64,000 nt of DNA from an uncultured virus (IMG/VR IMGVR_UViG_3300021961_000027) (Duplodnaviria > Heunggongvirae > Uroviricota > Caudoviricetes): the IMG/VR virus record IMGVR_UViG_3300021961_000027; one strand, 5' to 3'. Positions 1 to 64,000 of the stretch are shown piece after piece. The notes under the pieces are model-generated. The model searched no databases. It saw only the letters and a program-made list of their open reading frames with translations, and had not been told where the DNA came from. The first letter of the stretch is position 1; every line of letters begins with the position of its first letter. Both the position numbers and the translations under genes were made by a program.

Positions 1-41
1 CTCCACGCCCTCCATTATAGGAAAGCATGGAGCAAATAAAT

Positions 42-242
42 TTATCTTTTTTCCACCACAACATAACTAACAGGGCTGCGACTTACCTTCCTCTTGAAAG
101 CTTCCGACTGCCTACTCTCAGCCACCAGTCCTAGATATGGATGCTCACTACCATAATACTCTATACTAGCAATCATACAATCTTTACCAAGATAGTAAAC
201 TATATCTCCCGGCCTTAGACTTTTAGCTTCTTCTAATGTCAT
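42..242 (-). CDS. hypothetical protein
   Basis: 66-aa ORF co-oriented with neighbouring - strand genes. Confidence 0.5.
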   Translation of the reverse strand: MTLEEAKSLRPGDIVYYLGKDCMIASIEYYGSEHPYLGLVAESRQSEAFKRKVSRSPVSYVVVEKR

Positions 243-352
243 TTATTGATCCAACTTTTGTTGTTCAAAATGATCCATAGTGAAAATGCCAATCCAAAAC
301 AAAACGCTCAATAAAAAAAGTAAGTTGCTTAACATAGTAGTTTCACTCCTCT

Positions 353-1069
353 TTATTCATGCTCACCATCATTAAAATCCTCGTCCTCATCTTCATCCTC
401 TTCGTCTTCGTCCTCTTCGTCATCATCAAAACCGCACATACAGTCATGTTCATCCTCGCCACACTCATCACATGTACATTCTTCTTCTTCTTCTTCTTCT
501 TCATCACAACAACAATCTTCACATCCACAACTTGAACAGCAGACGCAATCACGATAACCACATGTATCACAAGAGTCATCATCTACATCTGCATGACATT
601 CTATTTTTAGTTCATTATTTTTGACAACTGCAAAGAGATCAATACAACAGTTGTCCTCATCATCTTCCTCGTTAAAACTTTCAATATACTCATTCCAAAC
701 TTCTGGATCAAATGTCTTGATATAAGTCAATGCCCATGAATACGCCAGAATACGAGTAAATGGGGAATAACATTGTCTTCCATCTACAACGCCATCAAAT
801 TCGCCATCCCAGTCAGCTATGTCTTCAACTGGGGAGGTGCTGATATCAGTTTTTATGATTTCAAGTAAATCATTATCAGTAAAATATTTAACAAAAGACT
901 TTAACTTATCAATAAAACCACTTATAGGCAAGATGGAACCATTCTGGTTCCTTAATTCAAATACTAATTCAAGATTAGAAGTAGTAGGACGAATACAGAT
1001 ATGGAGCTTCGTGCCTTCTGGAAACGATTTCAAAATAGTAGGGAAAACATCTTCCGATGAGAATATCAT
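353..1069 (-). CDS. hypothetical protein with Cys-rich, highly acidic C-terminal tail
   Basis: 238-aa ORF, GGAGG SD upstream; C-terminus has CxxC/CC clusters in poly-D/E. Confidence 0.75.
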   Translation of the reverse strand: MIFSSEDVFPTILKSFPEGTKLHICIRPTTSNLELVFELRNQNGSILPISGFIDKLKSFVKYFTDNDLLEIIKTDISTSPVEDIADWDGEFDGVVDGRQCYSPFTRILAYSWALTYIKTFDPEVWNEYIESFNEEDDEDNCCIDLFAVVKNNELKIECHADVDDDSCDTCGYRDCVCCSSCGCEDCCCDEEEEEEEECTCDECGEDEHDCMCGFDDDEEDEDEEDEDEDEDFNDGEHE

Positions 1070-1094
1070 AGTATACCTCCATATATCAGTAGAT

Positions 1095-1167
1095 AGCTTC
1101 CGAAAGGAATCGAACCTTCAACATCAGCTTTACAAAAGCTGCGCTCTGCCAGTTGAGCTACGGAAGC
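1095..1167 (-). tRNA. tRNA-Thr(UGU)
   Basis: Reverse complement folds as a cloverleaf: GCTTCCG/CGGAAGC acceptor stem, anticodon arm CAGCT-TTTGTAA-AGCTG, GGTTCGATTCC T-arm; no encoded CCA. Confidence 0.92.
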
Positions 1168-1173
1168 ATAGAA

Positions 1174-1428
1174 CTATAGAGCTAAAAGCAAATGCTTAAT
1201 CTTTCCATTAATAGAAACTCTATACAGTCTATTATAGGGTGAAGGAAGTTTTTTTGTATTGTTATTAACAACTTCTGCCCATTCAATTGAATCAAAAATA
1301 TCATTCCACCAATCTAGGTTAGAACCATAAGGTGTGATCTCGCCAGTCTTACCAATTCGACAAAGAACACACTTGATGCAATTGTTTACATTATTATTAA
1401 GTTCTTCGTATACATCACAAACTAGCAT
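1174..1428 (-). CDS. hypothetical protein
   Basis: 84-aa ORF between the two tRNAs. Confidence 0.55.
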   Translation of the reverse strand: MLVCDVYEELNNNVNNCIKCVLCRIGKTGEITPYGSNLDWWNDIFDSIEWAEVVNNNTKKLPSPYNRLYRVSINGKIKHLLLAL

Positions 1429-1451
1429 GAGTAGTACCTTCCTAGTATTAA

Positions 1452-1525
1452 TGCCCCCGCAAGGATTTGAACCTTGGACATCCGCCTTAAAAGGGCGTTG
1501 CTCTACCGGACTGAGCTACAGGGGC
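1452..1525 (-). tRNA. tRNA-Lys(UUU)
   Basis: GCCCCTG/CGGGGGC acceptor stem, anticodon loop CTTTTAA, GGTTCAAATCC T-arm; no encoded CCA. Confidence 0.92.
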
Positions 1526-1562
1526 TGAATAAACAATAATAACAAATATTATTGTTTATTCA
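1526..1562. repeat. perfect 16-bp AT-rich inverted repeat abutting the tRNA-Lys 5' end
   Basis: TGAATAAACAATAATA-ACAAA-TATTATTGTTTATTCA. Confidence 0.85.
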
Positions 1563-1565
1563 AGA

Positions 1566-1769
1566 TTACAAAAAGAATCCGTTTCTTCTGGCCTTGCTCT
1601 TCATGGTTGCAGCACCGTTTGCCGTTCCTTCCTCTTCCACAGTCCTAACCAACTGAAGCAAGGAGTGAAGCTGCTCTTCAGTAGCCTTGTCAATCAATGG
1701 CTGCAAGTCCCTTAAAATAAATAAACCGCCACGAAGAGACAAAATCTTTTCCTCAAGCTGCCTTTTCAT
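1566..1769 (-). CDS. hypothetical protein
   Basis: Likely start MKRQLEEK overlapping the end of the upstream ORF. Confidence 0.55.
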   Translation of the reverse strand: MKRQLEEKILSLRGGLFILRDLQPLIDKATEEQLHSLLQLVRTVEEEGTANGAATMKSKARRNGFFL

Positions 1770-1998
1770 CTTCGCCCTCTGAATCTGGCCCAAAGACTTC
1801 CACCTCACTCAAGCCATTTTTCTCAACAGCTTGATCTTGAATCGCATCAATAATACTAATGATGCCATCCAACAGTTCATTGGTGCTGCCAGAAGCACAA
1901 GCCTTCTTGATAAGCTCATGCTTCTGTTCACGAAGAAGATCAAAGTCAATACTTAGATTGACGATGATATTGTCAGGCTTTTTGCTTTCTTCAGTCAT
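1753..1998 (-). CDS. hypothetical protein
   Basis: Start MTEESKK preceded by GAGGAGG SD and motif copy 1. Confidence 0.7.
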   Translation of the reverse strand: MTEESKKPDNIIVNLSIDFDLLREQKHELIKKACASGSTNELLDGIISIIDAIQDQAVEKNGLSEVEVFGPDSEGEDEKAA

Positions 1999-2015
1999 GT
2001 CGCCCTCCTCGTACA

Positions 2016-2041
2016 TAACAAACGCCAGATCGACTATCGCA
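2016..2041 (-). promoter_or_regulatory. 26-nt junction motif, copy 1
   Basis: TGCGATAGTCGATCTGGCGTTTGTTA. Confidence 0.8.
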
Positions 2042-2527
2042 TTAGTTCAGACGACTCTTGGCACTCTCAAATAAATTAACAAACCTACCTTGCCCACCAG
2101 ATGGCAGCCTCTTGAACTTACTAAGAGCCTTCTTACCCCTCACCTCAATGAACTCGGAAATGTATGTGTACTCCCCTTTAGAGTTTGCAAAAGTCGCAAC
2201 TATAATTTCCTTCCTTTCTGGATCTTCGCTAGGACGAGATAGATTCTTATTTCCACTCATCCATGCTTCAGATACAAAACAGAAGTTATTAACAGCACCC
2301 TTAACAATCATGTTCTTAATAAAACCAGCCAACTCATCCTTAGCATCATCATCTGGCAAAGGAACAATAGCCACACTCAAAGCTGCTTCTTCCCTATTAG
2401 GAGCATCATCTGGGATATAATCCGAAATAAACATCGATGGAATCTCTCCACCAAACTTGGCAAACATACCACAAACCTTCTCAAGTACAGCTTGCCTTTG
2501 AAACTCTTCACAGAAGTTAACAGTCAT
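2042..2527 (-). CDS. hypothetical protein
   Basis: Start MTVNF with AAGGAG SD; stop abuts motif copy 1. Confidence 0.75.
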   Translation of the reverse strand: MTVNFCEEFQRQAVLEKVCGMFAKFGGEIPSMFISDYIPDDAPNREEAALSVAIVPLPDDDAKDELAGFIKNMIVKGAVNNFCFVSEAWMSGNKNLSRPSEDPERKEIIVATFANSKGEYTYISEFIEVRGKKALSKFKRLPSGGQGRFVNLFESAKSRLN

Positions 2528-2562
2528 GATAGACTCCTTCACTAAGTTGATAAACTTAATAA

Positions 2563-2593
2563 ACAATCCCCGGTAGAATCTACCGGGGATTGT
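2563..2593 (-). terminator. intrinsic terminator-like hairpin after the VWA gene
   Basis: ACAATCCCCGGTAG-AAT-CTACCGGGGATTGT, perfect 14-bp stem. Confidence 0.7.
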
Positions 2594-2600
2594 CTTGATC

Positions 2601-4781
2601 TTAGAACTTGGAACTAGATTGAAGATACTTTCTCAATCTGCTAGTAAGGATTGGTAGAGTGCCAGCAATGTCATTGATAACGCAGAAGTTGCCTTCTCCG
2701 AATATCTCTTTGCCGGTTGCTTCGTTGAAGGCATTGAGAATGCCAACTCCGAATACCTTGATACCCTTGCCCCTCAAGAGTTTGATAACATGAGCCGTAT
2801 GTTGGTTAGAACTCATGTGGCCTTTGCCATGCGTAGGCTGACCATCAGTAATAACAAACATGAACTTGTTATCAAAGTCTCCATATTGGGTGATGACTTT
2901 ATCACCGATAGCACCAAGGTGGTATCCCATAGCGGTTCCACCTTCGGACACAGGAGCGATAAGAGCTTTACTCTTATCATACAACTTGTCCTTGTAAACC
3001 CAAGTGTTAATATCTCTTGTCTCAAAGCCATAGATTGAATGTTCTGTCTTACGCAAGAACTTCAATGCTTCAGAGAAAAGAACACAGAGTTTACCAGCTT
3101 CGCTGATCCTCTCACCACTCATAGAACCGGATTGATCCAGCACCAAGGTGATATGGTAGGACTTCTCTGTAATAACCTCCCTACGCTCAAAGATTCTTTC
3201 ACACTCACCAAAGTGAACTTTGTACAAAGCGTGTTCGTCAACTTCACCATCGGTAAGACCATGATTGAAAACATTGGGCATATTGTTATGGAATAACAAA
3301 CTGTCCTTGATACGACCGATATTCTTCTTGTTACACTTGACATACTCGTCATAAGAACGAATCTGCTCGGCATTAACAGGAGGAATCATCAACTTATAGT
3401 TCTCTGCCTCTAACAGTTCAGAATCAAGAACCTTCAAACTGTCAGGCAACTCTTTCAGACGCTCACGGAGCTTCTTGTTATGATCCAGAATGCTAGTAAC
3501 AATATCACCATCAATGTTTTGATAGTTGTTGTAGCTATTGTCACCAGTAAAGGATCGATCTTTAGGAGATGGAGTATTGTCTAGCTCAACTTTAGCATCT
3601 TCGCTAGGCTGATTGAGTTCCTCTCCATCGTCCTTGCCTTCTTCGCCAGTACCAGATTTAGACTTCTCATCACCTTCCGTTTCAGGCGTATCTGGCATTT
3701 TCAAACCAGAAGCATCAAACATCTGCTCAACTTCGACAACATCAAGATTGAGAATATCACGAACATTCTCGTAGATACGCTTTGCTTTCTCAAACCTCTC
3801 CGAAGCAGGGACAGTCATATCCATCTGCTCATTGAAGTCTTTGTCAGCAAGCAACATCTTCTTGACAAAGTCTTTTGGGAAGATTGTATAATCAATCTTC
3901 TCAGTAGCAAGACGATTATAGCAAAGAGTTTCAATCAGATCGTCCAGAAGAATCTTTGTACCCTTGAACTTCTCAAGAATATCCTTCTTCTTCTGTCCAA
4001 ACACTTGCATCTGGCTTGTGATATAACTCACAAACCCAGGCCACTTCACATAGACTTCCGAAGCAGCAGATGACTGAATATCAGTCATAAAGATATTACG
4101 GGCAGCCCACTCCTCACTAGCCTTGTATTGAGTGTTAGCTTTAGGATCAATGCCCTTCTTCATAAACGAGCAAAGCATAGCTTGCCCATTCAAACCATCA
4201 AGAGCTTGATAATAATTATCACCAGTCTTGACAGCATCATCATTAACAAGCATGATATTGGGAGACACATACAAAGTATTGCTCTCAAGATCGTTGTAAA
4301 CGCTGCCGTTAGAATACTTTACGGCAAGAACCTCTTCCTCACCAGTAGAACTGTTTGAGGTAAGATTGATAGTCTTGTTAAGCTCTTTCAAGGCTTCATG
4401 CAAAGTCTCTTGCACAACATACTTGTCTTCAGTCTTCTTGTAATCGGTGTAATAAGAATTACCCCAATAAGAAGAACTGCTACGCAAGTATTCAGAAGCA
4501 GACTTAACAGGCTTAACTGTCCAGCTATCAGTATAGCGACCATAGCCACCATAGCTACTGCCACTACGATACGAACCTTCCCAATAATTGTTTACATTAT
4601 ACTTGGGAAGGTGACGAGTATAGGGATGCTCATCCTCTCTAGGATCATAAGCACGACCCCCTTGCCTCTCAAGCTCACGCTCTAAAGCAAGATCATCAGA
4701 CTCATCAAGAGCATCAGCAAGACGCTCCATTTCCTCATTGTTGTCATCATCAAACAATTCACCTTGGCGTGGAGTAGACAT
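2601..4781 (-). CDS. VWA (MIDAS) domain protein, CobT/NorD-like partner of the AAA+ ATPase
   Basis: C-terminal LVLDQSGSM (DxSxS), GGT and VITDGQP motifs; acidic linker; adjacent to the AAA gene. Confidence 0.88.
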   Translation of the reverse strand: MSTPRQGELFDDDNNEEMERLADALDESDDLALERELERQGGRAYDPREDEHPYTRHLPKYNVNNYWEGSYRSGSSYGGYGRYTDSWTVKPVKSASEYLRSSSSYWGNSYYTDYKKTEDKYVVQETLHEALKELNKTINLTSNSSTGEEEVLAVKYSNGSVYNDLESNTLYVSPNIMLVNDDAVKTGDNYYQALDGLNGQAMLCSFMKKGIDPKANTQYKASEEWAARNIFMTDIQSSAASEVYVKWPGFVSYITSQMQVFGQKKKDILEKFKGTKILLDDLIETLCYNRLATEKIDYTIFPKDFVKKMLLADKDFNEQMDMTVPASERFEKAKRIYENVRDILNLDVVEVEQMFDASGLKMPDTPETEGDEKSKSGTGEEGKDDGEELNQPSEDAKVELDNTPSPKDRSFTGDNSYNNYQNIDGDIVTSILDHNKKLRERLKELPDSLKVLDSELLEAENYKLMIPPVNAEQIRSYDEYVKCNKKNIGRIKDSLLFHNNMPNVFNHGLTDGEVDEHALYKVHFGECERIFERREVITEKSYHITLVLDQSGSMSGERISEAGKLCVLFSEALKFLRKTEHSIYGFETRDINTWVYKDKLYDKSKALIAPVSEGGTAMGYHLGAIGDKVITQYGDFDNKFMFVITDGQPTHGKGHMSSNQHTAHVIKLLRGKGIKVFGVGILNAFNEATGKEIFGEGNFCVINDIAGTLPILTSRLRKYLQSSSKF

Positions 4782-4814
4782 TAGAACCTCCTAGCAGTTA
4801 GTTGTCGCCACACA

Positions 4815-4840
4815 TAACGAACGCCGATTTGATTATCGCA
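4815..4840 (-). promoter_or_regulatory. 26-nt junction motif, copy 2
   Basis: TGCGATAATCAAATCGGCGTTCGTTA. Confidence 0.8.
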
Positions 4841-4893
4841 CGCAGCTCTTAGGTACAATTATAGAGGCGGGAATAACTTATACCACTTATAAA

Positions 4894-4940
4894 ATGGGCG
4901 GGGGGAATCGAACCCCCCTAAACTTCCGTCAAGTGCCCAT
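4894..4940 (-). ncRNA. armless tRNA-like element (acceptor-like stem plus T-arm)
   Basis: ATGGGC-16 nt-GGGGGG-TTCGATT-CCCCCC-GCCCAT. Confidence 0.55.
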
Positions 4941-4962
4941 TGTTAATAACAATCGATTGTTA

Positions 4963-6051
4963 TTAGATGCTTCCAAACTTACCAACAAGAAGCTGTAGCA
5001 AGTTCTGACGCTCACTAGACTTGCCACCACTCGGGCTGAAGTGATTCAGCAAAGTAAAGTGCATAGTCTTCGCACCGCCAACCACGAAAGCAGCAGCAGC
5101 TTCTTCCAACATACGAGTCGAAATTGGCTTGCTGAAGCTATCAACACCATCCAAGTTCGCCTTCTTGCGAACTTGATCGGCAACCTCAACCAACCGCACA
5201 CAGTTGTCCAAGGCCAACCCAGTACGATTGTGAAGAACCTTTGCCTCTTCGTTGGTTGACAAGAACTTACACTCATGCACGATACCAGTACGATCAGCAA
5301 AAGCCTCGTCCAGCACCGAAGTACCAGTAAACTGGTTGCCCTCGTTCATCGCACACCAGAAGGTTACACCCTCTGCCACTTGCAATGTACGACCAGCTTC
5401 CTCAAGATAGCTCGCCCTACGATGGTCAAGCAGAGGATACAAAGTGTTAAGGGTATGCATCGGACAACGATTCGTTTCGTCCAGCACAATCACCGAATAT
5501 GGCGTTTCAAGCATCTTCACAAACAAAGATTCATGCCACACCAAGTTCTTGTCAGAGTCCAACTTGCGATAGCCGAACCAGTCACGAGGTTCACGCACAT
5601 TCGCACAGTTTACCAAGTGACAAGGCAAATTGTACTTGGCAGCATACTGAACCGCCAAACTGGTCTTACCACAACCAGCAGGGCCAACCAAACGGATATT
5701 GACATTCTTAACATGACTCATCTTGTTGATGAGATCAAAGAAACTAACACCATCATCACCAATCACATAGTGAGGATCAATCGATGGAATCATCTCATTT
5801 GTGTCAGAATCATACTTGTAATCAAGCTCATGGGCATGAGGAGCAGAAATGGTAGCCGTAGATACAGAAGGCTCGCTCCCATCATGCGTCTTTTTGAAAC
5901 GACACTTAATCGCATTAAAGTAAGCAGCATCAAAAGAAAACCCATTCGATGCATACTCAGGCATCGAAAACACTTCATTAAACCGAGCATTAGGATTAGC
6001 CTTCAAAACGCTCTCAACAAACAAAGTTGCTTCAGACTTGCGCCGACTCAT
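4963..6051 (-). CDS. MoxR/CobS/CbbQ-family AAA+ ATPase
   Basis: Walker A GPAGCGKT, Walker B IVLDETNR, AMN sensor, STR motif; likely start MSRRK after AGGAG. Confidence 0.9.
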   Translation of the reverse strand: MSRRKSEATLFVESVLKANPNARFNEVFSMPEYASNGFSFDAAYFNAIKCRFKKTHDGSEPSVSTATISAPHAHELDYKYDSDTNEMIPSIDPHYVIGDDGVSFFDLINKMSHVKNVNIRLVGPAGCGKTSLAVQYAAKYNLPCHLVNCANVREPRDWFGYRKLDSDKNLVWHESLFVKMLETPYSVIVLDETNRCPMHTLNTLYPLLDHRRASYLEEAGRTLQVAEGVTFWCAMNEGNQFTGTSVLDEAFADRTGIVHECKFLSTNEEAKVLHNRTGLALDNCVRLVEVADQVRKKANLDGVDSFSKPISTRMLEEAAAAFVVGGAKTMHFTLLNHFSPSGGKSSERQNLLQLLVGKFGSI

Positions 6052-6101
6052 AAATTTTTCTCCTAGTAAAAAAGAAACAAGCATCGCACAACCGACACCT
6101 G

Positions 6102-6127
6102 TAACAAACGCCGAATCGATTATCGCA
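6102..6127 (-). promoter_or_regulatory. 26-nt junction motif, copy 3
   Basis: TGCGATAATCGATTCGGCGTTTGTTA. Confidence 0.8.
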
Positions 6128-6135
6128 CTAACCGC

Positions 6136-6534
6136 TCAACTCACTCCCGCACGCCTCTGCTCCCTTATGTCAGATAACTTACGACCTAAATCATGATTCT
6201 GCATTATCAAACACTTGTAGATAGCAAAATCTAAATTCGTAGCCTCTAAAGCTAACTTCTCAGCAATGGCATCCATGCCCATCTCAATAGCATAAATCAA
6301 CTTGTTGTTAAGAGTTAGCTTAACATGATGAAATGCATACTTCATCATGTCCAAATCATTCTTTACCTTACTAATAGTAAACAACTCCTCCGCTAATGTA
6401 TTATCACAATTGAAGATATACTGAGTTATCTTCTTTCTATCTTCATGAGAGAACTTATCTGGATTGTGAACAACATTATGAAGTGCTTTCTCAAACTCAT
6501 CATTCTTAAGCAATTCAAGAGTTTCATTTAACAT
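6136..6534 (-). CDS. hypothetical protein
   Basis: 132-aa ORF with GGAG SD. Confidence 0.7.
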   Translation of the reverse strand: MLNETLELLKNDEFEKALHNVVHNPDKFSHEDRKKITQYIFNCDNTLAEELFTISKVKNDLDMMKYAFHHVKLTLNNKLIYAIEMGMDAIAEKLALEATNLDFAIYKCLIMQNHDLGRKLSDIREQRRAGVS

Positions 6535-6548
6535 GGCTTGATCTCCAA

Positions 6549-6965
6549 CTATGAATCATCCTCGGAGTTATAACCTAAATCCTCAATAAAACAAATCTTA
6601 TCTTTTCTTAAATGAACGAATCCCAAATCTCTAAAGAACCTACGATTGTCATCATCATTAGACCAATTGTTATTAGTAGTAATCCTTTTCAAAATAAGAT
6701 TAGCACATTTCTTAATAAGGTTTATAGGATCAGTAGCAAGCAAATATGTACTTTGCCTTCCATACTTAACTTGCTGCCATTCCTTGCCAATTTTTTGCTC
6801 AACTATTAAAGTGATGATAGGCTGATCTGAATGATGATACTCGTCCTCATCATCACTATCAATAGCTGGACTATACTTGCCAGAATATCCATCACCATCA
6901 TAAAGTAAAGAAACACGCCAATTGCTGGTGCTAACAACAATTGGCGTGAATGTTACCTCTTTCAT
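6549..6965 (-). CDS. hypothetical protein
   Basis: 138-aa ORF, ATGA-coupled to the upstream gene. Confidence 0.7.
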   Translation of the reverse strand: MKEVTFTPIVVSTSNWRVSLLYDGDGYSGKYSPAIDSDDEDEYHHSDQPIITLIVEQKIGKEWQQVKYGRQSTYLLATDPINLIKKCANLILKRITTNNNWSNDDDNRRFFRDLGFVHLRKDKICFIEDLGYNSEDDS

Positions 6966-8215
6966 ACCTTAACCTTTTTGTTAATCTTGCTTTCTTGATA
7001 AGCATATAACAATGGCACTTCCTTCAAGAAAGCAATAGCTGACGCTCTGCCCCTTGTGATATTGCCAGTTGTATCACTTGGATAAGAAAGCAAAAACTTT
7101 TCTGCGTGTTCCTTACTATTGTCCAAACGCTCCGTAAAACTACTATGAAACTTACGAGGCTTACCCTTCAACAATACTGGTATAGTACCTTCGACATACA
7201 TCGTAGGTTTTTCTATAGCATGACGCAATAGAGTGCTTACTCGATTATAAGACAACTCTACAATAAACTTATCCACAAAGTCTAATTTGCGATCATTAAT
7301 ACAAGCAATCAAGAATTTCTCGATTTCACTTTCAATATCAGAAAAATTATAAACCTTCATCTTTGCCAACAACTCATCACTAGCCATATTGATGATAGCC
7401 TTAGAAAGATCACAATAGCTGGAAAAAATGTGACGGAAATGAGACCAGTCTGCATCGATATTGATATACTGCACAAGTACATCCTTATCAATTAAACTAG
7501 GAGTGTTATCTTCAATATACTTTTCAGTATAGTTTCTTAAGTTCGACACTCCATTTGAATGTGCATTTTGTTTTCCACATTCATGCAACAGGAAATTAAT
7601 ACTCTGATAAAGATTCTTTATGGTTCCTAGAGACTGTTTACAAACATCTTGAATAGCTTTGTTATCAGAATTGAGAACCTTCACTAAGAACTTCTGCCTC
7701 TTCAGAATTACCGAACGCAAAACCTCAAGATTGCCATTTTCTGCAATCTTTGTTAACTTGTCTCCATTACTTCTGTCACATATGCTATCAATAATAGATT
7801 CATATGTATTTTGGTCATCTTCTCTAAGATCTGGCAATAAATCACTATCAAGAAGAAAATCAATAGTAATATCATCCTCGTCAAAATTTCTTCGGGAGTA
7901 ATGATAACGAGGATCGCTAGTATTAAAGAAACAAGTAAGGGTTTTGTTATCGTACATGGACTGAATCTTTTTCTTGAAATTTGCAGGATCAAGCAAAGAA
8001 GACAGTAATAGGATACGCTTGCTGATACTAGCATCAGATTCCGAACCATCTAATTGCTGTTCAACATAATTGATGAACTTGACCCTTTCAGATTTGGAAA
8101 AATAAGAATGGTCAGGATTGTCCAACATAATCTTTAGACAATCAGAAAATTCCCCCTCTGTCGCCCTCTCACTAAAATAATTACGAACGCTTGCAACTGT
8201 TTCTTGGATATTCAT
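6962..8215 (-). CDS. hypothetical protein
   Basis: 417-aa ORF, GGAGG SD, downstream of motif copy 4. Confidence 0.8.
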   Translation of the reverse strand: MNIQETVASVRNYFSERATEGEFSDCLKIMLDNPDHSYFSKSERVKFINYVEQQLDGSESDASISKRILLLSSLLDPANFKKKIQSMYDNKTLTCFFNTSDPRYHYSRRNFDEDDITIDFLLDSDLLPDLREDDQNTYESIIDSICDRSNGDKLTKIAENGNLEVLRSVILKRQKFLVKVLNSDNKAIQDVCKQSLGTIKNLYQSINFLLHECGKQNAHSNGVSNLRNYTEKYIEDNTPSLIDKDVLVQYINIDADWSHFRHIFSSYCDLSKAIINMASDELLAKMKVYNFSDIESEIEKFLIACINDRKLDFVDKFIVELSYNRVSTLLRHAIEKPTMYVEGTIPVLLKGKPRKFHSSFTERLDNSKEHAEKFLLSYPSDTTGNITRGRASAIAFLKEVPLLYAYQESKINKKVKV

Positions 8216-8236
8216 GGCTTGCCCTCCGCATGAACA

Positions 8237-8262
8237 TAACGAACGCCGACTTGACTATCGCA
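8237..8262 (-). promoter_or_regulatory. 26-nt junction motif, copy 4
   Basis: TGCGATAGTCAAGTCGGCGTTCGTTA. Confidence 0.8.
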
Positions 8263-8541
8263 CTAACTCTCCCGCTCGGCAAATATCCACTTCACAGTAT
8301 GACCAGAAGAACCATGATTCCATTTGCTACAATATCCAGACTTTGTAAATACATCACTGTAGATACGTACCTCCGTTATTGTGAAACACTCACTCTCAAT
8401 AAAACCATGAGTCTCCTCCCAATGGAAAGTAGGCTGCCTCCCAAATAAAAACGACTTGCCAATATGCCTGTCATAATAACAAGCCCTATCCTCCCTGCCA
8501 AAAAAATGATCGAAGAAATCAGCAGTATGCCTCTTCATCAT
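8263..8541 (-). CDS. small aromatic-rich hypothetical protein
   Basis: Likely start MMKRH; stop abuts motif copy 4. Confidence 0.5.
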   Translation of the reverse strand: MMKRHTADFFDHFFGREDRACYYDRHIGKSFLFGRQPTFHWEETHGFIESECFTITEVRIYSDVFTKSGYCSKWNHGSSGHTVKWIFAERES

Positions 8542-8761
8542 AAACCTCTCCCCAATACCATGCGGTAGAACCAAAGGACTGGTAGATATCACTAGCAAAT
8601 AAGTGTGATTTGACTAATCCACTAAAATTAAGACTATACTGCACCTCATGAAAAGAATCTTCCCATTCTGTAATTTCTGTACGTTTATACATTTCTGTAA
8701 TTTTACAACAACTAGCAAAAATTCTTGAAGCAGCTAAACAAGGCCTATTAGCGAAAAACAT
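8519..8761 (-). CDS. small aromatic-rich hypothetical protein
   Basis: 80-aa ORF with AAGGAG SD. Confidence 0.55.
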   Translation of the reverse strand: MFFANRPCLAASRIFASCCKITEMYKRTEITEWEDSFHEVQYSLNFSGLVKSHLFASDIYQSFGSTAWYWGEVYDEEAYC

Positions 8762-8770
8762 TAATACTCC

Positions 8771-9358
8771 TTATGTCTCATGAACAGGATTGTATTCAGA
8801 ATCCTTCATGTTAAATGTCCAAGCAACCGCTTCCCTACAAGTTTTCATAGTAGGGGGCACACAGAGATAATAATTCTTAAATGTACCATCTGGCTCTGCC
8901 GTACTATTAACAACCTTTAAATAAGATACAGGCTCATCAAACACACCATTAATACGGAACAACACCATTCCCTTCTCTTCATCCCTATGCACAACCTTCG
9001 TCTTCTTATGCGCTAATACCTTCTCCATCCCCAACGCCTTCATGCCTACATATCGCACTTCAGCATTCGGATGACCCAACACCTCCTCTACCGTTAATGA
9101 CTCTGGCTTCGTATAATAATGCGGTGGAATGCGAATGTTATCAAAGTAATAATGAATGGTGCCAAATATATCAGCATCAATACCATGCTTACGACCATTT
9201 TGGTAGTAGGTGATACGGGTTGGTGATATGAAGGCAGGTTCTCCATCGGCGTGGAGCCTACCTTCTTCATTTGTTTTGCGTTGGATTGGGCCGAAGGGGA
9301 AGTCCGTCTTCATGTAGTTGAGGCGAGCTTTCCATGCTGCAAAACGATCATTCTTCAT
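8771..9358 (-). CDS. DUF6745-like protein
   Basis: C-terminal VVNSTAEPDGTFKNYYLCVPP...CREAVAWTF pattern recalled as DUF6745-like. Confidence 0.7.
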   Translation of the reverse strand: MKNDRFAAWKARLNYMKTDFPFGPIQRKTNEEGRLHADGEPAFISPTRITYYQNGRKHGIDADIFGTIHYYFDNIRIPPHYYTKPESLTVEEVLGHPNAEVRYVGMKALGMEKVLAHKKTKVVHRDEEKGMVLFRINGVFDEPVSYLKVVNSTAEPDGTFKNYYLCVPPTMKTCREAVAWTFNMKDSEYNPVHET

Positions 9359-9361
9359 GAC

Positions 9362-9574
9362 TTAGTTACTCCTTATAAATGGTCGCAAACTTAAACTTGT
9401 TCTTTGAATCCACTTGCTGCTATCAAACTTGAATGTTCTAGAACTTTGACGCTCATACACATGACCATCTTCTCTTTCAAAGGTGAGGGATGATCGATTG
9501 AGTCTGTGATCAAAAGGTAACACCTCTTGAAAAAACTCGTAATATTGCGTCGGCCTTAAGAATTTCAAGTTCAT
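9362..9574 (-). CDS. small aromatic/Ser/Arg-rich hypothetical protein
   Basis: Likely start MNLKFLRP. Confidence 0.45.
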   Translation of the reverse strand: MNLKFLRPTQYYEFFQEVLPFDHRLNRSSLTFEREDGHVYERQSSRTFKFDSSKWIQRTSLSLRPFIRSN

Positions 9575-9609
9575 ACCCTGCCCCTCACTTGGGGGCATTA
9601 TAGCTTAGC

Positions 9610-10158
9610 CTACCTCTTAAACCTTCCTGATTTTATAATTTCCTCATTCAACCTACGAACCTCGGCAGCCTTCTCATCTAGAATACGCCTATGCTTCTTT
9701 CCAATTTCAATTACTTTTTTATCTTCATATTTCCACTTAGCGCTTCCTAGACCCGCACCATCCAAATCAATCTTCCAACATGAATACACCGTCACTTCGT
9801 ATACATCGCCTTCATATACTCTACCATCACTATGATCATTACACGCAATGTGCCTTGATTTTCTTATTTCTTTTCGTCCTCCCGGATGAATGTAGGATTC
9901 ACAGCATGGGGACGCATAGTGTACATACTCTGGAATCTTGTCCGGATCCAAAGGATGCAAAAATTGAGATTTAAATACTCGTTCTTCACTAACTCTATAA
10001 TGTGCTCGATTATCGGCTGTGCCAGTAGTGAATTCGTCACAACATGTACACCAGCCACTAATCTCGCTTGGCATCCTGAAGCTAACTACATGATTCTTGT
10101 AGTATTCATCTAGGTCTGATGCGCTAGCACGCTTGCACTCGTGTTTCTTAGTAGCCAT
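9610..10158 (-). CDS. hypothetical protein, possible Zn-binding
   Basis: Start MATKK; CTCC and SPCC motifs. Confidence 0.7.
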   Translation of the reverse strand: MATKKHECKRASASDLDEYYKNHVVSFRMPSEISGWCTCCDEFTTGTADNRAHYRVSEERVFKSQFLHPLDPDKIPEYVHYASPCCESYIHPGGRKEIRKSRHIACNDHSDGRVYEGDVYEVTVYSCWKIDLDGAGLGSAKWKYEDKKVIEIGKKHRRILDEKAAEVRRLNEEIIKSGRFKR

Positions 10159-10159
10159 T

Positions 10160-10324
10160 TCAATACCACCTATTAGTATTTCTATCACCTAAAAAAAGAC
10201 TACTGATATCAGTATTCCACACTCTGGCAAAGTAAAGGTTTAAGTCTCTAAAGAACACACAAGTCATTGGGTGTTTTTTGAAACCGTAACCTGAAGTGCT
10301 TGCTCTTACAAATCTCATTTTCAT
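10160..10324 (-). CDS. small 54-aa aromatic-rich protein (below the ORF-track cutoff)
   Basis: MKMRFVRASTSGYGFKKHPMTCVFFRDLNLYFARVWNTDISSLFLGDRNTNRWY; fills the gap between motif copy 5 and the next start. Confidence 0.5.
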   Translation of the reverse strand: MKMRFVRASTSGYGFKKHPMTCVFFRDLNLYFARVWNTDISSLFLGDRNTNRWY

Positions 10325-10357
10325 TTGGCTCACCTTGGCATTGCCTGCCGCCCTTAC

Positions 10358-10383
10358 TAACCAGCGCCGACTTGACTATCGCA
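10358..10383 (-). promoter_or_regulatory. 26-nt junction motif, copy 5
   Basis: TGCGATAGTCAAGTCGGCGCTGGTTA. Confidence 0.75.
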
Positions 10384-10389
10384 CAAACG

Positions 10390-10419
10390 AAAAAGGCTCG
10401 GATTTCTCCAAGCCTTTTT
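10390..10419 (-). terminator. intrinsic terminator
   Basis: GGCTTGGA-GAAA-TCCGAGCC-TTTTT on the - strand, just upstream of motif copy 5. Confidence 0.8.
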
Positions 10420-10442
10420 AAGATAAGTTATTTTTAAACTAA

Positions 10443-10673
10443 TTACTCAGAAGTCTGAGTCTTACCGCCCAAGCTTATGGTCAAAGTTTCTGGGATTTCC
10501 CAAACAATGGATGGCTTGCCTCGGCCTCCCACTGAGTACTTACGCCCAGCTTCTTTGATTATTCCACGCTTAGACAAAAAACTTATGAACCCATTTGTTA
10601 CGATGGGATCAATGCCTGTTATTTCCGCCAGCTCTTTGCTCGTGACCTGCATAGGCACCTCCTTTTTTGGCAC
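10443..10673 (-). CDS. small winged-helix DNA-binding protein
   Basis: TSKELAEITGI...LSKRGII...GGRGKP..W pattern. Confidence 0.65.
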   Translation of the reverse strand: MPKKEVPMQVTSKELAEITGIDPIVTNGFISFLSKRGIIKEAGRKYSVGGRGKPSIVWEIPETLTISLGGKTQTSE

Positions 10674-10782
10674 TCCATCCTACCACACTATTAATAATCA
10701 ATCTATTAAATGTTTGAAAACCTTGTAGAAGACCACCGGCCCTACAAAAATTATTAACATCAAAATTACAAATAATACTACT

Positions 10783-11010
10783 TCATCTGATCTTATTAAC
10801 ATACAAGAGCTTCTCCACTGGCACAAACTCCTGCCTAGGCCTATCCCAACATAACACTAAATCAAAATTCTTGGCTTTGCATGCCTCCCGGCGGTTCACC
10901 TCAACCAAATCAGTTCCATTCGAACATTCACACCGTCCAAACTTACCTCCGGGACCCATGCCCGCAACCATCGTTACATAATGCCCGCAACCCAAGCATT
11001 TAATCGTCAT
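10783..11010 (-). CDS. hypothetical protein, possible Zn-binding
   Basis: CLGC and CEC motifs. Confidence 0.5.
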   Translation of the reverse strand: MTIKCLGCGHYVTMVAGMGPGGKFGRCECSNGTDLVEVNRREACKAKNFDLVLCWDRPRQEFVPVEKLLYVNKIR

Positions 11011-11352
11011 AAAATTGCCGCCTATAGGTGATCAGCAGACTTTACACCAGAAAACTAGTCATTCAATAGGTGCTCACAACCCTGCCAACACCCATTCTGG
11101 ACCATTAATCAAAATTCCAAACCACAAATCCTCTAACCTATAGACATTTGTTATAAAATTAATAACAATGACCACACACCTATTGGTTTTGGACCAGTTT
11201 TTTCAGCCACACACCTATTACGCACGCCTTCTTAAGTTATGATCGCCCGGATCCCTCCCCTCTATAGGTGTCCAGTCATAATTAATGACAATTTTAAAGC
11301 TTTCTAAACACCTATAGCACACTCTAACGGCAGGTTTGCCCCGAGGTACACA

Positions 11353-11510
11353 CCTATTGGCACCTCCGAACGGCAACTTTTTCATGTACAGACCCAGAGC
11401 CATTCCGCTTATTCGCTCCTTGACCTGCGTCCGCACCTCTTGTACAACCCTATTGGCACCTCCGAACGGCGATTTTTCTGTGTACAGACCCAGAGCCATT
11501 CCGCTTATTC
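11353..11510 (+). repeat. 62-bp direct repeat, two copies (11353-11414, 11449-11510)
   Basis: CCTATTGGCACCTCCGAACGGC...TGTACAGACCCAGAGCCATTCCGCTTATTC, about 5 mismatches. Confidence 0.9.
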
Positions 11511-11741
11511 CCGGTCGCCCTAACTCAAGTAAATAGTGTACACCCCTACTAGCAACTCTGAACCGCAAACACCTCGTGTACTAACCTATTGACTCTCCCG
11601 ACAGTCCCTACCACTTCTATAGTCTCTATAGATTACCACGAACAAAATTAAGACTTAGTTCATATATTACTATAGATCAAATCATTTTGATTGATCTATA
11701 AGAACCAATTTCGGTCTTATAACCTATTGACGAGGTGATTT

Positions 11742-12185
11742 ATGAGTCTCATTCCTAGAGATGAATTCCTTTTTCCACTTGAGCAAACCTTTAACAAATT
11801 CTTCGATGACTTCTTTCATAATAAAAATACTTTGCTCAATGTAACTAAAGCTAACTCTGGATATCCCAAATTAAATTATTATGATGATGGCGAAGTTATT
11901 CGAATTGTGTTTAGTGTACCGGGAGTTCGTAAAGAAGACTTGGACATTGAATACAATGACGACAATACTTTGACACTTCATGGCAAAATGAGTGCGGAAT
12001 ACATCGCCAGCGATAAAGCTTATTACTATTGCCGTGAACTAAGACAAAGCGCCTTCTCCCGTACCGTGACTCTGCCAGAACATAGCAAACCACCAACGGC
12101 AAGTCTGAAAGATGGACTCCTCACTCTCACCTTTGAGACAGAGCCCATTAAAGAAAAACCCAAACTTAAAATAAAAATTGAATAA
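11742..12185 (+). CDS. hsp20: small heat-shock protein (Hsp20/alpha-crystallin)
   Basis: VPGVRKEDLDI, RELRQSAFSRTVTLP, ASLKDGLLTL, terminal IKI; GAGGTG SD. Confidence 0.93.
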   Translation: MSLIPRDEFLFPLEQTFNKFFDDFFHNKNTLLNVTKANSGYPKLNYYDDGEVIRIVFSVPGVRKEDLDIEYNDDNTLTLHGKMSAEYIASDKAYYYCRELRQSAFSRTVTLPEHSKPPTASLKDGLLTLTFETEPIKEKPKLKIKIE

Positions 12186-12195
12186 TAATAATGAC

Positions 12196-12224
12196 AAGGG
12201 TAGGGATTTAAAGTCCCTACCCTT
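12196..12224 (+). terminator. intrinsic terminator after hsp20
   Basis: AAGGGTAGGGATTT-A-AAGTCCCTACCCTTT hairpin. Confidence 0.7.
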
Positions 12225-12484
12225 TAAAATTGCGGGACGGGCGGAAGTTATTATTATTAATGTTAATAACAACGGGCCTGACCCCAACATACCTAAAAAA
12301 AGTACAAATAAAAAACATTACAAAGTTTATAATCTTTATTTCTCCCTATAAGACCTAATTCTAACTCCGACCCCGAATCTTTACCTTTTTGATGAACTTT
12401 AGGTTAATTGAATATCAAGTCCCGCATAATCCTAATATGCTTTCGCTCGTACATCACCCCCTAATAATAGGTATGGTAATGAAT

Positions 12485-12640
12485 GTTGATATGGTGTTGA
12501 TAGGTAAAGTTGATATGTAAGATTTGCAGATGTATAAAGTTGATATGTTAGGTGTTGATAAGTGGGTTATTGATATGAGGGGGGTGGTGATATGGGGGAT
12601 GTTGATAAGTGTGTCTTGTTGATAGGTAGGTGATGATAGG
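12485..12640 (+). repeat. cluster of GTTGATA heptamers in a G/T-rich noncoding tract
   Basis: Exact copies at 12485, 12496, 12509, 12539, 12554, 12601, 12618; near-copies at 12569, 12586, 12632. Confidence 0.8.
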
Positions 12641-12668
12641 CAAGTGTTGGATGTTGGTTATTGGTTTG

Positions 12669-12676
12669 TATAAATA
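12669..12676 (+). promoter_or_regulatory. T4-late-type promoter box TATAAATA
   Basis: Exact match upstream of 12747. Confidence 0.55.
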
Positions 12677-12746
12677 TTATTTTAGTGATTAAATATAAGT
12701 ATGAACAGTTTAGAGGTAATATCATGAAATTTATGGAGTATGTAAT

Positions 12747-13730
12747 ATGAATGGTTTTAAGCAATATATTGAAGGGTTGTCGAGTCATGGAGGGTTTCCA
12801 TTTGCATCGAGGACTGGAAGTATTGATTCTTGGAGTTACGGCAACAGTTTGTTGTATAGTGGAGAGAAAGAAAAGCAGCAAAAAGATCTAATTAATTTAT
12901 ATCGAAATTCCATAAAGAAGATGGAAGAGAAGCTTATAAAGTTTCCGAATCATAATTTTCACATATATTATGGTGCGCCTAATAATGAATTATTAAAAGG
13001 CATATCGCTCGGTGGTTTGTCTAGGGATTTAGATACTGAGCAACAGCAAAAGGATGCATTAAATAAGTTATTTTTTGTTGACATGGGTATTCCAAAGACT
13101 GACATAGTATTTTTGAAGGCGCTGCATACGGGTGATCCTTTAACGGCGTGGATGACATTTCACACACTTGCTCATGGATTGGTAAGTAATGCGAATACTC
13201 AGCAAGAAAGAATTTTTCTTAAAGAGTTAGGTATTTCGTTGTTGCGGGAATTGGTGAATAAATTATTTACGAATTGGAAAAGTGATGCTAAAAAGTATTT
13301 TGGTCAACATGGTAGGAATGTAGAAGATGCGTTTTTGCAAGGCACTGACAATTTGCATAGTGATTATGGTAAGTATGACAACGAGGAAGACAAAAATAGG
13401 ATTGCAAATATAATCAAGGATAGGGATAAAATTGATGAGGTTTTTGGTTGTATATATCCATTTAGGTCGGCAAGAGTAGCAAGAAATAATCAAGAGAAAT
13501 TTGCAAGGATTGATTCCAAAACTGAAATTGTTTATGAATTAATGGCATCTTATTTATGGTATGGAGGTAATATACCCAGACCAAAGGGAGATTGCTTGCA
13601 GAAAATTGCAGCATTTTTTGATTTAAGTGAAGAAGTCGCATTTAACATAATTGACAAAAAATTCCATGAAATAGAAAGTGCTATGGGTAAATTATTGAAT
13701 GATGCTGCTGGTAAGGTAATAGTGGATTAG
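12747..13730 (+). CDS. putative capsid-internal protein
   Basis: 327 aa; N-terminus MNGFKQYIE. Confidence 0.7.
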   Translation: MNGFKQYIEGLSSHGGFPFASRTGSIDSWSYGNSLLYSGEKEKQQKDLINLYRNSIKKMEEKLIKFPNHNFHIYYGAPNNELLKGISLGGLSRDLDTEQQQKDALNKLFFVDMGIPKTDIVFLKALHTGDPLTAWMTFHTLAHGLVSNANTQQERIFLKELGISLLRELVNKLFTNWKSDAKKYFGQHGRNVEDAFLQGTDNLHSDYGKYDNEEDKNRIANIIKDRDKIDEVFGCIYPFRSARVARNNQEKFARIDSKTEIVYELMASYLWYGGNIPRPKGDCLQKIAAFFDLSEEVAFNIIDKKFHEIESAMGKLLNDAAGKVIVD

Positions 13731-13754
13731 GCGCAGAAGATTAAATAAACAATA

Positions 13755-14603
13755 TTACAATTTTTTAATTTGTAGGGTTAATTTTTTTCTAGTGGCTGTT
13801 TGTGCTAGTGAGGCTAGTTCGTAGATGGATAATATGAGTGGGCTACCTGGTTGTATAGTTGATTTGATTTCCATGAGTTTATCGAATAGTTTTTGGGTAT
13901 CGAAGAATAGCCATTCATTTGGTTGCATGGGGTTGAATTGGTCGAGTATTTGGGAGAAGGTTTCTGGTAGGTTTAGGGTTTCTTTTGAGCTTGTATCGGT
14001 ATCGAGTAGTATGGCTTGTGCTCTTGAACCGTTTACATCTAGAGATGAGGTAAAGTATCTTGATTCCTCAGTATTTTTGAAGAATTCTCTTACATGAGTT
14101 ATTAGGGCGCAAAGTGATCCAACTGAAGCGTCCCATAGAATTTTTTCGATAATATTTTCTGGTAGTTCGGTTAGGCATATTTTTTTGATATATTGTAATA
14201 GTAGGGATTGTAATTTGGGGTAGTGGAATAGTATAGCATCTGAATTAGGGAATTCTTCTATTATTTTTTCGGTATGTGAAATGAATTCTACGGCTTCGAA
14301 GGACATAGTATTAACATCTTTAGATGATTGTATTTTGTCATCAAGTTTAATATTAACTAGGTAGCTTTTATCTAGTGAGGGTATTGATGTGCAGTTTTTT
14401 GGTGGTTTTTGGTAAAGTGGTGGTGATAATTTTTTACCTACATAGAGGTTTTTTGATTTGAGTAGGTGTGTGAGGAATCCTGCTACTGCTGGTTGTATAG
14501 TAGAGGTTACGAAGTCTTCGTCTAGTACATTTTCTTGTGAACCGACTAATTTAGCTATGAATCCTTGGTTTGTATTTTCGAGGAATTGGTAGAAGGTTTT
14601 CAT
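13755..14603 (-). CDS. putative capsid-internal protein
   Basis: Likely start MKTFYQFLE, 5 nt after TAAATA (14609-14614). Confidence 0.7.
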   Translation of the reverse strand: MKTFYQFLENTNQGFIAKLVGSQENVLDEDFVTSTIQPAVAGFLTHLLKSKNLYVGKKLSPPLYQKPPKNCTSIPSLDKSYLVNIKLDDKIQSSKDVNTMSFEAVEFISHTEKIIEEFPNSDAILFHYPKLQSLLLQYIKKICLTELPENIIEKILWDASVGSLCALITHVREFFKNTEESRYFTSSLDVNGSRAQAILLDTDTSSKETLNLPETFSQILDQFNPMQPNEWLFFDTQKLFDKLMEIKSTIQPGSPLILSIYELASLAQTATRKKLTLQIKKL

Positions 14604-14653
14604 GATATTATTTAGTGGATTATTTTGTTTTTTGAATGGTAATAGTATAAAAG

Positions 14654-14688
14654 AAAAAAGGGCAACTGAATGAATCAATTGCCCTTTT
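14654..14688 (-). terminator. intrinsic terminator
   Basis: GGGCAATTGA-TTCAT-TCAGTTGCCC-TTTTTT on the - strand. Confidence 0.75.
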
Positions 14689-14713
14689 GAGAGGTTAGTT
14701 TAGTATTAGTTTA

Positions 14714-15244
14714 TTAAGAGTATGCGCCAGTTAGTTTCTTCCAACTGAGTCCTCTTTCTTCAGCTTCTTCCCTTGGGGATCTTCCTCTTGGCTTATATGG
14801 TTTGCCAAAGTCTTGCCAATTTTTTGCTTGTTGCTCGATACTATCAATTTTGCCTTTGGTAATTTTTTTAGTATGGTCATTAATAAGTTTTTTGACTAGA
14901 TAAACGATTTTAGCTACTTTATCTGATACGGATCTGCTCATGGTCTTAGGGGATCCGGGTTGTCTTGGGGTTAGGTTATTGAAGTTTTGTTCTAGTTCAT
15001 TAGCCATTTTGCTGAGGAAGTATGGAGAGTGGTAATCTTGGTCACTTTCAGCATTTTCTATTTTATTGATTAAGTAATCTAAATCACCTTCATCGACTGT
15101 GTAGAGTTTATTAGTTTTATCGAGTATTTGATTTAGTTTATGTAGTCCGCCTTTTTCGAGAGCATTTTGCAGGAATTCTTTATCTGCAACAGCTTCGAAA
15201 AGGTTTTGGTCTCTATTTGCGAGCCAAGTTGAAAAGTTTGTCAT
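14714..15244 (-). CDS. putative capsid-internal protein
   Basis: N-terminus MTNFSTWLANRDQNLFE; TAAATA at 15274-15279. Confidence 0.7.
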   Translation of the reverse strand: MTNFSTWLANRDQNLFEAVADKEFLQNALEKGGLHKLNQILDKTNKLYTVDEGDLDYLINKIENAESDQDYHSPYFLSKMANELEQNFNNLTPRQPGSPKTMSRSVSDKVAKIVYLVKKLINDHTKKITKGKIDSIEQQAKNWQDFGKPYKPRGRSPREEAEERGLSWKKLTGAYS

Positions 15245-15299
15245 AATAGTACTCCTAGGTAATTAGGAGTATATATTTACAAATTAGACGAAATTTTAA

Positions 15300-15653
15300 T
15301 TAGAAATCCATAAATTGATCGAGGAAGTAGGTTCTTACCCATTCGTATTGTGGGAACATGAATTTGCAGTAGTGGTAGATTGATTCAAATCTTTCGTAGA
15401 ATTTATGTTCGTGGTAGATCCAAGAGTGTGGTAGGGAGTAGTAGTCTTCCATAAATTCGATATAATGATCTTCTAGTTCCATGATATCATTTTCTATATT
15501 GTTTATATTGATCCAATCTAGTAGATCTTTTTGGTTATTGGAGGTGTATTTGGGGGTTAGTTGATGGTTATGTATATTTCGGATCCAAGCTTTGTGAGCT
15601 TCTTGGATATTGATTTGTTTGAAGTATTCACGAATATCGGAGGTAATTTCCAT
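15300..15653 (-). CDS. hypothetical protein
   Basis: 117-aa ORF. Confidence 0.6.
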   Translation of the reverse strand: MEITSDIREYFKQINIQEAHKAWIRNIHNHQLTPKYTSNNQKDLLDWININNIENDIMELEDHYIEFMEDYYSLPHSWIYHEHKFYERFESIYHYCKFMFPQYEWVRTYFLDQFMDF

Positions 15654-15737
15654 GAGGGAATAGTATCATGGGTTGTTTAGGATTTCAAGTATTTGTTTGG
15701 TTTGGTAATAAATAAAAAAAAGGGGTTGGTGGGGTTT

Positions 15738-17054
15738 ATGCAATTTAAAGAGTGGTTACTTACTGAAGAAATCTGGCCGAATAATACTGCTACTGTTTAT
15801 CACAGAACACGACGAGAAAATATTAAAGGTATTCTTTCTGAACCTTTTAAAGGTTACGGAGATGGTGGTTTTTACTCAACTTTTGATATTGAAAGTCAAT
15901 TTAATAACGAATATATGCAAAGATATGGTGAAACACTTGTGAAATTAAAAGTAACAAATTTGGATGAATATATTATTACATACAAAAATGTTGCAATGAA
16001 TATATTGGGAGAAAAATATAAAATTAGTGATCAGATTAAAAGGCTAAACCTTACTGATCTTTATACAAAAGAACAAATTGAAAAATTTGATAAAGATTTT
16101 GATAAAAATAGAGAAGAGCACTGGGCGGTAGAACAAGATATGTTGATGGCAAATAAAAATCTAATGAAAAGAGTGAAGGGAATAATTAGTTGGCAGCCGG
16201 GACATGGTTATGTCTTATGGAAATTTCCACCAATCGAAGATGGCACAATTACTATCTTGGGTTATGCTTATGCAAGCGTTGGTGATTTCAAACTAATGAA
16301 AGAATTAATGTCTAATTGCAGAAAAAATTCAGAAGGAAAATGTGAAAATCCTTGGATTACTTCAACTGGCAAAGTTTCAATCAAAACACTTCATTCTTCA
16401 AAAAGAGATGACAAATCAAGTTACTTAGATAAACACATTTCGAATGTAGAAACATTAAAAAAGATAAATAAGCGTCCTTCGGACATAAAAAATTTAACTG
16501 ATAAAGAAGTCGATCAATTATTTATTAATTCAAAAGACAAAAATGCAATAGCGAAACTCATAATTCAATTCAAAGACAAACTAACCAATAAGAATATTAA
16601 TGATATAATGTTTTATACAAATAATATTCAAATAATAAGAATGTTAAATCAAGTGCTTGATTCATATGATTATATGGAAGTCATATATCACATTCTTAAA
16701 CTTAGCGGAGATTCACATAGAATTATTCGATATATAAGAGATTATTCAATTAAAATTGATGAAGATATGTTGTACGATTTAATTGTAAGAACAAAATATT
16801 ATTATGATGATCTTTATTATTTTTTGATTAAAAACTTTAATTTAGATGTTTACAAGATTATTAGTAAATTGAAAGCAAATAAAAAATATAATTACGATGA
16901 AATAATAGGTTCTCTTTTGAAAGATTATAAAAATATACATACGCAACTTGCGAAACAAGAAAATCCAAAAGCATTAAATCCCAGACAATCAGATATAGAT
17001 CCTGAAGATCATTTATACGGTATGCAAGACAAGTTATCAAAAATTAGTATCTAA
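15738..17054 (+). CDS. putative capsid-internal protein with ART-like N-terminal domain
   Basis: Start MQFKEWLLTEE; TVYHRT, GFYST and YG motifs; TAAATA at 15709-15714. Confidence 0.65.
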   Translation: MQFKEWLLTEEIWPNNTATVYHRTRRENIKGILSEPFKGYGDGGFYSTFDIESQFNNEYMQRYGETLVKLKVTNLDEYIITYKNVAMNILGEKYKISDQIKRLNLTDLYTKEQIEKFDKDFDKNREEHWAVEQDMLMANKNLMKRVKGIISWQPGHGYVLWKFPPIEDGTITILGYAYASVGDFKLMKELMSNCRKNSEGKCENPWITSTGKVSIKTLHSSKRDDKSSYLDKHISNVETLKKINKRPSDIKNLTDKEVDQLFINSKDKNAIAKLIIQFKDKLTNKNINDIMFYTNNIQIIRMLNQVLDSYDYMEVIYHILKLSGDSHRIIRYIRDYSIKIDEDMLYDLIVRTKYYYDDLYYFLIKNFNLDVYKIISKLKANKKYNYDEIIGSLLKDYKNIHTQLAKQENPKALNPRQSDIDPEDHLYGMQDKLSKISI

Positions 17055-18018
17055 GAGAGACATCTACTGTCCATTTGGGTACATTTGGGTAAAATATGAG
17101 TGTATAGGTATTATTATCAGTTTTATATTCAAGAAAGATAGTTTGTTTAGTTCTGGACAGGGATACTTTAGCTGGTGCTTTTGGGTAGATAATAGTATTA
17201 TTAATTTGGAAGTCTTTTTCGAATATTTGGTCGCTGAATATAGCTTCTGCGTTATCTTTGGTGAAAATAGCTAGGCTAGTGTATCCATAACCTGTTATGA
17301 GGTAATTAAGTAGATCGGTGAATTTTTCTGGTGTTTTGTAATTTTTGAACACATCATAAATCATTTTACTTATTTTTACTTTTGGCATTCTTGTTTGTAG
17401 TCTTTGGATTCTTAGTTCATCCCAAGTATCTTTATCTTGACCTAATATTTGCATGAGTGAAGAGACGCTGATATTGGATAGAAGTAGTTTAGAAGGTTGT
17501 TGTTTGTAGTATTTGATTGAGTATCCGAGAGTTTTTTTAGTTTCTGGGGCGCATAGTAGGATAATATCAGCGGCATCGGCTCTTGAGAATTGACCTGCTT
17601 TTGTAATAGTTCTTCCGCCTTTATATTGGACGGCGATAATTGGTGCTGGCAGAAGTTTTTGTGCGTTAGAGATCATTTGTTCTGCAAGTATATTTGCGTG
17701 TTCTTTGATTGTGTTATAGATGTCAGTAAGAGTTTCTTTTTGTTGGTTATAGAGAGTTTCGTTGAAGTTAATTGTTTTATCTTGTAATCCTTTGGCTTTT
17801 AAAGCTAGGTAGCATTCTGATTCGAAAAGGAATCCTGCTTCTGCTCTTAGGGAAGGTTGTAGTACATCTAATTTTTCTTCGATAATTTCTGGGAAGGTGA
17901 AAGTTGCTTGATTATTTTGTATAGAAATAGATTCGATAGTTCTGGATTTAATCCAGATAAGGAATGAAGATACTTTTGAGAAGGCGTTTTTTAGCCAGTT
18001 GGTGAAAGTAGATATCAA
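17044..18018 (-). CDS. putative capsid-internal protein, possible PD-(D/E)xK nuclease fold
   Basis: N-terminus MISTFTNWLK; GFLFE...ADIIL...GYSIK pattern. Confidence 0.5.
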   Translation of the reverse strand: MISTFTNWLKNAFSKVSSFLIWIKSRTIESISIQNNQATFTFPEIIEEKLDVLQPSLRAEAGFLFESECYLALKAKGLQDKTINFNETLYNQQKETLTDIYNTIKEHANILAEQMISNAQKLLPAPIIAVQYKGGRTITKAGQFSRADAADIILLCAPETKKTLGYSIKYYKQQPSKLLLSNISVSSLMQILGQDKDTWDELRIQRLQTRMPKVKISKMIYDVFKNYKTPEKFTDLLNYLITGYGYTSLAIFTKDNAEAIFSDQIFEKDFQINNTIIYPKAPAKVSLSRTKQTIFLEYKTDNNTYTLIFYPNVPKWTVDVSLRY

Positions 18019-18019
18019 T

Positions 18020-18433
18020 TTATCTTCCTAGAATGTTGCTTATATTGATTTTACTGCCTTCTGGTTGTGGTGCTTGTGGTCTTTGTGGAGCTTTTGGGGG
18101 AACTGGTTTGGCTTGTGGTTTTGCTGGTTGTTGGGTGTTTTGTTGGGGTTGTTGCTGCTGGGGTTGTTGTTGTTTCATTTTATATTTCATAACAGAAGCA
18201 TAATCTTTGGCGAAGGATTTTAATCTAAGTTCGATAAGTTCTTGGAGGTAAGGGTCTTTGAATGATTTAGTTGCATTTCTAATGGCATCTTCATATTGTT
18301 TAATTTTTTGTTCTACATTTTGGTTATTAGTGCCTGTTAGATATGAGCCAGCTTTTTGGAGAGCGTTGCCTAAGAATGTTCCTAGGCCTTCATTTGTCAT
18401 TTGTTCTTGTACGAATTCATTGAATGTTTTCAT
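18020..18433 (-). CDS. putative capsid-internal protein with Q/P-rich tail
   Basis: N-terminus MKTFNEFVQE; TAAATA at 18440-18445. Confidence 0.75.
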   Translation of the reverse strand: MKTFNEFVQEQMTNEGLGTFLGNALQKAGSYLTGTNNQNVEQKIKQYEDAIRNATKSFKDPYLQELIELRLKSFAKDYASVMKYKMKQQQPQQQQPQQNTQQPAKPQAKPVPPKAPQRPQAPQPEGSKINISNILGR

Positions 18434-18485
18434 AATGAGTATTTAGTGATGATAAAAAAAGATTTATATTATTAAATAAGATAAC

Positions 18486-19151
18486 ATGAAAACATTTTAT
18501 GATTGGTTAAATGAGTCTGCTGGTGGTAGCAATTTAGATATTGTCAAGAAGGCATTTGCAGATGGTATAGATAAAGATGATAGTTCAGTTTTGGGTTATC
18601 ATGGTACGAGTTTATTATCATTACAATCAGCTATAGATCGTGGTTATTTTAGAGTGACTGAAGGGACTGGTGTTCTTTATGGAGGAGAGCATAGTGGTTA
18701 TTCTAAAGATTTTAGTGATTATGGATTTCACATCATGCCCAATCCTGACAATAAAATCGTAAAGGGAATGGAGTTTAGGAATCCTTTGAATACGAGTGCT
18801 ATAACTATTGCTGGTCAATTTGCTGGTGTAATTAGGGACAGACATGCAAGATTTCAGAAGTATGGATTGGATTTAGATAATCCTAAACATCATGAGCTAT
18901 TATATCCGATTGAGAACATGGAGAAGACTGAGTCTGAAATAGTTCGTAAACATAAATTAAGATCTGTTGGTCCTATTAAAAGTGGTGGAGTGATACTTGC
19001 GATATCTGACAAAGTAAAGGATGAGTTTGAGGTAGTGGTTGGGGGTGATGGTGATGATTTGAATATAAAAACGAATGCGTTGCCGTTGAGGTATGTTGTT
19101 GGAATAGAGCCTGTAGATGATTATTCGTTTGATGTTTTAGATAGTTTATGA
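18486..19151 (+). CDS. putative capsid-internal protein, ART-like
   Basis: N-terminus MKTFYDWLNE; LGYHGTS motif; TAAATA at 18473-18478. Confidence 0.65.
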   Translation: MKTFYDWLNESAGGSNLDIVKKAFADGIDKDDSSVLGYHGTSLLSLQSAIDRGYFRVTEGTGVLYGGEHSGYSKDFSDYGFHIMPNPDNKIVKGMEFRNPLNTSAITIAGQFAGVIRDRHARFQKYGLDLDNPKHHELLYPIENMEKTESEIVRKHKLRSVGPIKSGGVILAISDKVKDEFEVVVGGDGDDLNIKTNALPLRYVVGIEPVDDYSFDVLDSL

Positions 19152-19864
19152 AAAAAGAAGAGTTTGTGAACCGTAGCACTCTCAGGGGTGTAGACAGTCG
19201 AGAGAACAGAGGGTACTTAGTAAATCATTTTAGTAAGGTGAGTAGTGAGGTTGTATGTGCTCACTGTGAGAGTGATGCGTATTACATGGCTGAGTATTTG
19301 TTAGCTAATCAAGATTTATCTGGTCCATTTATTGAATTTGGTTGTTTCAACGGTGGAATGAGTTGTAAGTTATCTGAGGTATGTGGTTTACTTAATAAAA
19401 AATATATCATATTTGATACATTCTCTGGATTGCCATCTTCGGCCCTGTATAAGACTTATGACGCTAATAGGGCATATTTAGGGGATTTTAAGGAGGGTGC
19501 TTTTAGTTGTGCTCATTCAGAGGTTGTAAGTAATTTAGAGAAGTTTGGTAATTTATCTGTTTGTGAGTTTCATATTGGTTTAATAGAAGAAACTTTGGGA
19601 TTGACTGATTACAAGCCTTCGTGTTGTTTTATTGATGTTGACATAATATCAACAGCTAGATTTATATTAAAGAGTATAGTTCCTAGGCTTGAGGGTAATT
19701 TAATTTTTACTCATGAGAGTTGTGTGAGTGATTACATGGATGCTATTTTGGATGAGGTGTGGTGGAGGGAGATGGGCAGGGTGGTGCCTAATTATGGTAT
19801 TGATTATAAAACTGGTTTGCCTAATTTAGCTGGGAGTATGTGTTTAACGTATTTAATGTTTTGA
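19148..19864 (+). CDS. TylF/MycF-family O-methyltransferase-like protein
   Basis: GPFIEFGCFNGG, IFDTFSGLP, GLIEETL, FIDVD motifs. Confidence 0.8.
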   Translation: MKKEEFVNRSTLRGVDSRENRGYLVNHFSKVSSEVVCAHCESDAYYMAEYLLANQDLSGPFIEFGCFNGGMSCKLSEVCGLLNKKYIIFDTFSGLPSSALYKTYDANRAYLGDFKEGAFSCAHSEVVSNLEKFGNLSVCEFHIGLIEETLGLTDYKPSCCFIDVDIISTARFILKSIVPRLEGNLIFTHESCVSDYMDAILDEVWWREMGRVVPNYGIDYKTGLPNLAGSMCLTYLMF

Positions 19865-20026
19865 TATTTGAGAAGAAGTTTTTATTAAATACTGATGATT
19901 TTGATTGTATTTGAAGCCAGCTTGATTTAATTGAATTAGATTGCCATGATATTGACAGAATGCAGTTATTAAATTGTGCCATAGTGTGGAGGATTAGTTT
20001 TGTTTCTGGGTTAGGGGTTCTGAGCA

Positions 20027-20545
20027 TTATACATTCTGCATTCTATTTACTAGTATATCTGATCTTGTGCGATCCATGAATGTGAGAGGTATTTGCCAAT
20101 TGAAGTCTTTGTGTTTGAGTTTTCTATTTAATCTAGTTTCGACGCATGGAATGCATAGAAATTTATCTACATCTTTTCCGGCGGCTTTTTTCCATACTTT
20201 GTGTTGTAGCATATAGCCATATTCACCAATATCGTACACATTAATCATACAATCGTGGCAGCAACCGCTCATGGCGCTACGATTTTGTATACATGAGTCG
20301 AATATAAGAATGAGTAATTCTTGTGTATTTGCGGTGGGGTTGTCTTTTGTTACATTAATAACAATTTGTGCTGTTTCTAGTGCGACAACTTCGTCACGAA
20401 TGCGTAGTTTCCTCGAAACATCATCGTGAATGACTGTGTAGTCATGTATATTATTTTTTGCGAATTCAATAGCTTGAATGATCCTTGGGATCTTTCTGAT
20501 GAAGAATTCGATTGCTTTTGAGACACTTGCTAATTTCCTATTCAT
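20027..20545 (-). CDS. hypothetical protein with C-terminal CxxC pairs
   Basis: CHDC...YMLQHKVW...LCIPCVETRLNRKL. Confidence 0.7.
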   Translation of the reverse strand: MNRKLASVSKAIEFFIRKIPRIIQAIEFAKNNIHDYTVIHDDVSRKLRIRDEVVALETAQIVINVTKDNPTANTQELLILIFDSCIQNRSAMSGCCHDCMINVYDIGEYGYMLQHKVWKKAAGKDVDKFLCIPCVETRLNRKLKHKDFNWQIPLTFMDRTRSDILVNRMQNV

Positions 20546-21159
20546 TTGACTTTCCTTTTTTTTCTTTTGTAGCTGATCTTGAAAATGCTGCTTAGTTTGT
20601 AGGATACAGCAATTTTCCTTAATGAGGGGTAGTGGACCGTGTCATTGTTATTAATTTTTGCTTGTCGTTGTCTATCGAGCCAAGCAGCGAATTTTCTTTC
20701 TTCTGGGTCTTTGCTTTTGAGAAAGGGTAATCTTTTGTTTGTTGTGATGAATTGGCAGACTTTGTGGCATATTTGTTCTGCTCTTTCTTGGTAGTTTGTG
20801 GTATCGAATAGATTTGTGAGGTTATATTGGTTTGCGATGTTTTGCAGGAAGTCATAATGTATTGCATTTCCATTTGACTTCTTAGCTTGTCTTTGGACGA
20901 TGAGCCAAGCTCCTAGTTGTGCTTCTTCTTTATCTTTTGATTTCTTTTTGGGTATTCTGTTATTTTGAATAGTGAATTGGCAGACTTTGTGGCATATTTG
21001 TTCTGCCTTTTCTTGATTGGAAGCAAGAAGGTGGTCTAATTGTTCTTTTTGAAAAGTTTCCATGATAGAGTTTGGGAGTTCGCCTTTAGCTTTAAGGTGT
21101 CTCCATTGGTACAATTTGGTTTTCATTTTATTTGTCAAGTGTCTGGTTTGGAGCTTCAT
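20542..21159 (-). CDS. helicase-associated (HA)-like repeat protein, 2 repeats
   Basis: F...NRIP...KD.EE..LGAWL..QRQAK repeats. Confidence 0.7.
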   Translation of the reverse strand: MKLQTRHLTNKMKTKLYQWRHLKAKGELPNSIMETFQKEQLDHLLASNQEKAEQICHKVCQFTIQNNRIPKKKSKDKEEAQLGAWLIVQRQAKKSNGNAIHYDFLQNIANQYNLTNLFDTTNYQERAEQICHKVCQFITTNKRLPFLKSKDPEERKFAAWLDRQRQAKINNNDTVHYPSLRKIAVSYKLSSIFKISYKRKKRKVK

Positions 21160-21989
21160 GCTTTGTCCTTTGTGTCGAAAAGGTGTGGCAATCCGTAGGA
21201 TTCTGCGATCTTTTGGTCAGATTCGTAAAATTTACGACGATTTCCTACTCCTTTCTTGGCTTGGCGACGATTATAAAGAAAAGCGCCTAATTTCTTTTCT
21301 TCTTCATCTTTTGCCTTGCCAGAAGGAAGTCTATTATTAGTATTGTAGAATTTGCAAACTTTAATTGTTCTTTCATTAGAAAGTTGTTCTGGGTCAATTT
21401 CTTCGAAAAGGTGTGGCAATCCGTAAGATTCTGCAATCTTTTGGTCAGATTTGTAGAATTTAGATTTTCCCAGTCCTTTCTTAGCTTGGCGACGATGGCT
21501 GATAAACTCTCCTAATTTCTTTTCTTCTTCATCTTTTGTATATCTTGAAGGAAGCCTATTATTAGTCTTATAGAATTCACAAACTTTAATTGTGTTTTCA
21601 TTGGAAAGTTTTTCTGTATCAATTGCAATTGAACCAAAAATGGTTGGCAATCCATAAAATTCTAAGACCTTTTGGTCAGATTCGTAAAATTTAAATTTGC
21701 TTAATCCTTTCTTGGCTTGGCGACGAGTATTAATAAAGCTAGCTAATTTCTTTTCTTCTCGATCTTTTGCTCTTGTAGAAGGAAGTCTATTATTAATTTT
21801 ATGAAATTCACAAACTTTCTTTGTGTTTTCATTAGAGAGTTGTTCTTTGTTGTAAAACAAATGAATCAAATTCTCTTTCTTGAGAGAATTAATTTGTTCA
21901 TTTGTTAACAATCCAGAAGCGTATTGTTTTTTAAAATACTGGAGTTTGTTTGCAAGTCTATCAGGTAGATGTTTCACTTCAAGTTGCAT
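21156..21989 (-). CDS. HA-like repeat protein, 3 repeats
   Basis: SNE.T.KVC.F...NNRLPS...KD.EEKKL..F...RRQAKKG...FY.SDQK three times. Confidence 0.75.
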   Translation of the reverse strand: MQLEVKHLPDRLANKLQYFKKQYASGLLTNEQINSLKKENLIHLFYNKEQLSNENTKKVCEFHKINNRLPSTRAKDREEKKLASFINTRRQAKKGLSKFKFYESDQKVLEFYGLPTIFGSIAIDTEKLSNENTIKVCEFYKTNNRLPSRYTKDEEEKKLGEFISHRRQAKKGLGKSKFYKSDQKIAESYGLPHLFEEIDPEQLSNERTIKVCKFYNTNNRLPSGKAKDEEEKKLGAFLYNRRQAKKGVGNRRKFYESDQKIAESYGLPHLFDTKDKA

Positions 21990-21992
21990 GTT

Positions 21993-22805
21993 CTAACTCC
22001 TACTCTCAAACAAGTTCGGAAATCCATAAGATTCTGCGATCTTTTGATCTGAATCATAAAATGTATATTTTTTCTTTTTCTTGGCATCACGGCGAGTTAA
22101 AAGAAAAGCACCTAATTTCTTTTCTTCTTCATCTTTGGAATATTTCGAAGGAAGCCTACTATTAGTCTTGTAGAATTCACAAACTTTCTTTGTGTTTTCA
22201 TTAGATAATTTTTCTATATCAATTGGATCAAAAAGTTTTGGCATCCCGTAAGATTCTGCAATCTTTTGATCTGATTCGTAAAATTTGGATCTTCCTACTC
22301 CTTTTTTTGCGCTACGCCGTTTGCCTATAAATGAACTTAATTTAAATTCTTCTTGATCTTTTGAATGGCAATACGGAAGTCTATTGTATAGTTTGTAAAA
22401 TTCACAAACTTTTTTTGTGTTTTCGTTAGAAACTTTTTCTAGGTCGATTGAAATAAAAAGGTTTGGTATGCCAAAAGATTCTGCAATCTTTTGGTCTGAT
22501 TCATAAAAGTTTCCTCTTTTACCTTTCTTGGATAAACGACGAGAACTCATGAATTTGGCCATCTTTTTTTCGTGTGTGTCTTCAGAATCTGGAGTAGGAA
22601 ATCTGTTATGTTTCTTGACAAACTCACAGAGTTCTGTAGTTTTATAATTTGAAGTTTGTTCACTGTTAAAAAGCAAGTGTAACAAATTTTCTTTTTCAAA
22701 TGTATTGATATAATCTTTTGGTAAAAGTCCTACGGCGTATTGTTTTCTGTAATACTCCAGTCTAATTCTCATTTTAGGAGGCAAATGTTTTACTTCAAGT
22801 TTCAT
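21993..22805 (-). CDS. HA-like repeat protein, 3 repeats
   Basis: Same repeat of about 75 aa three times; GGAGG SD; follows motif copy 6. Confidence 0.75.
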   Translation of the reverse strand: MKLEVKHLPPKMRIRLEYYRKQYAVGLLPKDYINTFEKENLLHLLFNSEQTSNYKTTELCEFVKKHNRFPTPDSEDTHEKKMAKFMSSRRLSKKGKRGNFYESDQKIAESFGIPNLFISIDLEKVSNENTKKVCEFYKLYNRLPYCHSKDQEEFKLSSFIGKRRSAKKGVGRSKFYESDQKIAESYGMPKLFDPIDIEKLSNENTKKVCEFYKTNSRLPSKYSKDEEEKKLGAFLLTRRDAKKKKKYTFYDSDQKIAESYGFPNLFESRS

Positions 22806-22833
22806 GTGGCACCTCCATGTTTACCGGCATCAG

Positions 22834-22859
22834 TAACAAACGATTATTCGATTATCGCA
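22834..22859 (-). promoter_or_regulatory. 26-nt junction motif, copy 6 (divergent)
   Basis: TGCGATAATCGAATAATCGTTTGTTA; contains the upstream gene's stop. Confidence 0.7.
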
Positions 22860-23901
22860 TGGATTTTTTCAGGCCGAATAATCGGGGAAGGCCGTAAGAT
22901 TCTGCGATTTTAATGTCAGAATCATAAACTTTGCCTCTACGAGTTCCCTTAAAATTAGCCCTTTTTTTCTTCATAAATTCTGCTAATTTCTTTTCGTGCA
23001 GATCAGAAGTTTTAATTCTTGGTAATCTTTTATTAGCGATTATAAACTCACAAGATTCTTTAACTTTTTGATTTGATATAGCTTCAAAATCAATTTTTTT
23101 AAAGAGATCTGGAATTCCAAAAGACTCTGCAATCTTTTGGTCTGATTCATAGAATTTAAGTCTTCGTGTTCCATTTTTGGCAGCACGCTTAGTACGGAGG
23201 AAGTATTCCAATTTCTTTTCTTTTTTGTTTTTACTTGATTTGTATGGATTTCTTCCGTATTTCAATATAAATTTGCAAGATTCAGTTGTTTTGTCATTAG
23301 ACATCCTTTCAAGGTTTTTCATATCAAATATTTTGCCAAGACCGAAAGACTCTGCGATCTTTTGATCTGATTTGTAGAAAGTAACATTGCCTTTTCCTAA
23401 TTTAGCTCGACGCTTATGAACTAGGAAATACGCTAATTGTTTTTCAGAAGCATCTTTGGAATTTTTAGTAGGCAATTTGTTATTATCATTAACAAAAGTG
23501 CATAGTTTTGTTATCATTTCATTTGATATTTTTTCCAAGTCTTCTTGTTCAAATAAGTTTGGGAGTCCGTAAGATTCTGCAATTTCTTGTTCTACAGGGT
23601 AGAATTTGGCTTTGCCTTTGCCTATTTTTGCACGGCGTTTAGTGCAATGAAAACGAGACAATCTTTTTTCTTCTGCCGAATTACTTTTAAGTGGAAATCT
23701 GCCTGTTTCCTTTACAAATTCGCATAATAACTTTGTATTTTCAATTGATGCTTCTTCTCTTGTTTTAAAGAGGTGCATGAGATCTTCGTTAATCATTGCT
23801 TTGAGTTGATCGCTTGGCAGTTTATTAGTGATATATTGGCGTTTCAAGGTAGACAATTTTTTACGATACTTAGTAGGCAGGTGTTTTCGTTGCAGTTTCA
23901 T
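22852..23901 (-). CDS. HA-like repeat protein, 4 repeats
   Basis: Same repeat four times (FY.SDQKIAES.G.P.LF). Confidence 0.75.
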   Translation of the reverse strand: MKLQRKHLPTKYRKKLSTLKRQYITNKLPSDQLKAMINEDLMHLFKTREEASIENTKLLCEFVKETGRFPLKSNSAEEKRLSRFHCTKRRAKIGKGKAKFYPVEQEIAESYGLPNLFEQEDLEKISNEMITKLCTFVNDNNKLPTKNSKDASEKQLAYFLVHKRRAKLGKGNVTFYKSDQKIAESFGLGKIFDMKNLERMSNDKTTESCKFILKYGRNPYKSSKNKKEKKLEYFLRTKRAAKNGTRRLKFYESDQKIAESFGIPDLFKKIDFEAISNQKVKESCEFIIANKRLPRIKTSDLHEKKLAEFMKKKRANFKGTRRGKVYDSDIKIAESYGLPRLFGLKKSMR

Positions 23902-23945
23902 ATAATTCCTTTTATATAGTACTGCGCTGTCTAGTCAAAATAGTA

Positions 23946-23979
23946 TCAGCAGCACGGTCATTATAGGCCGTGCTGCTGA
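23946..23979. terminator. GC-rich hairpin, terminator-like
   Basis: TCAGCAGCACGGTC-ATTATA-GGCCGTGCTGCTGA. Confidence 0.6.
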
Positions 23980-23999
23980 AAAAGTAAGTTTAATATGGT

Positions 24000-24191
24000 T
24001 TAGTCTTGGAAGCCGACGATTTTGACGATAACATCATTTTTAAGAAGTTCTTCTACTTCGTTTTTTTTAAGTTGTGATCCAACTCTTGGTTCAAGGATAT
24101 TAGTGAGAGAGATAACCTCGTAAGTCGGATCATCTTTTGAGTTTTTGAAGGATATCAGTTGTCGCAATGTAATCTTGAGTTTCATGTTCAA
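24000..24191 (-). CDS. hypothetical protein
   Basis: 63-aa ORF with AGGAG SD. Confidence 0.55.
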   Translation of the reverse strand: MNMKLKITLRQLISFKNSKDDPTYEVISLTNILEPRVGSQLKKNEVEELLKNDVIVKIVGFQD

Positions 24192-24457
24192 TCTCCTTTG
24201 TTCAAATCGTGTAGGCTGAATTCATGAATGCTAAGTAGAAAGTATTCTTTGGCCATTCTATGCCAATCGCCGGGAGAGAGCAAGTTTTTTGTCGGATTAT
24301 CTTTTTCTCCCATAAAGTTATTAACAGCAACTTCTATTGAGAATAACAATTCAGGTATAACAGATGAATCTTTATTAGATCTAAACTTTTCAATTTGATC
24401 TTTGACCAAATTGAAAAGTTTTAAATCTGTTTCAGTTTGTGAATTTGGAGTATTCAT
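24188..24457 (-). CDS. hypothetical protein
   Basis: 89-aa ORF. Confidence 0.6.
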   Translation of the reverse strand: MNTPNSQTETDLKLFNLVKDQIEKFRSNKDSSVIPELLFSIEVAVNNFMGEKDNPTKNLLSPGDWHRMAKEYFLLSIHEFSLHDLNKGD

Positions 24458-24486
24458 ATAATTAAAAATCCTTAGTGGATATAAAA

Positions 24487-24684
24487 TTATTGATTAAGGG
24501 CAGTCATTCTCTTTTTGACGAATTCATAGATAGCATCATGGAACGCATCGCAATCTAGAGCACTTTTTGCTTCTTTTGAGTCTCCATGAATGAAAATCTC
24601 TGCGACATCCATGCTATCATCATTTTCATATTCATAAACAAATGGCATGTTACCAAAAGTAAAGCTGCTAGAAACACTAACCAT
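24487..24684 (-). CDS. hypothetical protein
   Basis: AAGGAG SD; preceded by RNA element copy A. Confidence 0.65.
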   Translation of the reverse strand: MVSVSSSFTFGNMPFVYEYENDDSMDVAEIFIHGDSKEAKSALDCDAFHDAIYEFVKKRMTALNQ

Positions 24685-24697
24685 TTGATTCTCCTTA

Positions 24698-24745
24698 AAC
24701 CTAGGTGGTGTGCCCTAGGGTTTTATTATTCCCCACACCGGGATT
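24698..24745 (-). ncRNA. two-hairpin kissing-loop element, copy A
   Basis: TCCC-GGTGTG-GGGA...CCTAGG-GCACACCA-CCTAGG. Confidence 0.6.
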
Positions 24746-24750
24746 AAAAA

Positions 24751-25035
24751 TTAAACTTGATGGTTTTCGCAGCGAGTGTTTTCGCAGCGATACACCAGCT
24801 TGCCTTTATCCAATTGATAACTTACTCCAAATGCACAGATGGAACAATCTCCAACATTTAAAGTATTATTCCATCCTTGCTCAGCTAGAAAAATCTCCAA
24901 GAACTGTTTCAAAGCTTCGGGATGCTTCTCGCCCAACTTGGCAAGAGAATCAACAACAGCTTCCAACTTGTTTTCGTCATCCCAAGAAATCAAATTGAAC
25001 ATTTTTTCAACAGGACTAAGATTTTGAGTAGCCAT
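24751..25035 (-). CDS. hypothetical protein with C-terminal Zn-ribbon-like motif
   Basis: CSIC...CENTRC; AAGGAG SD; preceded by RNA element copy B. Confidence 0.7.
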   Translation of the reverse strand: MATQNLSPVEKMFNLISWDDENKLEAVVDSLAKLGEKHPEALKQFLEIFLAEQGWNNTLNVGDCSICAFGVSYQLDKGKLVYRCENTRCENHQV

Positions 25036-25056
25036 GAAAACACACTCCTTAAAAAT

Positions 25057-25103
25057 AACCTAGGTGGTGTGCCCTAGGCTCGGTTTATCCCCACACCGGG
25101 ATT
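25057..25103 (-). ncRNA. two-hairpin kissing-loop element, copy B
   Basis: ATCCC-GGTGTG-GGGAT...AGCCTAGG-GCACACCA-CCTAGGTT. Confidence 0.6.
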
Positions 25104-25126
25104 CATTCTAAATATTCCAACTAATC

Positions 25127-25312
25127 CTATCGAATCTTATCTTGCAAAAGTTTTTCAACATCTTTTGCAGAGACAGTCGAGAACATCCAGTTCATCCTAA
25201 TATCATTGAATTGCTGGATATTATCCTTAAGAAATTCAAGAGAATTTCTAATAATATCCAACTCTTCGTTGGTCAAATTAATAACAACTTCATCAGCAAC
25301 ATTAGTAGCCAT
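25127..25312 (-). CDS. hypothetical protein
   Basis: AAGGAGG SD. Confidence 0.65.
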   Translation of the reverse strand: MATNVADEVVINLTNEELDIIRNSLEFLKDNIQQFNDIRMNWMFSTVSAKDVEKLLQDKIR

Positions 25313-25346
25313 AACAAATCCTCCTTAGAATAAAAAACCTAGTAAA

Positions 25347-25889
25347 TCAAGAAATTGCAGAAACCTCATCTTCACAATCACTACAGGACTTTCGCAAAAT
25401 ATGCAAAATATCACAAAGTTTGTCATGAGAAATATCATCAAGGTTTATAGTAACATCTTGTATCATGTGCCATCCGGTAAGAGTATTGATCTCCTCAATA
25501 CAATCATTTAAAGGCAATTGTAGTAGATGTGATAAACATTCCATTGTCATTTCATCTACGGCTTCATCGCTAAGCTCTAAAATGTAATGATTAGAAATAT
25601 TATTACGCTTAGAACCGAGTTCTTTAGGCTTTACTACTTTGCCATTTTTGGGAAATGCTTTCCTATCATTTTCATCATAAAATCCAATCAAGGGTCTGTT
25701 TGGCCAAGACACATCATTCACTGTGTCAATTGGCACATGTGCATTTTCCTTGGGACTATAGGAAGTGCAATTTTCCAACCAATAGCTTAGAATGGTGTTC
25801 CAATAATTAATTTCTACAAAAAGTTCAACATTCACAGTGCCATTGTTATTAGACGAAATCGATACTTTGAAATTAGAAACAAAATTCAT
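25347..25889 (-). CDS. hypothetical protein
   Basis: AAGGAGG SD; downstream of motif copy 7. Confidence 0.75.
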   Translation of the reverse strand: MNFVSNFKVSISSNNNGTVNVELFVEINYWNTILSYWLENCTSYSPKENAHVPIDTVNDVSWPNRPLIGFYDENDRKAFPKNGKVVKPKELGSKRNNISNHYILELSDEAVDEMTMECLSHLLQLPLNDCIEEINTLTGWHMIQDVTINLDDISHDKLCDILHILRKSCSDCEDEVSAIS

Positions 25890-25951
25890 ATTAAATCCTC
25901 CTTAAAAAATTTTTACTTACCACACAGCGAGTTTTTTACGCCTTACATCTG

Positions 25952-25977
25952 TAACGAACGCCGACTTGATTATCGCA
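25952..25977 (-). promoter_or_regulatory. 26-nt junction motif, copy 7
   Basis: TGCGATAATCAAGTCGGCGTTCGTTA. Confidence 0.8.
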
Positions 25978-25982
25978 TGGAC

Positions 25983-27056
25983 TCAGGGGCTGGCTTTTGC
26001 AGCCATGAAATCTTTTCCGCACAATATTTCACAACATTCGAAATACTCCCCACTTTCAGTCTTGCAAGACTTAGCAAGCTTTTCGACAAAGCTCTTCGAA
26101 AGCTTTCTGCCGTAGCTTTTGAATATCATTTGAATTACCTTGGTATTATATTCCCTTTTGAGACTGCTATAACCTTTTGAAACACCCATAAACTCTTTCA
26201 AGAGTTGCAGTTTTTCAGATGGTTCCAAAGAATTCAAATAAGCTTGGTAAATAGCTGGTCTGTTATATTTAGTCAGCATATATCGACCAAGTTCACAAAT
26301 TCTATTAGTAGATCTCATATCAGAAGAAATTACAATTTCTTCGAAAACATCAAAGAATTCATTTCCAAACGCATTGAACATGTTATCAACAAGATTATCA
26401 CTTGAGGATAAAAGAATAAAATTACTTCGACTCAAATAAGGCGAAGTGAAGCAGCTATTAACTATAGCTTTATACATATCACGCCTTGTCAACATAAAGT
26501 TGAATCTGTTGCAAAATTGCACAAAGTTTGCTTCAGAGTCTGGAATATAGGAATTTTCTCTACAATAATAGTCTTCAATAACCTTACGGTTTTCTTCAAA
26601 CCATTCTGGAGAAAGGCAGCTAGCATAATTAAAAGTATGAACAGAATAAGTACTTGTCCAGTCAATAGGATGATAATAAATACGAAGCTCTGCCACTTTT
26701 GCAGCATTTGCAAGCCAACTATTGTACTTTTCAGCATCAGCCGGATTAATATCAAAAAGCCTACTCATTATTTTGGAATGAAAATTGGCCAAACTAGAGT
26801 TAATCCGTTCAAATATTTTTTCAAGGACTTCCCACTTGCCATTTTGCTTAAGCTTATTAAAATGCTTATACAGCTTTTTCATGAAAGGGCTAACATCATA
26901 ATCATTAGCTTCCATGTGTTGGATAGCTTTCTGAATATCCTTTTGGGCAATATGACCTTTGTAGTCCCTCATGATGTTCATGAGGACTTCATCGCCATTT
27001 TTCTCAATCAAGCTTTCAGCAAACTTTTGAACCAGAACTTCTTTGTGACTTGCCAT
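25983..27056 (-). CDS. hypothetical protein
   Basis: Likely start MASHKEV after AAGGAG; flanked by identical 38-bp repeats. Confidence 0.8.
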   Translation of the reverse strand: MASHKEVLVQKFAESLIEKNGDEVLMNIMRDYKGHIAQKDIQKAIQHMEANDYDVSPFMKKLYKHFNKLKQNGKWEVLEKIFERINSSLANFHSKIMSRLFDINPADAEKYNSWLANAAKVAELRIYYHPIDWTSTYSVHTFNYASCLSPEWFEENRKVIEDYYCRENSYIPDSEANFVQFCNRFNFMLTRRDMYKAIVNSCFTSPYLSRSNFILLSSSDNLVDNMFNAFGNEFFDVFEEIVISSDMRSTNRICELGRYMLTKYNRPAIYQAYLNSLEPSEKLQLLKEFMGVSKGYSSLKREYNTKVIQMIFKSYGRKLSKSFVEKLAKSCKTESGEYFECCEILCGKDFMAAKASP

Positions 27057-27087
27057 TGTTAACTCCTTTTTGTTCGGCTTACATCTG

Positions 27088-27113
27088 TAACGAACGCCGA
27101 CTTGATTATCGCA
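27088..27113 (-). promoter_or_regulatory. 26-nt junction motif, copy 8
   Basis: TGCGATAATCAAGTCGGCGTTCGTTA; contains the upstream stop. Confidence 0.8.
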
Positions 27114-27522
27114 TGAATGCTTCAATCCACGGCTTGGCTTTTTCTGCAAGAGATTCTAGAACTTCATCTCTAAAAACAAACTGAAGCCAAATAGTTTGTG
27201 CATGTTCTATTGAAATTCTTTTAACTTCACTAGGATCCATGTATTCATCTTCGTCTGTATATTTTGCGGAATTGGGATCAATATCAAGAGAGATTTTTAA
27301 TAGGCTTTTGTCTTCCTTTATGATTTGATCATTTTTAATAAGCTTTTGTTGTACTTCTAAGTCGAATTCTTCTTCATTGAATGCAAAAATGATTTCATGC
27401 AAAGAATCTGCTAATTGTTTGTGCAAGCAGATTACACGATATGGTTTTTCTCGCAAAGTATCAAACACTATTGCTTCAAATTTATTTGACAAAATCTTGG
27501 CAGCGTTCTCAAGAGTAATCAT
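27106..27522 (-). CDS. hypothetical protein
   Basis: AAGGAGGAG SD; ends ...MR* inside motif copy 8. Confidence 0.75.
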   Translation of the reverse strand: MITLENAAKILSNKFEAIVFDTLREKPYRVICLHKQLADSLHEIIFAFNEEEFDLEVQQKLIKNDQIIKEDKSLLKISLDIDPNSAKYTDEDEYMDPSEVKRISIEHAQTIWLQFVFRDEVLESLAEKAKPWIEAFMR

Positions 27523-27577
27523 GACTCCTCCTTGTGTTTGTAACTATATTGATATTTGACCAGTTGAAATTCCAATC

Positions 27578-27799
27578 TCAAAAATCATAAGAGTGAGTAA
27601 GCCAGTGATTAAAAGAGATTGCTTCTGCAAGATTGCTAGTAAAACAACCTACTTTTGATCTTCCTAGGCTTATATCACTAGTTCTGATTATAGATTGATT
27701 AATCTTACTACGCCAATTATCAGAACTAAGAAATTCAATACTTTCAAAATTTGAAAATGAAAAGCATAAATTCTTGTGTTCGTTTGGAAAAAATCGCAT
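27578..27799 (-). CDS. small aromatic/Ser-rich hypothetical protein
   Basis: Likely start MRFFPNE after GAGG. Confidence 0.5.
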   Translation of the reverse strand: MRFFPNEHKNLCFSFSNFESIEFLSSDNWRSKINQSIIRTSDISLGRSKVGCFTSNLAEAISFNHWLTHSYDF

Positions 27800-27809
27800 T
27801 TCAAGTCCT

Positions 27810-28061
27810 CTAAAACTCTGCAAAGGCCAAGTAAAGATCAGAAACAGGCACCAAGTCATCTATGTTGAATAGAGTGCTTTTGAATCCCGGTGCCGATATA
27901 TCATTCCATATTCCATGCTTGGAGTAATAATGGCAATCATTAAAGGCTTGATTGACATTATTATTTCTAACTCCAAAAACAGAAAAATTAATGTGGTTCC
28001 ATTTACTTATGAAGCCTTTAACGGGCACATGGAAGCAATTGTATCGAGTCAAAAATTGCAT
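27810..28061 (-). CDS. small aromatic-rich hypothetical protein
   Basis: Likely start MQFLTRY after motif copy 9. Confidence 0.5.
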   Translation of the reverse strand: MQFLTRYNCFHVPVKGFISKWNHINFSVFGVRNNNVNQAFNDCHYYSKHGIWNDISAPGFKSTLFNIDDLVPVSDLYLAFAEF

Positions 28062-28083
28062 TTCTTTTCTCCCGGCGCAAGGG

Positions 28084-28109
28084 TAACAAATGCCGATTCG
28101 ATTATCGCA
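28084..28109 (-). promoter_or_regulatory. 26-nt junction motif, copy 9
   Basis: TGCGATAATCGAATCGGCATTTGTTA; contains the sigma gene stop. Confidence 0.8.
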
Positions 28110-28719
28110 CAGATTTTTTTTTGGGCTTGGGCTTGACTGTTGGGCCATGCACCATCACTCTCATGTTCCGTATGGCGGCTTTTACTTTATTGTGGATGTT
28201 CTGTTTCGAGCATCCCAGCGCCGTCGCCACATCTTGGAGTGCGATCCCGTCAGCCGATGATAACAAAGCAGCTTTTTGTGCTGGGATTAGCTTCTGCAAT
28301 AATTTTCTATATGTTTCTACAATCTCTACCATCTCTCCTTCTTCAGGAGGATCTTCGATAGCTAGAGGATTATATTTTAAGTGGGTTGGCTGAGATGCCA
28401 TAATGTTATCTAAAGAATAGAAACTATTATTTAAATTTTTATTGCCTGAATTGAATCTTTTATAAATATCTATTCTGCAACGAAAGAAGCTAGTGACACA
28501 GTAAGTGCTGAATGAGTTTCCAAGAGTTGGATCATAAAACCTGCAACATTGGCATAATCTTTCATATAGGAATGATTTATATTCTGATTTTGATATCCTT
28601 AGATTTCTAATAGGATAACGCTTAACAAACCATTCGACTAAGCGAATGTTTTGTGAGGCAAGTTCTTTTTGTTCGGCGGTTAATGGTTGCATTGCAATCA
28701 TTTTAGGATCAACCGGCAA
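28102..28719 (-). CDS. sigma-70-family RNA polymerase sigma factor (regions 2 and 4)
   Basis: NIRLV...YDPTLGNSFSTY (region 2); LQDVATALGCSKQNIH HTH (region 4); start may be 28701. Confidence 0.82.
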   Translation of the reverse strand: MPVDPKMIAMQPLTAEQKELASQNIRLVEWFVKRYPIRNLRISKSEYKSFLYERLCQCCRFYDPTLGNSFSTYCVTSFFRCRIDIYKRFNSGNKNLNNSFYSLDNIMASQPTHLKYNPLAIEDPPEEGEMVEIVETYRKLLQKLIPAQKAALLSSADGIALQDVATALGCSKQNIHNKVKAAIRNMRVMVHGPTVKPKPKKKSVR

Positions 28720-28758
28720 AAAGGTAAAAAAAGTTGGGTTTTTACCTAAATAATGATT

Positions 28759-29574
28759 ATGGAATTTAAAATCTGGCTGGAAAATTTAGAAGAGTCTACA
28801 TTTGGTAATTTAGCTGCTTTGGCTGGATTAGCAATGGGGGCTGACGGTGATAAACCGCAAGCAAAACCAGTTGTTCCTATGGTGCAGCAACAGAACCCTA
28901 GATTCTATGTAACTCCAGCTACACTTGCTAAAATGAAAGCTGATGCAAAAAAGACTATTCAAAATTTAACAGCTTTTAAGAGAATTATGCCTTCAATATT
29001 TGATGAAGACGGTGTGCTTAGAAATGTGAGTGATACTGAAGAACAAGAAACTGGTGAGATGAAAAAGGATTTAATTAATCCCCAACATTTTAGAAGAGAA
29101 AATATAAAAGTGCAGCACAGATCTATTGCACAGTACACAGTTTTAATTGATACTTTATTAGAATCTCTAAACTCATTTGTATCACTCCCAGATGCTGCAA
29201 TATTACATGTTTTCAATTCCAAGGATGTTAAAAATATTGATTTGATGGTTGATTTAAATGATGAGATGAAACAGTCTCATTTAGAAATTTTGGTTCCACT
29301 TGCTAAGTCATTTGAGATGGCACAAAAAAATGCAAATAAAAATGTTAAATTTATAGGATGGCCTGGTGAAACTGAAAAAGGTGAAGCAGAAGAAGCTAGA
29401 GAAAAGTATGCATATTCATATCTTCCTGTAATCAAGGCTCTTGATACTATCGCAAATATTTATACTGATGATGCAACTGGGCAAACAAAATCTATGACTA
29501 AATTTGATAAAGTTGTTGATTTCATACAGAGAACGATAGAAAAAAATAAAAAGAGAGGCACCAAGTTATCATGA
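28759..29574 (+). CDS. putative capsid-internal protein, GNLAALAG family
   Basis: MEFKIWLENLEESTFGNLAALAGLAMG; TAAATA at 28747-28752. Confidence 0.72.
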   Translation: MEFKIWLENLEESTFGNLAALAGLAMGADGDKPQAKPVVPMVQQQNPRFYVTPATLAKMKADAKKTIQNLTAFKRIMPSIFDEDGVLRNVSDTEEQETGEMKKDLINPQHFRRENIKVQHRSIAQYTVLIDTLLESLNSFVSLPDAAILHVFNSKDVKNIDLMVDLNDEMKQSHLEILVPLAKSFEMAQKNANKNVKFIGWPGETEKGEAEEAREKYAYSYLPVIKALDTIANIYTDDATGQTKSMTKFDKVVDFIQRTIEKNKKRGTKLS

Positions 29575-30833
29575 AGTTTAAAGAATGGATTAATAAATCT
29601 TTATTACTTGAATTTAAAGCAAGTAATTTTTATGATTTTTATGCATTAGAGTTAGCATCTAAGCAAATGGGTTCCAAAGAAGTAGAAGATCTAATTATTG
29701 ATAGAGGCAATACGTTATATTCTGAAATTATGTCAGCTTTGGGATTTTTATTATTTTCAAGATATGGAAGTTTAGTTAGACATTGTATGATGACAAATAC
29801 GGTTAGCAGAGATGTATTTAAATTCAGAGATAATGATTTTCCTGATGAATATAAAGGAATTATATCTAAATATATTCCAATTTTTGATTATGCCACTCAG
29901 ATACCTAGGTTAAGTTGGAAAAATACTCTTCGACAAAATGAGGAGGCATATAATATGTGGCTTGCTATGAATGTCGATGATCAGAAAGAGTTGGTCATTA
30001 TAGCGAGGGAGACATTATTATCGATTGAAGAGGAAGGAGATTGCAGCATACAAGTAGTATGGAATACATTTAGTGATCGTTGGAATAGTATTTATAATTA
30101 TTTTATTAATAACGTAACGAGTGAAGTGATTACTAAGCCTGCGAAAGTTGTGAGAATGATTAATAGTCTGACTCAATTGGTTCATAATAACGGAAACATA
30201 TTGCAATATATGCCTGAAGAGTTGGACAAAGCAATTCATGTAAGAGATACGGCTACTTTGAGTCAGTTGTTATATGGGGCTTCACCAACTGTAAAAGAAT
30301 TATTGAGATCTGCGTTATTGCCAAGTGGCGGTTTGGTGGAAGAGGCACCGCCTGCATTACCGCAATTATTATTAACGGCAATGAGCAGAAGTTTGAACAA
30401 TCATAAAAATATTAATCATATTGAGTTATTAGAATCTAATAGAAATATAGATTTAGAGTCAGGCATTTATAAAATTTACGGTAAACTAGTAGATTCTAAT
30501 AATAAAACTAGTAATTGTACCTTTAACATTAAACTAACTAAAAGAAAAACAAGGTCAAGAGTAATAGATTTGCCAAAAATGGAGTTAGATTTATCAAGTA
30601 TTAAAAACTCTGTTTTGAACAAAATACCTGCTAGTGATTGGCTAAATATTTCTGAATATATGAAGAGGTCTGAATTATTAAATAAGCAATTGAGTCCAAG
30701 AGATGTGAGTCGTTTTGATTATATTCAAGCAGGCGGATTGTTTTTAGATCATATTGATTCGATATTAGAAGAGCTTAGTTTATTTTATAATAATATGATA
30801 AAATATGGAACTTGGCATAGGAGTGAGGTATAA
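29571..30833 (+). CDS. putative capsid-internal protein
   Basis: N-terminus MKFKEWINKSLLLE. Confidence 0.72.
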   Translation: MKFKEWINKSLLLEFKASNFYDFYALELASKQMGSKEVEDLIIDRGNTLYSEIMSALGFLLFSRYGSLVRHCMMTNTVSRDVFKFRDNDFPDEYKGIISKYIPIFDYATQIPRLSWKNTLRQNEEAYNMWLAMNVDDQKELVIIARETLLSIEEEGDCSIQVVWNTFSDRWNSIYNYFINNVTSEVITKPAKVVRMINSLTQLVHNNGNILQYMPEELDKAIHVRDTATLSQLLYGASPTVKELLRSALLPSGGLVEEAPPALPQLLLTAMSRSLNNHKNINHIELLESNRNIDLESGIYKIYGKLVDSNNKTSNCTFNIKLTKRKTRSRVIDLPKMELDLSSIKNSVLNKIPASDWLNISEYMKRSELLNKQLSPRDVSRFDYIQAGGLFLDHIDSILEELSLFYNNMIKYGTWHRSEV

Positions 30834-30836
30834 AAA

Positions 30837-31613
30837 ATGAATTTTAAAGAGTGGTTTGATAATATTGAAGAGTCTATAGCTGGTAATTTGGCAGCTTTGG
30901 CTGGCATGGCTTTAGGTGCTGGTGGTGACAAACCGGCTGGTGTAAATCCTACTGCTATGGTTCAAAAAGCAGATGATACTATTCCTCGTGTTCATGGTGT
31001 TGAAATACATGTGACTAAGGATAGGGCTGTCAAGATGATTGAAAAAGCTAAAAAAGCAATCAAAAATCTTGAACTATTCAAAACAATTGTTTTGCCAGGT
31101 ATAGCAAACATACAGAGAGATAATTTCTGGATGCAGAAAAGTTTATTATCACCAGGAAGGTACACAAGACAGCGATATACAGTAGAAATGAGTGCTGATG
31201 AAATGGCAAAAATGGTAGATGACTACATAGACAATCTTCGTTTATTTGCTTCATACAAACCAGAGCTTCTTGTTCGTGGATTTAACTGGGGAACAGATAG
31301 AAATCAACAAGAATATTTAATAGTACAGGCTATGGAGTTTGAGCGTGAAGTTCTTAATAAACTATCTGAATTAAAAGATAGAGGAAATATTAAATTAGTT
31401 CATGAAGATGAATACAGAGATAAACCACTCCCTGATCCTCGTACTCCAGAACAGAAAGATTTAGAGAACTTTACAGCAAGATGGCAAGATTATCTTGAAA
31501 AAATCTCACGTTTGCCAAAAACACATGATGATAAGGGAAAAGAGAAGCTTAATGTATTAAAAACAATTTTATGGCAAATTGAAAACATTCTGGAGAAGAA
31601 AAAAGATGAATAA
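30837..31613 (+). CDS. putative capsid-internal protein, GNLAALAG family
   Basis: MNFKEWFDNIEESIAGNLAALAGMALG. Confidence 0.75.
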   Translation: MNFKEWFDNIEESIAGNLAALAGMALGAGGDKPAGVNPTAMVQKADDTIPRVHGVEIHVTKDRAVKMIEKAKKAIKNLELFKTIVLPGIANIQRDNFWMQKSLLSPGRYTRQRYTVEMSADEMAKMVDDYIDNLRLFASYKPELLVRGFNWGTDRNQQEYLIVQAMEFEREVLNKLSELKDRGNIKLVHEDEYRDKPLPDPRTPEQKDLENFTARWQDYLEKISRLPKTHDDKGKEKLNVLKTILWQIENILEKKKDE

Positions 31614-32328
31614 CTTTAAAAAGTGGCTTGATAATATTGAAGAGTCCGTAGCTGGTAATTTGGCAGCACTTGCTGGCATGGCTATGGGTTCTGGTGGCGA
31701 ACAAGTAGCTGGCAAAAATCCTACTGCTATGGTTCAAACCGATCCTATGAGGCATGGCGTTAAAGTAATCGTTAACAAGCAAGAAGCTACAAGATTACTA
31801 GCAGATGTCAATAAAGTCATTAAAAATCTTGAATTCTTTCAAAGGCACATTGCTCCTGAAATAAAAGATGTAAAGTTTTTTTATGGTGCAAGTAGGCAAG
31901 TTGGGCCAAAACATTTTGCTTTAGAAAAATATGAACCAGAAACAACTGGTGCTGATATAGATCCTATGATTACAGCTTGGTTAGACAAATATAGACTTCT
32001 TGCTTCATATAAGCCAGAACAATTAGTGCAAGTTTTTAGTAACAGTAAAAATGCAAAAGAACAAGAATCTTTGAATAATTTTTATAGTAATTTTAGAAAT
32101 GATGTTGTTGGCAGATTAGTAAAACTCAAAGACAAAGGACAGATTGAAACTTTACATGCTTTTCAATTAAAAGGAGAGGATGATCCTAGAGATGAAGAGA
32201 TGAAAGGTATGCACAACTTTACTGCTAGGTGGCAAGATTATATTGGGAAAATTTGTGCATTATCATTAAAGCCTGGAAATAATGTTCTTTCACAAATGGA
32301 TAAAGTACTTGAAATGCTTGGGAATTAA
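31606..32328 (+). CDS. putative capsid-internal protein, GNLAALAG family (paralog of 30837)
   Basis: MNNFKKWLDNIEESVAGNLAALAGMAMG; shares ASYKPE and NFTARWQDY with 30837. Confidence 0.75.
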   Translation: MNNFKKWLDNIEESVAGNLAALAGMAMGSGGEQVAGKNPTAMVQTDPMRHGVKVIVNKQEATRLLADVNKVIKNLEFFQRHIAPEIKDVKFFYGASRQVGPKHFALEKYEPETTGADIDPMITAWLDKYRLLASYKPEQLVQVFSNSKNAKEQESLNNFYSNFRNDVVGRLVKLKDKGQIETLHAFQLKGEDDPRDEEMKGMHNFTARWQDYIGKICALSLKPGNNVLSQMDKVLEMLGN

Positions 32329-32330
32329 TT

Positions 32331-33026
32331 ATGGGGCTATATCATAATCCTAGTTGTGTCACAGATGGTTTAGTTCTTGCATTAGATGCTGCCAATCGAA
32401 GAAGTTATTCAGGCACAGGTACAAATTGGAGCGACATAAGTACAAGTTTAAATAATGGAACATTAACAAACGGCCCAACATATGGCAGTACAAATGGCGG
32501 AATAATAAGTTTTGATGGCCTTGATGATTTTGTACAAGTAAATTCATCAAATAATTTTCCTAGTGGAAGTGCAGCTAGGTCAATATGTATAGCTTTTATA
32601 CCTACACAAATAAATGTAAGAAGAAACTGTTTGTTTTTTCATGGTAATGTTGATATTAATCAAGGATTTATGGTTTCATCGCATACAGATGGCAAAAGAA
32701 CGCAAGTTCAAGCGTACAGCAACCAAGCCTCAGCGTACAGTAATACAGACTGGGTTGTAAATAAGCTTAATCATATTGTTGTAACATTTAATGGAACAAC
32801 TATTACTTATTACATCAATGGAGTGGCTGATGGCACAGCTACTTTTTCCACAACAATAAACACAGTAAACAGCGTCAATCCAAGAATTGCATCTTACCCC
32901 TCTGGATGGGGCGGAGAAAGTCCATCACAAGGCCAAATTGGAAGTATATTTATGTACAATATTTGTTTAACAGCATCACAAGTACAACAGAATTTCAATG
33001 CTTTGAGAGGAAGGTTTGGTATTTAA
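32331..33026 (+). CDS. LamG/ConA-like protein, array member 1
   Basis: GLVLALDAAN..SYSG.GT.W.D...NGPT...FDG; ends QNFNALRGRFGI. Confidence 0.85.
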   Translation: MGLYHNPSCVTDGLVLALDAANRRSYSGTGTNWSDISTSLNNGTLTNGPTYGSTNGGIISFDGLDDFVQVNSSNNFPSGSAARSICIAFIPTQINVRRNCLFFHGNVDINQGFMVSSHTDGKRTQVQAYSNQASAYSNTDWVVNKLNHIVVTFNGTTITYYINGVADGTATFSTTINTVNSVNPRIASYPSGWGGESPSQGQIGSIFMYNICLTASQVQQNFNALRGRFGI

Positions 33027-33727
33027 TGGCTGTTGCTTACAATCCTACAATATTAGTGAATGGGCTAGTATTGTGTATTGATGCTGCAAATATTAAATCA
33101 TATCCAGGTTCTGGCACTGCTTGGAACGATATCAGTTCAAGTGGTAATAATGCAACACTTGTAAATGGACCTACATTTTCTTCGGCTAATGGAGGCTCTA
33201 TTGTTTTTGATGGAATAAATGATTATGTGACAACAGTAACAGCATCATCTTTAGGTATTAATTCTACATCTACACCTTTTACTATATCGAGCTGGTTTAA
33301 AACATCTGGATCAGGCGAGTATTATCTTTTTGATAATTATGATAACAATGGACTTTTTGAGGATATTAGTTTAAGAGTTGACGGCGGTGTCATGGAAATT
33401 GTTATGATTGCAAGCACATCTGGAAATACTGGGGCATTACGCTATGGTTCTGGGTATAACAATAATGCATGGCATAACTTTGTTATGACATGGAATGGGT
33501 CAAATACTATTTCTGGATTTGCAGATGGCGTAAATATTGGATCAACAACTGCTTACACTTTTTCTGGAAGTTTTGACTCTGACACTGCGTTTTGGATAGG
33601 GCAAAGACCAAATACTGTTGCTTGGTTTCCAGGCAATATTGCACAAACATCTGTATATAACAGAGCTTTAAACCAATCAGAAATAGCAGTAAACTTCAAC
33701 GCATTAAGAGGTAGGTTTGGCATATGA
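33026..33727 (+). CDS. LamG/ConA-like protein, member 2
   Basis: Start MAVAYNP (TAATG overlap); same terminal motifs. Confidence 0.85.
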   Translation: MAVAYNPTILVNGLVLCIDAANIKSYPGSGTAWNDISSSGNNATLVNGPTFSSANGGSIVFDGINDYVTTVTASSLGINSTSTPFTISSWFKTSGSGEYYLFDNYDNNGLFEDISLRVDGGVMEIVMIASTSGNTGALRYGSGYNNNAWHNFVMTWNGSNTISGFADGVNIGSTTAYTFSGSFDSDTAFWIGQRPNTVAWFPGNIAQTSVYNRALNQSEIAVNFNALRGRFGI

Positions 33728-33939
33728 AAACTTTTTATGAGTATGTTTATGAAAGGGATTTGTTAGAAGCAGAAAGTCCTAAAAAAAAGATTCTGAAAAA
33801 AGCTGCTCTTGCAGGCGCAAACTTTTTAGCTCAGTTTATGGTTCCTCCTGAAGAAAAAGCATTAGCCAAAAGACAAAATCAAAAACCTCAACAAAATATT
33901 TCTGCTCCTCAAGCAGCGGTTGTTAAAAAAGTAGCCTGA
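33724..33939 (+). CDS. small putative capsid-internal protein
   Basis: MKTFYEYVYERDLLEAE. Confidence 0.65.
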   Translation: MKTFYEYVYERDLLEAESPKKKILKKAALAGANFLAQFMVPPEEKALAKRQNQKPQQNISAPQAAVVKKVA

Positions 33940-33955
33940 TTTCTATGATAATTGA

Positions 33956-34654
33956 ATGAAAACTAAAGCGCATTTCATTCAAGGATCATATCCAAAACAA
34001 GAATTGATTAGAGAATTTTTATCCTATGATGTTCAAATTCCTGAACTTTGTGTGTTACAACCAATTAATGAATTTGGTACGTTAACATTGGCTTTAGTAT
34101 CAACAATGCATTGGTCTAGACAATATGAGTTGGGCTGGGCAATTGATGTAGCCAACTTACAAAAAGACGATATAGTACTTGATGCTGGCTGTGCTTATTC
34201 AACAACTAAATATGCTGCTGCTAAAAGATGTAAAAAGGTAGTTGGAATTGACTTGTCTGAAGATTATCTAAAAAAGGCAAGAAAAGGATGTGATATACTT
34301 GGAATTAATAATGTAGAGTTGCATAAAGCTGATATTGCAAAGTATAAATCATGGAATAAGTTTGATAAAGTATTTTGTCTATCAGTATTAGAGCATGAGC
34401 CAGACGAGGAAAACAAGTATAAATGTATCGAAAATATGATTGACTTATTGAAACCGGGAGGTTTTTTAATTTTAAGTTATGATATTATTCGAGAGATCAA
34501 ACCACAAGTAGATTTTTTTATAGATCAAAGAATTTCTGACACTATTCTCAAAATGTTGGAACAAGAAAGATTGGTGTATGGGGAAGCACCATTTAGCGGA
34601 ACTGTAGGCGATCACACTCTTGTAACGGTTTGTTGTGCTTATCAGAAAAACTAA
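33956..34654 (+). CDS. class I SAM-dependent methyltransferase
   Basis: VLDAGCA, VGIDLS, FDKVFCLSVLEH, LLKPGG. Confidence 0.9.
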   Translation: MKTKAHFIQGSYPKQELIREFLSYDVQIPELCVLQPINEFGTLTLALVSTMHWSRQYELGWAIDVANLQKDDIVLDAGCAYSTTKYAAAKRCKKVVGIDLSEDYLKKARKGCDILGINNVELHKADIAKYKSWNKFDKVFCLSVLEHEPDEENKYKCIENMIDLLKPGGFLILSYDIIREIKPQVDFFIDQRISDTILKMLEQERLVYGEAPFSGTVGDHTLVTVCCAYQKN

Positions 34655-35367
34655 ACGCTAAATCTTCCTCTCAAAGCATTGAAATTTTGTGATACTTCTG
34701 CTGCTATCTGTTTATAAGCATAAATTTTAAATGCACTTATTGAACAATTTAAAAAAGCTCCTGTTCCTCCTCTGCTGGCCAAATACATAATTGCATTAGC
34801 AAAAGATCCACCGGCAGATGTATCGGTAGTAGTTGGGTAGCTTATAGCAGCAAAACTTTGCAGAGAACCGTTTGTGTAAGTAAGCCTACCTGTGGCATCA
34901 GATATTATTGAATAAATATTGACATGAGAATTCCAAGTTGTTCCCATAGCAAATAAATAGTTTCGAGCAATTTCAGTATTATGGTTTGTATGCAATAAAT
35001 TAGTATATTGTGTGCCGCCAGTGCTATTTGTATACAAGCCAAGCCCACCAGCATTAGTGTTCCAATTAGTTGTATGTTCAAAAGCCATTCCATCTACTGT
35101 GTTATTACATTTTAACCATATCTCAATAGTAACAGATGAATAAGAAGTAAAGTTTAAATTATTATTTGAAGCAGCGTAATCATTTACCCCGTCAAATGTT
35201 ATTGCTCCGTTGCTATAAGTTGGCCCATTATAAAGTGTAAAATGGTTTCCGTTTCCGCTTAAATCATACCATGCTGTGCCAGAACCTGGATAACTTCTAC
35301 TATTTGCAGCATCTAGATATAATAACAATCCTGTAGTGGTAACTAATGGGTTGTGACTAAGTGCCAT
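34651..35367 (-). CDS. LamG/ConA-like protein, member 3
   Basis: Conserved N- and C-terminal array motifs. Confidence 0.85.
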   Translation of the reverse strand: MALSHNPLVTTTGLLLYLDAANSRSYPGSGTAWYDLSGNGNHFTLYNGPTYSNGAITFDGVNDYAASNNNLNFTSYSSVTIEIWLKCNNTVDGMAFEHTTNWNTNAGGLGLYTNSTGGTQYTNLLHTNHNTEIARNYLFAMGTTWNSHVNIYSIISDATGRLTYTNGSLQSFAAISYPTTTDTSAGGSFANAIMYLASRGGTGAFLNCSISAFKIYAYKQIAAEVSQNFNALRGRFSV

Positions 35368-36041
35368 TAAACACCAAACCTTCCACGAAGGGCAGTAAAG
35401 TTTTTATCAAAATCAGAGACAGTTAAAGCGGTGGAATATACTGCTGATGTAGCAATTCTACCTATCAAATATCTGCCAGGGTCGGCAAAAGTATTTAAAT
35501 TAGCTCCAATCGTCGTAGCGGAGTGTGAGTAGGCACGAACAGAACTACTTCCGTTTAAATAGAAGAGTGCTGTTGATGGCGATACAGCCAGCCCGCAAAA
35601 ACACCAAGAGTTTGTTGGTAACGTTAAACCAGAAGAATTGTAATTATAAGTATTAGCATCATCATTCCAGTGGTATCCTAAAGCGTTGCCACTTTGACTA
35701 AAACTCATACCAGTCGTGCTACCGCTGGCTCCTCGGTTAAAAATTATTCCCGTGTAGCTTGATGTGCCTGAAAAATAAAACCAACCAGCAAAACTAAGAG
35801 ATGTATACGAAGAATTACCCATGTTCAAATTAGCATAAGCGTATGTTGAATTTATGTAGCCGCCGTTGCTTGATGAATAAGAATAAGAACCACCAGCAGG
35901 AAAAGTCAAAGTAGCATTTCTGCCTTGTCCTGTTAAGTCAATTAAAGTAGCTCCAGAACCCGGATAACTTTTACTATTAGCAGCATCTAAATAAAATAAT
36001 AATCCTGTAGTGGTAACTAATGGATTGTATCCAATAGCCAT
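35367..36041 (-). CDS. LamG/ConA-like protein, member 4
   Basis: Conserved N- and C-terminal array motifs. Confidence 0.85.
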   Translation of the reverse strand: MAIGYNPLVTTTGLLFYLDAANSKSYPGSGATLIDLTGQGRNATLTFPAGGSYSYSSSNGGYINSTYAYANLNMGNSSYTSLSFAGWFYFSGTSSYTGIIFNRGASGSTTGMSFSQSGNALGYHWNDDANTYNYNSSGLTLPTNSWCFCGLAVSPSTALFYLNGSSSVRAYSHSATTIGANLNTFADPGRYLIGRIATSAVYSTALTVSDFDKNFTALRGRFGV

Positions 36042-36712
36042 TAAACACCAAACCTTGCTCGTAAAGCATTAAAGTTTTGAGATACTTCTGCTGCAGACAG
36101 TACCCTATTGTATACTGAGGCATTTGCTATTCTGCCTGTCAAAACATTTGTGCCAGTGCCGTAAGCACCTAATAATATTTCGCCTTGGCCTGCTGTAAAT
36201 TGAGTTGTGTTTGCACTTGTTCCACTTGCAGAGCCGTTTATGTATATTATCCATCCGGTTGCACTGCTAAAAGTAACACCTATGTAGTACCATGTATTTA
36301 AAGACAAAGTCGAAGTAGATTGAACGGTAAACCATGAACCATTATGCCCAGCATAAACAATATTTGTTTGGGCTAAAAACAGAGCATGATTAGTGCCTAA
36401 GTTTCCACCGCTTATTATATTATTTCCAGTTCCAAATGACGTAAAATAACACCACGCTAGTTTAGTATAAGTGCTATTTGACATGATGCTGGCATTAGAA
36501 TTAATAAGCACACAGTCATTTACGCCATCTAATGCAATATAACCACCATTTGCAGAAGAATAAGTAGGTCCGTTAGTGAGAACTCCAGTGTTATTTTGAC
36601 CACTTAAATCAAACCAGTTGGTACCAGATCCAGAATAGCTTCTGACATTAGCAGCATCCACATTTAAAATCATTCCATTTGTAACGATGCTTGGATTATG
36701 AAATAAACTCAT
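36041..36712 (-). CDS. LamG/ConA-like protein, member 5
   Basis: Conserved N- and C-terminal array motifs. Confidence 0.85.
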   Translation of the reverse strand: MSLFHNPSIVTNGMILNVDAANVRSYSGSGTNWFDLSGQNNTGVLTNGPTYSSANGGYIALDGVNDCVLINSNASIMSNSTYTKLAWCYFTSFGTGNNIISGGNLGTNHALFLAQTNIVYAGHNGSWFTVQSTSTLSLNTWYYIGVTFSSATGWIIYINGSASGTSANTTQFTAGQGEILLGAYGTGTNVLTGRIANASVYNRVLSAAEVSQNFNALRARFGV

Positions 36713-38028
36713 ACGCCGAACCTACCTCTCACAGACTGATAGTTTTGTGCAATTTCAGAACTTGAAAGTGCTCTATTATAAATTGCAACTCTCGCAACAT
36801 TTCCCAAAAGTTGTGATTCTGCCGTATTTATAGTGTATTCTCCTCCTATTCTCATATCACAAGTTGGCGCTGCTACAGTGCCTGTAAAACTTGTTGTGTG
36901 TACTTGAACACCATCGTAGAAAAGATACATATTTTTTGTTGAATTATTAAGAACACCGGCAACATAATGCCATGCATTATCTCCATTGGTGGTGCCAAAT
37001 TTATTTTTTGAAAATGTCCCAGCATAATTTGATGTTGTGCCTGTTTGATATGTTAAAACCATTTGATCAGCACCAGTTGGGTTCCATTCTCTAACTACCT
37101 GTCTGTTGTCTATTGCTATGGCAAAAGTTTGTAGATAGTCGCTGTTATTTCTATTAATAACGAATAAAACAGCACTTGCCCCAATGCTTCCAACTTTGGC
37201 CCATACTTCAACTGTATGACTTCCAGACGAAATATATGTTGATGAATATGGAACTCTTACAACATCGTTGACTCCATCAAAGACTAAAGTAGCTGGCCCT
37301 GCGGCTCTAGTTACTGTACTTGAAGTAGTTAGCATAGGCGATGTAGCAAATGAACCAAGTTCGCATTGCGCTCCCCAAATATGATATGTCTCTGTACCGA
37401 CGCTAGAAACATTTGAGTTTCCTGGGGGAGTTGTATCTGATGCTCCAAGTAATTGGACTCTGGCGGAACTTTGTGGCAAAGCTCCCATTATTGCTTGTAC
37501 TCTATACCAACCATTGCCTGCCGCATTGATATAACCAGTAGCGTTACTAGATGAAAATACAGTAACAGATGTTAAATCGAACCCAACTCTACTGGCTCCG
37601 TAGCTACCTTCACGAATCCAAAAATATCTTGCTCCGCCGGTTGGTTTAACAAAACAAGATATAGTTACTATTGATGAGGTAGGATAATTTATATAACCTC
37701 CTGTTACTCCCTTGTAAGTAGTAGCAGTAGAAGACAGTGTAAAATACGAAGCAGTAATTGTGCCGTTTGGCGCTGTTTCGCTACTGGCCCCTACTGTAAC
37801 AAAAGATTGAGAGTAATAGGCATTTGTTACATCATTGCTATATAAGTTTCCATTTGTTCTGGAGTCGTAACCATTGAAAGTAGGACCGTTAGTTAATGTT
37901 CCGTGATTGCCTAAACCACAAAGATCCGTAAAAGTAGTACCATAACCTGGATAGCTCTTAGTGTTGCCAGCATCCAGACAAAGTACTAAACCATTTGTTA
38001 CCATATTTGGATTATGATATAGACTCAT
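36709..38028 (-). CDS. LamG/ConA-like protein with inserted head-spike/fiber-like domain, member 6
   Basis: Insert of about 190 aa (GNGWYR, IWGAQCELG..ATS...VTRAA) between NGPTF and FDGVND. Confidence 0.8.
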   Translation of the reverse strand: MSLYHNPNMVTNGLVLCLDAGNTKSYPGYGTTFTDLCGLGNHGTLTNGPTFNGYDSRTNGNLYSNDVTNAYYSQSFVTVGASSETAPNGTITASYFTLSSTATTYKGVTGGYINYPTSSIVTISCFVKPTGGARYFWIREGSYGASRVGFDLTSVTVFSSSNATGYINAAGNGWYRVQAIMGALPQSSARVQLLGASDTTPPGNSNVSSVGTETYHIWGAQCELGSFATSPMLTTSSTVTRAAGPATLVFDGVNDVVRVPYSSTYISSGSHTVEVWAKVGSIGASAVLFVINRNNSDYLQTFAIAIDNRQVVREWNPTGADQMVLTYQTGTTSNYAGTFSKNKFGTTNGDNAWHYVAGVLNNSTKNMYLFYDGVQVHTTSFTGTVAAPTCDMRIGGEYTINTAESQLLGNVARVAIYNRALSSSEIAQNYQSVRGRFGV

Positions 38029-38711
38029 ATTCCAAACCTTCCTCTGTTTGCATTAAAGTTTTGCAATATTTCAGTTGCAGAAAGGGATCTATTATAAACT
38101 TTAAATATTGCACAGTTCATTGGCATTTCGTATCCAGTACTATATCCCCATAATGCTATTCTTCCCGAGCCGCTATTAAAAGTACGAAAAGAAAGATTTT
38201 CTGAGCCAGTTTGTTGTGATAGTGATTGCGAAACTGTGTTAATATAAATTTTATTATTTGTATATGCAACATCACTTCGCATTTCAAAAATATATTGTTT
38301 CCAGTTGCCTACACAACCTAAGCTTGTTACTGTTGCTGCTGATATCCCATATACATCACCATTCCCTGTATTGTATCCGATGGTGCCAGTCCAACAATAA
38401 ACATCGTAAGCAGACCAGCCCATCATCATTTTTCCACTAAATCCTGCGCCTAAATTAACCCACATTTCTACACTTGCAGTTGTTGTTAAATTAGGCGCAT
38501 AAAAGTCTGCATAATCATTTACACCATCAAATGTAATGTAACCAGAATTAGAAGAAGAAAATGTTGGGCCGTTTACTAAACTTGAAACGCCATTAAAAGT
38601 AGATATGTCTCTAAAATTTGTACCACTGCCGGGATAACTCTTTATATTTGCTGCGTCTAGGCAAAGCACTAAGCCATTTGTTACCATATTTGGATTATGA
38701 TATAGACTCAT
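38025..38711 (-). CDS. LamG/ConA-like protein, member 7
   Basis: Conserved N- and C-terminal array motifs. Confidence 0.85.
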   Translation of the reverse strand: MSLYHNPNMVTNGLVLCLDAANIKSYPGSGTNFRDISTFNGVSSLVNGPTFSSSNSGYITFDGVNDYADFYAPNLTTTASVEMWVNLGAGFSGKMMMGWSAYDVYCWTGTIGYNTGNGDVYGISAATVTSLGCVGNWKQYIFEMRSDVAYTNNKIYINTVSQSLSQQTGSENLSFRTFNSGSGRIALWGYSTGYEMPMNCAIFKVYNRSLSATEILQNFNANRGRFGI

Positions 38712-39412
38712 ATACCAAACCTGCCTCTAAGCGCATTAAAGTTTTGTGATACTTCATTAGCAGATATGGCTCTATCGTAGACGTAAATCACTGCTATCCT
38801 TCCTGCAAAATTGTAAGCATTTAGCACGCTGTTTGGGCCTCCTATTCCCAAATTGGTTAATGAAGAAGCTGTTCCTGGAAAATTTGCCGTAGTTGAGGCG
38901 AATAATGAATCGTTTTTATAAACTCTCATAGTTGTAAAATCACAGGTCATAGTTATATTAATCCATGTATTTAAAGGTTCTGAAATATTCTGTGATATAT
39001 TCCATCTATTTGCGGAAGTTGCAATATTGAAATAATCAATCGATCCGCTATCATTCAGTAGCAAGTCTACTCCTTGATTGTTGCCTCCACCAGATGTTGA
39101 AAAAACGTATTGACTTGCTCCAGTGCTTGTTGGATAAATCCACACTGATACAGTTATCCCCGATGTAGATCCTGGATTTGTTAAAAGTGTGTTTCCAATA
39201 TTGCTTATTGTTGCATAATTAGTGCTTGAAAAAGTTAAGTATCCTCCATTGCCAGAATTATATGTTACTCCAGCAGTCATTGAAGCTGCAAAACGATTTA
39301 ATCCCATATCGGTCCAAGTAGTACCAGCACCTGGATATGATTTCACATTTCCTGCATCTAAAGACAGATATAATCCATTAGAAGTAACAAAAGGATTGTA
39401 TCCAATTGCCAT
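38708..39412 (-). CDS. LamG/ConA-like protein, member 8
   Basis: Conserved N- and C-terminal array motifs. Confidence 0.85.
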   Translation of the reverse strand: MAIGYNPFVTSNGLYLSLDAGNVKSYPGAGTTWTDMGLNRFAASMTAGVTYNSGNGGYLTFSSTNYATISNIGNTLLTNPGSTSGITVSVWIYPTSTGASQYVFSTSGGGNNQGVDLLLNDSGSIDYFNIATSANRWNISQNISEPLNTWINITMTCDFTTMRVYKNDSLFASTTANFPGTASSLTNLGIGGPNSVLNAYNFAGRIAVIYVYDRAISANEVSQNFNALRGRFGI

Positions 39413-40098
39413 TAAACACCAAACCTGCCTCTAAGCGCATTAAAGTTTTGTGAAACTTCTGCTGCTGTCAAGACTTTGTTATAAATTTGTACTGCAGAAA
39501 TGCTGCCTGCAAAAAATCCTATTCCTCCATTTATGCTTCCTATTGTCATAGTAGTTGGAGAAGTTAAGGATTGTGTTCCGCCACTTGTTACAGCACTTAA
39601 AATTCCATTAACATATAAAGACAAAGATCCAGAAGCTTTTATTCTGGTGCCGACAGCATAAGTCCATGTGTTTGAATTATAAGTTGCAGAACTTACAGCG
39701 GTCCTATCCGGATTGCCCGTTCCAAACATTAGTTTTCCTGCTCCTAGAGATAGTCCATAATCATTTACTACACTACCAACTTCGCAATCAACTAATCCTC
39801 TGCCATTGTACCATTGATCAGCGGTGCCAGCATTTTGTGTTGACTTAAACCAACAGCAAAGAGAAAAATCGTCCTGTACTGGCCTTGTTAATACTGCATA
39901 ATCATTTACACCATCAAATGTAAAAAATCCTCCATTTGATGATGAAAAAGTTGGGCCATTTGTAAGGGTAGAGTTATAATTTCCACCAGCTATATCATTC
40001 CACGCAGTACCAGTGCCAGAATATGATCGTGTATTTGCAGGATCAAAAGCTGCTACTAATCCATTTGCAGAAATACTAGTGTTATAAGCTATTGCCAT
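39412..40098 (-). CDS. LamG/ConA-like protein, member 9
   Basis: First gene of the - block; GAGGAG SD and TAAATA at 40116-40121. Confidence 0.85.
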   Translation of the reverse strand: MAIAYNTSISANGLVAAFDPANTRSYSGTGTAWNDIAGGNYNSTLTNGPTFSSSNGGFFTFDGVNDYAVLTRPVQDDFSLCCWFKSTQNAGTADQWYNGRGLVDCEVGSVVNDYGLSLGAGKLMFGTGNPDRTAVSSATYNSNTWTYAVGTRIKASGSLSLYVNGILSAVTSGGTQSLTSPTTMTIGSINGGIGFFAGSISAVQIYNKVLTAAEVSQNFNALRGRFGV

Positions 40099-40194
40099 AA
40101 ATTCTCCTCATACCCTATTTACTTTGAAAAATTGCTTATTTTATTGAATTTTTCAAATTAAAGTCTATAATGTGGGAAGCATGAGGAGACACCG

Positions 40195-40737
40195 ATGATT
40201 TCATTTCCCGCTGGTAACGCTATCCCTGCTGATAAATTTGAAAAACAAGGTAATAAATTTCATCCAGAAATGCAATTAATTGTAACTCCCGCTATGGAGT
40301 TGGAATCTTCTTACATAAAAAAATTACTACACAAATACAGTAATGAGTTTTTGGCTTATTGGATAGAAGAAGCTATAGGTGGTAGTTATTCAGTAGAAAT
40401 ACAATTCAAAAATAAAGTTGCAGCTAATAATGCATTAAAAGAATATAACAGAGCTTTTAAAAAAGGCGGAGAGATTTATGAAGAAAAGAAAAAAATGGCA
40501 AGTAAAGCCAAAAAGAAACTCATATGCAATAGAATGTATGTTCTAGAAGATGGAAAAGAATTTTGGTATTTTGGCAAGTGGGATAATTATGGAAACTTAG
40601 TTGGCAAAGTTGTTGCAGATGATGCTTACCTGTTTAATAGCAGTGACAAACTTGCTCTTGAAAATTTGATAATTCACAGAACTAAATTAGAAAATGCTAC
40701 ACTGGTTCCAATTGGAAAAGAAAGATGGAGCTTTTAA
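40195..40737 (+). CDS. hypothetical protein
   Basis: GAGGAG SD; TATAAT upstream. Confidence 0.7.
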   Translation: MISFPAGNAIPADKFEKQGNKFHPEMQLIVTPAMELESSYIKKLLHKYSNEFLAYWIEEAIGGSYSVEIQFKNKVAANNALKEYNRAFKKGGEIYEEKKKMASKAKKKLICNRMYVLEDGKEFWYFGKWDNYGNLVGKVVADDAYLFNSSDKLALENLIIHRTKLENATLVPIGKERWSF

Positions 40738-40749
40738 GATAAATAAATT

Positions 40750-41373
40750 GTGAAAAACAAAACTTTAATTCTTGGTTTAGGAACAGGTCGTTGCGGCACA
40801 TCTTTTTTATTTGATTTAATAAATGCACAGGAAGGTATTTTTTGCACTAATGAAAGAATAAATTGGGGATGGTATTACAACGGCGAAATAACTAAAAAAT
40901 TATCTCCACTAAAAGAGTGGGAAGAAAGTGGAAAAAATAAAATATGCGATGTTGGATCATACACCTTGCCACATGTAAGAAGACTAGCGGAAATTTACCC
41001 TGAAGTAAGACTCATATTTATTAGGAGGAACAGACAGGCAACAATTACAAGTTGGCTAAATTGGACAAATGTTTTTCACAACTATTGGGTTCCCCATAAA
41101 CTTGAAATATGGAAAGATGATCCCTATGATTTTCTTTTCCCTAAATTCATAAGTTTAGAAAGATTTCCAAAAAGTATAGCTATCGGGAGCTATTATGATT
41201 TATATTACGAGGAGTGTAGTAGATTAGCTTTGTCATATCAGCATATTTGGATTGAAACAGAAAGTTTAGATGAAATAAAAACAAAAGAAAAAATTTTAGA
41301 TTTTTGTGGATTTGAAAAAAATAAATGGAATTTAGATGTTGAATGTAGAAGAAATGCTGGTAACTATAATTAA
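40750..41373 (+). CDS. sulfotransferase-like P-loop protein
   Basis: ILGLGTGRCGTS (5'-PSB-like) and IFIRRN...SW (3'-PB-like). Confidence 0.7.
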   Translation: MKNKTLILGLGTGRCGTSFLFDLINAQEGIFCTNERINWGWYYNGEITKKLSPLKEWEESGKNKICDVGSYTLPHVRRLAEIYPEVRLIFIRRNRQATITSWLNWTNVFHNYWVPHKLEIWKDDPYDFLFPKFISLERFPKSIAIGSYYDLYYEECSRLALSYQHIWIETESLDEIKTKEKILDFCGFEKNKWNLDVECRRNAGNYN

Positions 41374-41407
41374 TTGAATCGTTTGTTCCATATGTTTATA
41401 ATATGGA

Positions 41408-41788
41408 ATGGAGAATTGGCATGATAACTATGGAATGGAGAAAGTTTGTAGAAGTTGTAGCATTGTCAAAAATATAGAAGAGTTTCCTTTCTTTAGTACA
41501 TCAGAAGCTGGTAGAAAAAATACTTGCAAGGAATGCACTAAAAAGCTTGTTAATCTAAGAGCAAAACTCAAATCTGAAAATCCTATTCCTCCTCCCGGCA
41601 AGTGTCCTATCTGCAATTTAATGACAAACTCATGGATTTTAGACCATTGTCATTTCACAAATAAGTTCCGTGGCTATATCTGTAATAGCTGTAATTTAGG
41701 CATCGGCAGATTTAATGATGATGTCAATTTATTGATGAAAGCTATAGAATATTTAAAATCTGATGACTACGAAGATTACTGTATTTAA
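41408..41788 (+). CDS. endonuclease VII domain protein (possibly homing-type)
   Basis: CPIC...LDHCH.T.K.RG..C.SCN.G.G.F.D plus N-terminal CxxC pairs. Confidence 0.85.
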   Translation: MENWHDNYGMEKVCRSCSIVKNIEEFPFFSTSEAGRKNTCKECTKKLVNLRAKLKSENPIPPPGKCPICNLMTNSWILDHCHFTNKFRGYICNSCNLGIGRFNDDVNLLMKAIEYLKSDDYEDYCI

Positions 41789-41799
41789 TATATACTTTT

Positions 41800-43137
41800 A
41801 TGGCAATCGGATACAATCCATCAGCAATTTCACAAGGACTAGTTCTAGCACTAGATGCTGCAAATAGTAAAAGTTATCCAGGTTCTGGAACTACTTGGTT
41901 TGATATGAGTGGCAACTCGAACAACGGATCTTTAGTAAATGCACCAGCTTTTACTTTTTCAAGTGTATATTTTGATGGCAACGGAGATTATTTAAGCGTA
42001 GCAAACAATTCTGTTTTTCAATTAGGTTCAGGGAACTGGACAATAGAATGTTGGATTTATATTACAAGTGCTGTTAATTACAATGGTATTGTTTCTAAAA
42101 GGGTTGCAGGCACCTATGATGCTTATTGTATAGGAACCGATGCTAGCAATAATTTATGGATAACAATAACGAATACGGCAGGAACTTGGACATTAGGTGG
42201 AGTTACTTTGGCAACAGGAGTCACAACTAATACATGGCACCATATAGCAGTGGTGAGAAACAGCAACACAATTACTGGATATTTAAATGGCATAGCAGGG
42301 TCTACTCCACAAACATTTACTGGTTCGGTGTATGATTCAGGACAATCACTTTATATTGGTTCTGCTAATGCAAATGGTAGCGGTCAGTTTTTTAATGGTA
42401 ATATTAGTAATTTTAGAATAATTAAAGGAACCGCATTATATACATCAAATTTTACATCACCATCATCTCCACTTACTGCTATTTCCGGCACATCTATACT
42501 TACATGTGCATCAAATACAATCACTGATGGTTCCTCAAATGCTTTTGCTATAACAGTGGCAGGAAATTCAGCAGTAAGTGGAAACTCACCATTTAGAGGA
42601 ACCACATCCTACTCAGCTAATGCTTTAGCATTTGATGGCACAGATGATTATGTAACAGTGCCAGACTCTGCTAGTACAAATACATTTTCAGCAATAACTT
42701 TAGAAATGGTTGTCAAATATACATCTACATCAAATCAAATTTTTGCACAAAAATGGAATTACGGAATAAACGCTGGATATGGTATAGAAATATTTTCCTC
42801 CTCTATTTATGGATACGCAGTAGCGTCTCCCGGTACTTATGCTACTGTATCAGTAGCATCTTATCCAGCAAACAGAATTTATCATATAGCGCTTACAATG
42901 AGTGGTTCAACACAAACTTTATACATAAATGGTACATCAGTTGCAAGCAATAGTGGAGGGGGGTTTCCATCTTTTGGAGGTTACGATTTTCGAATTGGAG
43001 GTAGGTCAAACGGTGGTGGAGGAAACGATTCAAAATTTACAGGAACGATGTACTACACAAAAATATATAATCAAGCTCTAACCCTATCTCAGATACAACA
43101 AAATTATAATGCTTTGAGAGGAAGGTTTGGAATATAA
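41800..43137 (+). CDS. LamG/ConA-like protein with a nested second LamG, member 10
   Basis: Insert SVYFDGNGDYL...WTIECW...ISNFRIIKGTALY within the array scaffold. Confidence 0.82.
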   Translation: MAIGYNPSAISQGLVLALDAANSKSYPGSGTTWFDMSGNSNNGSLVNAPAFTFSSVYFDGNGDYLSVANNSVFQLGSGNWTIECWIYITSAVNYNGIVSKRVAGTYDAYCIGTDASNNLWITITNTAGTWTLGGVTLATGVTTNTWHHIAVVRNSNTITGYLNGIAGSTPQTFTGSVYDSGQSLYIGSANANGSGQFFNGNISNFRIIKGTALYTSNFTSPSSPLTAISGTSILTCASNTITDGSSNAFAITVAGNSAVSGNSPFRGTTSYSANALAFDGTDDYVTVPDSASTNTFSAITLEMVVKYTSTSNQIFAQKWNYGINAGYGIEIFSSSIYGYAVASPGTYATVSVASYPANRIYHIALTMSGSTQTLYINGTSVASNSGGGFPSFGGYDFRIGGRSNGGGGNDSKFTGTMYYTKIYNQALTLSQIQQNYNALRGRFGI

Positions 43138-43826
43138 TGGCGCTTGGACACAATCCTACAATACTTTCAAATGGAATTTTCCTTAATTATGATGCTGCTA
43201 ACACAAAATCATATTCCGGCACTGGAACATTATGGACTAGTATAGCAGGTGTTGCCATTCCTGGAACTTTGACTAATGGACCGACTTTTTCATCTTCAAA
43301 TGGTGGCAATATAATACTTGATGGTGTTAATGATTATATTGATTTAGGATCATCAACATTAATTTATAATAACTTAACAACAAATAGAATTACCATGAAT
43401 CTATGGGCAAAATCAACTGGAACTACTGGAGGAGGACAGAGAATTTTTTTTGACAGCGGGAGTTTAGAATATATTCAATGCGATCTTTTTACAGATCTTC
43501 CAGGGTTTTTAGTGAGTACGGCTACATCTGGATATGTGAGAGCAAGAGCAACATCAACTATGACTGTTGGAACTTGGTTCAATATAACAGGAGTTTACGA
43601 TGGCTCAAATGTAATAATGTACATAAATGGCAAATTTGAGCAACAAACTGCCGCAACTGGTAATTTGAGTACTCAGTCATCGGATTATGCTGCAATAGGC
43701 AGACAACCAACATCAGGTTACTATGCTTACGCTTCTATTGCATACTTTTCTCTTTATAACCGAGCTTTGTCTGCTACTGAAGTATTAAATAATTTTGTAG
43801 CGTTAAGAGGAAGGTTTGGAGTATGA
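43137..43826 (+). CDS. LamG/ConA-like protein, member 11
   Basis: Conserved N- and C-terminal array motifs. Confidence 0.85.
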   Translation: MALGHNPTILSNGIFLNYDAANTKSYSGTGTLWTSIAGVAIPGTLTNGPTFSSSNGGNIILDGVNDYIDLGSSTLIYNNLTTNRITMNLWAKSTGTTGGGQRIFFDSGSLEYIQCDLFTDLPGFLVSTATSGYVRARATSTMTVGTWFNITGVYDGSNVIMYINGKFEQQTAATGNLSTQSSDYAAIGRQPTSGYYAYASIAYFSLYNRALSATEVLNNFVALRGRFGV

Positions 43827-44521
43827 GTGCAAATGCTGGAGTTGATATTGTAGAGAATGGACTAGTTCTATTTGTAGATGCTGGAAACAGAAGGTGTTAT
43901 CCAGGCACTGGCACTACTATGTTTGACTTAAGCCCAAGTGGTAGAAATGGGACTTTGGTATCATCAACACAATATAATTCTGCTGGATACATTCAATATG
44001 CTGGTGCTACTGTTAACACAGAAACATCTGTGACTTCTGTTCCAATTAATACAAGTACAGGCAATACAGTAGAACAGTGGATTTATCTTGATGCAGCACA
44101 AGCTAATGGTAATATGCCATTTACATGGGGGACAAATACTCTAGACTTGTGGGCCTACAATGATACTTTTGGAATAAATAATTCCAGCAGTTTAGTTTAT
44201 GGGATTAGCGGTGCAAATAGTATTTTAGTCGGTAAATGGTGTCATGTTGTTGTTTATTTTCCTTATAACTGGTCTGCTTCCTATACAAATTCTAAAATGT
44301 GGCTAAATGGTGTATCTAGAACTATGGCTATACAAGCTGGTACTTTGACAAATGTTACTTTATCTTCTTTGCAAAATGTAAATATCGGAGGAGGATACTC
44401 TGGAATTGATGATTATAACTGGAACGGAAGAATAGCAATCACAAAAATTTATAACAGAGAATTAAGCACTGCAGAAGCACAACAAAACTTTAATGCATTA
44501 AGAAGTAGGTTTGGAATATGA
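43823..44521 (+). CDS. LamG/ConA-like protein, member 12
   Basis: MSANAGVDIVENGL start; ends NALRSRFGI. Confidence 0.85.
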   Translation: MSANAGVDIVENGLVLFVDAGNRRCYPGTGTTMFDLSPSGRNGTLVSSTQYNSAGYIQYAGATVNTETSVTSVPINTSTGNTVEQWIYLDAAQANGNMPFTWGTNTLDLWAYNDTFGINNSSSLVYGISGANSILVGKWCHVVVYFPYNWSASYTNSKMWLNGVSRTMAIQAGTLTNVTLSSLQNVNIGGGYSGIDDYNWNGRIAITKIYNRELSTAEAQQNFNALRSRFGI

Positions 44522-45210
44522 GCGCAAATGCTGGAGTTGATATTGTAGAAAATGGTCTAGCGTTATTTATTGATGCAGGCAATAGAAGATCTTACCCAGG
44601 CGCTGGCACAATATGGTACAATTTGGCAGATAGCCAATACAATTTTACAGTGACTGCAGCGGCTTGGAATGCTGCTGCTGGTAATTCGCCAGCTTTTTTT
44701 AATTTTGAAGGATCTAATGGGGTCGCAGATTTAGGTTCTGATGTACCAAGTTTTAGCAATGCTACAGTCATGGTTTTTACTAGCATTTTAAATAGTGCTG
44801 GTAATTGGCGCACTTTGTTAAGAGGCAACTCCGCAGACCATCAGGTTATTATTGAAAATGGTTCGAATAGACTTGGAATGTATGATAATAATGCTCCTGG
44901 TAATTTTATATATTCTGGTTTTGATATAACATCTCTTCCAAATCCTTACACTCAATTTAATTGTCTTACTTTTAGACTTGCAAACAGTTCCCCATATTAT
45001 CAATTTCAATTCAATTCAAATTCTACTGTCTATTCAATTACCGACCCAAATGCTACTTTTAACAATGGCTTCCGTAGTGTTGGTGGATATTTTAGCGGGC
45101 CTAGTCAATACTGGGGCAAAATTGGGGCCTTTTTGTACTATAACAGACATTTAAGTCAATCCGAAATAGCTCAAAACTTTAATGCATTAAGAAGTAGGTT
45201 TGTAGTATAA
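44518..45210 (+). CDS. LamG/ConA-like protein, member 13
   Basis: MSANAGVDIVENGL start; ends NALRSRFVV. Confidence 0.85.
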   Translation: MSANAGVDIVENGLALFIDAGNRRSYPGAGTIWYNLADSQYNFTVTAAAWNAAAGNSPAFFNFEGSNGVADLGSDVPSFSNATVMVFTSILNSAGNWRTLLRGNSADHQVIIENGSNRLGMYDNNAPGNFIYSGFDITSLPNPYTQFNCLTFRLANSSPYYQFQFNSNSTVYSITDPNATFNNGFRSVGGYFSGPSQYWGKIGAFLYYNRHLSQSEIAQNFNALRSRFVV

Positions 45211-45241
45211 AAAGGGTCCTTAGAAATCTAAATAACATATC

Positions 45242-45928
45242 ATGAGTATTAGTTATAACCCTTTAGTACCAATTCAAGACACAATATTGTATATTGATCC
45301 GGCAAACAGGAGATCATATTCTGGATCTGGAACTACAATTTTTGATCTTTCAGTTGTAAAGAATAACGGAACTCTGACAAATGGACCAACATATAGCACA
45401 TCTAATGGTGGAATTATTACTTTAGATGGTATAAATGATTCTATTGACCTGCCCTATTTATTCTTTAGTCATGATGCTGGCACACCATTTAGTGTATCAA
45501 TATGGTTTAAAACAAGTACATCAGGAATAATTTTTGGACAAACTGGCAGCGGTTATGTACCAGCTATTTATGTAGACACTAATGGCAAAATAAGAACCTC
45601 TTGTTTTTGGGGAGGAAGTGTTGGCAATCAGTCTGTTTCATCCGCATCAGTAAATGATAACCTCTGGCACAACATAACAGTTACATTTGCAAGTACAAGC
45701 CATAGAAGTTATTTAGATGGAAGTTTGTTTGATACTATTGCAAAAACACAAACTACTTATGGAAACAACTACAGTTATTATCTTGGTTATGGTCAATGGA
45801 CAAGTTGGACAAATGCTGGAGCAAATGCTTATTTTACTGGCAGTCTCTCTTCTTTTTGTTTTTGGACTCGTCAGCTAAGTGCAGCAGAAGTGTATCAAAA
45901 TTATTTTGCATCAAAAGGAAGATTTTAA
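45242..45928 (+). CDS. LamG/ConA-like protein, member 14
   Basis: Array motifs; TAAATA at 45229-45234. Confidence 0.85.
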   Translation: MSISYNPLVPIQDTILYIDPANRRSYSGSGTTIFDLSVVKNNGTLTNGPTYSTSNGGIITLDGINDSIDLPYLFFSHDAGTPFSVSIWFKTSTSGIIFGQTGSGYVPAIYVDTNGKIRTSCFWGGSVGNQSVSSASVNDNLWHNITVTFASTSHRSYLDGSLFDTIAKTQTTYGNNYSYYLGYGQWTSWTNAGANAYFTGSLSSFCFWTRQLSAAEVYQNYFASKGRF

Positions 45929-46584
45929 TGGCAATTGGATGTTCTCCAACTATTCCTCTTACCGGCTGCTGCCTTTTATTAGATGCAGGAAATGTAAGAA
46001 GTTATCCAGGTTCTGGCACTACTTGGTTCGATCTTAGTGGTAATAATAATAATGGAACACTTGTTAATGGAGTTACATGGACATCAGCAAATGGCGGATA
46101 TTTTATTTGTGATGGAATTAATGATTATATTGATGTTAATACATCACAAAATTTATATTCGGCAAATCATACAGTCATAGGAGCAACAAGGTATGCTCCA
46201 GGTGCTGCAGGTATAGCGGCAGGCAGAATAATAAATGCACTTACAAATAATTATTTACTAGGACATCATGGAGTAGGATGCCCTCGCTACTATGCTGATG
46301 GATGGATTTGGCAGAGTAATGTTACAAATGTAGATGGTTCCAGTTGGAACTTTCATTCTGGTGTTGGGGATTATAGTTCAGATATATGGACTTATTATGT
46401 CAATACAGCTCTTATTACTTCAAATAACAGTGGTGCTAATGGTCCACTTAATTTTAGATTAGCTCATGGGGGAGCCGAAAGATCATATTGTTATATTGCA
46501 TGTTTATATGCGTGGACAAGAACACTAAGTGCGATTGAAGTAGAAACAGTGGTGGCTTCAATAAGAGGAAGGTATGGTTTATGA
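45928..46584 (+). CDS. LamG/ConA-like protein, member 15
   Basis: Start MAIGCSP (TAATG overlap); ends RGRYGL. Confidence 0.85.
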   Translation: MAIGCSPTIPLTGCCLLLDAGNVRSYPGSGTTWFDLSGNNNNGTLVNGVTWTSANGGYFICDGINDYIDVNTSQNLYSANHTVIGATRYAPGAAGIAAGRIINALTNNYLLGHHGVGCPRYYADGWIWQSNVTNVDGSSWNFHSGVGDYSSDIWTYYVNTALITSNNSGANGPLNFRLAHGGAERSYCYIACLYAWTRTLSAIEVETVVASIRGRYGL

Positions 46585-47888
46585 GTATAGCTGTTGGTCC
46601 TGATGCTGTTGATAATGGTATTGTTTTAGTATACGATGCTGCTAATACAAATTGTTATCCAGGAAGTGGATCAAGCATAACAGATATTTCTAACAATGGA
46701 TATGTTGGAACACTATTAAATTCTGTAGGATTTTCTACAGCAAATGGCGGCGTTTTAACTTTTAATGGAACTAATCAACAAATTACAAATGGATTTAAAC
46801 CAAGTGGTGCAAGAAGTTTCTTCATATGGGTCAAGTATAATAAAATCACAGGTCTGCCCAATAGTTTTAGTCTAACAGGAACACAAGAAATAAATGCTTA
46901 TAATTACATAGGAATTTATGATGGAGGTACTTTTTATTACTACGCTGGGACAACTGGTAATAATTTAGCATCTGTATTTTTAAAAGCAGGCAATTGGTAT
47001 CAACAAGGATTTGTGTTAAATTCAGATGGATCAAGAACTCTATATTTAAATGGTGTTTCAGTAGGATCAGAGGCTGGCGGAGTAGGTGGCACTGCAACTG
47101 GTACTTTCAGTGTTGGTTGTGTTAATTCAAATCATTGGGTTGATGGTCAAATTGGCATGGTTCAACAATTTAATAGACCTTTGACAGCATCTGAAGTTTT
47201 GCAAAATTACAACGCAACAAAAGCTAGATTTACTGCACCTGACTTAATTAGAAACGGTCTAATTCTCAACTATGATGTTGGAAACAATTCTTCTTATGCT
47301 GGAACAGGCACAACTTTAACCGACATAAGTGGATGGGGAATAAATAATGGAACATTGACGAATGGCCCAACTTATAGCAGCAACAACTCTGGGTTTTTAA
47401 CTTTTGATGGCACTAATGACTATGTAGATACAAGTTTTACACCACCAAACATATGCAGCATTTCAATATGGTTTAACAACACAAGCACATACAACATACA
47501 TAACAGAGGCCTTTTTTCAACATATAGTGGTGGAAACTATTTTGGATTTTATCTTGCAACAACTTCTGACGTAGCTGGTGGCCTTCGCATTTGGTATGAT
47601 AACAATGGAAGAACAGTATTGTCATATACTTTTTCGATAAATACATGGTACAATATAGCTATTACTAGTTCTGGTTCTACAATTTTAGTTTATGTTAATG
47701 GTACTTTAGTAAATACAATTTCTTCTGTATCAACAACACATGCAGGTCCAATAGGAATTGGCCTATCTAGGTATGATAACAATTATTGGTTGGGCAACAT
47801 ATCTGCTTGCGCTATTTATAATCGAGTTTTAACTGCATCTGAGATAACACAAAACTTCAACGCTCTAAGATGGAGATACAATATATGA
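46581..47888 (+). CDS. tandem double LamG/ConA-like protein, member 16
   Basis: Two full units joined at ...ATKARF-TAPDLIRNGLIL... Confidence 0.85.
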   Translation: MSIAVGPDAVDNGIVLVYDAANTNCYPGSGSSITDISNNGYVGTLLNSVGFSTANGGVLTFNGTNQQITNGFKPSGARSFFIWVKYNKITGLPNSFSLTGTQEINAYNYIGIYDGGTFYYYAGTTGNNLASVFLKAGNWYQQGFVLNSDGSRTLYLNGVSVGSEAGGVGGTATGTFSVGCVNSNHWVDGQIGMVQQFNRPLTASEVLQNYNATKARFTAPDLIRNGLILNYDVGNNSSYAGTGTTLTDISGWGINNGTLTNGPTYSSNNSGFLTFDGTNDYVDTSFTPPNICSISIWFNNTSTYNIHNRGLFSTYSGGNYFGFYLATTSDVAGGLRIWYDNNGRTVLSYTFSINTWYNIAITSSGSTILVYVNGTLVNTISSVSTTHAGPIGIGLSRYDNNYWLGNISACAIYNRVLTASEITQNFNALRWRYNI

Positions 47889-49366
47889 GTGCTTATGCAG
47901 GCCCTGAGACTAATGATACTAATATTAATTTTTGTGTTGATGCCAGTAATCCAAAAAGTTACTCTGGAAGTGGTACTTCATGGATTGACTTAACACAAGG
48001 CAAAGTTGCAACTTTAACAAATGGCCCAACATATAGTTCAGATAATGGCGGATCTTTTACATTTGATGGTATAAACGATTTTGCAACTTTTTCTACAGTG
48101 CAAGTAACAACAAACTTAACAATAACTGCATGGATAAAAACAACTAGCACAGATTCGACTGCTTCATCTAGCGTTCCAGCTTTGCCAGTTGTTGGTGAAA
48201 CTGCAATCTCTATTTGGTACAGTTTTGGCATTACAGGCGGAAAAGTAAGATATTACAATGCCAAAAAAGATGGAGTTTGGTCATATTATGATTCCACAGC
48301 TTCCGTTAATAATGGCATTTGGAGACACATTGCTGTCACTCATTCAAGCACTAGTGAACAAGTAAAATTGTATGTTGACGGAGTTCTTGATTCAACTTTT
48401 AGTAATGCGGCTGCCGGCGGCGGGGCTTATTCAAATTATTTTGCTTTATATATGACTGCAAGTAAAATAGGAACGTCCTATGGTAGTGCAGATTTTTTTG
48501 ATGGCAGTATTGCAAGTGTAAAAATACTCAATCTATTGTATTCCGATGCTGATGTGGCTCAAGATTTTGCTTCTAATAGAGGAAGATTTAGGCCAACATT
48601 GCCAACTGGAGGCACAATCACATTATCAGAAGGATACAGAATCCATACTTTCACAAGTAGTTCTACTTTTGCAACAAATGATTTTGGAGGACAAGTAGAC
48701 TATTTGATCGTTGGTGGAGGTGGTGGTGGAGGAGGCACTCTTTATCATGGTGGAGGAGGTGGAGCAGGAGGACTATTAAATTCAATTGCAACGCTTACTA
48801 CAGGAACTTCTTACACAGTAACAGTAGGAGGAGGTGGAGCAGGTATTACTGGAACTAACGGTAGTAATTCTTCTTTTAATTCGCAAACTGGCGTAGGAGG
48901 AGGTGGTGGTGGCGATAGTGATAGTGCTGGATCAAATGGCGGCTCTGGTGGCGGCTGCGGAGTCAGAAATGCAACTGTAGGGACTGGAACTTCTGGACAA
49001 GGCAACAACGGGGGCGCTGGAGTTACTTCTGCTGACTTTCCGAATTACGGCGCTGGCGGAGGTGGAGGCAGAGGAAGTACAGGAGCAAATGGCACTACTG
49101 TATCTGGAGGAGATGGAGGAACTGGTGCGCTTGTATGGGGCAGCCTTTATGCTGGTGGAGGTGGAGGAAGTGCGTATAATTGTGCTTGTTCTGGTGCTGG
49201 AGGCTCTGGAATTGGCGGTGCTGGGGCTTATGGGCCTGGAGCAGGCAATGGATCTACAAACACTGGATCTGGAGGCGGTGGAAGAGATTTCAGAGGTGCA
49301 GAAAACAAAGGCAGTGGAAATGGTGGTTCTGGCATAGTAATTATTAGATATAAATATCCATTTTAG
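47885..49366 (+). CDS. LamG/ConA-like domain fused to a glycine-rich fiber-like domain, member 17
   Basis: Start MSAYAGP; LamG unit, then GYRIHTFTSS...VDYLIVGGGGGGG...GGSGIVIIRY. Confidence 0.85.
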   Translation: MSAYAGPETNDTNINFCVDASNPKSYSGSGTSWIDLTQGKVATLTNGPTYSSDNGGSFTFDGINDFATFSTVQVTTNLTITAWIKTTSTDSTASSSVPALPVVGETAISIWYSFGITGGKVRYYNAKKDGVWSYYDSTASVNNGIWRHIAVTHSSTSEQVKLYVDGVLDSTFSNAAAGGGAYSNYFALYMTASKIGTSYGSADFFDGSIASVKILNLLYSDADVAQDFASNRGRFRPTLPTGGTITLSEGYRIHTFTSSSTFATNDFGGQVDYLIVGGGGGGGGTLYHGGGGGAGGLLNSIATLTTGTSYTVTVGGGGAGITGTNGSNSSFNSQTGVGGGGGGDSDSAGSNGGSGGGCGVRNATVGTGTSGQGNNGGAGVTSADFPNYGAGGGGGRGSTGANGTTVSGGDGGTGALVWGSLYAGGGGGSAYNCACSGAGGSGIGGAGAYGPGAGNGSTNTGSGGGGRDFRGAENKGSGNGGSGIVIIRYKYPF

Positions 49367-49376
49367 TGGTGTAAAC

Positions 49377-49739
49377 ATGGCACATTATGCAAAATTAGAC
49401 GAAAACAATATTGTTTTAGAAGTTGTTGTTATTGATGACAATGATGAAATGAAAAATGGCGTAACAGATGAAGAAACAGGCATACAATTTTGCCAAAGTT
49501 TATTCAATTACCCAAATTGGAAAAAAACATCATATAACAATAATATAAGAAAAAGGTATGCAGGAATTGGATTTACATACAATTCACAATACGATGCATT
49601 TATACCTCCAAAACCTTTCAATAGTTGGTTATTTGATGAAGAAGAATTAAATTGGAAAGCTCCTGTTCCTATTCCAGATAATGTAAATCCATATTATTGG
49701 AATGAAAATACAACTGGCTGGATTATCATAAATCCATAA
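49377..49739 (+). CDS. small phage protein of the type often found after glycine-rich fiber genes (possible assembly chaperone)
   Basis: MAHYAKLDENNIVLEVVV...WKKTSYN..RKRYAGIG..Y....DAFIPPKPF.SW. Confidence 0.7.
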   Translation: MAHYAKLDENNIVLEVVVIDDNDEMKNGVTDEETGIQFCQSLFNYPNWKKTSYNNNIRKRYAGIGFTYNSQYDAFIPPKPFNSWLFDEEELNWKAPVPIPDNVNPYYWNENTTGWIIINP

Positions 49740-50097
49740 TTTTATGAGTTTTTACTCTTTCCCACATTAGCTTGCCAGTAATTGGATCTTTTCCTTTTCT
49801 ATTAGTAGGACTGCTATTTATTGATCTACAGGTGTATGAATAGTATTTGCCTTGTTGCTGATATTCATCTTTTTCGCCAATGTACTGCCACTCATCAACA
49901 AGTTGGTATTTGCTTCCACCAGTTGCTCTGATGAGTACAGTTGTCTCATTTTCTAATTTAACCGCAATCATATTGTAGGAAGGACGATAGGCAAAATTTG
50001 TTCTGGTGTATATTAACGGAGGAGTGCGATTCTTGCGGAAAAAAACTAGATCACAGCCATGTGAAACTTTCTCAAACATATACACCTCCATTCTCAT
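49726..50097 (-). CDS. hypothetical protein
   Basis: 123-aa ORF; internal GGAGG SD before MFEK suggests a slightly later start. Confidence 0.6.
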   Translation of the reverse strand: MRMEVYMFEKVSHGCDLVFFRKNRTPPLIYTRTNFAYRPSYNMIAVKLENETTVLIRATGGSKYQLVDEWQYIGEKDEYQQQGKYYSYTCRSINSSPTNRKGKDPITGKLMWERVKTHKIMDL

Positions 50098-50108
50098 TAT
50101 AAAAATTT

Positions 50109-50801
50109 TTAGGATCTAAACCAGTCTGGTCTAATTCTTTTTATCTCTTCGGTAAATCCTTGATCATAGGATCGTGAATTTGGATTTATGTAACATGGAA
50201 GAATTTTACCTAACTTTGTGTTTTTAGATGAACGTCTTTTTTCTCCATTTTTAGCTAGTAGCAGCAATTCATCTTTCTGCTGCTGTGTTCTTATATGGGG
50301 AAACCAATCTGGTCTGATTTTTATCATTTCCGAGTATAAATTTTCATCGAATCCTTTCTTACATGGGCATGTATAATATTCTAATTTATGGTGGTCTTTA
50401 CTATTCTTTGCAGGTCTCGGTGCCCCAGATTTTGCTAAATCTAAAAGCCTACTTTTTTCTTTTTCTATCCTCATTTCAGGAAACCATTCTGGCCTTATTG
50501 TTTTAAGCATTTCAGTAAATTCAGGATCGTAATTAGTTTTTTTACTGCAAGTGACTTCGGCTAAAAATCTTCCTAACTTTGTCTTCCATGATGGTCTGCT
50601 TTCACCTTTGTTAGCTAAAGATAAAATATCTTCCTTTTTTTGATCACTCGGCTTTTTCATGACCAGCAAATAATCAATTCCTTCTTCTTTCATAGAATCA
50701 ATTATTTGCTGGTCAAGTTTCCCAGCGTTATATAATTTTCTATAATAAATTAACTTCCTCCTACACTTGTGAGCAAAATCAACGAAAGTAAGTTTACGCA
50801 T
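50109..50801 (-). CDS. repeat protein (three repeats of about 60 aa ending IRP.WF)
   Basis: LL.LAK.G..RP...D..F.E...IRP.WF three times; N-terminus resembles the 20.5-23.9 kb family. Confidence 0.75.
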   Translation of the reverse strand: MRKLTFVDFAHKCRRKLIYYRKLYNAGKLDQQIIDSMKEEGIDYLLVMKKPSDQKKEDILSLANKGESRPSWKTKLGRFLAEVTCSKKTNYDPEFTEMLKTIRPEWFPEMRIEKEKSRLLDLAKSGAPRPAKNSKDHHKLEYYTCPCKKGFDENLYSEMIKIRPDWFPHIRTQQQKDELLLLAKNGEKRRSSKNTKLGKILPCYINPNSRSYDQGFTEEIKRIRPDWFRS

Positions 50802-50803
50802 GA

Positions 50804-52897
50804 TTAGTCCAACAAATGTCTCATTTGTCTTGGATAACGCTTTAGCATGTAATATGCTGCCAACAAAGTTTCTGGCTCTTCAAGACCAGCCATATATAGG
50901 AATCTGCTCCTCAGAGCGTCTGGCTTGTTGAATCCTTGATAATCTTTATCAACAGCACCATCGCAAACTTGAAGCATCTTTTCAAGCCCATCTTTAATTT
51001 GTTGTTCGATTTTCGGAGTCATAACAGGCTCCGCAATCTTTCCTCCACAACGCTTCCTTTCGCTTTCAAGTATGACTTTTACTTTAGCCATGCCTTCCAG
51101 TTTAGGATTGAGTTTAGCAAGTTCTTTCTCTGCCTTCTCTTGTGACAAGCGATAAGCTTCTTCCATACGAGAATTGAACTCTTCTTCTGTCTCTCCCTTA
51201 ACTTCCTTTCGTTCAACAGCTTTTACTTCAACAAAGCTATCAACTGCTTGATGAAACATAGCAATTTTGCTAGCAAGCAATTTATTAATATGAATGTCTA
51301 GTGGATGATTACTTACAAGCCTAACGACTTCGCACGGCTTGGTTTGTCCAAGGCGACAAGTACGATCTTCCGCTTGGGCATTTAAAGCAGGAGTCCAATC
51401 AAGGTCAACAAAAATTGTCTTCCAAGCATGAGTAAGAGTAAGGCCAGTACCACCAGCTTGGATGGTAAGAGCGATACCTTTCAACTTGCCATCTTGAAAG
51501 TCTTCAACAATCTTTTGTCGCTGTTTAGGATTAACATCGCCAGTAATAATAGCCCAACCTTCCCTTTTGCCAAGAGCCTCAATAGGTGTTTTGTGGGCAC
51601 TAAAAACAACAAGAGGAATTTCTTCTTCTTCATGTTCTGCAACAATTTCAAGCAATGCTGGGATACGACTTTCAGCAAGACTAGCACGAAGAGCAGAAAA
51701 TTCCTCAAAAGGAGGCAGAGTTCCCATTTCCACAATATCAAGCCAATCTTCTCCCATTTTATCCATCTTGACTTTCAATTCAGTAGAAAGTCCATTGACT
51801 TCAAGAGTGGTATAAGACTTCTTTGGTAGGTCTGGAAGAACTTCTTCACGCCTACGGCGAAGCATCACACGACGAAGTTTTTCTGGAACTTCTGGTGCAA
51901 TTCCGTAGAAGCTGTAACCGCCCCAGCGGTTTTTAGCTCCACCAAAAGCACGAAGGAAACCACCAAACGAACCGAATGTTTCTTTTTCTAAGTGAAGACA
52001 AGATAAAACGCCAAATAGATCGAAAGGCCGATTCATCAATGGAGTGCCAGTCAAACCGAAAACCTTGGTTGCTTTATTAGCCAAGGCTTTAACAGCTTTA
52101 TGCCTTTTTGTTTTATAGCTTTTGCAAGCATGAACTTCATCACAGACTAATTGAAAGTCTGGATGAGAAGACCATTCTTCAAAAGATTCTGGCAAAATGT
52201 CATAATTAACAATAATAACTTCGCCAGCCTTGGGCATCATAAACGCACCACGGCCTTCGATAAGCCTAACAGAAAGTTCTGGCCTCCATTCAGCACATTC
52301 TTTTTTCCAGTTATATTTAAGGCTAGCTGGACAAACTACGATTGTGCCCATAGAAGAGTCCAAGGCACAAAGAGTTTGCACTGTCTTGCCAGTTCCCATT
52401 TCATCGCCAAGCAAAGCACGATTTTTAGAAGCTAGGAATGCGGTGCCATCAATTTGAAATGGCAAAAGTTGTTTGCCAGACAAGCTCTCACGACTGACTA
52501 CTGGTTCAATTTTAGAAATAATAGTATTAACGGTTTCTTTTTGCTTATCAATAATTGACTGATCAATTTTCAATCCAAGACGAGTGCATACTTCAACAAC
52601 TCTTTGAATGTGTTCTGGAGAAAGGCTAACATTCCAACACTTTTCTTGACCATTCCATCTCGCAAGAGGAAGGCTACGCAACATAGCAACATTTTCACGA
52701 GAATATGGGCAGTAAATGTCGCCATTTTCTGTGATTTCAGCACGGACATTTACTTCTTGCTTCTTAATTGGGCAGCAAGTAGTGCAGTAAGTCTTCCACA
52801 TGTTATCATCAGAACAAACAGCGAACCCTTCCGCCACAGCAACTTTGAGAGTGCAATTAGCACAAGATTTAGCATACTTATTGACAATACAACGCAT
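50804..52897 (-). CDS. SNF2/SMARCAL1-like helicase
   Basis: LGDEMGTGKT, VCPASLKYNW, CDEVH, LTGTP, AGGTGLTL, QAEDRTCRLGQ; N-terminal CxxC. Confidence 0.92.
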   Translation of the reverse strand: MRCIVNKYAKSCANCTLKVAVAEGFAVCSDDNMWKTYCTTCCPIKKQEVNVRAEITENGDIYCPYSRENVAMLRSLPLARWNGQEKCWNVSLSPEHIQRVVEVCTRLGLKIDQSIIDKQKETVNTIISKIEPVVSRESLSGKQLLPFQIDGTAFLASKNRALLGDEMGTGKTVQTLCALDSSMGTIVVCPASLKYNWKKECAEWRPELSVRLIEGRGAFMMPKAGEVIIVNYDILPESFEEWSSHPDFQLVCDEVHACKSYKTKRHKAVKALANKATKVFGLTGTPLMNRPFDLFGVLSCLHLEKETFGSFGGFLRAFGGAKNRWGGYSFYGIAPEVPEKLRRVMLRRRREEVLPDLPKKSYTTLEVNGLSTELKVKMDKMGEDWLDIVEMGTLPPFEEFSALRASLAESRIPALLEIVAEHEEEEIPLVVFSAHKTPIEALGKREGWAIITGDVNPKQRQKIVEDFQDGKLKGIALTIQAGGTGLTLTHAWKTIFVDLDWTPALNAQAEDRTCRLGQTKPCEVVRLVSNHPLDIHINKLLASKIAMFHQAVDSFVEVKAVERKEVKGETEEEFNSRMEEAYRLSQEKAEKELAKLNPKLEGMAKVKVILESERKRCGGKIAEPVMTPKIEQQIKDGLEKMLQVCDGAVDKDYQGFNKPDALRSRFLYMAGLEEPETLLAAYYMLKRYPRQMRHLLD

Positions 52898-52899
52898 AC

Positions 52900-53142
52900 T
52901 TAGTTCTCCAATATAAAGTAGGAATCACCGGGATCACAAATATCAATCTCTACTGAAGTAGTGATCAGGTCAGAAACTCTATACATAGTATCATTTTCAG
53001 ATACCATAACATAACAATCTAATTCTTTATCAGACATCTCTGATAGTCTATTCAATAATTTTCTATAAGTGAATCCACGAACAAGTTTGAGTTTGGGCTT
53101 TCTTTTAGCAAAAAAATAATCAACAAGAGTCTTAAGTTTCAT
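52900..53142 (-). CDS. hypothetical protein
   Basis: Likely start MKLKTL downstream of motif copy 10. Confidence 0.6.
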   Translation of the reverse strand: MKLKTLVDYFFAKRKPKLKLVRGFTYRKLLNRLSEMSDKELDCYVMVSENDTMYRVSDLITTSVEIDICDPGDSYFILEN

Positions 53143-53353
53143 TTCTGTTTCCTTCTTCAGGGCCGACAACTGTAACAAGCGCCGGATCGATTATCGCACA
53201 GCTTTGATTTACAATTTTTTCGGCCTTGCACACGATCTCAAAGCATGGCAAACATAAAAAATTACCTTTATGATATAACGAATCATAATATCCATCATAA
53301 AACATAAATTCTTTTTTGCACCTTTGGCAAGTAGATGGAGTATTCATCATCAA
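53132..53353 (-). CDS. small CxxC protein
   Basis: CQRC...CLPC; reads through motif copy 10. Confidence 0.55.
   Translation of the reverse strand: MMMNTPSTCQRCKKEFMFYDGYYDSLYHKGNFLCLPCFEIVCKAEKIVNQSCAIIDPALVTVVGPEEGNRNET
53173..53198 (-). promoter_or_regulatory. 26-nt junction motif, copy 10
   Basis: TGCGATAATCGATCCGGCGCTTGTTA. Confidence 0.78.
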
Positions 53354-53808
53354 AGGTCTATATCTTTGACTTGTTTACACAGCTTCTTATACTTGCCCAT
53401 ACTACTATGCAAAGTCTCCATAAATTCTTCCATCATAGGAAGTGTAAGAAGTAGATCATCAAGTTTGTAACCTAGTCCAAGCAACCATATCTCAAGCGAT
53501 CCAAATGTATTGAGAAATTCTTCGCTATCTTCGTATCCTTCTGGCATGGCTTCTTTGACATGTGTTGTTGGAGCCAAAAGATGAAGTAGCCCACTTTCTG
53601 TAAGTTTTTTACAGAAGGCAACAACTTCTGGTATATGCCAAAGTGATCTTTCATCTTTGCCATAACCATTTATTGTAATTGTTGCTACGCCAGAGTGTTT
53701 TTTAGAATCGCAATATACTTTTTGGACTAGAATATCCATGTCTGATTCAGTAATGTCTGCATCTAGACAATATACACGAAGTCCAATTTCATCATTCTTG
53801 TTTTCCAT
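53350..53808 (-). CDS. hypothetical protein
   Basis: AAGGAG SD. Confidence 0.7.
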   Translation of the reverse strand: MENKNDEIGLRVYCLDADITESDMDILVQKVYCDSKKHSGVATITINGYGKDERSLWHIPEVVAFCKKLTESGLLHLLAPTTHVKEAMPEGYEDSEEFLNTFGSLEIWLLGLGYKLDDLLLTLPMMEEFMETLHSSMGKYKKLCKQVKDIDL

Positions 53809-53991
53809 AACAAACTCCTTTGTTATTTTGTATATCTGGTAGTTTTTTGTCTGAAATATTTCATTTGGATTTTATCGTATGCAATAAAAATCCCACAAAA
53901 AAGCACCAGATGATATCCTATGAAAAACCCGGCCAGAAATTTTGTGCAGAGCTTCCCCATGACATCATGGTAGAGGAAATTTACAAAAAAA

Positions 53992-54549
53992 CTAAAAATT
54001 TACCGAAGATTCCCGCAAATGAGCAAAATACTGCTCAATGAACTCGTTAAATTCTGTGCGACTCAAAGAGTATAATTTTCTCAATTCGGATTTCTTTTTA
54101 AATATTTCTGGATACGAAAAAACATTATGTTGTGCAAACTCTTTTGCAAAGTTCTTGATTTGTATAAATCTTTGTTGTCTTCGGATTCTAGTTTCTGCTT
54201 GTTCTTTCTCTTGAATTATATTTGAGCATGTCTGTTGCACTACTTCAACAACAGCATTCAATCTCCTGCTCATGAATCCATTTACTTCACAATTGGATCG
54301 GTAATGATCTTCCGACATGACAGTCACAAGTGTTTTTTGTTTTTGTTCGTTGCAAGCAACAATAAAGACTATTTTATATTCTAAATTGATGAATACTTCG
54401 GTTTGTGGTGTCCAAACGCCATACGGATTTTTATTTCGGAATAAATCTTCGATACTGATTTGAATCTCTGGGAATCTTTCCCAAAGCCTTCTTCTTGCGT
54501 GTTCAGAGATACGCATGGCAACCTCCATGTTAGACATCATTATAGCCAA
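53992..54549 (-). CDS. hypothetical protein, N-terminus resembling RelE/DUF4258-like RNase folds
   Basis: ISEHARRRLWER...VFIV...LVTV pattern; GGAGG SD before MRISEH. Confidence 0.45.
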   Translation of the reverse strand: MAIMMSNMEVAMRISEHARRRLWERFPEIQISIEDLFRNKNPYGVWTPQTEVFINLEYKIVFIVACNEQKQKTLVTVMSEDHYRSNCEVNGFMSRRLNAVVEVVQQTCSNIIQEKEQAETRIRRQQRFIQIKNFAKEFAQHNVFSYPEIFKKKSELRKLYSLSRTEFNEFIEQYFAHLRESSVNF

Positions 54550-54590
54550 GCCATTGCCAAAAAAAATTGGACGGGGGTAGATACTTTGGG

Positions 54591-55157
54591 ATGTTTTTTT
54601 TGATAAAAAATTGGATCAGGGATAAGATCGTAAAATTAATATTGTCCCTGTGTTTTTCGTGGGTTTACGATAATTCGATAAAACCTATAACCGATATCTT
54701 CTATGGGCAATTAGAAAATGAGGGATTCTTTTTTGTCGCACAAGCAAAAAGAATGGGCATCAAGGAAATTGTTCAAAGAACAATAGAAGCAAAAGATATT
54801 TTTAGACTTTATAATGACTTGCCAACAACTGATCATGTGATGTATTACGAGGTGAGAGACGATTACACCCCCTATTTAAAACTTATGCATGTTGGAGCTG
54901 CTTATTTGCACCAAAAAGAAGTTGCAGCTACTTCTTTCTTAGCCAAACAAGAGTATCTAAGACAGAAAGAAGTTATTAATAAAAACATGAAAATTTATGA
55001 TCTAATGGATGATTTACGCAGACCATACATATGGCTTTACACTCGAAGAATTAAATTAGCAGAACTTAAGGAATTAACTGGTAGTACGGATTACTACCAG
55101 TTAAAAATTCCTCCAATCATACCACCAGAATTTATACCGCCGTACAGAGAGCCTTAG
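54591..55157 (+). CDS. hypothetical protein
   Basis: ORF of about 188 aa, likely start MFFLIK. Confidence 0.65.
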   Translation: MFFLIKNWIRDKIVKLILSLCFSWVYDNSIKPITDIFYGQLENEGFFFVAQAKRMGIKEIVQRTIEAKDIFRLYNDLPTTDHVMYYEVRDDYTPYLKLMHVGAAYLHQKEVAATSFLAKQEYLRQKEVINKNMKIYDLMDDLRRPYIWLYTRRIKLAELKELTGSTDYYQLKIPPIIPPEFIPPYREP

Positions 55158-55933
55158 TTTTTTCTGTACACATCAGAAGCTTGTGTGTAATCAGCTCTTT
55201 TCTTGATTAGTTCTAGAATTTCAGGATCATTTGCTTGCTCTTTATGTGGGGCAAAAAGAGCCTTCTTCCTATTATCAGTATCTCCGAAAGGAACACAGTT
55301 ATAATAAACAGCCAAAGAGTTTCTTGATTTGTCAGGAGGACAAGTTACAGGATCTGGCAAACCGTGCCAAGAGTTTTGTGTTGTATCAAAGATGACGGCC
55401 CTATTAAACAAGCAAGGAACTTCTTTTGCTAATTTGCCGGGGCCATTCGTTTCTGCGTCATGCTCCCACAAACCTAATGAACCATTCCATTCTGGCAACC
55501 AATCTGGGGTCATGTAAACAATTATATTGAGTCTTCTCATTAATTTTGTTTTCGGATGAATTGTATAATCTAGGTGTGTGTTAAGTTTGCCGCCTGCCTT
55601 GTGACAATGCATGCCACCACCATGAAGGCCATAGTCTGGCACTAGAGTATCACCAGCTAATTGTTCCATTTCAGCATTGACTGAATTAGAACAAAGCATA
55701 GATATTGCTCTATAAATTGAAGATGGAAATTTATTCCAATCTGATAAGGCTTTTTTGATTTCTATCTGGTTTTGATATTCAAACCAGAAGTTGCCATTTG
55801 GATCGGGAAAATCTGCTGCTACTTCTTTTGCAAATTCATCTGTAAAAAAGTTATCTAAAACAATATGATGAAATGGTTTGGCATTATCCCATGCAAGCTT
55901 ATTTTCTGGAGTAAATATTTTTCTGCTTATCAT
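55154..55933 (-). CDS. 2OG-Fe(II) oxygenase
   Basis: PFHHIVLDNF, GGGMH, HLD, WHG, RNSLA motifs; GAGGTG SD. Confidence 0.9.
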   Translation of the reverse strand: MISRKIFTPENKLAWDNAKPFHHIVLDNFFTDEFAKEVAADFPDPNGNFWFEYQNQIEIKKALSDWNKFPSSIYRAISMLCSNSVNAEMEQLAGDTLVPDYGLHGGGMHCHKAGGKLNTHLDYTIHPKTKLMRRLNIIVYMTPDWLPEWNGSLGLWEHDAETNGPGKLAKEVPCLFNRAVIFDTTQNSWHGLPDPVTCPPDKSRNSLAVYYNCVPFGDTDNRKKALFAPHKEQANDPEILELIKKRADYTQASDVYRKN

Positions 55934-56311
55934 TTTGCACCTCAATAAATTATATCTGTAATTTAAAAGAGAACAAAATGGTGAGAAATACAAATTTAGG
56001 CGCATATTTTTGTAGTTTTGTGCCCATTTGCAATTGTTTTAAGGCCAGACAATCATTTAATTGAGTCATGCTGCATTCTTTGCTCACGGATAAAATTTCG
56101 CATGGATACTGAAGACCTAGACCTGCTGGAAGCTCTCGACAGGGAAAGATGTAAGGAAAAGTACATTCAAAATATAAGAATTAAAACAAGATCAAACTTA
56201 CAACCAGTAATCTGGCTTATAGTTGCGCCAATTGGCTTATTTGCAACTATAATTTTTTTGCTTGTTTTACTAATAGTATCAAAATTCAATTAAACTTATG
56301 GGGGCCAGAAA

Positions 56312-56491
56312 ATGAAATGGCATTTCAAAGCTGACAGTTATATGAATTGTTGGAATAGACAATTTTCTAACAGCACCTTGTTTGAATATGAATATCCAAT
56401 TACAATCTCATGTTTATTCAAAAACAATCTCTGTGTTATGTATGAATATGCAATAGGCTCCAGAGCAAAAATGTGGGAGCGTGAAATTTGA
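56312..56491 (+). CDS. small aromatic-rich protein (59 aa, below the ORF-track cutoff)
   Basis: MKWHFKADSYMNCWNRQFSNSTLF...MWEREI; stop overlaps the next start. Confidence 0.45.
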   Translation: MKWHFKADSYMNCWNRQFSNSTLFEYEYPITISCLFKNNLCVMYEYAIGSRAKMWEREI

Positions 56492-56688
56492 AAGGTATTT
56501 TCAAGACATCTTGGAATATGCCAAGTTTGACTTTTGATGGCACTTACATTGTCATAAGGCATGCACAAAAAGACACAAGTTGTTGTTGGACAAGAGTCCT
56601 TTCTTTTTCAATTGCCTTTTGTGATGCGCCTAAAAGTTATTTCTATATAAGGACAAACCAGAATGTTCACTTTAGAAGAAGCGTTTAA
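56488..56688 (+). CDS. small aromatic-rich hypothetical protein
   Basis: 66-aa ORF overlapping both neighbours. Confidence 0.45.
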   Translation: MKGIFKTSWNMPSLTFDGTYIVIRHAQKDTSCCWTRVLSFSIAFCDAPKSYFYIRTNQNVHFRRSV

Positions 56689-57748
56689 AGCAGTACAAGG
56701 TAGAAAAGAATTTGTAGTTAAAGAAACTACCGATACTATTTGTTTCGACTATGTTATTATTACTGATGATAGTTTCGATGATCCACAATATGGTTGGATA
56801 AGAAGAAATTTTAGAGGAATCACTTTTTGTAAAAGAACGGGCAGACTACTAAGCTTACCTTTTCACAAATTTTATAATGTCGGCCAGAATGAAGAATCTC
56901 AGTTCCAGTTACATCAACATAAAAAAGCTTCTATCTACGAAAAATTAGATGGAAGCATGATACACTTTTACAAAAAGATTGACGAGGAATTGGTAGCATC
57001 AACCTGTAGATCTCCTGAAAATGTTCAATCAAAAGACGCTCTTGAATTTGCCAAAAGTGATAAAATTCTTTTGGCAAATATATTGAGCACTATTGATAAT
57101 GATATGACACCTATTTTTGAGTGGGTTGCGCCACACAATCAAATAGTTTGTTATTATCAGGAGCCAAGATTAGTTTATCTTTGTAGCAGGGACAAAAAAT
57201 CGGGCCAATATATTTTTGAGAATAATTATACGGATAGAGCAGCTAAAATTGATATTCCATTCTCCGACATTTTGAAGCACAAAACAATTAAAAATATGGA
57301 AGGCTTCGTGTGTCACCTCGAATGTGGCACTTTACTAAAAGTAAAGACCGAGTGGTATTTAGAGAGACATCATGCTGTTGATTTACTAACTCGTCCTAAA
57401 TATAAAGCTTATGAAATAGCACTTAACAATTTAATAGACGATGTTATTGGACTTGCTGGAATATCTTATAGAGATATTCTTAGAGATATTAAAAAAGAAG
57501 TTGATGATGATATCATTCATTCAAGAAGACTATTAGAAAATATGTTTCAAGATTTGTATAAACAAGTCGAAAATGATGCGCCAGAAAATAGGCGTAAGAA
57601 ATTTGTATCGTTGTGTCGTGACAATCAAGGCTTTCCCGCTTTGATGGCCATGTTTAGTAAAAAAGACCCAGATAAATTTATAAGAAAACAACTGTTAGAT
57701 CATTATATCAAAAAATATCCTGAAAGGATCATGAAAAATGACATTTGA
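56663..57748 (+). CDS. T4 Rnl1-type RNA ligase
   Basis: RGITF, LPFHKFYN, motif I EKLDGS, TPIFEW, EGFV, KVKT.WY. Confidence 0.88.
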   Translation: MFTLEEAFKAVQGRKEFVVKETTDTICFDYVIITDDSFDDPQYGWIRRNFRGITFCKRTGRLLSLPFHKFYNVGQNEESQFQLHQHKKASIYEKLDGSMIHFYKKIDEELVASTCRSPENVQSKDALEFAKSDKILLANILSTIDNDMTPIFEWVAPHNQIVCYYQEPRLVYLCSRDKKSGQYIFENNYTDRAAKIDIPFSDILKHKTIKNMEGFVCHLECGTLLKVKTEWYLERHHAVDLLTRPKYKAYEIALNNLIDDVIGLAGISYRDILRDIKKEVDDDIIHSRRLLENMFQDLYKQVENDAPENRRKKFVSLCRDNQGFPALMAMFSKKDPDKFIRKQLLDHYIKKYPERIMKNDI

Positions 57749-58045
57749 GAAAAAAATGTTATTTTTTTCAATTTTTTGTGGATGTATTTTAGGCTTGATC
57801 ATAGCTAGAGTGGTAGTCCTTTTTTGTGGTGACAATTGATGCTTGAGTACATAAAAAGTTTGTTAGTGCAACCTGTGATAGCTTTTTTTGGATTTTGTGC
57901 TTGTTGGTTATCTATATTATTCTGTGCTATCATGAAAGACAGAAGTAGATAATGGCAGAAGTTTTTGATTTAGCTGGCATTGTGTTGCTCTTTTTGATAT
58001 GGTTTTCTTTTTGTTATTTAATTTTGAGCCCCAACGGTGGTTTGA

Positions 58046-58411
58046 ATGACAACGAGTGAGCTTATTAAATTCTTGGCTAAAATTGACCCAGATGGGAATA
58101 CGCCTGTTTGTATAGATAACCATCAAATTATTAATGTTATTAAAATCCCGTCTTATATAGAAGGTCCGTTAGAGGAGCTTAAAATTGTTCAAGGCAAGCC
58201 TCAATCTGCAAAGTTGATGCAGTCTGGCATGAAAGTATGTATTAAATATTTTGCAATTGAAGATGGCATCATGGAGGATCCAGATTTTTTAGTAGATATG
58301 TCAGAAATACATTCTATGGCTTCCAACGTTTTGAAACAAAATTATGATAAAATAAGATTAGAATCAAAAAAAATACTAGAATTAAAAGAGAAGAGGATTC
58401 TTGATGAATAA
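58046..58411 (+). CDS. hypothetical protein
   Basis: 121-aa ORF. Confidence 0.65.
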   Translation: MTTSELIKFLAKIDPDGNTPVCIDNHQIINVIKIPSYIEGPLEELKIVQGKPQSAKLMQSGMKVCIKYFAIEDGIMEDPDFLVDMSEIHSMASNVLKQNYDKIRLESKKILELKEKRILDE

Positions 58412-58742
58412 TGAAAATTTCAAACCAGTTGCTCTGTGTGCGAAGTGTAATAAATTTGTTGTATGCGGCGAAGATTGCAAATATTGCTCTGAAGATAAAT
58501 GGCCAGAGTCTCTAAGAATTGTTAAATATGCTGTTGCTATGAAGGAAGCTATAAATTGTTGGGCAAAAGCAGATTGTGAAGAGCATAGTCAGCCATGTCA
58601 GCCCACTCTGAAAGAATTTGCAATAAAAATTCTCGAATTACAAGATACAATAAGCGAATATCAAAAAGCTATAATAAATCATAAGGCTCAAAAAACTATG
58701 TCTGATGAGGTAGATGAGGCCCTATGGAAGATTATAAAATAA
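58401..58742 (+). CDS. hypothetical protein
   Basis: CAKC and CKYC motifs. Confidence 0.6.
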   Translation: MMNNENFKPVALCAKCNKFVVCGEDCKYCSEDKWPESLRIVKYAVAMKEAINCWAKADCEEHSQPCQPTLKEFAIKILELQDTISEYQKAIINHKAQKTMSDEVDEALWKIIK

Positions 58743-58969
58743 AAACAAAAATAATTAAAAACGATGATTTTTTTTTAGGATGGACTTCAATATTTTGTAT
58801 GCTTATTTTATGCTCAGTGTGGATTTTTTATATGTTTTGGGAACAAGATAAAAAAAGAGAGATAGATCTTTTACATCAAGAGATAAATTTCTTGGAACAA
58901 CAAAACGTTTTACTAGAGTTTGAATTAAGCAAATATAAATTCAACTTTCGTGGCAAACATCATGACTAA
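58724..58969 (+). CDS. small membrane protein
   Basis: One hydrophobic segment followed by a coiled-coil-like tail. Confidence 0.5.
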   Translation: MEDYKIKTKIIKNDDFFLGWTSIFCMLILCSVWIFYMFWEQDKKREIDLLHQEINFLEQQNVLLEFELSKYKFNFRGKHHD

Positions 58970-59162
58970 AAAATTTAAGAAAAACTACGAGTCTCCTATC
59001 CCAATTTATGTTTTTGACAAAGATAGTGGATTTTGGGGTAGGCTTTGTGAAATTTACTGGTTCACTATAATGTACATAGGATATCCATGTTTCCTCATCG
59101 TAGAATGGGTCGCATGGGAAATTAAAGGCAAAAAAAGTTTCGGCAAGAGACATTTGAATTGA
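58950..59162 (+). CDS. small membrane protein
   Basis: Hydrophobic central segment. Confidence 0.45.
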   Translation: MANIMTKKFKKNYESPIPIYVFDKDSGFWGRLCEIYWFTIMYIGYPCFLIVEWVAWEIKGKKSFGKRHLN

Positions 59163-59343
59163 CAGGCCCATTTAATTTTGCTGGTTTTGGCAAGCTTGGG
59201 ATGCAACTTTGCCTTATGTTTTCCAGCCACACTAATGGCTGCTTTAGCTTTGAGTATTCTTCATCTGGTTTTTCCGAAAGAGATTCTGTAGATTGTGCTT
59301 GCTGGAAGCATAATAGAACATATTCATACTGGAGATGAATTAC

Positions 59344-59380
59344 AAAAAAAATAGGGTGGCGAGAACAAACCCGCCACCCT
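59344..59380 (-). terminator. intrinsic terminator after the DUF1559 gene
   Basis: AGGGTGGCG-10 nt-CGCCACCCT-A-T8 on the - strand. Confidence 0.8.
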
Positions 59381-59398
59381 CAAAAAATTATTTATTTT

Positions 59399-60475
59399 TT
59401 AATCAATATTAACAATATTTCCATCAGAAGCACCACAAATAGATTTAAGTGTGATAGCATCGATTGTATCCTTCATAGCTCTAACGGAGCCATCTCCCAT
59501 GCAAGTCATGGCTACTCCACTATGAAATGCAAAAGGTTCATCATTTGGCCCACAGTTGTTCATTGTCCACAAGCAAGTTGAAGGCCCACCAATAGGGTTT
59601 TGGTTATTGTTAATTTTTGCAACCTTGCTGGCAGTCGAATTACTTGGCCCTGAAACACCATTAGCACAAGCGTCAGGGTCGGCCCATGCATAAACTCTAC
59701 GAGCAGGGGTAATTCCATTGTTGCCAATTACTGGATGTGCAGGAGAAGCGACAGGTGAGTTTCTTGCAGAACCAGCGCCGAAAGTAGCAACGCTTGGATG
59801 TGCTCTTCCAGCATCCTCAATTACAAGAATAGTATTTGAAGAACCATCGATAACAGATGCTACAGTTGAACCATTTGCATTCAACATTCCAAAAAATTTA
59901 CCTCTATATTGGGCAGAGCCGTTTCCTATAGCTCTTGCACCTGTGCCTTCATCAATATCAGTAATTGAAACAGCCATGTAATCAATACAGCCTAAGTTTT
60001 CTCCACCAGACCTGCCAGAAGGTGATAGTGCTGTGCTTGGGCAAACAAATGTTTTGACCTGTGTCTGTGCCGCAATCCATCCACTTGGAAAAGTTGGATC
60101 ATCATAATCAAGACCTTTGGAAGTGTTATGAAGAAAAGTTCTATTGTAATTGGCCGGAACAGGACTGGTCATGTCAAACATTTTGAAAGTAGCTTCTTGT
60201 TCAACATAAGGAAGAATTTGAGTAGCCCAACTGTGAATTGTATATAGTGTTGCATTGTTACCAGTGCTGTCAACTTGTCCGGGTGTTGGTAATTTGCCAG
60301 TAGCACTTTCGAAATTATGCATGGCTAATCCAATTTGCTTCATGTTATTGCTGCAACTCATTCTATTTGCAGCCTCTCTTACTTTTTGTACTGCTGGAAC
60401 TAAAAGCCCAACTAGAACAGCAATAATTGCAATAACAACTAATAGCTCTATGAGTGTAAAACCTTTGCGTTTCAT
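59399..60475 (-). CDS. DUF1559 prepilin-type protein (planctomycete family)
   Basis: RKG-FTLIELLVVIAIIAVLVGLLVPAVQKVREAA...C.NN.KQIGLA.HNF; DGSSNT; H-x9-DG (FHSGVAMTCMGDGSV); AGGAG SD. Confidence 0.95.
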   Translation of the reverse strand: MKRKGFTLIELLVVIAIIAVLVGLLVPAVQKVREAANRMSCSNNMKQIGLAMHNFESATGKLPTPGQVDSTGNNATLYTIHSWATQILPYVEQEATFKMFDMTSPVPANYNRTFLHNTSKGLDYDDPTFPSGWIAAQTQVKTFVCPSTALSPSGRSGGENLGCIDYMAVSITDIDEGTGARAIGNGSAQYRGKFFGMLNANGSTVASVIDGSSNTILVIEDAGRAHPSVATFGAGSARNSPVASPAHPVIGNNGITPARRVYAWADPDACANGVSGPSNSTASKVAKINNNQNPIGGPSTCLWTMNNCGPNDEPFAFHSGVAMTCMGDGSVRAMKDTIDAITLKSICGASDGNIVNID

Positions 60476-60611
60476 TTTTGTATTCTCCTATTTTGTCTTT
60501 GAGAAAATAGTTATTAATAACACTCAATAGAACTTGATGAAGGTATTGTGAAGAAATTATGTGTTTTTTATGAAGAAAAATTGGCTAGTAAATTAAAAAA
60601 TTTTTTCTATA

Positions 60612-60857
60612 ATGACTAGGCTATCAGGTTTTAAAACAAAAAAGGAGTTTGTTGTGATTATTCCTTCCAAGTGTGACCGTTGTCGTCAATCTCTTAACAA
60701 TTGCACTATAAGCAAGTTTAATTCTGATATTCTTTGTAATACTTGTGACATTAAGGAAAAAGCACATCCAGACTATTCGATGGCTGAGCGAATTGTAAAT
60801 GAAATGAAAAAGAAGAGCAGTAGTTTTATGGGAATCGGCAAACCATCTGACTTATGA
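60612..60857 (+). CDS. small Zn-binding hypothetical protein
   Basis: CDRC...SKFN.D.LC..C...EK.HP.Y...GIG.P.DL. Confidence 0.65.
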   Translation: MTRLSGFKTKKEFVVIIPSKCDRCRQSLNNCTISKFNSDILCNTCDIKEKAHPDYSMAERIVNEMKKKSSSFMGIGKPSDL

Positions 60858-61054
60858 ATTTGCCAATAATTAATTTTGCAGACTCCAGAGTATTTGGATT
60901 TAATACCAGATACTCTGGAGCAATATGGAGAAGATATAATAGATCTTTCAGTTTTACTGCAAGAAGTTGTTTTGCAGTATCATTTTTTGAAAGAACGGGA
61001 AGTGTACTTTTTACTGATTTTCACGCAAGATCTTTTATATTTGAGTTTTCATAA
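60854..61054 (+). CDS. small aromatic/Ser/Arg-rich hypothetical protein
   Basis: ATGA-coupled 66-aa ORF. Confidence 0.45.
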   Translation: MNLPIINFADSRVFGFNTRYSGAIWRRYNRSFSFTARSCFAVSFFERTGSVLFTDFHARSFIFEFS

Positions 61055-61156
61055 TTTTTGGTCTATGAAACAAATGATTAACACTCTTTCTTTTCTTGTT
61101 GCAATATCTGTTATTCTTGGAATGATATATATTATTGCAGAGAAAGTGAGAGAGTA

Positions 61157-61471
61157 ATGTCAAATATACCATTTGAGTTCTATGGACATTCCAACGGGAC
61201 TCCGCCAGAATTACACTTGCCTTGGAATGAACAAAAAAGAATTGTCGATTTGAACCATAATAATTATGTTTTTATAACTTCTTTGTACTCCTCTCCTTGG
61301 AGACAAAGAGAAAGATTTCCGAATGCTAACCAATGCACCTTATTTTATTATTGGTCTAAATATAGCGACAAAAGAGTAAAAAATAGTTTGCATTGGATTA
61401 CTGAAAATTCAAGATGGCCTAGAGGGTCTACTAAGTCAAGAATTTTCGGGCAAACATACGCTAGATATTAA
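61157..61471 (+). CDS. hypothetical protein
   Basis: TAATG-coupled 104-aa ORF. Confidence 0.5.
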   Translation: MSNIPFEFYGHSNGTPPELHLPWNEQKRIVDLNHNNYVFITSLYSSPWRQRERFPNANQCTLFYYWSKYSDKRVKNSLHWITENSRWPRGSTKSRIFGQTYARY

Positions 61472-61473
61472 TC

Positions 61474-61863
61474 ATGCAAAATATTAATTTTAAACTTTGG
61501 CTCAATGAGTCAGCAAAAGATGAATTTACACAAAATTTGCATTCTTGGATGGATTCTTTTGGGATTTTTATTCCTGTGGAGGGGCAAACCCATGTCGATT
61601 TTGCCCCAGAGCTAGCACTAAATGCAGAAGAACCAGAGCAAGCAAGAGATGAATTGTTTAGAAGAAATTACATGAGAATTAGCTTTTCAAATGGAATATT
61701 ATATGCTAACAATCCGTTTTTGATGCCAAACTCAAGACAAAAAGAATATCTCAAGGATTTTGCAATTGAGTTCAATTCTCTTCTAGAGTATATTTATATT
61801 AAAGAAATTATGTATGATAATGACCGAAACATGCAGGTGATCTGGTCAAGTCAAGATGCTTAA
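61474..61863 (+). CDS. putative capsid-internal protein
   Basis: MQNINFKLWLNES. Confidence 0.65.
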   Translation: MQNINFKLWLNESAKDEFTQNLHSWMDSFGIFIPVEGQTHVDFAPELALNAEEPEQARDELFRRNYMRISFSNGILYANNPFLMPNSRQKEYLKDFAIEFNSLLEYIYIKEIMYDNDRNMQVIWSSQDA

Positions 61864-62041
61864 AGTTTTAAATTTTAATTGCGATTTATTTTTTGCTGGC
61901 AATGCTTGCTCATTCAAGCAGGTAGCAAATGCTGAATTGTATAAATCGGTTTGTTTTGATGGAAGAACTCAAAGCAAATTATTTAGTGCCCCATTCATCT
62001 ACGACAGCCATATTTTTAACACGCTGTGGAGAAGTAAGTGA
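61856..62041 (+). CDS. small aromatic-rich hypothetical protein
   Basis: 61-aa ORF overlapping both neighbours. Confidence 0.4.
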   Translation: MLKVLNFNCDLFFAGNACSFKQVANAELYKSVCFDGRTQSKLFSAPFIYDSHIFNTLWRSK

Positions 62042-62268
62042 TTTTCAAATATTACGGCGTTGACTGGATTATATTTATTTTAGTTGTAACACAATTATGG
62101 CTACTTGGAAACAAAAAGAGACAAGCATTTTTATTCGGCATGGCTGGGAATAGTTGTGGAATTCTTCTTGGTTTCCTTGTTGAGAGCATAGCATGTATAA
62201 TTATGAATTCTGTATTTGTGATTATGCATGTAAATGCATATCGGAAGTGGAAGCCTAAAGATGTTTAG
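62038..62268 (+). CDS. small three-helix membrane protein (PnuC-half-like)
   Basis: DW....V...WLLG.K.R.AF...N..F...H..AY..W. Confidence 0.6.
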   Translation: MIFKYYGVDWIIFILVVTQLWLLGNKKRQAFLFGMAGNSCGILLGFLVESIACIIMNSVFVIMHVNAYRKWKPKDV

Positions 62269-62491
62269 AAACTATACATGTAGAAGCTCATATTCGGTTT
62301 TTAATAGAAACCAAAGATGGGGAGCCGCATTTAGCACCCCAAATGAACATTGCAGCTTAGCTTTTGGCAGTAGGCGCAATAGAGTAAGTAGAAACTTAGG
62401 ACAAGCTTGGAGCGAAGTATTTAATGCATGTGAATCAACAGTATGGACTGAATTCTTTTTCCACCAATTAAACACCTCGGAGTGGTGGTAA
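62261..62491 (+). CDS. small aromatic/Ser/Arg-rich hypothetical protein
   Basis: Likely start MFRNY. Confidence 0.45.
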   Translation: MFRNYTCRSSYSVFNRNQRWGAAFSTPNEHCSLAFGSRRNRVSRNLGQAWSEVFNACESTVWTEFFFHQLNTSEWW

Positions 62492-62673
62492 TGAAATTGT
62501 TTAATCCAATAGGTTCTTGCTTCGGCAATTTACAGGCTAGTGGCAACCTGTATTGTTTCTTCCACCACTTGATGCCTTATGCATATTTGTGGGGTAGTCG
62601 TGCAGCCCGTAGTAGAAATGTTAGATATCAAGATTCAAAACCTTTTGGGTTTTTTCAAGCAGATTGGGTGTAA
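62491..62673 (+). CDS. small aromatic-rich hypothetical protein
   Basis: TAATG-coupled start MKLFNP. Confidence 0.45.
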   Translation: MKLFNPIGSCFGNLQASGNLYCFFHHLMPYAYLWGSRAARSRNVRYQDSKPFGFFQADWV

Positions 62674-62674
62674 A

Positions 62675-62971
62675 ATGGAATACAAATACTGCATAATAAC
62701 AAAAGACAACACCATGCGCCTTTTTTACAAAGGCGTAGAAATAGAGCATTTCAGAGCATGGGAAGCACGATATCCAGATTTTCATCATATTACATTCACA
62801 GTTGATGGGGATTATGTGGAGTTCCACATTGACAAAGACCAAGTTTCAGAGCAAACTACTGAGGAGTTTTTGGTAGAACAGATTCTCCAAAAAGATGAAG
62901 AAATAAAAGAGTTAAAAAAACAAAACAATATTTTAAGAATGATTGTTAATAAGAATCAGACTAATTCATAA
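62675..62971 (+). CDS. hypothetical protein
   Basis: Likely start MEYKYC; C-terminal coiled-coil-like segment. Confidence 0.6.
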   Translation: MEYKYCIITKDNTMRLFYKGVEIEHFRAWEARYPDFHHITFTVDGDYVEFHIDKDQVSEQTTEEFLVEQILQKDEEIKELKKQNNILRMIVNKNQTNS

Positions 62972-62980
62972 ATATTAATT

Positions 62981-63529
62981 ATGATAAAAAAATTCTGGAA
63001 GTGGCTAGCAGATAAAGGTTTTGCCAACTGGTTTAAAGGCAGCAAAATTGTAGACGAAAATGGCGAACCAAAAATGGTTTATCATGGCACTCCAATCTCT
63101 AGCAAAATAAACAAATTCAAAATATCAACCGGGGGCACTATATCTTTTTCCTTCAATCCAACTTTTGCAGGATCATTTGGCAGAAAAGGCGGCAGTCAAA
63201 GTAATATTGTTGTGGCATATTTAAAAGTAATAAATCCCTTTGATTATCGTAAGCAAGAGCATAAAGAAATTTTACAAAAGTACTGGCAAAATCTTAAAAT
63301 GCCTTACATTAAAACCATGATGGAAGAACTTAATAAAGGATTATTTGCCGTCATTGCAGATCCAAAATTCTTGAAATCAAATGGATTTGATGGCTGCTAT
63401 ACAACAGAAGGCAACACTCTTAACATTGAAGTTTTAGATCCCAACCAAATATGGATAGTTGACCAAAAAGAATTTGACAGCGCCGAGTGGAAATCAAAAA
63501 TCGGCAACGAAATGCCATTTTATAAATAA
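62981..63529 (+). CDS. ART-PolyVal-like ADP-ribosyltransferase-fold protein, putative capsid-internal
   Basis: FANWFKGSKIVDENGEPKMVYHGT...AYLKVINPFD...GFDG...PNQI; N-terminus MIKKFWKWL; TAAATA at 62969-62974. Confidence 0.8.
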   Translation: MIKKFWKWLADKGFANWFKGSKIVDENGEPKMVYHGTPISSKINKFKISTGGTISFSFNPTFAGSFGRKGGSQSNIVVAYLKVINPFDYRKQEHKEILQKYWQNLKMPYIKTMMEELNKGLFAVIADPKFLKSNGFDGCYTTEGNTLNIEVLDPNQIWIVDQKEFDSAEWKSKIGNEMPFYK

Positions 63530-63845
63530 GCATTCGCCCTATAATGAGGGCGGTTAATTTAATTTTTTAAGGAGCTAAGACATGGATAAGTCGTATGAAG
63601 AGGAAGTTCTAGAATCGATTATTCGTCACATGTATACTCATCGCCATCTATCGAATTTAGGCTACGATAGCATGACCATGCAAATGCAAAATTTATTCAA
63701 CAATATTGTCTGTAAACCAATAGGTGATAGAAATGTCTGATTATTGGGATGGCTTCTGGACTGGTATTGCAATTGCTTTTTTTGGATCACAATTATATTT
63801 CTTGTATTTTGATGTATTAGGTTATGGATCTAGGAAGAGCAAAAT

Positions 63846-64000
63846 ATGCCATACAAAAGCAGAGTCAGAAGAGAAGAAGCGAGACTAGCTTGGCGTATTA
63901 AAAACAAAGAAAAGTTAAGAGAGCAAAGGAAAATATGGGAAGCAAATAATCAAGACAAAATTAAACAGTATAGAGAGAAAAGGAAAATAAAAAATGCTCT
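63846..64000 (+). CDS. partial basic ORF running off the window end
   Basis: MPYKSRVRREEARLAWRIKNKEKLREQRK..., resembles N-termini of phage HNH endonucleases; catalytic part not visible. Confidence 0.35.
   Translation, partial: MPYKSRVRREEARLAWRIKNKEKLREQRKIWEANNQDKIKQYREKRKIKNA

Follow-up and report, generated by a model that had tools for sequence, protein, structure and literature searches.

A 64,000-nucleotide stretch of DNA from an uncultured tailed virus (IMG/VR IMGVR_UViG_3300021961_000027), referred to here as the window, carries the same pair of hairpins in two consecutive gene junctions, which raises the question of what this element is and what it does there. The first-pass annotation had described, twice on the minus strand, a hairpin 1, a linker, a hairpin 2, the sequence AAGGAG and a start codon, and both copies read as described. 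Copy W1 (25055-25103; this and the following features are on the minus strand) lies between ORFs of 61 aa (25127-25312) and 94 aa (24751-25035), and copy W2 (24696-24745) between the 94-aa ORF and one of 65 aa (24487-24684). The three small genes parted by the two elements (24487-25312) are ORFans without a Pfam family. In W1, hairpin 1 (25087-25102) consists of AUCCC and GGGAU enclosing the loop GGUGUG (25097-25092); it is present in both the MFE and the centroid fold, and its stem covaries in the family. An 8-nt linker (25086-25079) leads to the predicted hairpin 2 (25059-25078), in which two CCUAGG strands enclose the loop GCACACCA, whose part CACACC (25071-25066) would pair with loop 1. 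Directly 3′ of hairpin 2 there is a U-rich tract, UUAUUUUU (25051-25058), followed by the Shine-Dalgarno (SD) sequence AAGGAG (25050-25045) and the ATG (25035-25033) of the 94-aa ORF, which together span 25033-25050. W2 has the predicted hairpin 1 UCCC/GGGA (24730-24743) with the loop GGUGUG (24739-24734), a 10-nt linker (24729-24720), and a predicted hairpin 2 (24700-24719) with the same CCUAGG strands and the same loop GCACACCA (kissing part 24712-24707). Here only UUU (24699-24697) follows hairpin 2, and the SD sequence AAGGAG (24696-24691) and the ATG of the 65-aa ORF (24684-24682) complete the junction (24682-24696).

The 20-nt hairpin-2 string occurs at exactly two sites in the 64 kb, with no third site at up to three mismatches, and two matches were obtained in none of 100 shuffles. 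The 12-nt hairpin-1 string is likewise confined to these two sites in the window; at least two matches at up to two mismatches arose in 10 of 100 shuffles, and the recurrence of this string alone is not beyond chance. A covariance model built from four copies (R1) was run with filters off across all 64 kb and matched strongly at two places, W2 with 74.8 bits and W1 with 72.2 bits. The next best match (12.3 bits, E 0.16), at 25932-25905 on the minus strand, is probably a decayed third copy: it retains a hairpin-1-like stretch and the A-rich linker but no hairpin 2, and UUUUUU, AAGGAGG and the ATG of ORF 25347-25889 follow. RNAfold predicts both hairpins, with energies of about -6 kcal/mol for hairpin 1 and -10 kcal/mol for hairpin 2, and assigns -7.8 kcal/mol to the six-pair loop duplex. 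Because the total folding energy is unremarkable when compared with shuffles (z of -0.37 and -0.28 for the two window copies), support for the element comes from its relatives and not from thermodynamics.

The G+C content of the window is 30-45% in 2-kb bins and ~35% around the element. Searches with Pfam and PHROGs identified cobS/cobT-like ATPase and VWA proteins, Hsp20, an SNF2 helicase and a T4 RnlA-type RNA ligase, as well as many Laminin_G_3 or baseplate-like structural paralogs, and this gene content indicates that the window is part of a large tailed phage. The gene row that carries the elements is headed by a sigma-factor-like protein (28102-28719, minus strand) and ends in an ordinary long-stem terminator. 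No match to region 23900-26000 was found by blastn among 50,697 deposited phage records. That the element falls outside Rfam, as had been proposed, was borne out with Rfam 15: in the window, two tRNAs alone reached the gathering score; a close scan of 24650-25150 at E up to 10 returned five irrelevant weak matches, the best being a nematode snoRNA (E 0.045); and 20 related loci (47.5 kb) gave none. Nor did we find a description of the motif in the literature, including the accessible text of a survey of 10,006 phage RNA candidates (PMC10690425), whose supplements could contain it.

In IMG/VR, the exact hairpin-2 string is present in one contig of 181 kb, with two intact copies and one decayed copy in three consecutive small-ORF junctions. 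A second search of this database, with constant stems and unrestricted loops, gave seven loci, among which the family was represented by the already known 181-kb contig only, the other six being unrelated hairpins; this search therefore supplied no unbiased sample of loops. A metagenome scan was based on a pattern in which hairpin 1 and loop 2 were fixed and the outer hairpin-2 stem was free. It returned 75 loci, several of them multi-copy, and one contig with seven copies in 3.1 kb; locus L029 is identical to positions 23204-26600 of the window. Model searches over the metagenome loci, which covered ~1.5 kb of flank around them, yielded 109 matches at E ≤0.01. The family counts are based on R2, a rebuilt model, and on 47 of 73 loci, after removal of 16 duplicate loci or sequences and 10 weak, G+C-rich or stem-less pattern matches. 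At E ≤1e-7, R2 recovered 77 copies, 72 of them distinct, in these 47 metagenome loci.

Nine G+C-rich loci with 13-27 bits (L018, L026, L059, L079, L081, L092, L093, L095 and L098) were treated as chance matches; in the first five, whose contexts were examined, the match lies inside a long open frame. Locus L031 (23.0 bits) has a possible CUUCGG/CCGGAG stem, but at an ORF end, and was left unassigned; L091 and L097 had no model match at E 0.01. Locus L050, on a contig of 53% GC, is apparently a genuine member whose stems differ (26 bits); it was excluded from the counts, as were stem-less matches of the L036, L058 and L084 type (37-39 bits). The carriers of the element are large, uncultured, low-GC freshwater phages. 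Two low-GC contigs also contain true copies, one of them binned into a Phycisphaerales MAG and the other into an Acidimicrobiaceae MAG. Given this contradiction, and because both may be phage DNA placed in the wrong bin, we claim no host from them.

The aligned copies show the element to be a predicted cis-acting RNA of ~50 nt, in which two hairpins are joined by an intramolecular kissing loop. Hairpin 1 has 4-5 bp and a 6-nt loop, and an A-rich linker of 9-12 nt connects it to hairpin 2, which has 6-8 bp and an 8-nt loop; loop 1 pairs over its whole length with six bases of loop 2, and the U tract comes directly after hairpin 2. Structure was counted on the 72 distinct rows at 17 pairs in all, comprising hairpin 1, seven pairs of hairpin 2 and the six loop-loop pairs. 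Over these rows 96.5% of the cells are paired, a level reached by none of 500 shuffles, which gave 89.7%, and pairing falls to 35-50% when the 3′ partners are slid by 1-3 columns. Two-sided changes were found at 10 of the 17 pairs. In hairpin 1 they affect three of four pairs (CCC/GGG to CAC/GUG, and U-A to C-G). In hairpin 2 they affect four of seven, with CCUAGG/CCUAGG replaced by CCAAGG/CCUUGG (UA/AU, 41:30 rows) and the closing pair G-C by A-U or U-A. The first-pass annotation had argued from a variable linker between constant hairpins that structure is under selection. In agreement with this, the linker sequence is free (50% A, G-poor) while its length hardly changes (9-12 nt in the 72 distinct members, 10 nt in 49 of them), a length that would be compatible with the predicted kiss, and the helices covary.

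The loops require separate consideration. The complementarity of GGUGUG to CACACC over 6 bp, which had been noticed in the two window copies, extends to the family: 99.5% of the cells of the loop-loop helix are paired, with two-sided changes at three of six pairs, from few independent lineages. The kissing classes are GGUGUG/CACACC, GGUGCG/CGCACC, GCCGUG/CACGGC and GGUGCG/CGCACU, and a G-U pair is present in GGUGUG/CACGCC. The search pattern fixed both loops, so that 57 of the 72 rows were unable to vary there; because most members came from this pattern, the invariance of the loops is partly by construction. The remaining 15 copies are independent of the pattern, since they were found in the flanks by the model alone, which encodes no loop-loop pairs. 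Homologs that break loop complementarity, which the annotation had regarded as speaking against its reading, were the exception among them: 14 of 15 keep the six pairs, and pairing is broken in one (GGUUGG/CACACC; L019:384). Five of the 14 have the standard loops, two have GGUGUG/CACGCC with its one G-U pair, and seven carry compensatory, two-sided changes (three copies each of GGUGCG/CGCACC and GCCGUG/CACGGC, and one of GGUGCG/CGCACU). Loop covariation rests on ~10 variant copies, and since these come from few contigs the independent events are few.

Matched variant loops adjoin standard copies in the same contigs, which indicates pairing within an element and not between neighbours. In addition, the tolerance of G-U and the constant orientation with respect to the genes argue for RNA rather than duplex DNA. 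All three helices covary, in line with the earlier suggestion of a structure-selected, unrecognised cis-acting RNA. If this reading holds, the element represents a family of structured RNAs that is not yet catalogued and in which the two loops clearly covary, and in synthetic operons it would serve as a compact, modular spacer between cistrons, ~50 nt long, that folds by itself and whose matched loops can be exchanged.

We then considered the position of the element relative to genes. The upstream stop codon is located 3-9 nt before the start of the model match in 49 of 69 contexts, and at most 12 nt before it in 55. On the other side, 63 of 71 contexts have an SD-led start on the same strand 10-22 nt downstream of the model end. 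In the remaining eight, either 31-79 nt separate the element from the next start or there is other conserved non-coding sequence in between; all eight have a same-strand gene further on, and none of them is at convergent gene ends. The element thus fills the gap between the place where the upstream ribosome stops and the place where the next one starts. Farther upstream there is an AU-rich spacer and otherwise nothing conserved, and both flanks are AU-rich and G/C-poor. The annotation had viewed the hairpins as 5′-leader RNA of two genes. They do precede the starts, but the element is really a module between cistrons, and it recurs ahead of many ORFan genes that are unrelated to one another: 36 of the 38 downstream proteins scanned have no Pfam family, the other two being pentapeptide-repeat proteins. 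The flanking genes are mostly ORFans, and the polycistronic messages that bear the element are probably early.

The sequence after hairpin 2 sets these junctions apart. In the family, T reaches 66-82% at positions +2 to +6 after hairpin 2, compared to 26-33% before 188 other SD-led genes of the same loci, and a run of at least four T precedes 61% of 57 element-led genes but 16% of those 188. The mean energy of hairpin 2 is -10.2 kcal/mol, and a terminator scan called W1 terminator-like (25080-25057, minus strand, plus ATTTTT). Together, hairpin 2, the A-rich linker and the U tract look like the anatomy of an intrinsic terminator. Of 71 copies, 59 have at least three T in the first five nt past the stem; the tract is poorer in the other 12, with W2 and its UUU almost among them, which speaks against a terminator. 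Decayed copies and the one copy with broken loop pairing also count against the reading favoured below. In 68 contexts, no conserved -35/-10 was detected within 60 nt on the upstream side of the element or within 40 nt on its downstream side, and sigma-70-like promoter matches around the window copies (21) are as frequent as in shuffles (21.7). Since no conserved promoter lies near the element, efficient termination would silence the downstream genes, and any such effect must be partial or overridden. The ordinary long-stem terminator elsewhere in the gene row means, moreover, that a special terminator design is not obviously needed.

Taking these data together we favour, with moderate confidence, the view that the element punctuates early polycistronic mRNA: a kiss-clamped terminator-like hairpin would provide leaky termination or 3′-end protection, and the module also acts as a recombination junction. 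Hairpin 2 and the U tract would form a weak intrinsic terminator or a 3′-end-forming hairpin, and the kiss by hairpin 1 would clamp the otherwise floppy 8-nt loop of hairpin 2, stabilising that hairpin or speeding its formation. Read-through at the junction would be attenuated, and/or the upstream message would receive a compact, exonuclease-resistant 3′ end, produced either by termination or through a cut within the U-rich stretch, while the downstream ribosome-binding site would remain open in its U-rich context. In this form the nuclease-resistant knot put forward in the annotation would be retained. If so, the element would be a minimal natural case in which a terminator-type hairpin is clamped by another hairpin through a six-base kiss.

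The same placement could point to a device acting on translation alone, with no role in termination or decay: the fold would insulate the ribosome-binding site, or form with the U tract a standby or S1-loading platform, and so tune or uncouple translation of the downstream gene. The short distance to a same-strand SD and start in 63 of 71 contexts fits this proposal, as does the location of the U tract between hairpin 2 and an SD sequence that is never paired in the predicted folds; AU-rich, G/C-poor flanks on both sides likewise suit a self-contained fold. We nevertheless consider it unlikely, because in about eight of 71 contexts the start is 31-79 nt off or conserved non-coding sequence intervenes, because the U tract keeps its position relative to hairpin 2 and not to the SD sequence, and because 188 of the 245 genes examined in the same loci do without the element.

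Strong conservation of sequence and structure between phages whose flanking genes are unrelated might instead reflect a docking site for a phage or host protein or nuclease (RNase III-type processing, or an Sm/Hfq-like binder) that coordinates the ORFan genes. If the helices of 4-5, 6 and 6-8 bp stacked, they would offer a quasi-continuous helix of ~17-19 bp, and in 11 loci a conserved protein of 105-108 aa adjoins the elements, with weak Sm-like hints (DUF2642, E 0.006-0.06; LSm6, E 1). Sequence conservation is however inflated by the search pattern and by recombination between copies, and the presence of several loop classes in one contig argues against a single sequence-specific reader of the loops. 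Moreover, the 105-108-aa protein has no homolog in the window. Its Sm-like identity was not retained, as the Pfam and PDB matches fall short of significance and the AlphaFold model (pLDDT 46.6) does not reach the quality that a fold search requires. We therefore regard docking as decidedly improbable.

A slim chance is left to a translation-sensing terminator, in which translation of one cassette sets read-through into, or stability of, the next. Hairpin 1 lies ~5-8 nt past the upstream stop and would be at the mRNA entrance of a ribosome waiting there, the same spacing from the ribosome as is found for recoding pseudoknots. A stop-bound ribosome would open hairpin 1 and free loop 2, switching off the terminator or 3′-end knot, and the differing classes of matched loops would prevent cross-pairing between neighbouring junctions. 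Were this true, the element would be a case of Rho-independent polarity carried by a portable cassette junction.

It is very improbable that the element works at the level of DNA, as an attC-like recombination site, an N4-like hairpin promoter or an operator, with the covariation merely reflecting symmetric half-sites. Integron cassette arrays consist of small promoterless ORFs in the same orientation, parted by structured repeats, which is a point of resemblance; symmetric changes in inverted repeats can mimic covariation, and the elements are indeed recombination junctions. This last property became evident when 80-nt flanks were compared between 66 distinct contexts (2145 pairs): both flanks are shared in four pairs, the upstream flank alone in 10 and the downstream flank alone in 17, and in 27 of these 31 related pairs homology breaks inside the element. 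According to the alignments, some pairs have their breakpoint within hairpin 1 and others within hairpin 2, which fits homologous exchange at short conserved blocks and not one site-specific core. Besides this lack of a single core site, three interleaved complementary sets covary independently and tolerate G-U, no promoter-like spacing to the start site is conserved, and no recombinase was found among the 39 window ORFs scanned.

RNAs of the riboswitch and ribozyme type are common in phage and metagenome DNA, and two kissing hairpins recall guanidine-II (mini-ykkC) and pseudoknotted ribozymes such as pistol. Still, a ligand-sensing riboswitch or a small self-cleaving ribozyme, the latter put forward in the annotation, is scarcely credible, because no Rfam family matched even at E up to 10, because an unconserved linker and only two conserved unpaired loop bases in the family leave no plausible catalytic core or ligand pocket, and because dozens of unrelated ORFans lie downstream, unlike in a riboswitch regulon. 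The resemblance to guanidine-II extends to two small G+C-rich hairpins with a linker of free sequence and loops in contact, positioned just before the SD sequence. In guanidine-II, however, both hairpins carry ACGR tetraloops that pair via two bases when ligand is bound, whereas the loops of the element are GGUGUG (6 nt) and GCACACCA (8 nt) and form six Watson-Crick pairs; the gene context also differs, and there is no Rfam match. The lack of an Rfam match and the unconserved linker likewise separate the element from pistol and other small self-cleaving ribozymes.

Compared with described systems, the element is a variation on intercistronic terminator-type modules, mobile regulatory cassettes and kissing-loop RNAs. 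It shares with intrinsic (Rho-independent) terminators, attenuators and 3′ stabiliser hairpins a G+C-rich hairpin past a stop codon, with a U tract after it and an A-rich stretch before. It differs from intrinsic terminators in that its large 8-nt loop pairs with a dedicated upstream hairpin, and in that it stands directly before the next ribosome-binding site with no promoter between, any terminator activity being presumptive. Between the early genes of phage T7 lie RNase III processing sites, structured signals that recur at the junctions of a polycistronic message and give rise to stable units fit for translation. Another signal of this sort is, in the accessible text of its description (PMC2230500), the plastid intercistronic expression element. 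Signals of both kinds are single irregular hairpins or protein-binding sites, unlike the element. In RNA design the nearest parallels are the guanidine-II and cobalamin riboswitches, although the element lacks the defining features of either. In cobalamin riboswitches, a kissing loop connects the aptamer with the expression-platform hairpin (PMC5028336). Their loop-loop helix contacts the loop of a regulatory hairpin downstream, which it controls or stabilises, and that of the element would do likewise. In contrast to the cobalamin riboswitches, the element has no ligand aptamer, its upstream partner is a minimal 4-bp hairpin, and it is repeated before unrelated genes.

In organisation the nearest parallel is found in the promoter-early stem-loops (PeSLs) of T4-type phages, which are intergenic modules that run from a stop codon via a stem-loop to an SD sequence and start, according to the accessible text of Arbiol et al. 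2010 (PMC2839356) and Comeau et al. 2014 (PMC4122927). As far as that text goes, a PeSL resembles the element as a short conserved module that extends from the stop of a small ORFan to the next SD sequence and start and contains a terminator-type stem-loop (PMC2839356), and in residing in plastic ORFan regions where homologous exchange shuffles gene cassettes (PMC2839356, PMC4122927). Judged by the same text, the differences are that a strong sigma-70-like promoter defines the PeSL whereas none is conserved at the element, that a PeSL is one stem-loop without loop-loop pairing whereas the element is two kissing hairpins, and that the two have no sequence relationship and differ in phage lineage and habitat. 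The element is therefore not a PeSL, as it is without the sigma-70 promoter and PeSLs are without the kissing hairpin. If our reading holds, mobile regulatory cassettes extend from T4-type coliphages to large freshwater phages, in which the junction is RNA-structured and promoterless.

The element is an uncatalogued, covariation-supported RNA motif of freshwater phages, whose structural model is sound, whose function we infer and whose role as a cassette boundary is demonstrated. The breakpoints show that the conserved hairpin 1 and hairpin 2 blocks serve, as a by-product, as short homologies for cassette swaps between phages, and the element may be useful as a marker for plastic ORFan regions in phage metagenomes. 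Such a swap can be followed in the related locus L028, which is 89% identical to window positions 25327-24700 and then, at the W2 element, jumps to 25909-25856. At the W2 slot it has a GCCGUG/CACGGC copy followed by a homolog of window ORF 25347-25889, so that the gene which in the window stands behind the probable decayed third copy has an intact element in front of it in this relative.

The minus-strand gene row that includes the two copies of the kissing element, W1 (25055-25103) and W2 (24696-24745), is headed by a sigma-factor-like gene (28102-28719, minus strand; PHROG 351, E 2e-14, with a weak Sigma70_r4_2 match). A probable decayed copy of the element is located at 25905-25932 on the same strand, where it precedes the ORF at 25347-25889. 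This copy retains the A-rich linker and a hairpin-1-like stretch and cleanly lacks hairpin 2; an intact element is found at the homolog of this ORF in the near relative L028. Immediately past the Shine-Dalgarno (SD) sequence of W1 lies a GUGUGU (25039-25044, minus strand) that is complementary to the hairpin 2 loop and is restricted to W1 and its L028 relative. The minimum free energy structure of one folding window contains this pairing, with the SD and start codon buried, but the pairing is absent in another folding window. At the other end of the row, directly 3' of its last small ORF (24000-24191), a conventional strong terminator-type hairpin is present at 23947-23978 on the minus strand (11-bp stem, 10-nt loop, followed by a T-rich stretch), which indicates that ordinary terminators are also in the phage's use.

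In most copies of the element just a U run and the SD are present where two of the metagenome loci, L076 (805-910, plus strand) and L052 (minus strand, past the element at 2089-2139), carry the same conserved non-coding stretch of ~105 nt, which separates the element from the start codon that follows. A second motif that is repeated between genes combines a conserved GTAC(A) with GGCGAAA(C/G) downstream of it, after which CUUAGUGGUGU is often present, and precedes an SD. It occurs on the minus strand of L020 near oriented positions 141, 1251 and 2332, and also in L022, L037, L043, L047, L057 and L088; in five loci it lies immediately 5' of the kissing element. The motif had no Rfam match, and its predicted folds differ among copies.

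A conserved protein of 105-108 aa is encoded immediately 5' or 3' of the element in 11 loci (L033:1568-1882, L034, L035, L063, L074, L078, L082, L096 and L100-L102) and has no homolog within the window. Its sequence pattern is Sm-like, with insignificant matches (DUF2642, E 0.006-0.06; LSm6, E 1), and its AlphaFold model is poor (pLDDT 46.6).

The minus strand at 59399-60475 encodes a prepilin-type N-methylation motif plus a DUF1559 protein, a combination typical of Planctomycetota. Together with true element copies on a contig of low G+C content assigned to a Phycisphaerales MAG, this weakly hints at the host, a hint contradicted by a second match of the element, in an Acidimicrobiaceae MAG.

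Elsewhere in the window, four tandem paralogous genes (20542-23901, minus strand; 205, 277, 270 and 349 aa) are built from internal repeats; these genes weakly match Mug135_C and the helicase-associated (HA) domain. More than 12 neighbouring genes on both strands of 32331-49366 (220-500 aa each) look like a large paralog array; several of those scanned have Laminin_G_3 domains and matches to baseplate or virion structural PHROGs. Genes for tRNA-Thr(UGU) and tRNA-Lys(UUU) are located at 1095-1167 and 1452-1525, respectively, on the minus strand.
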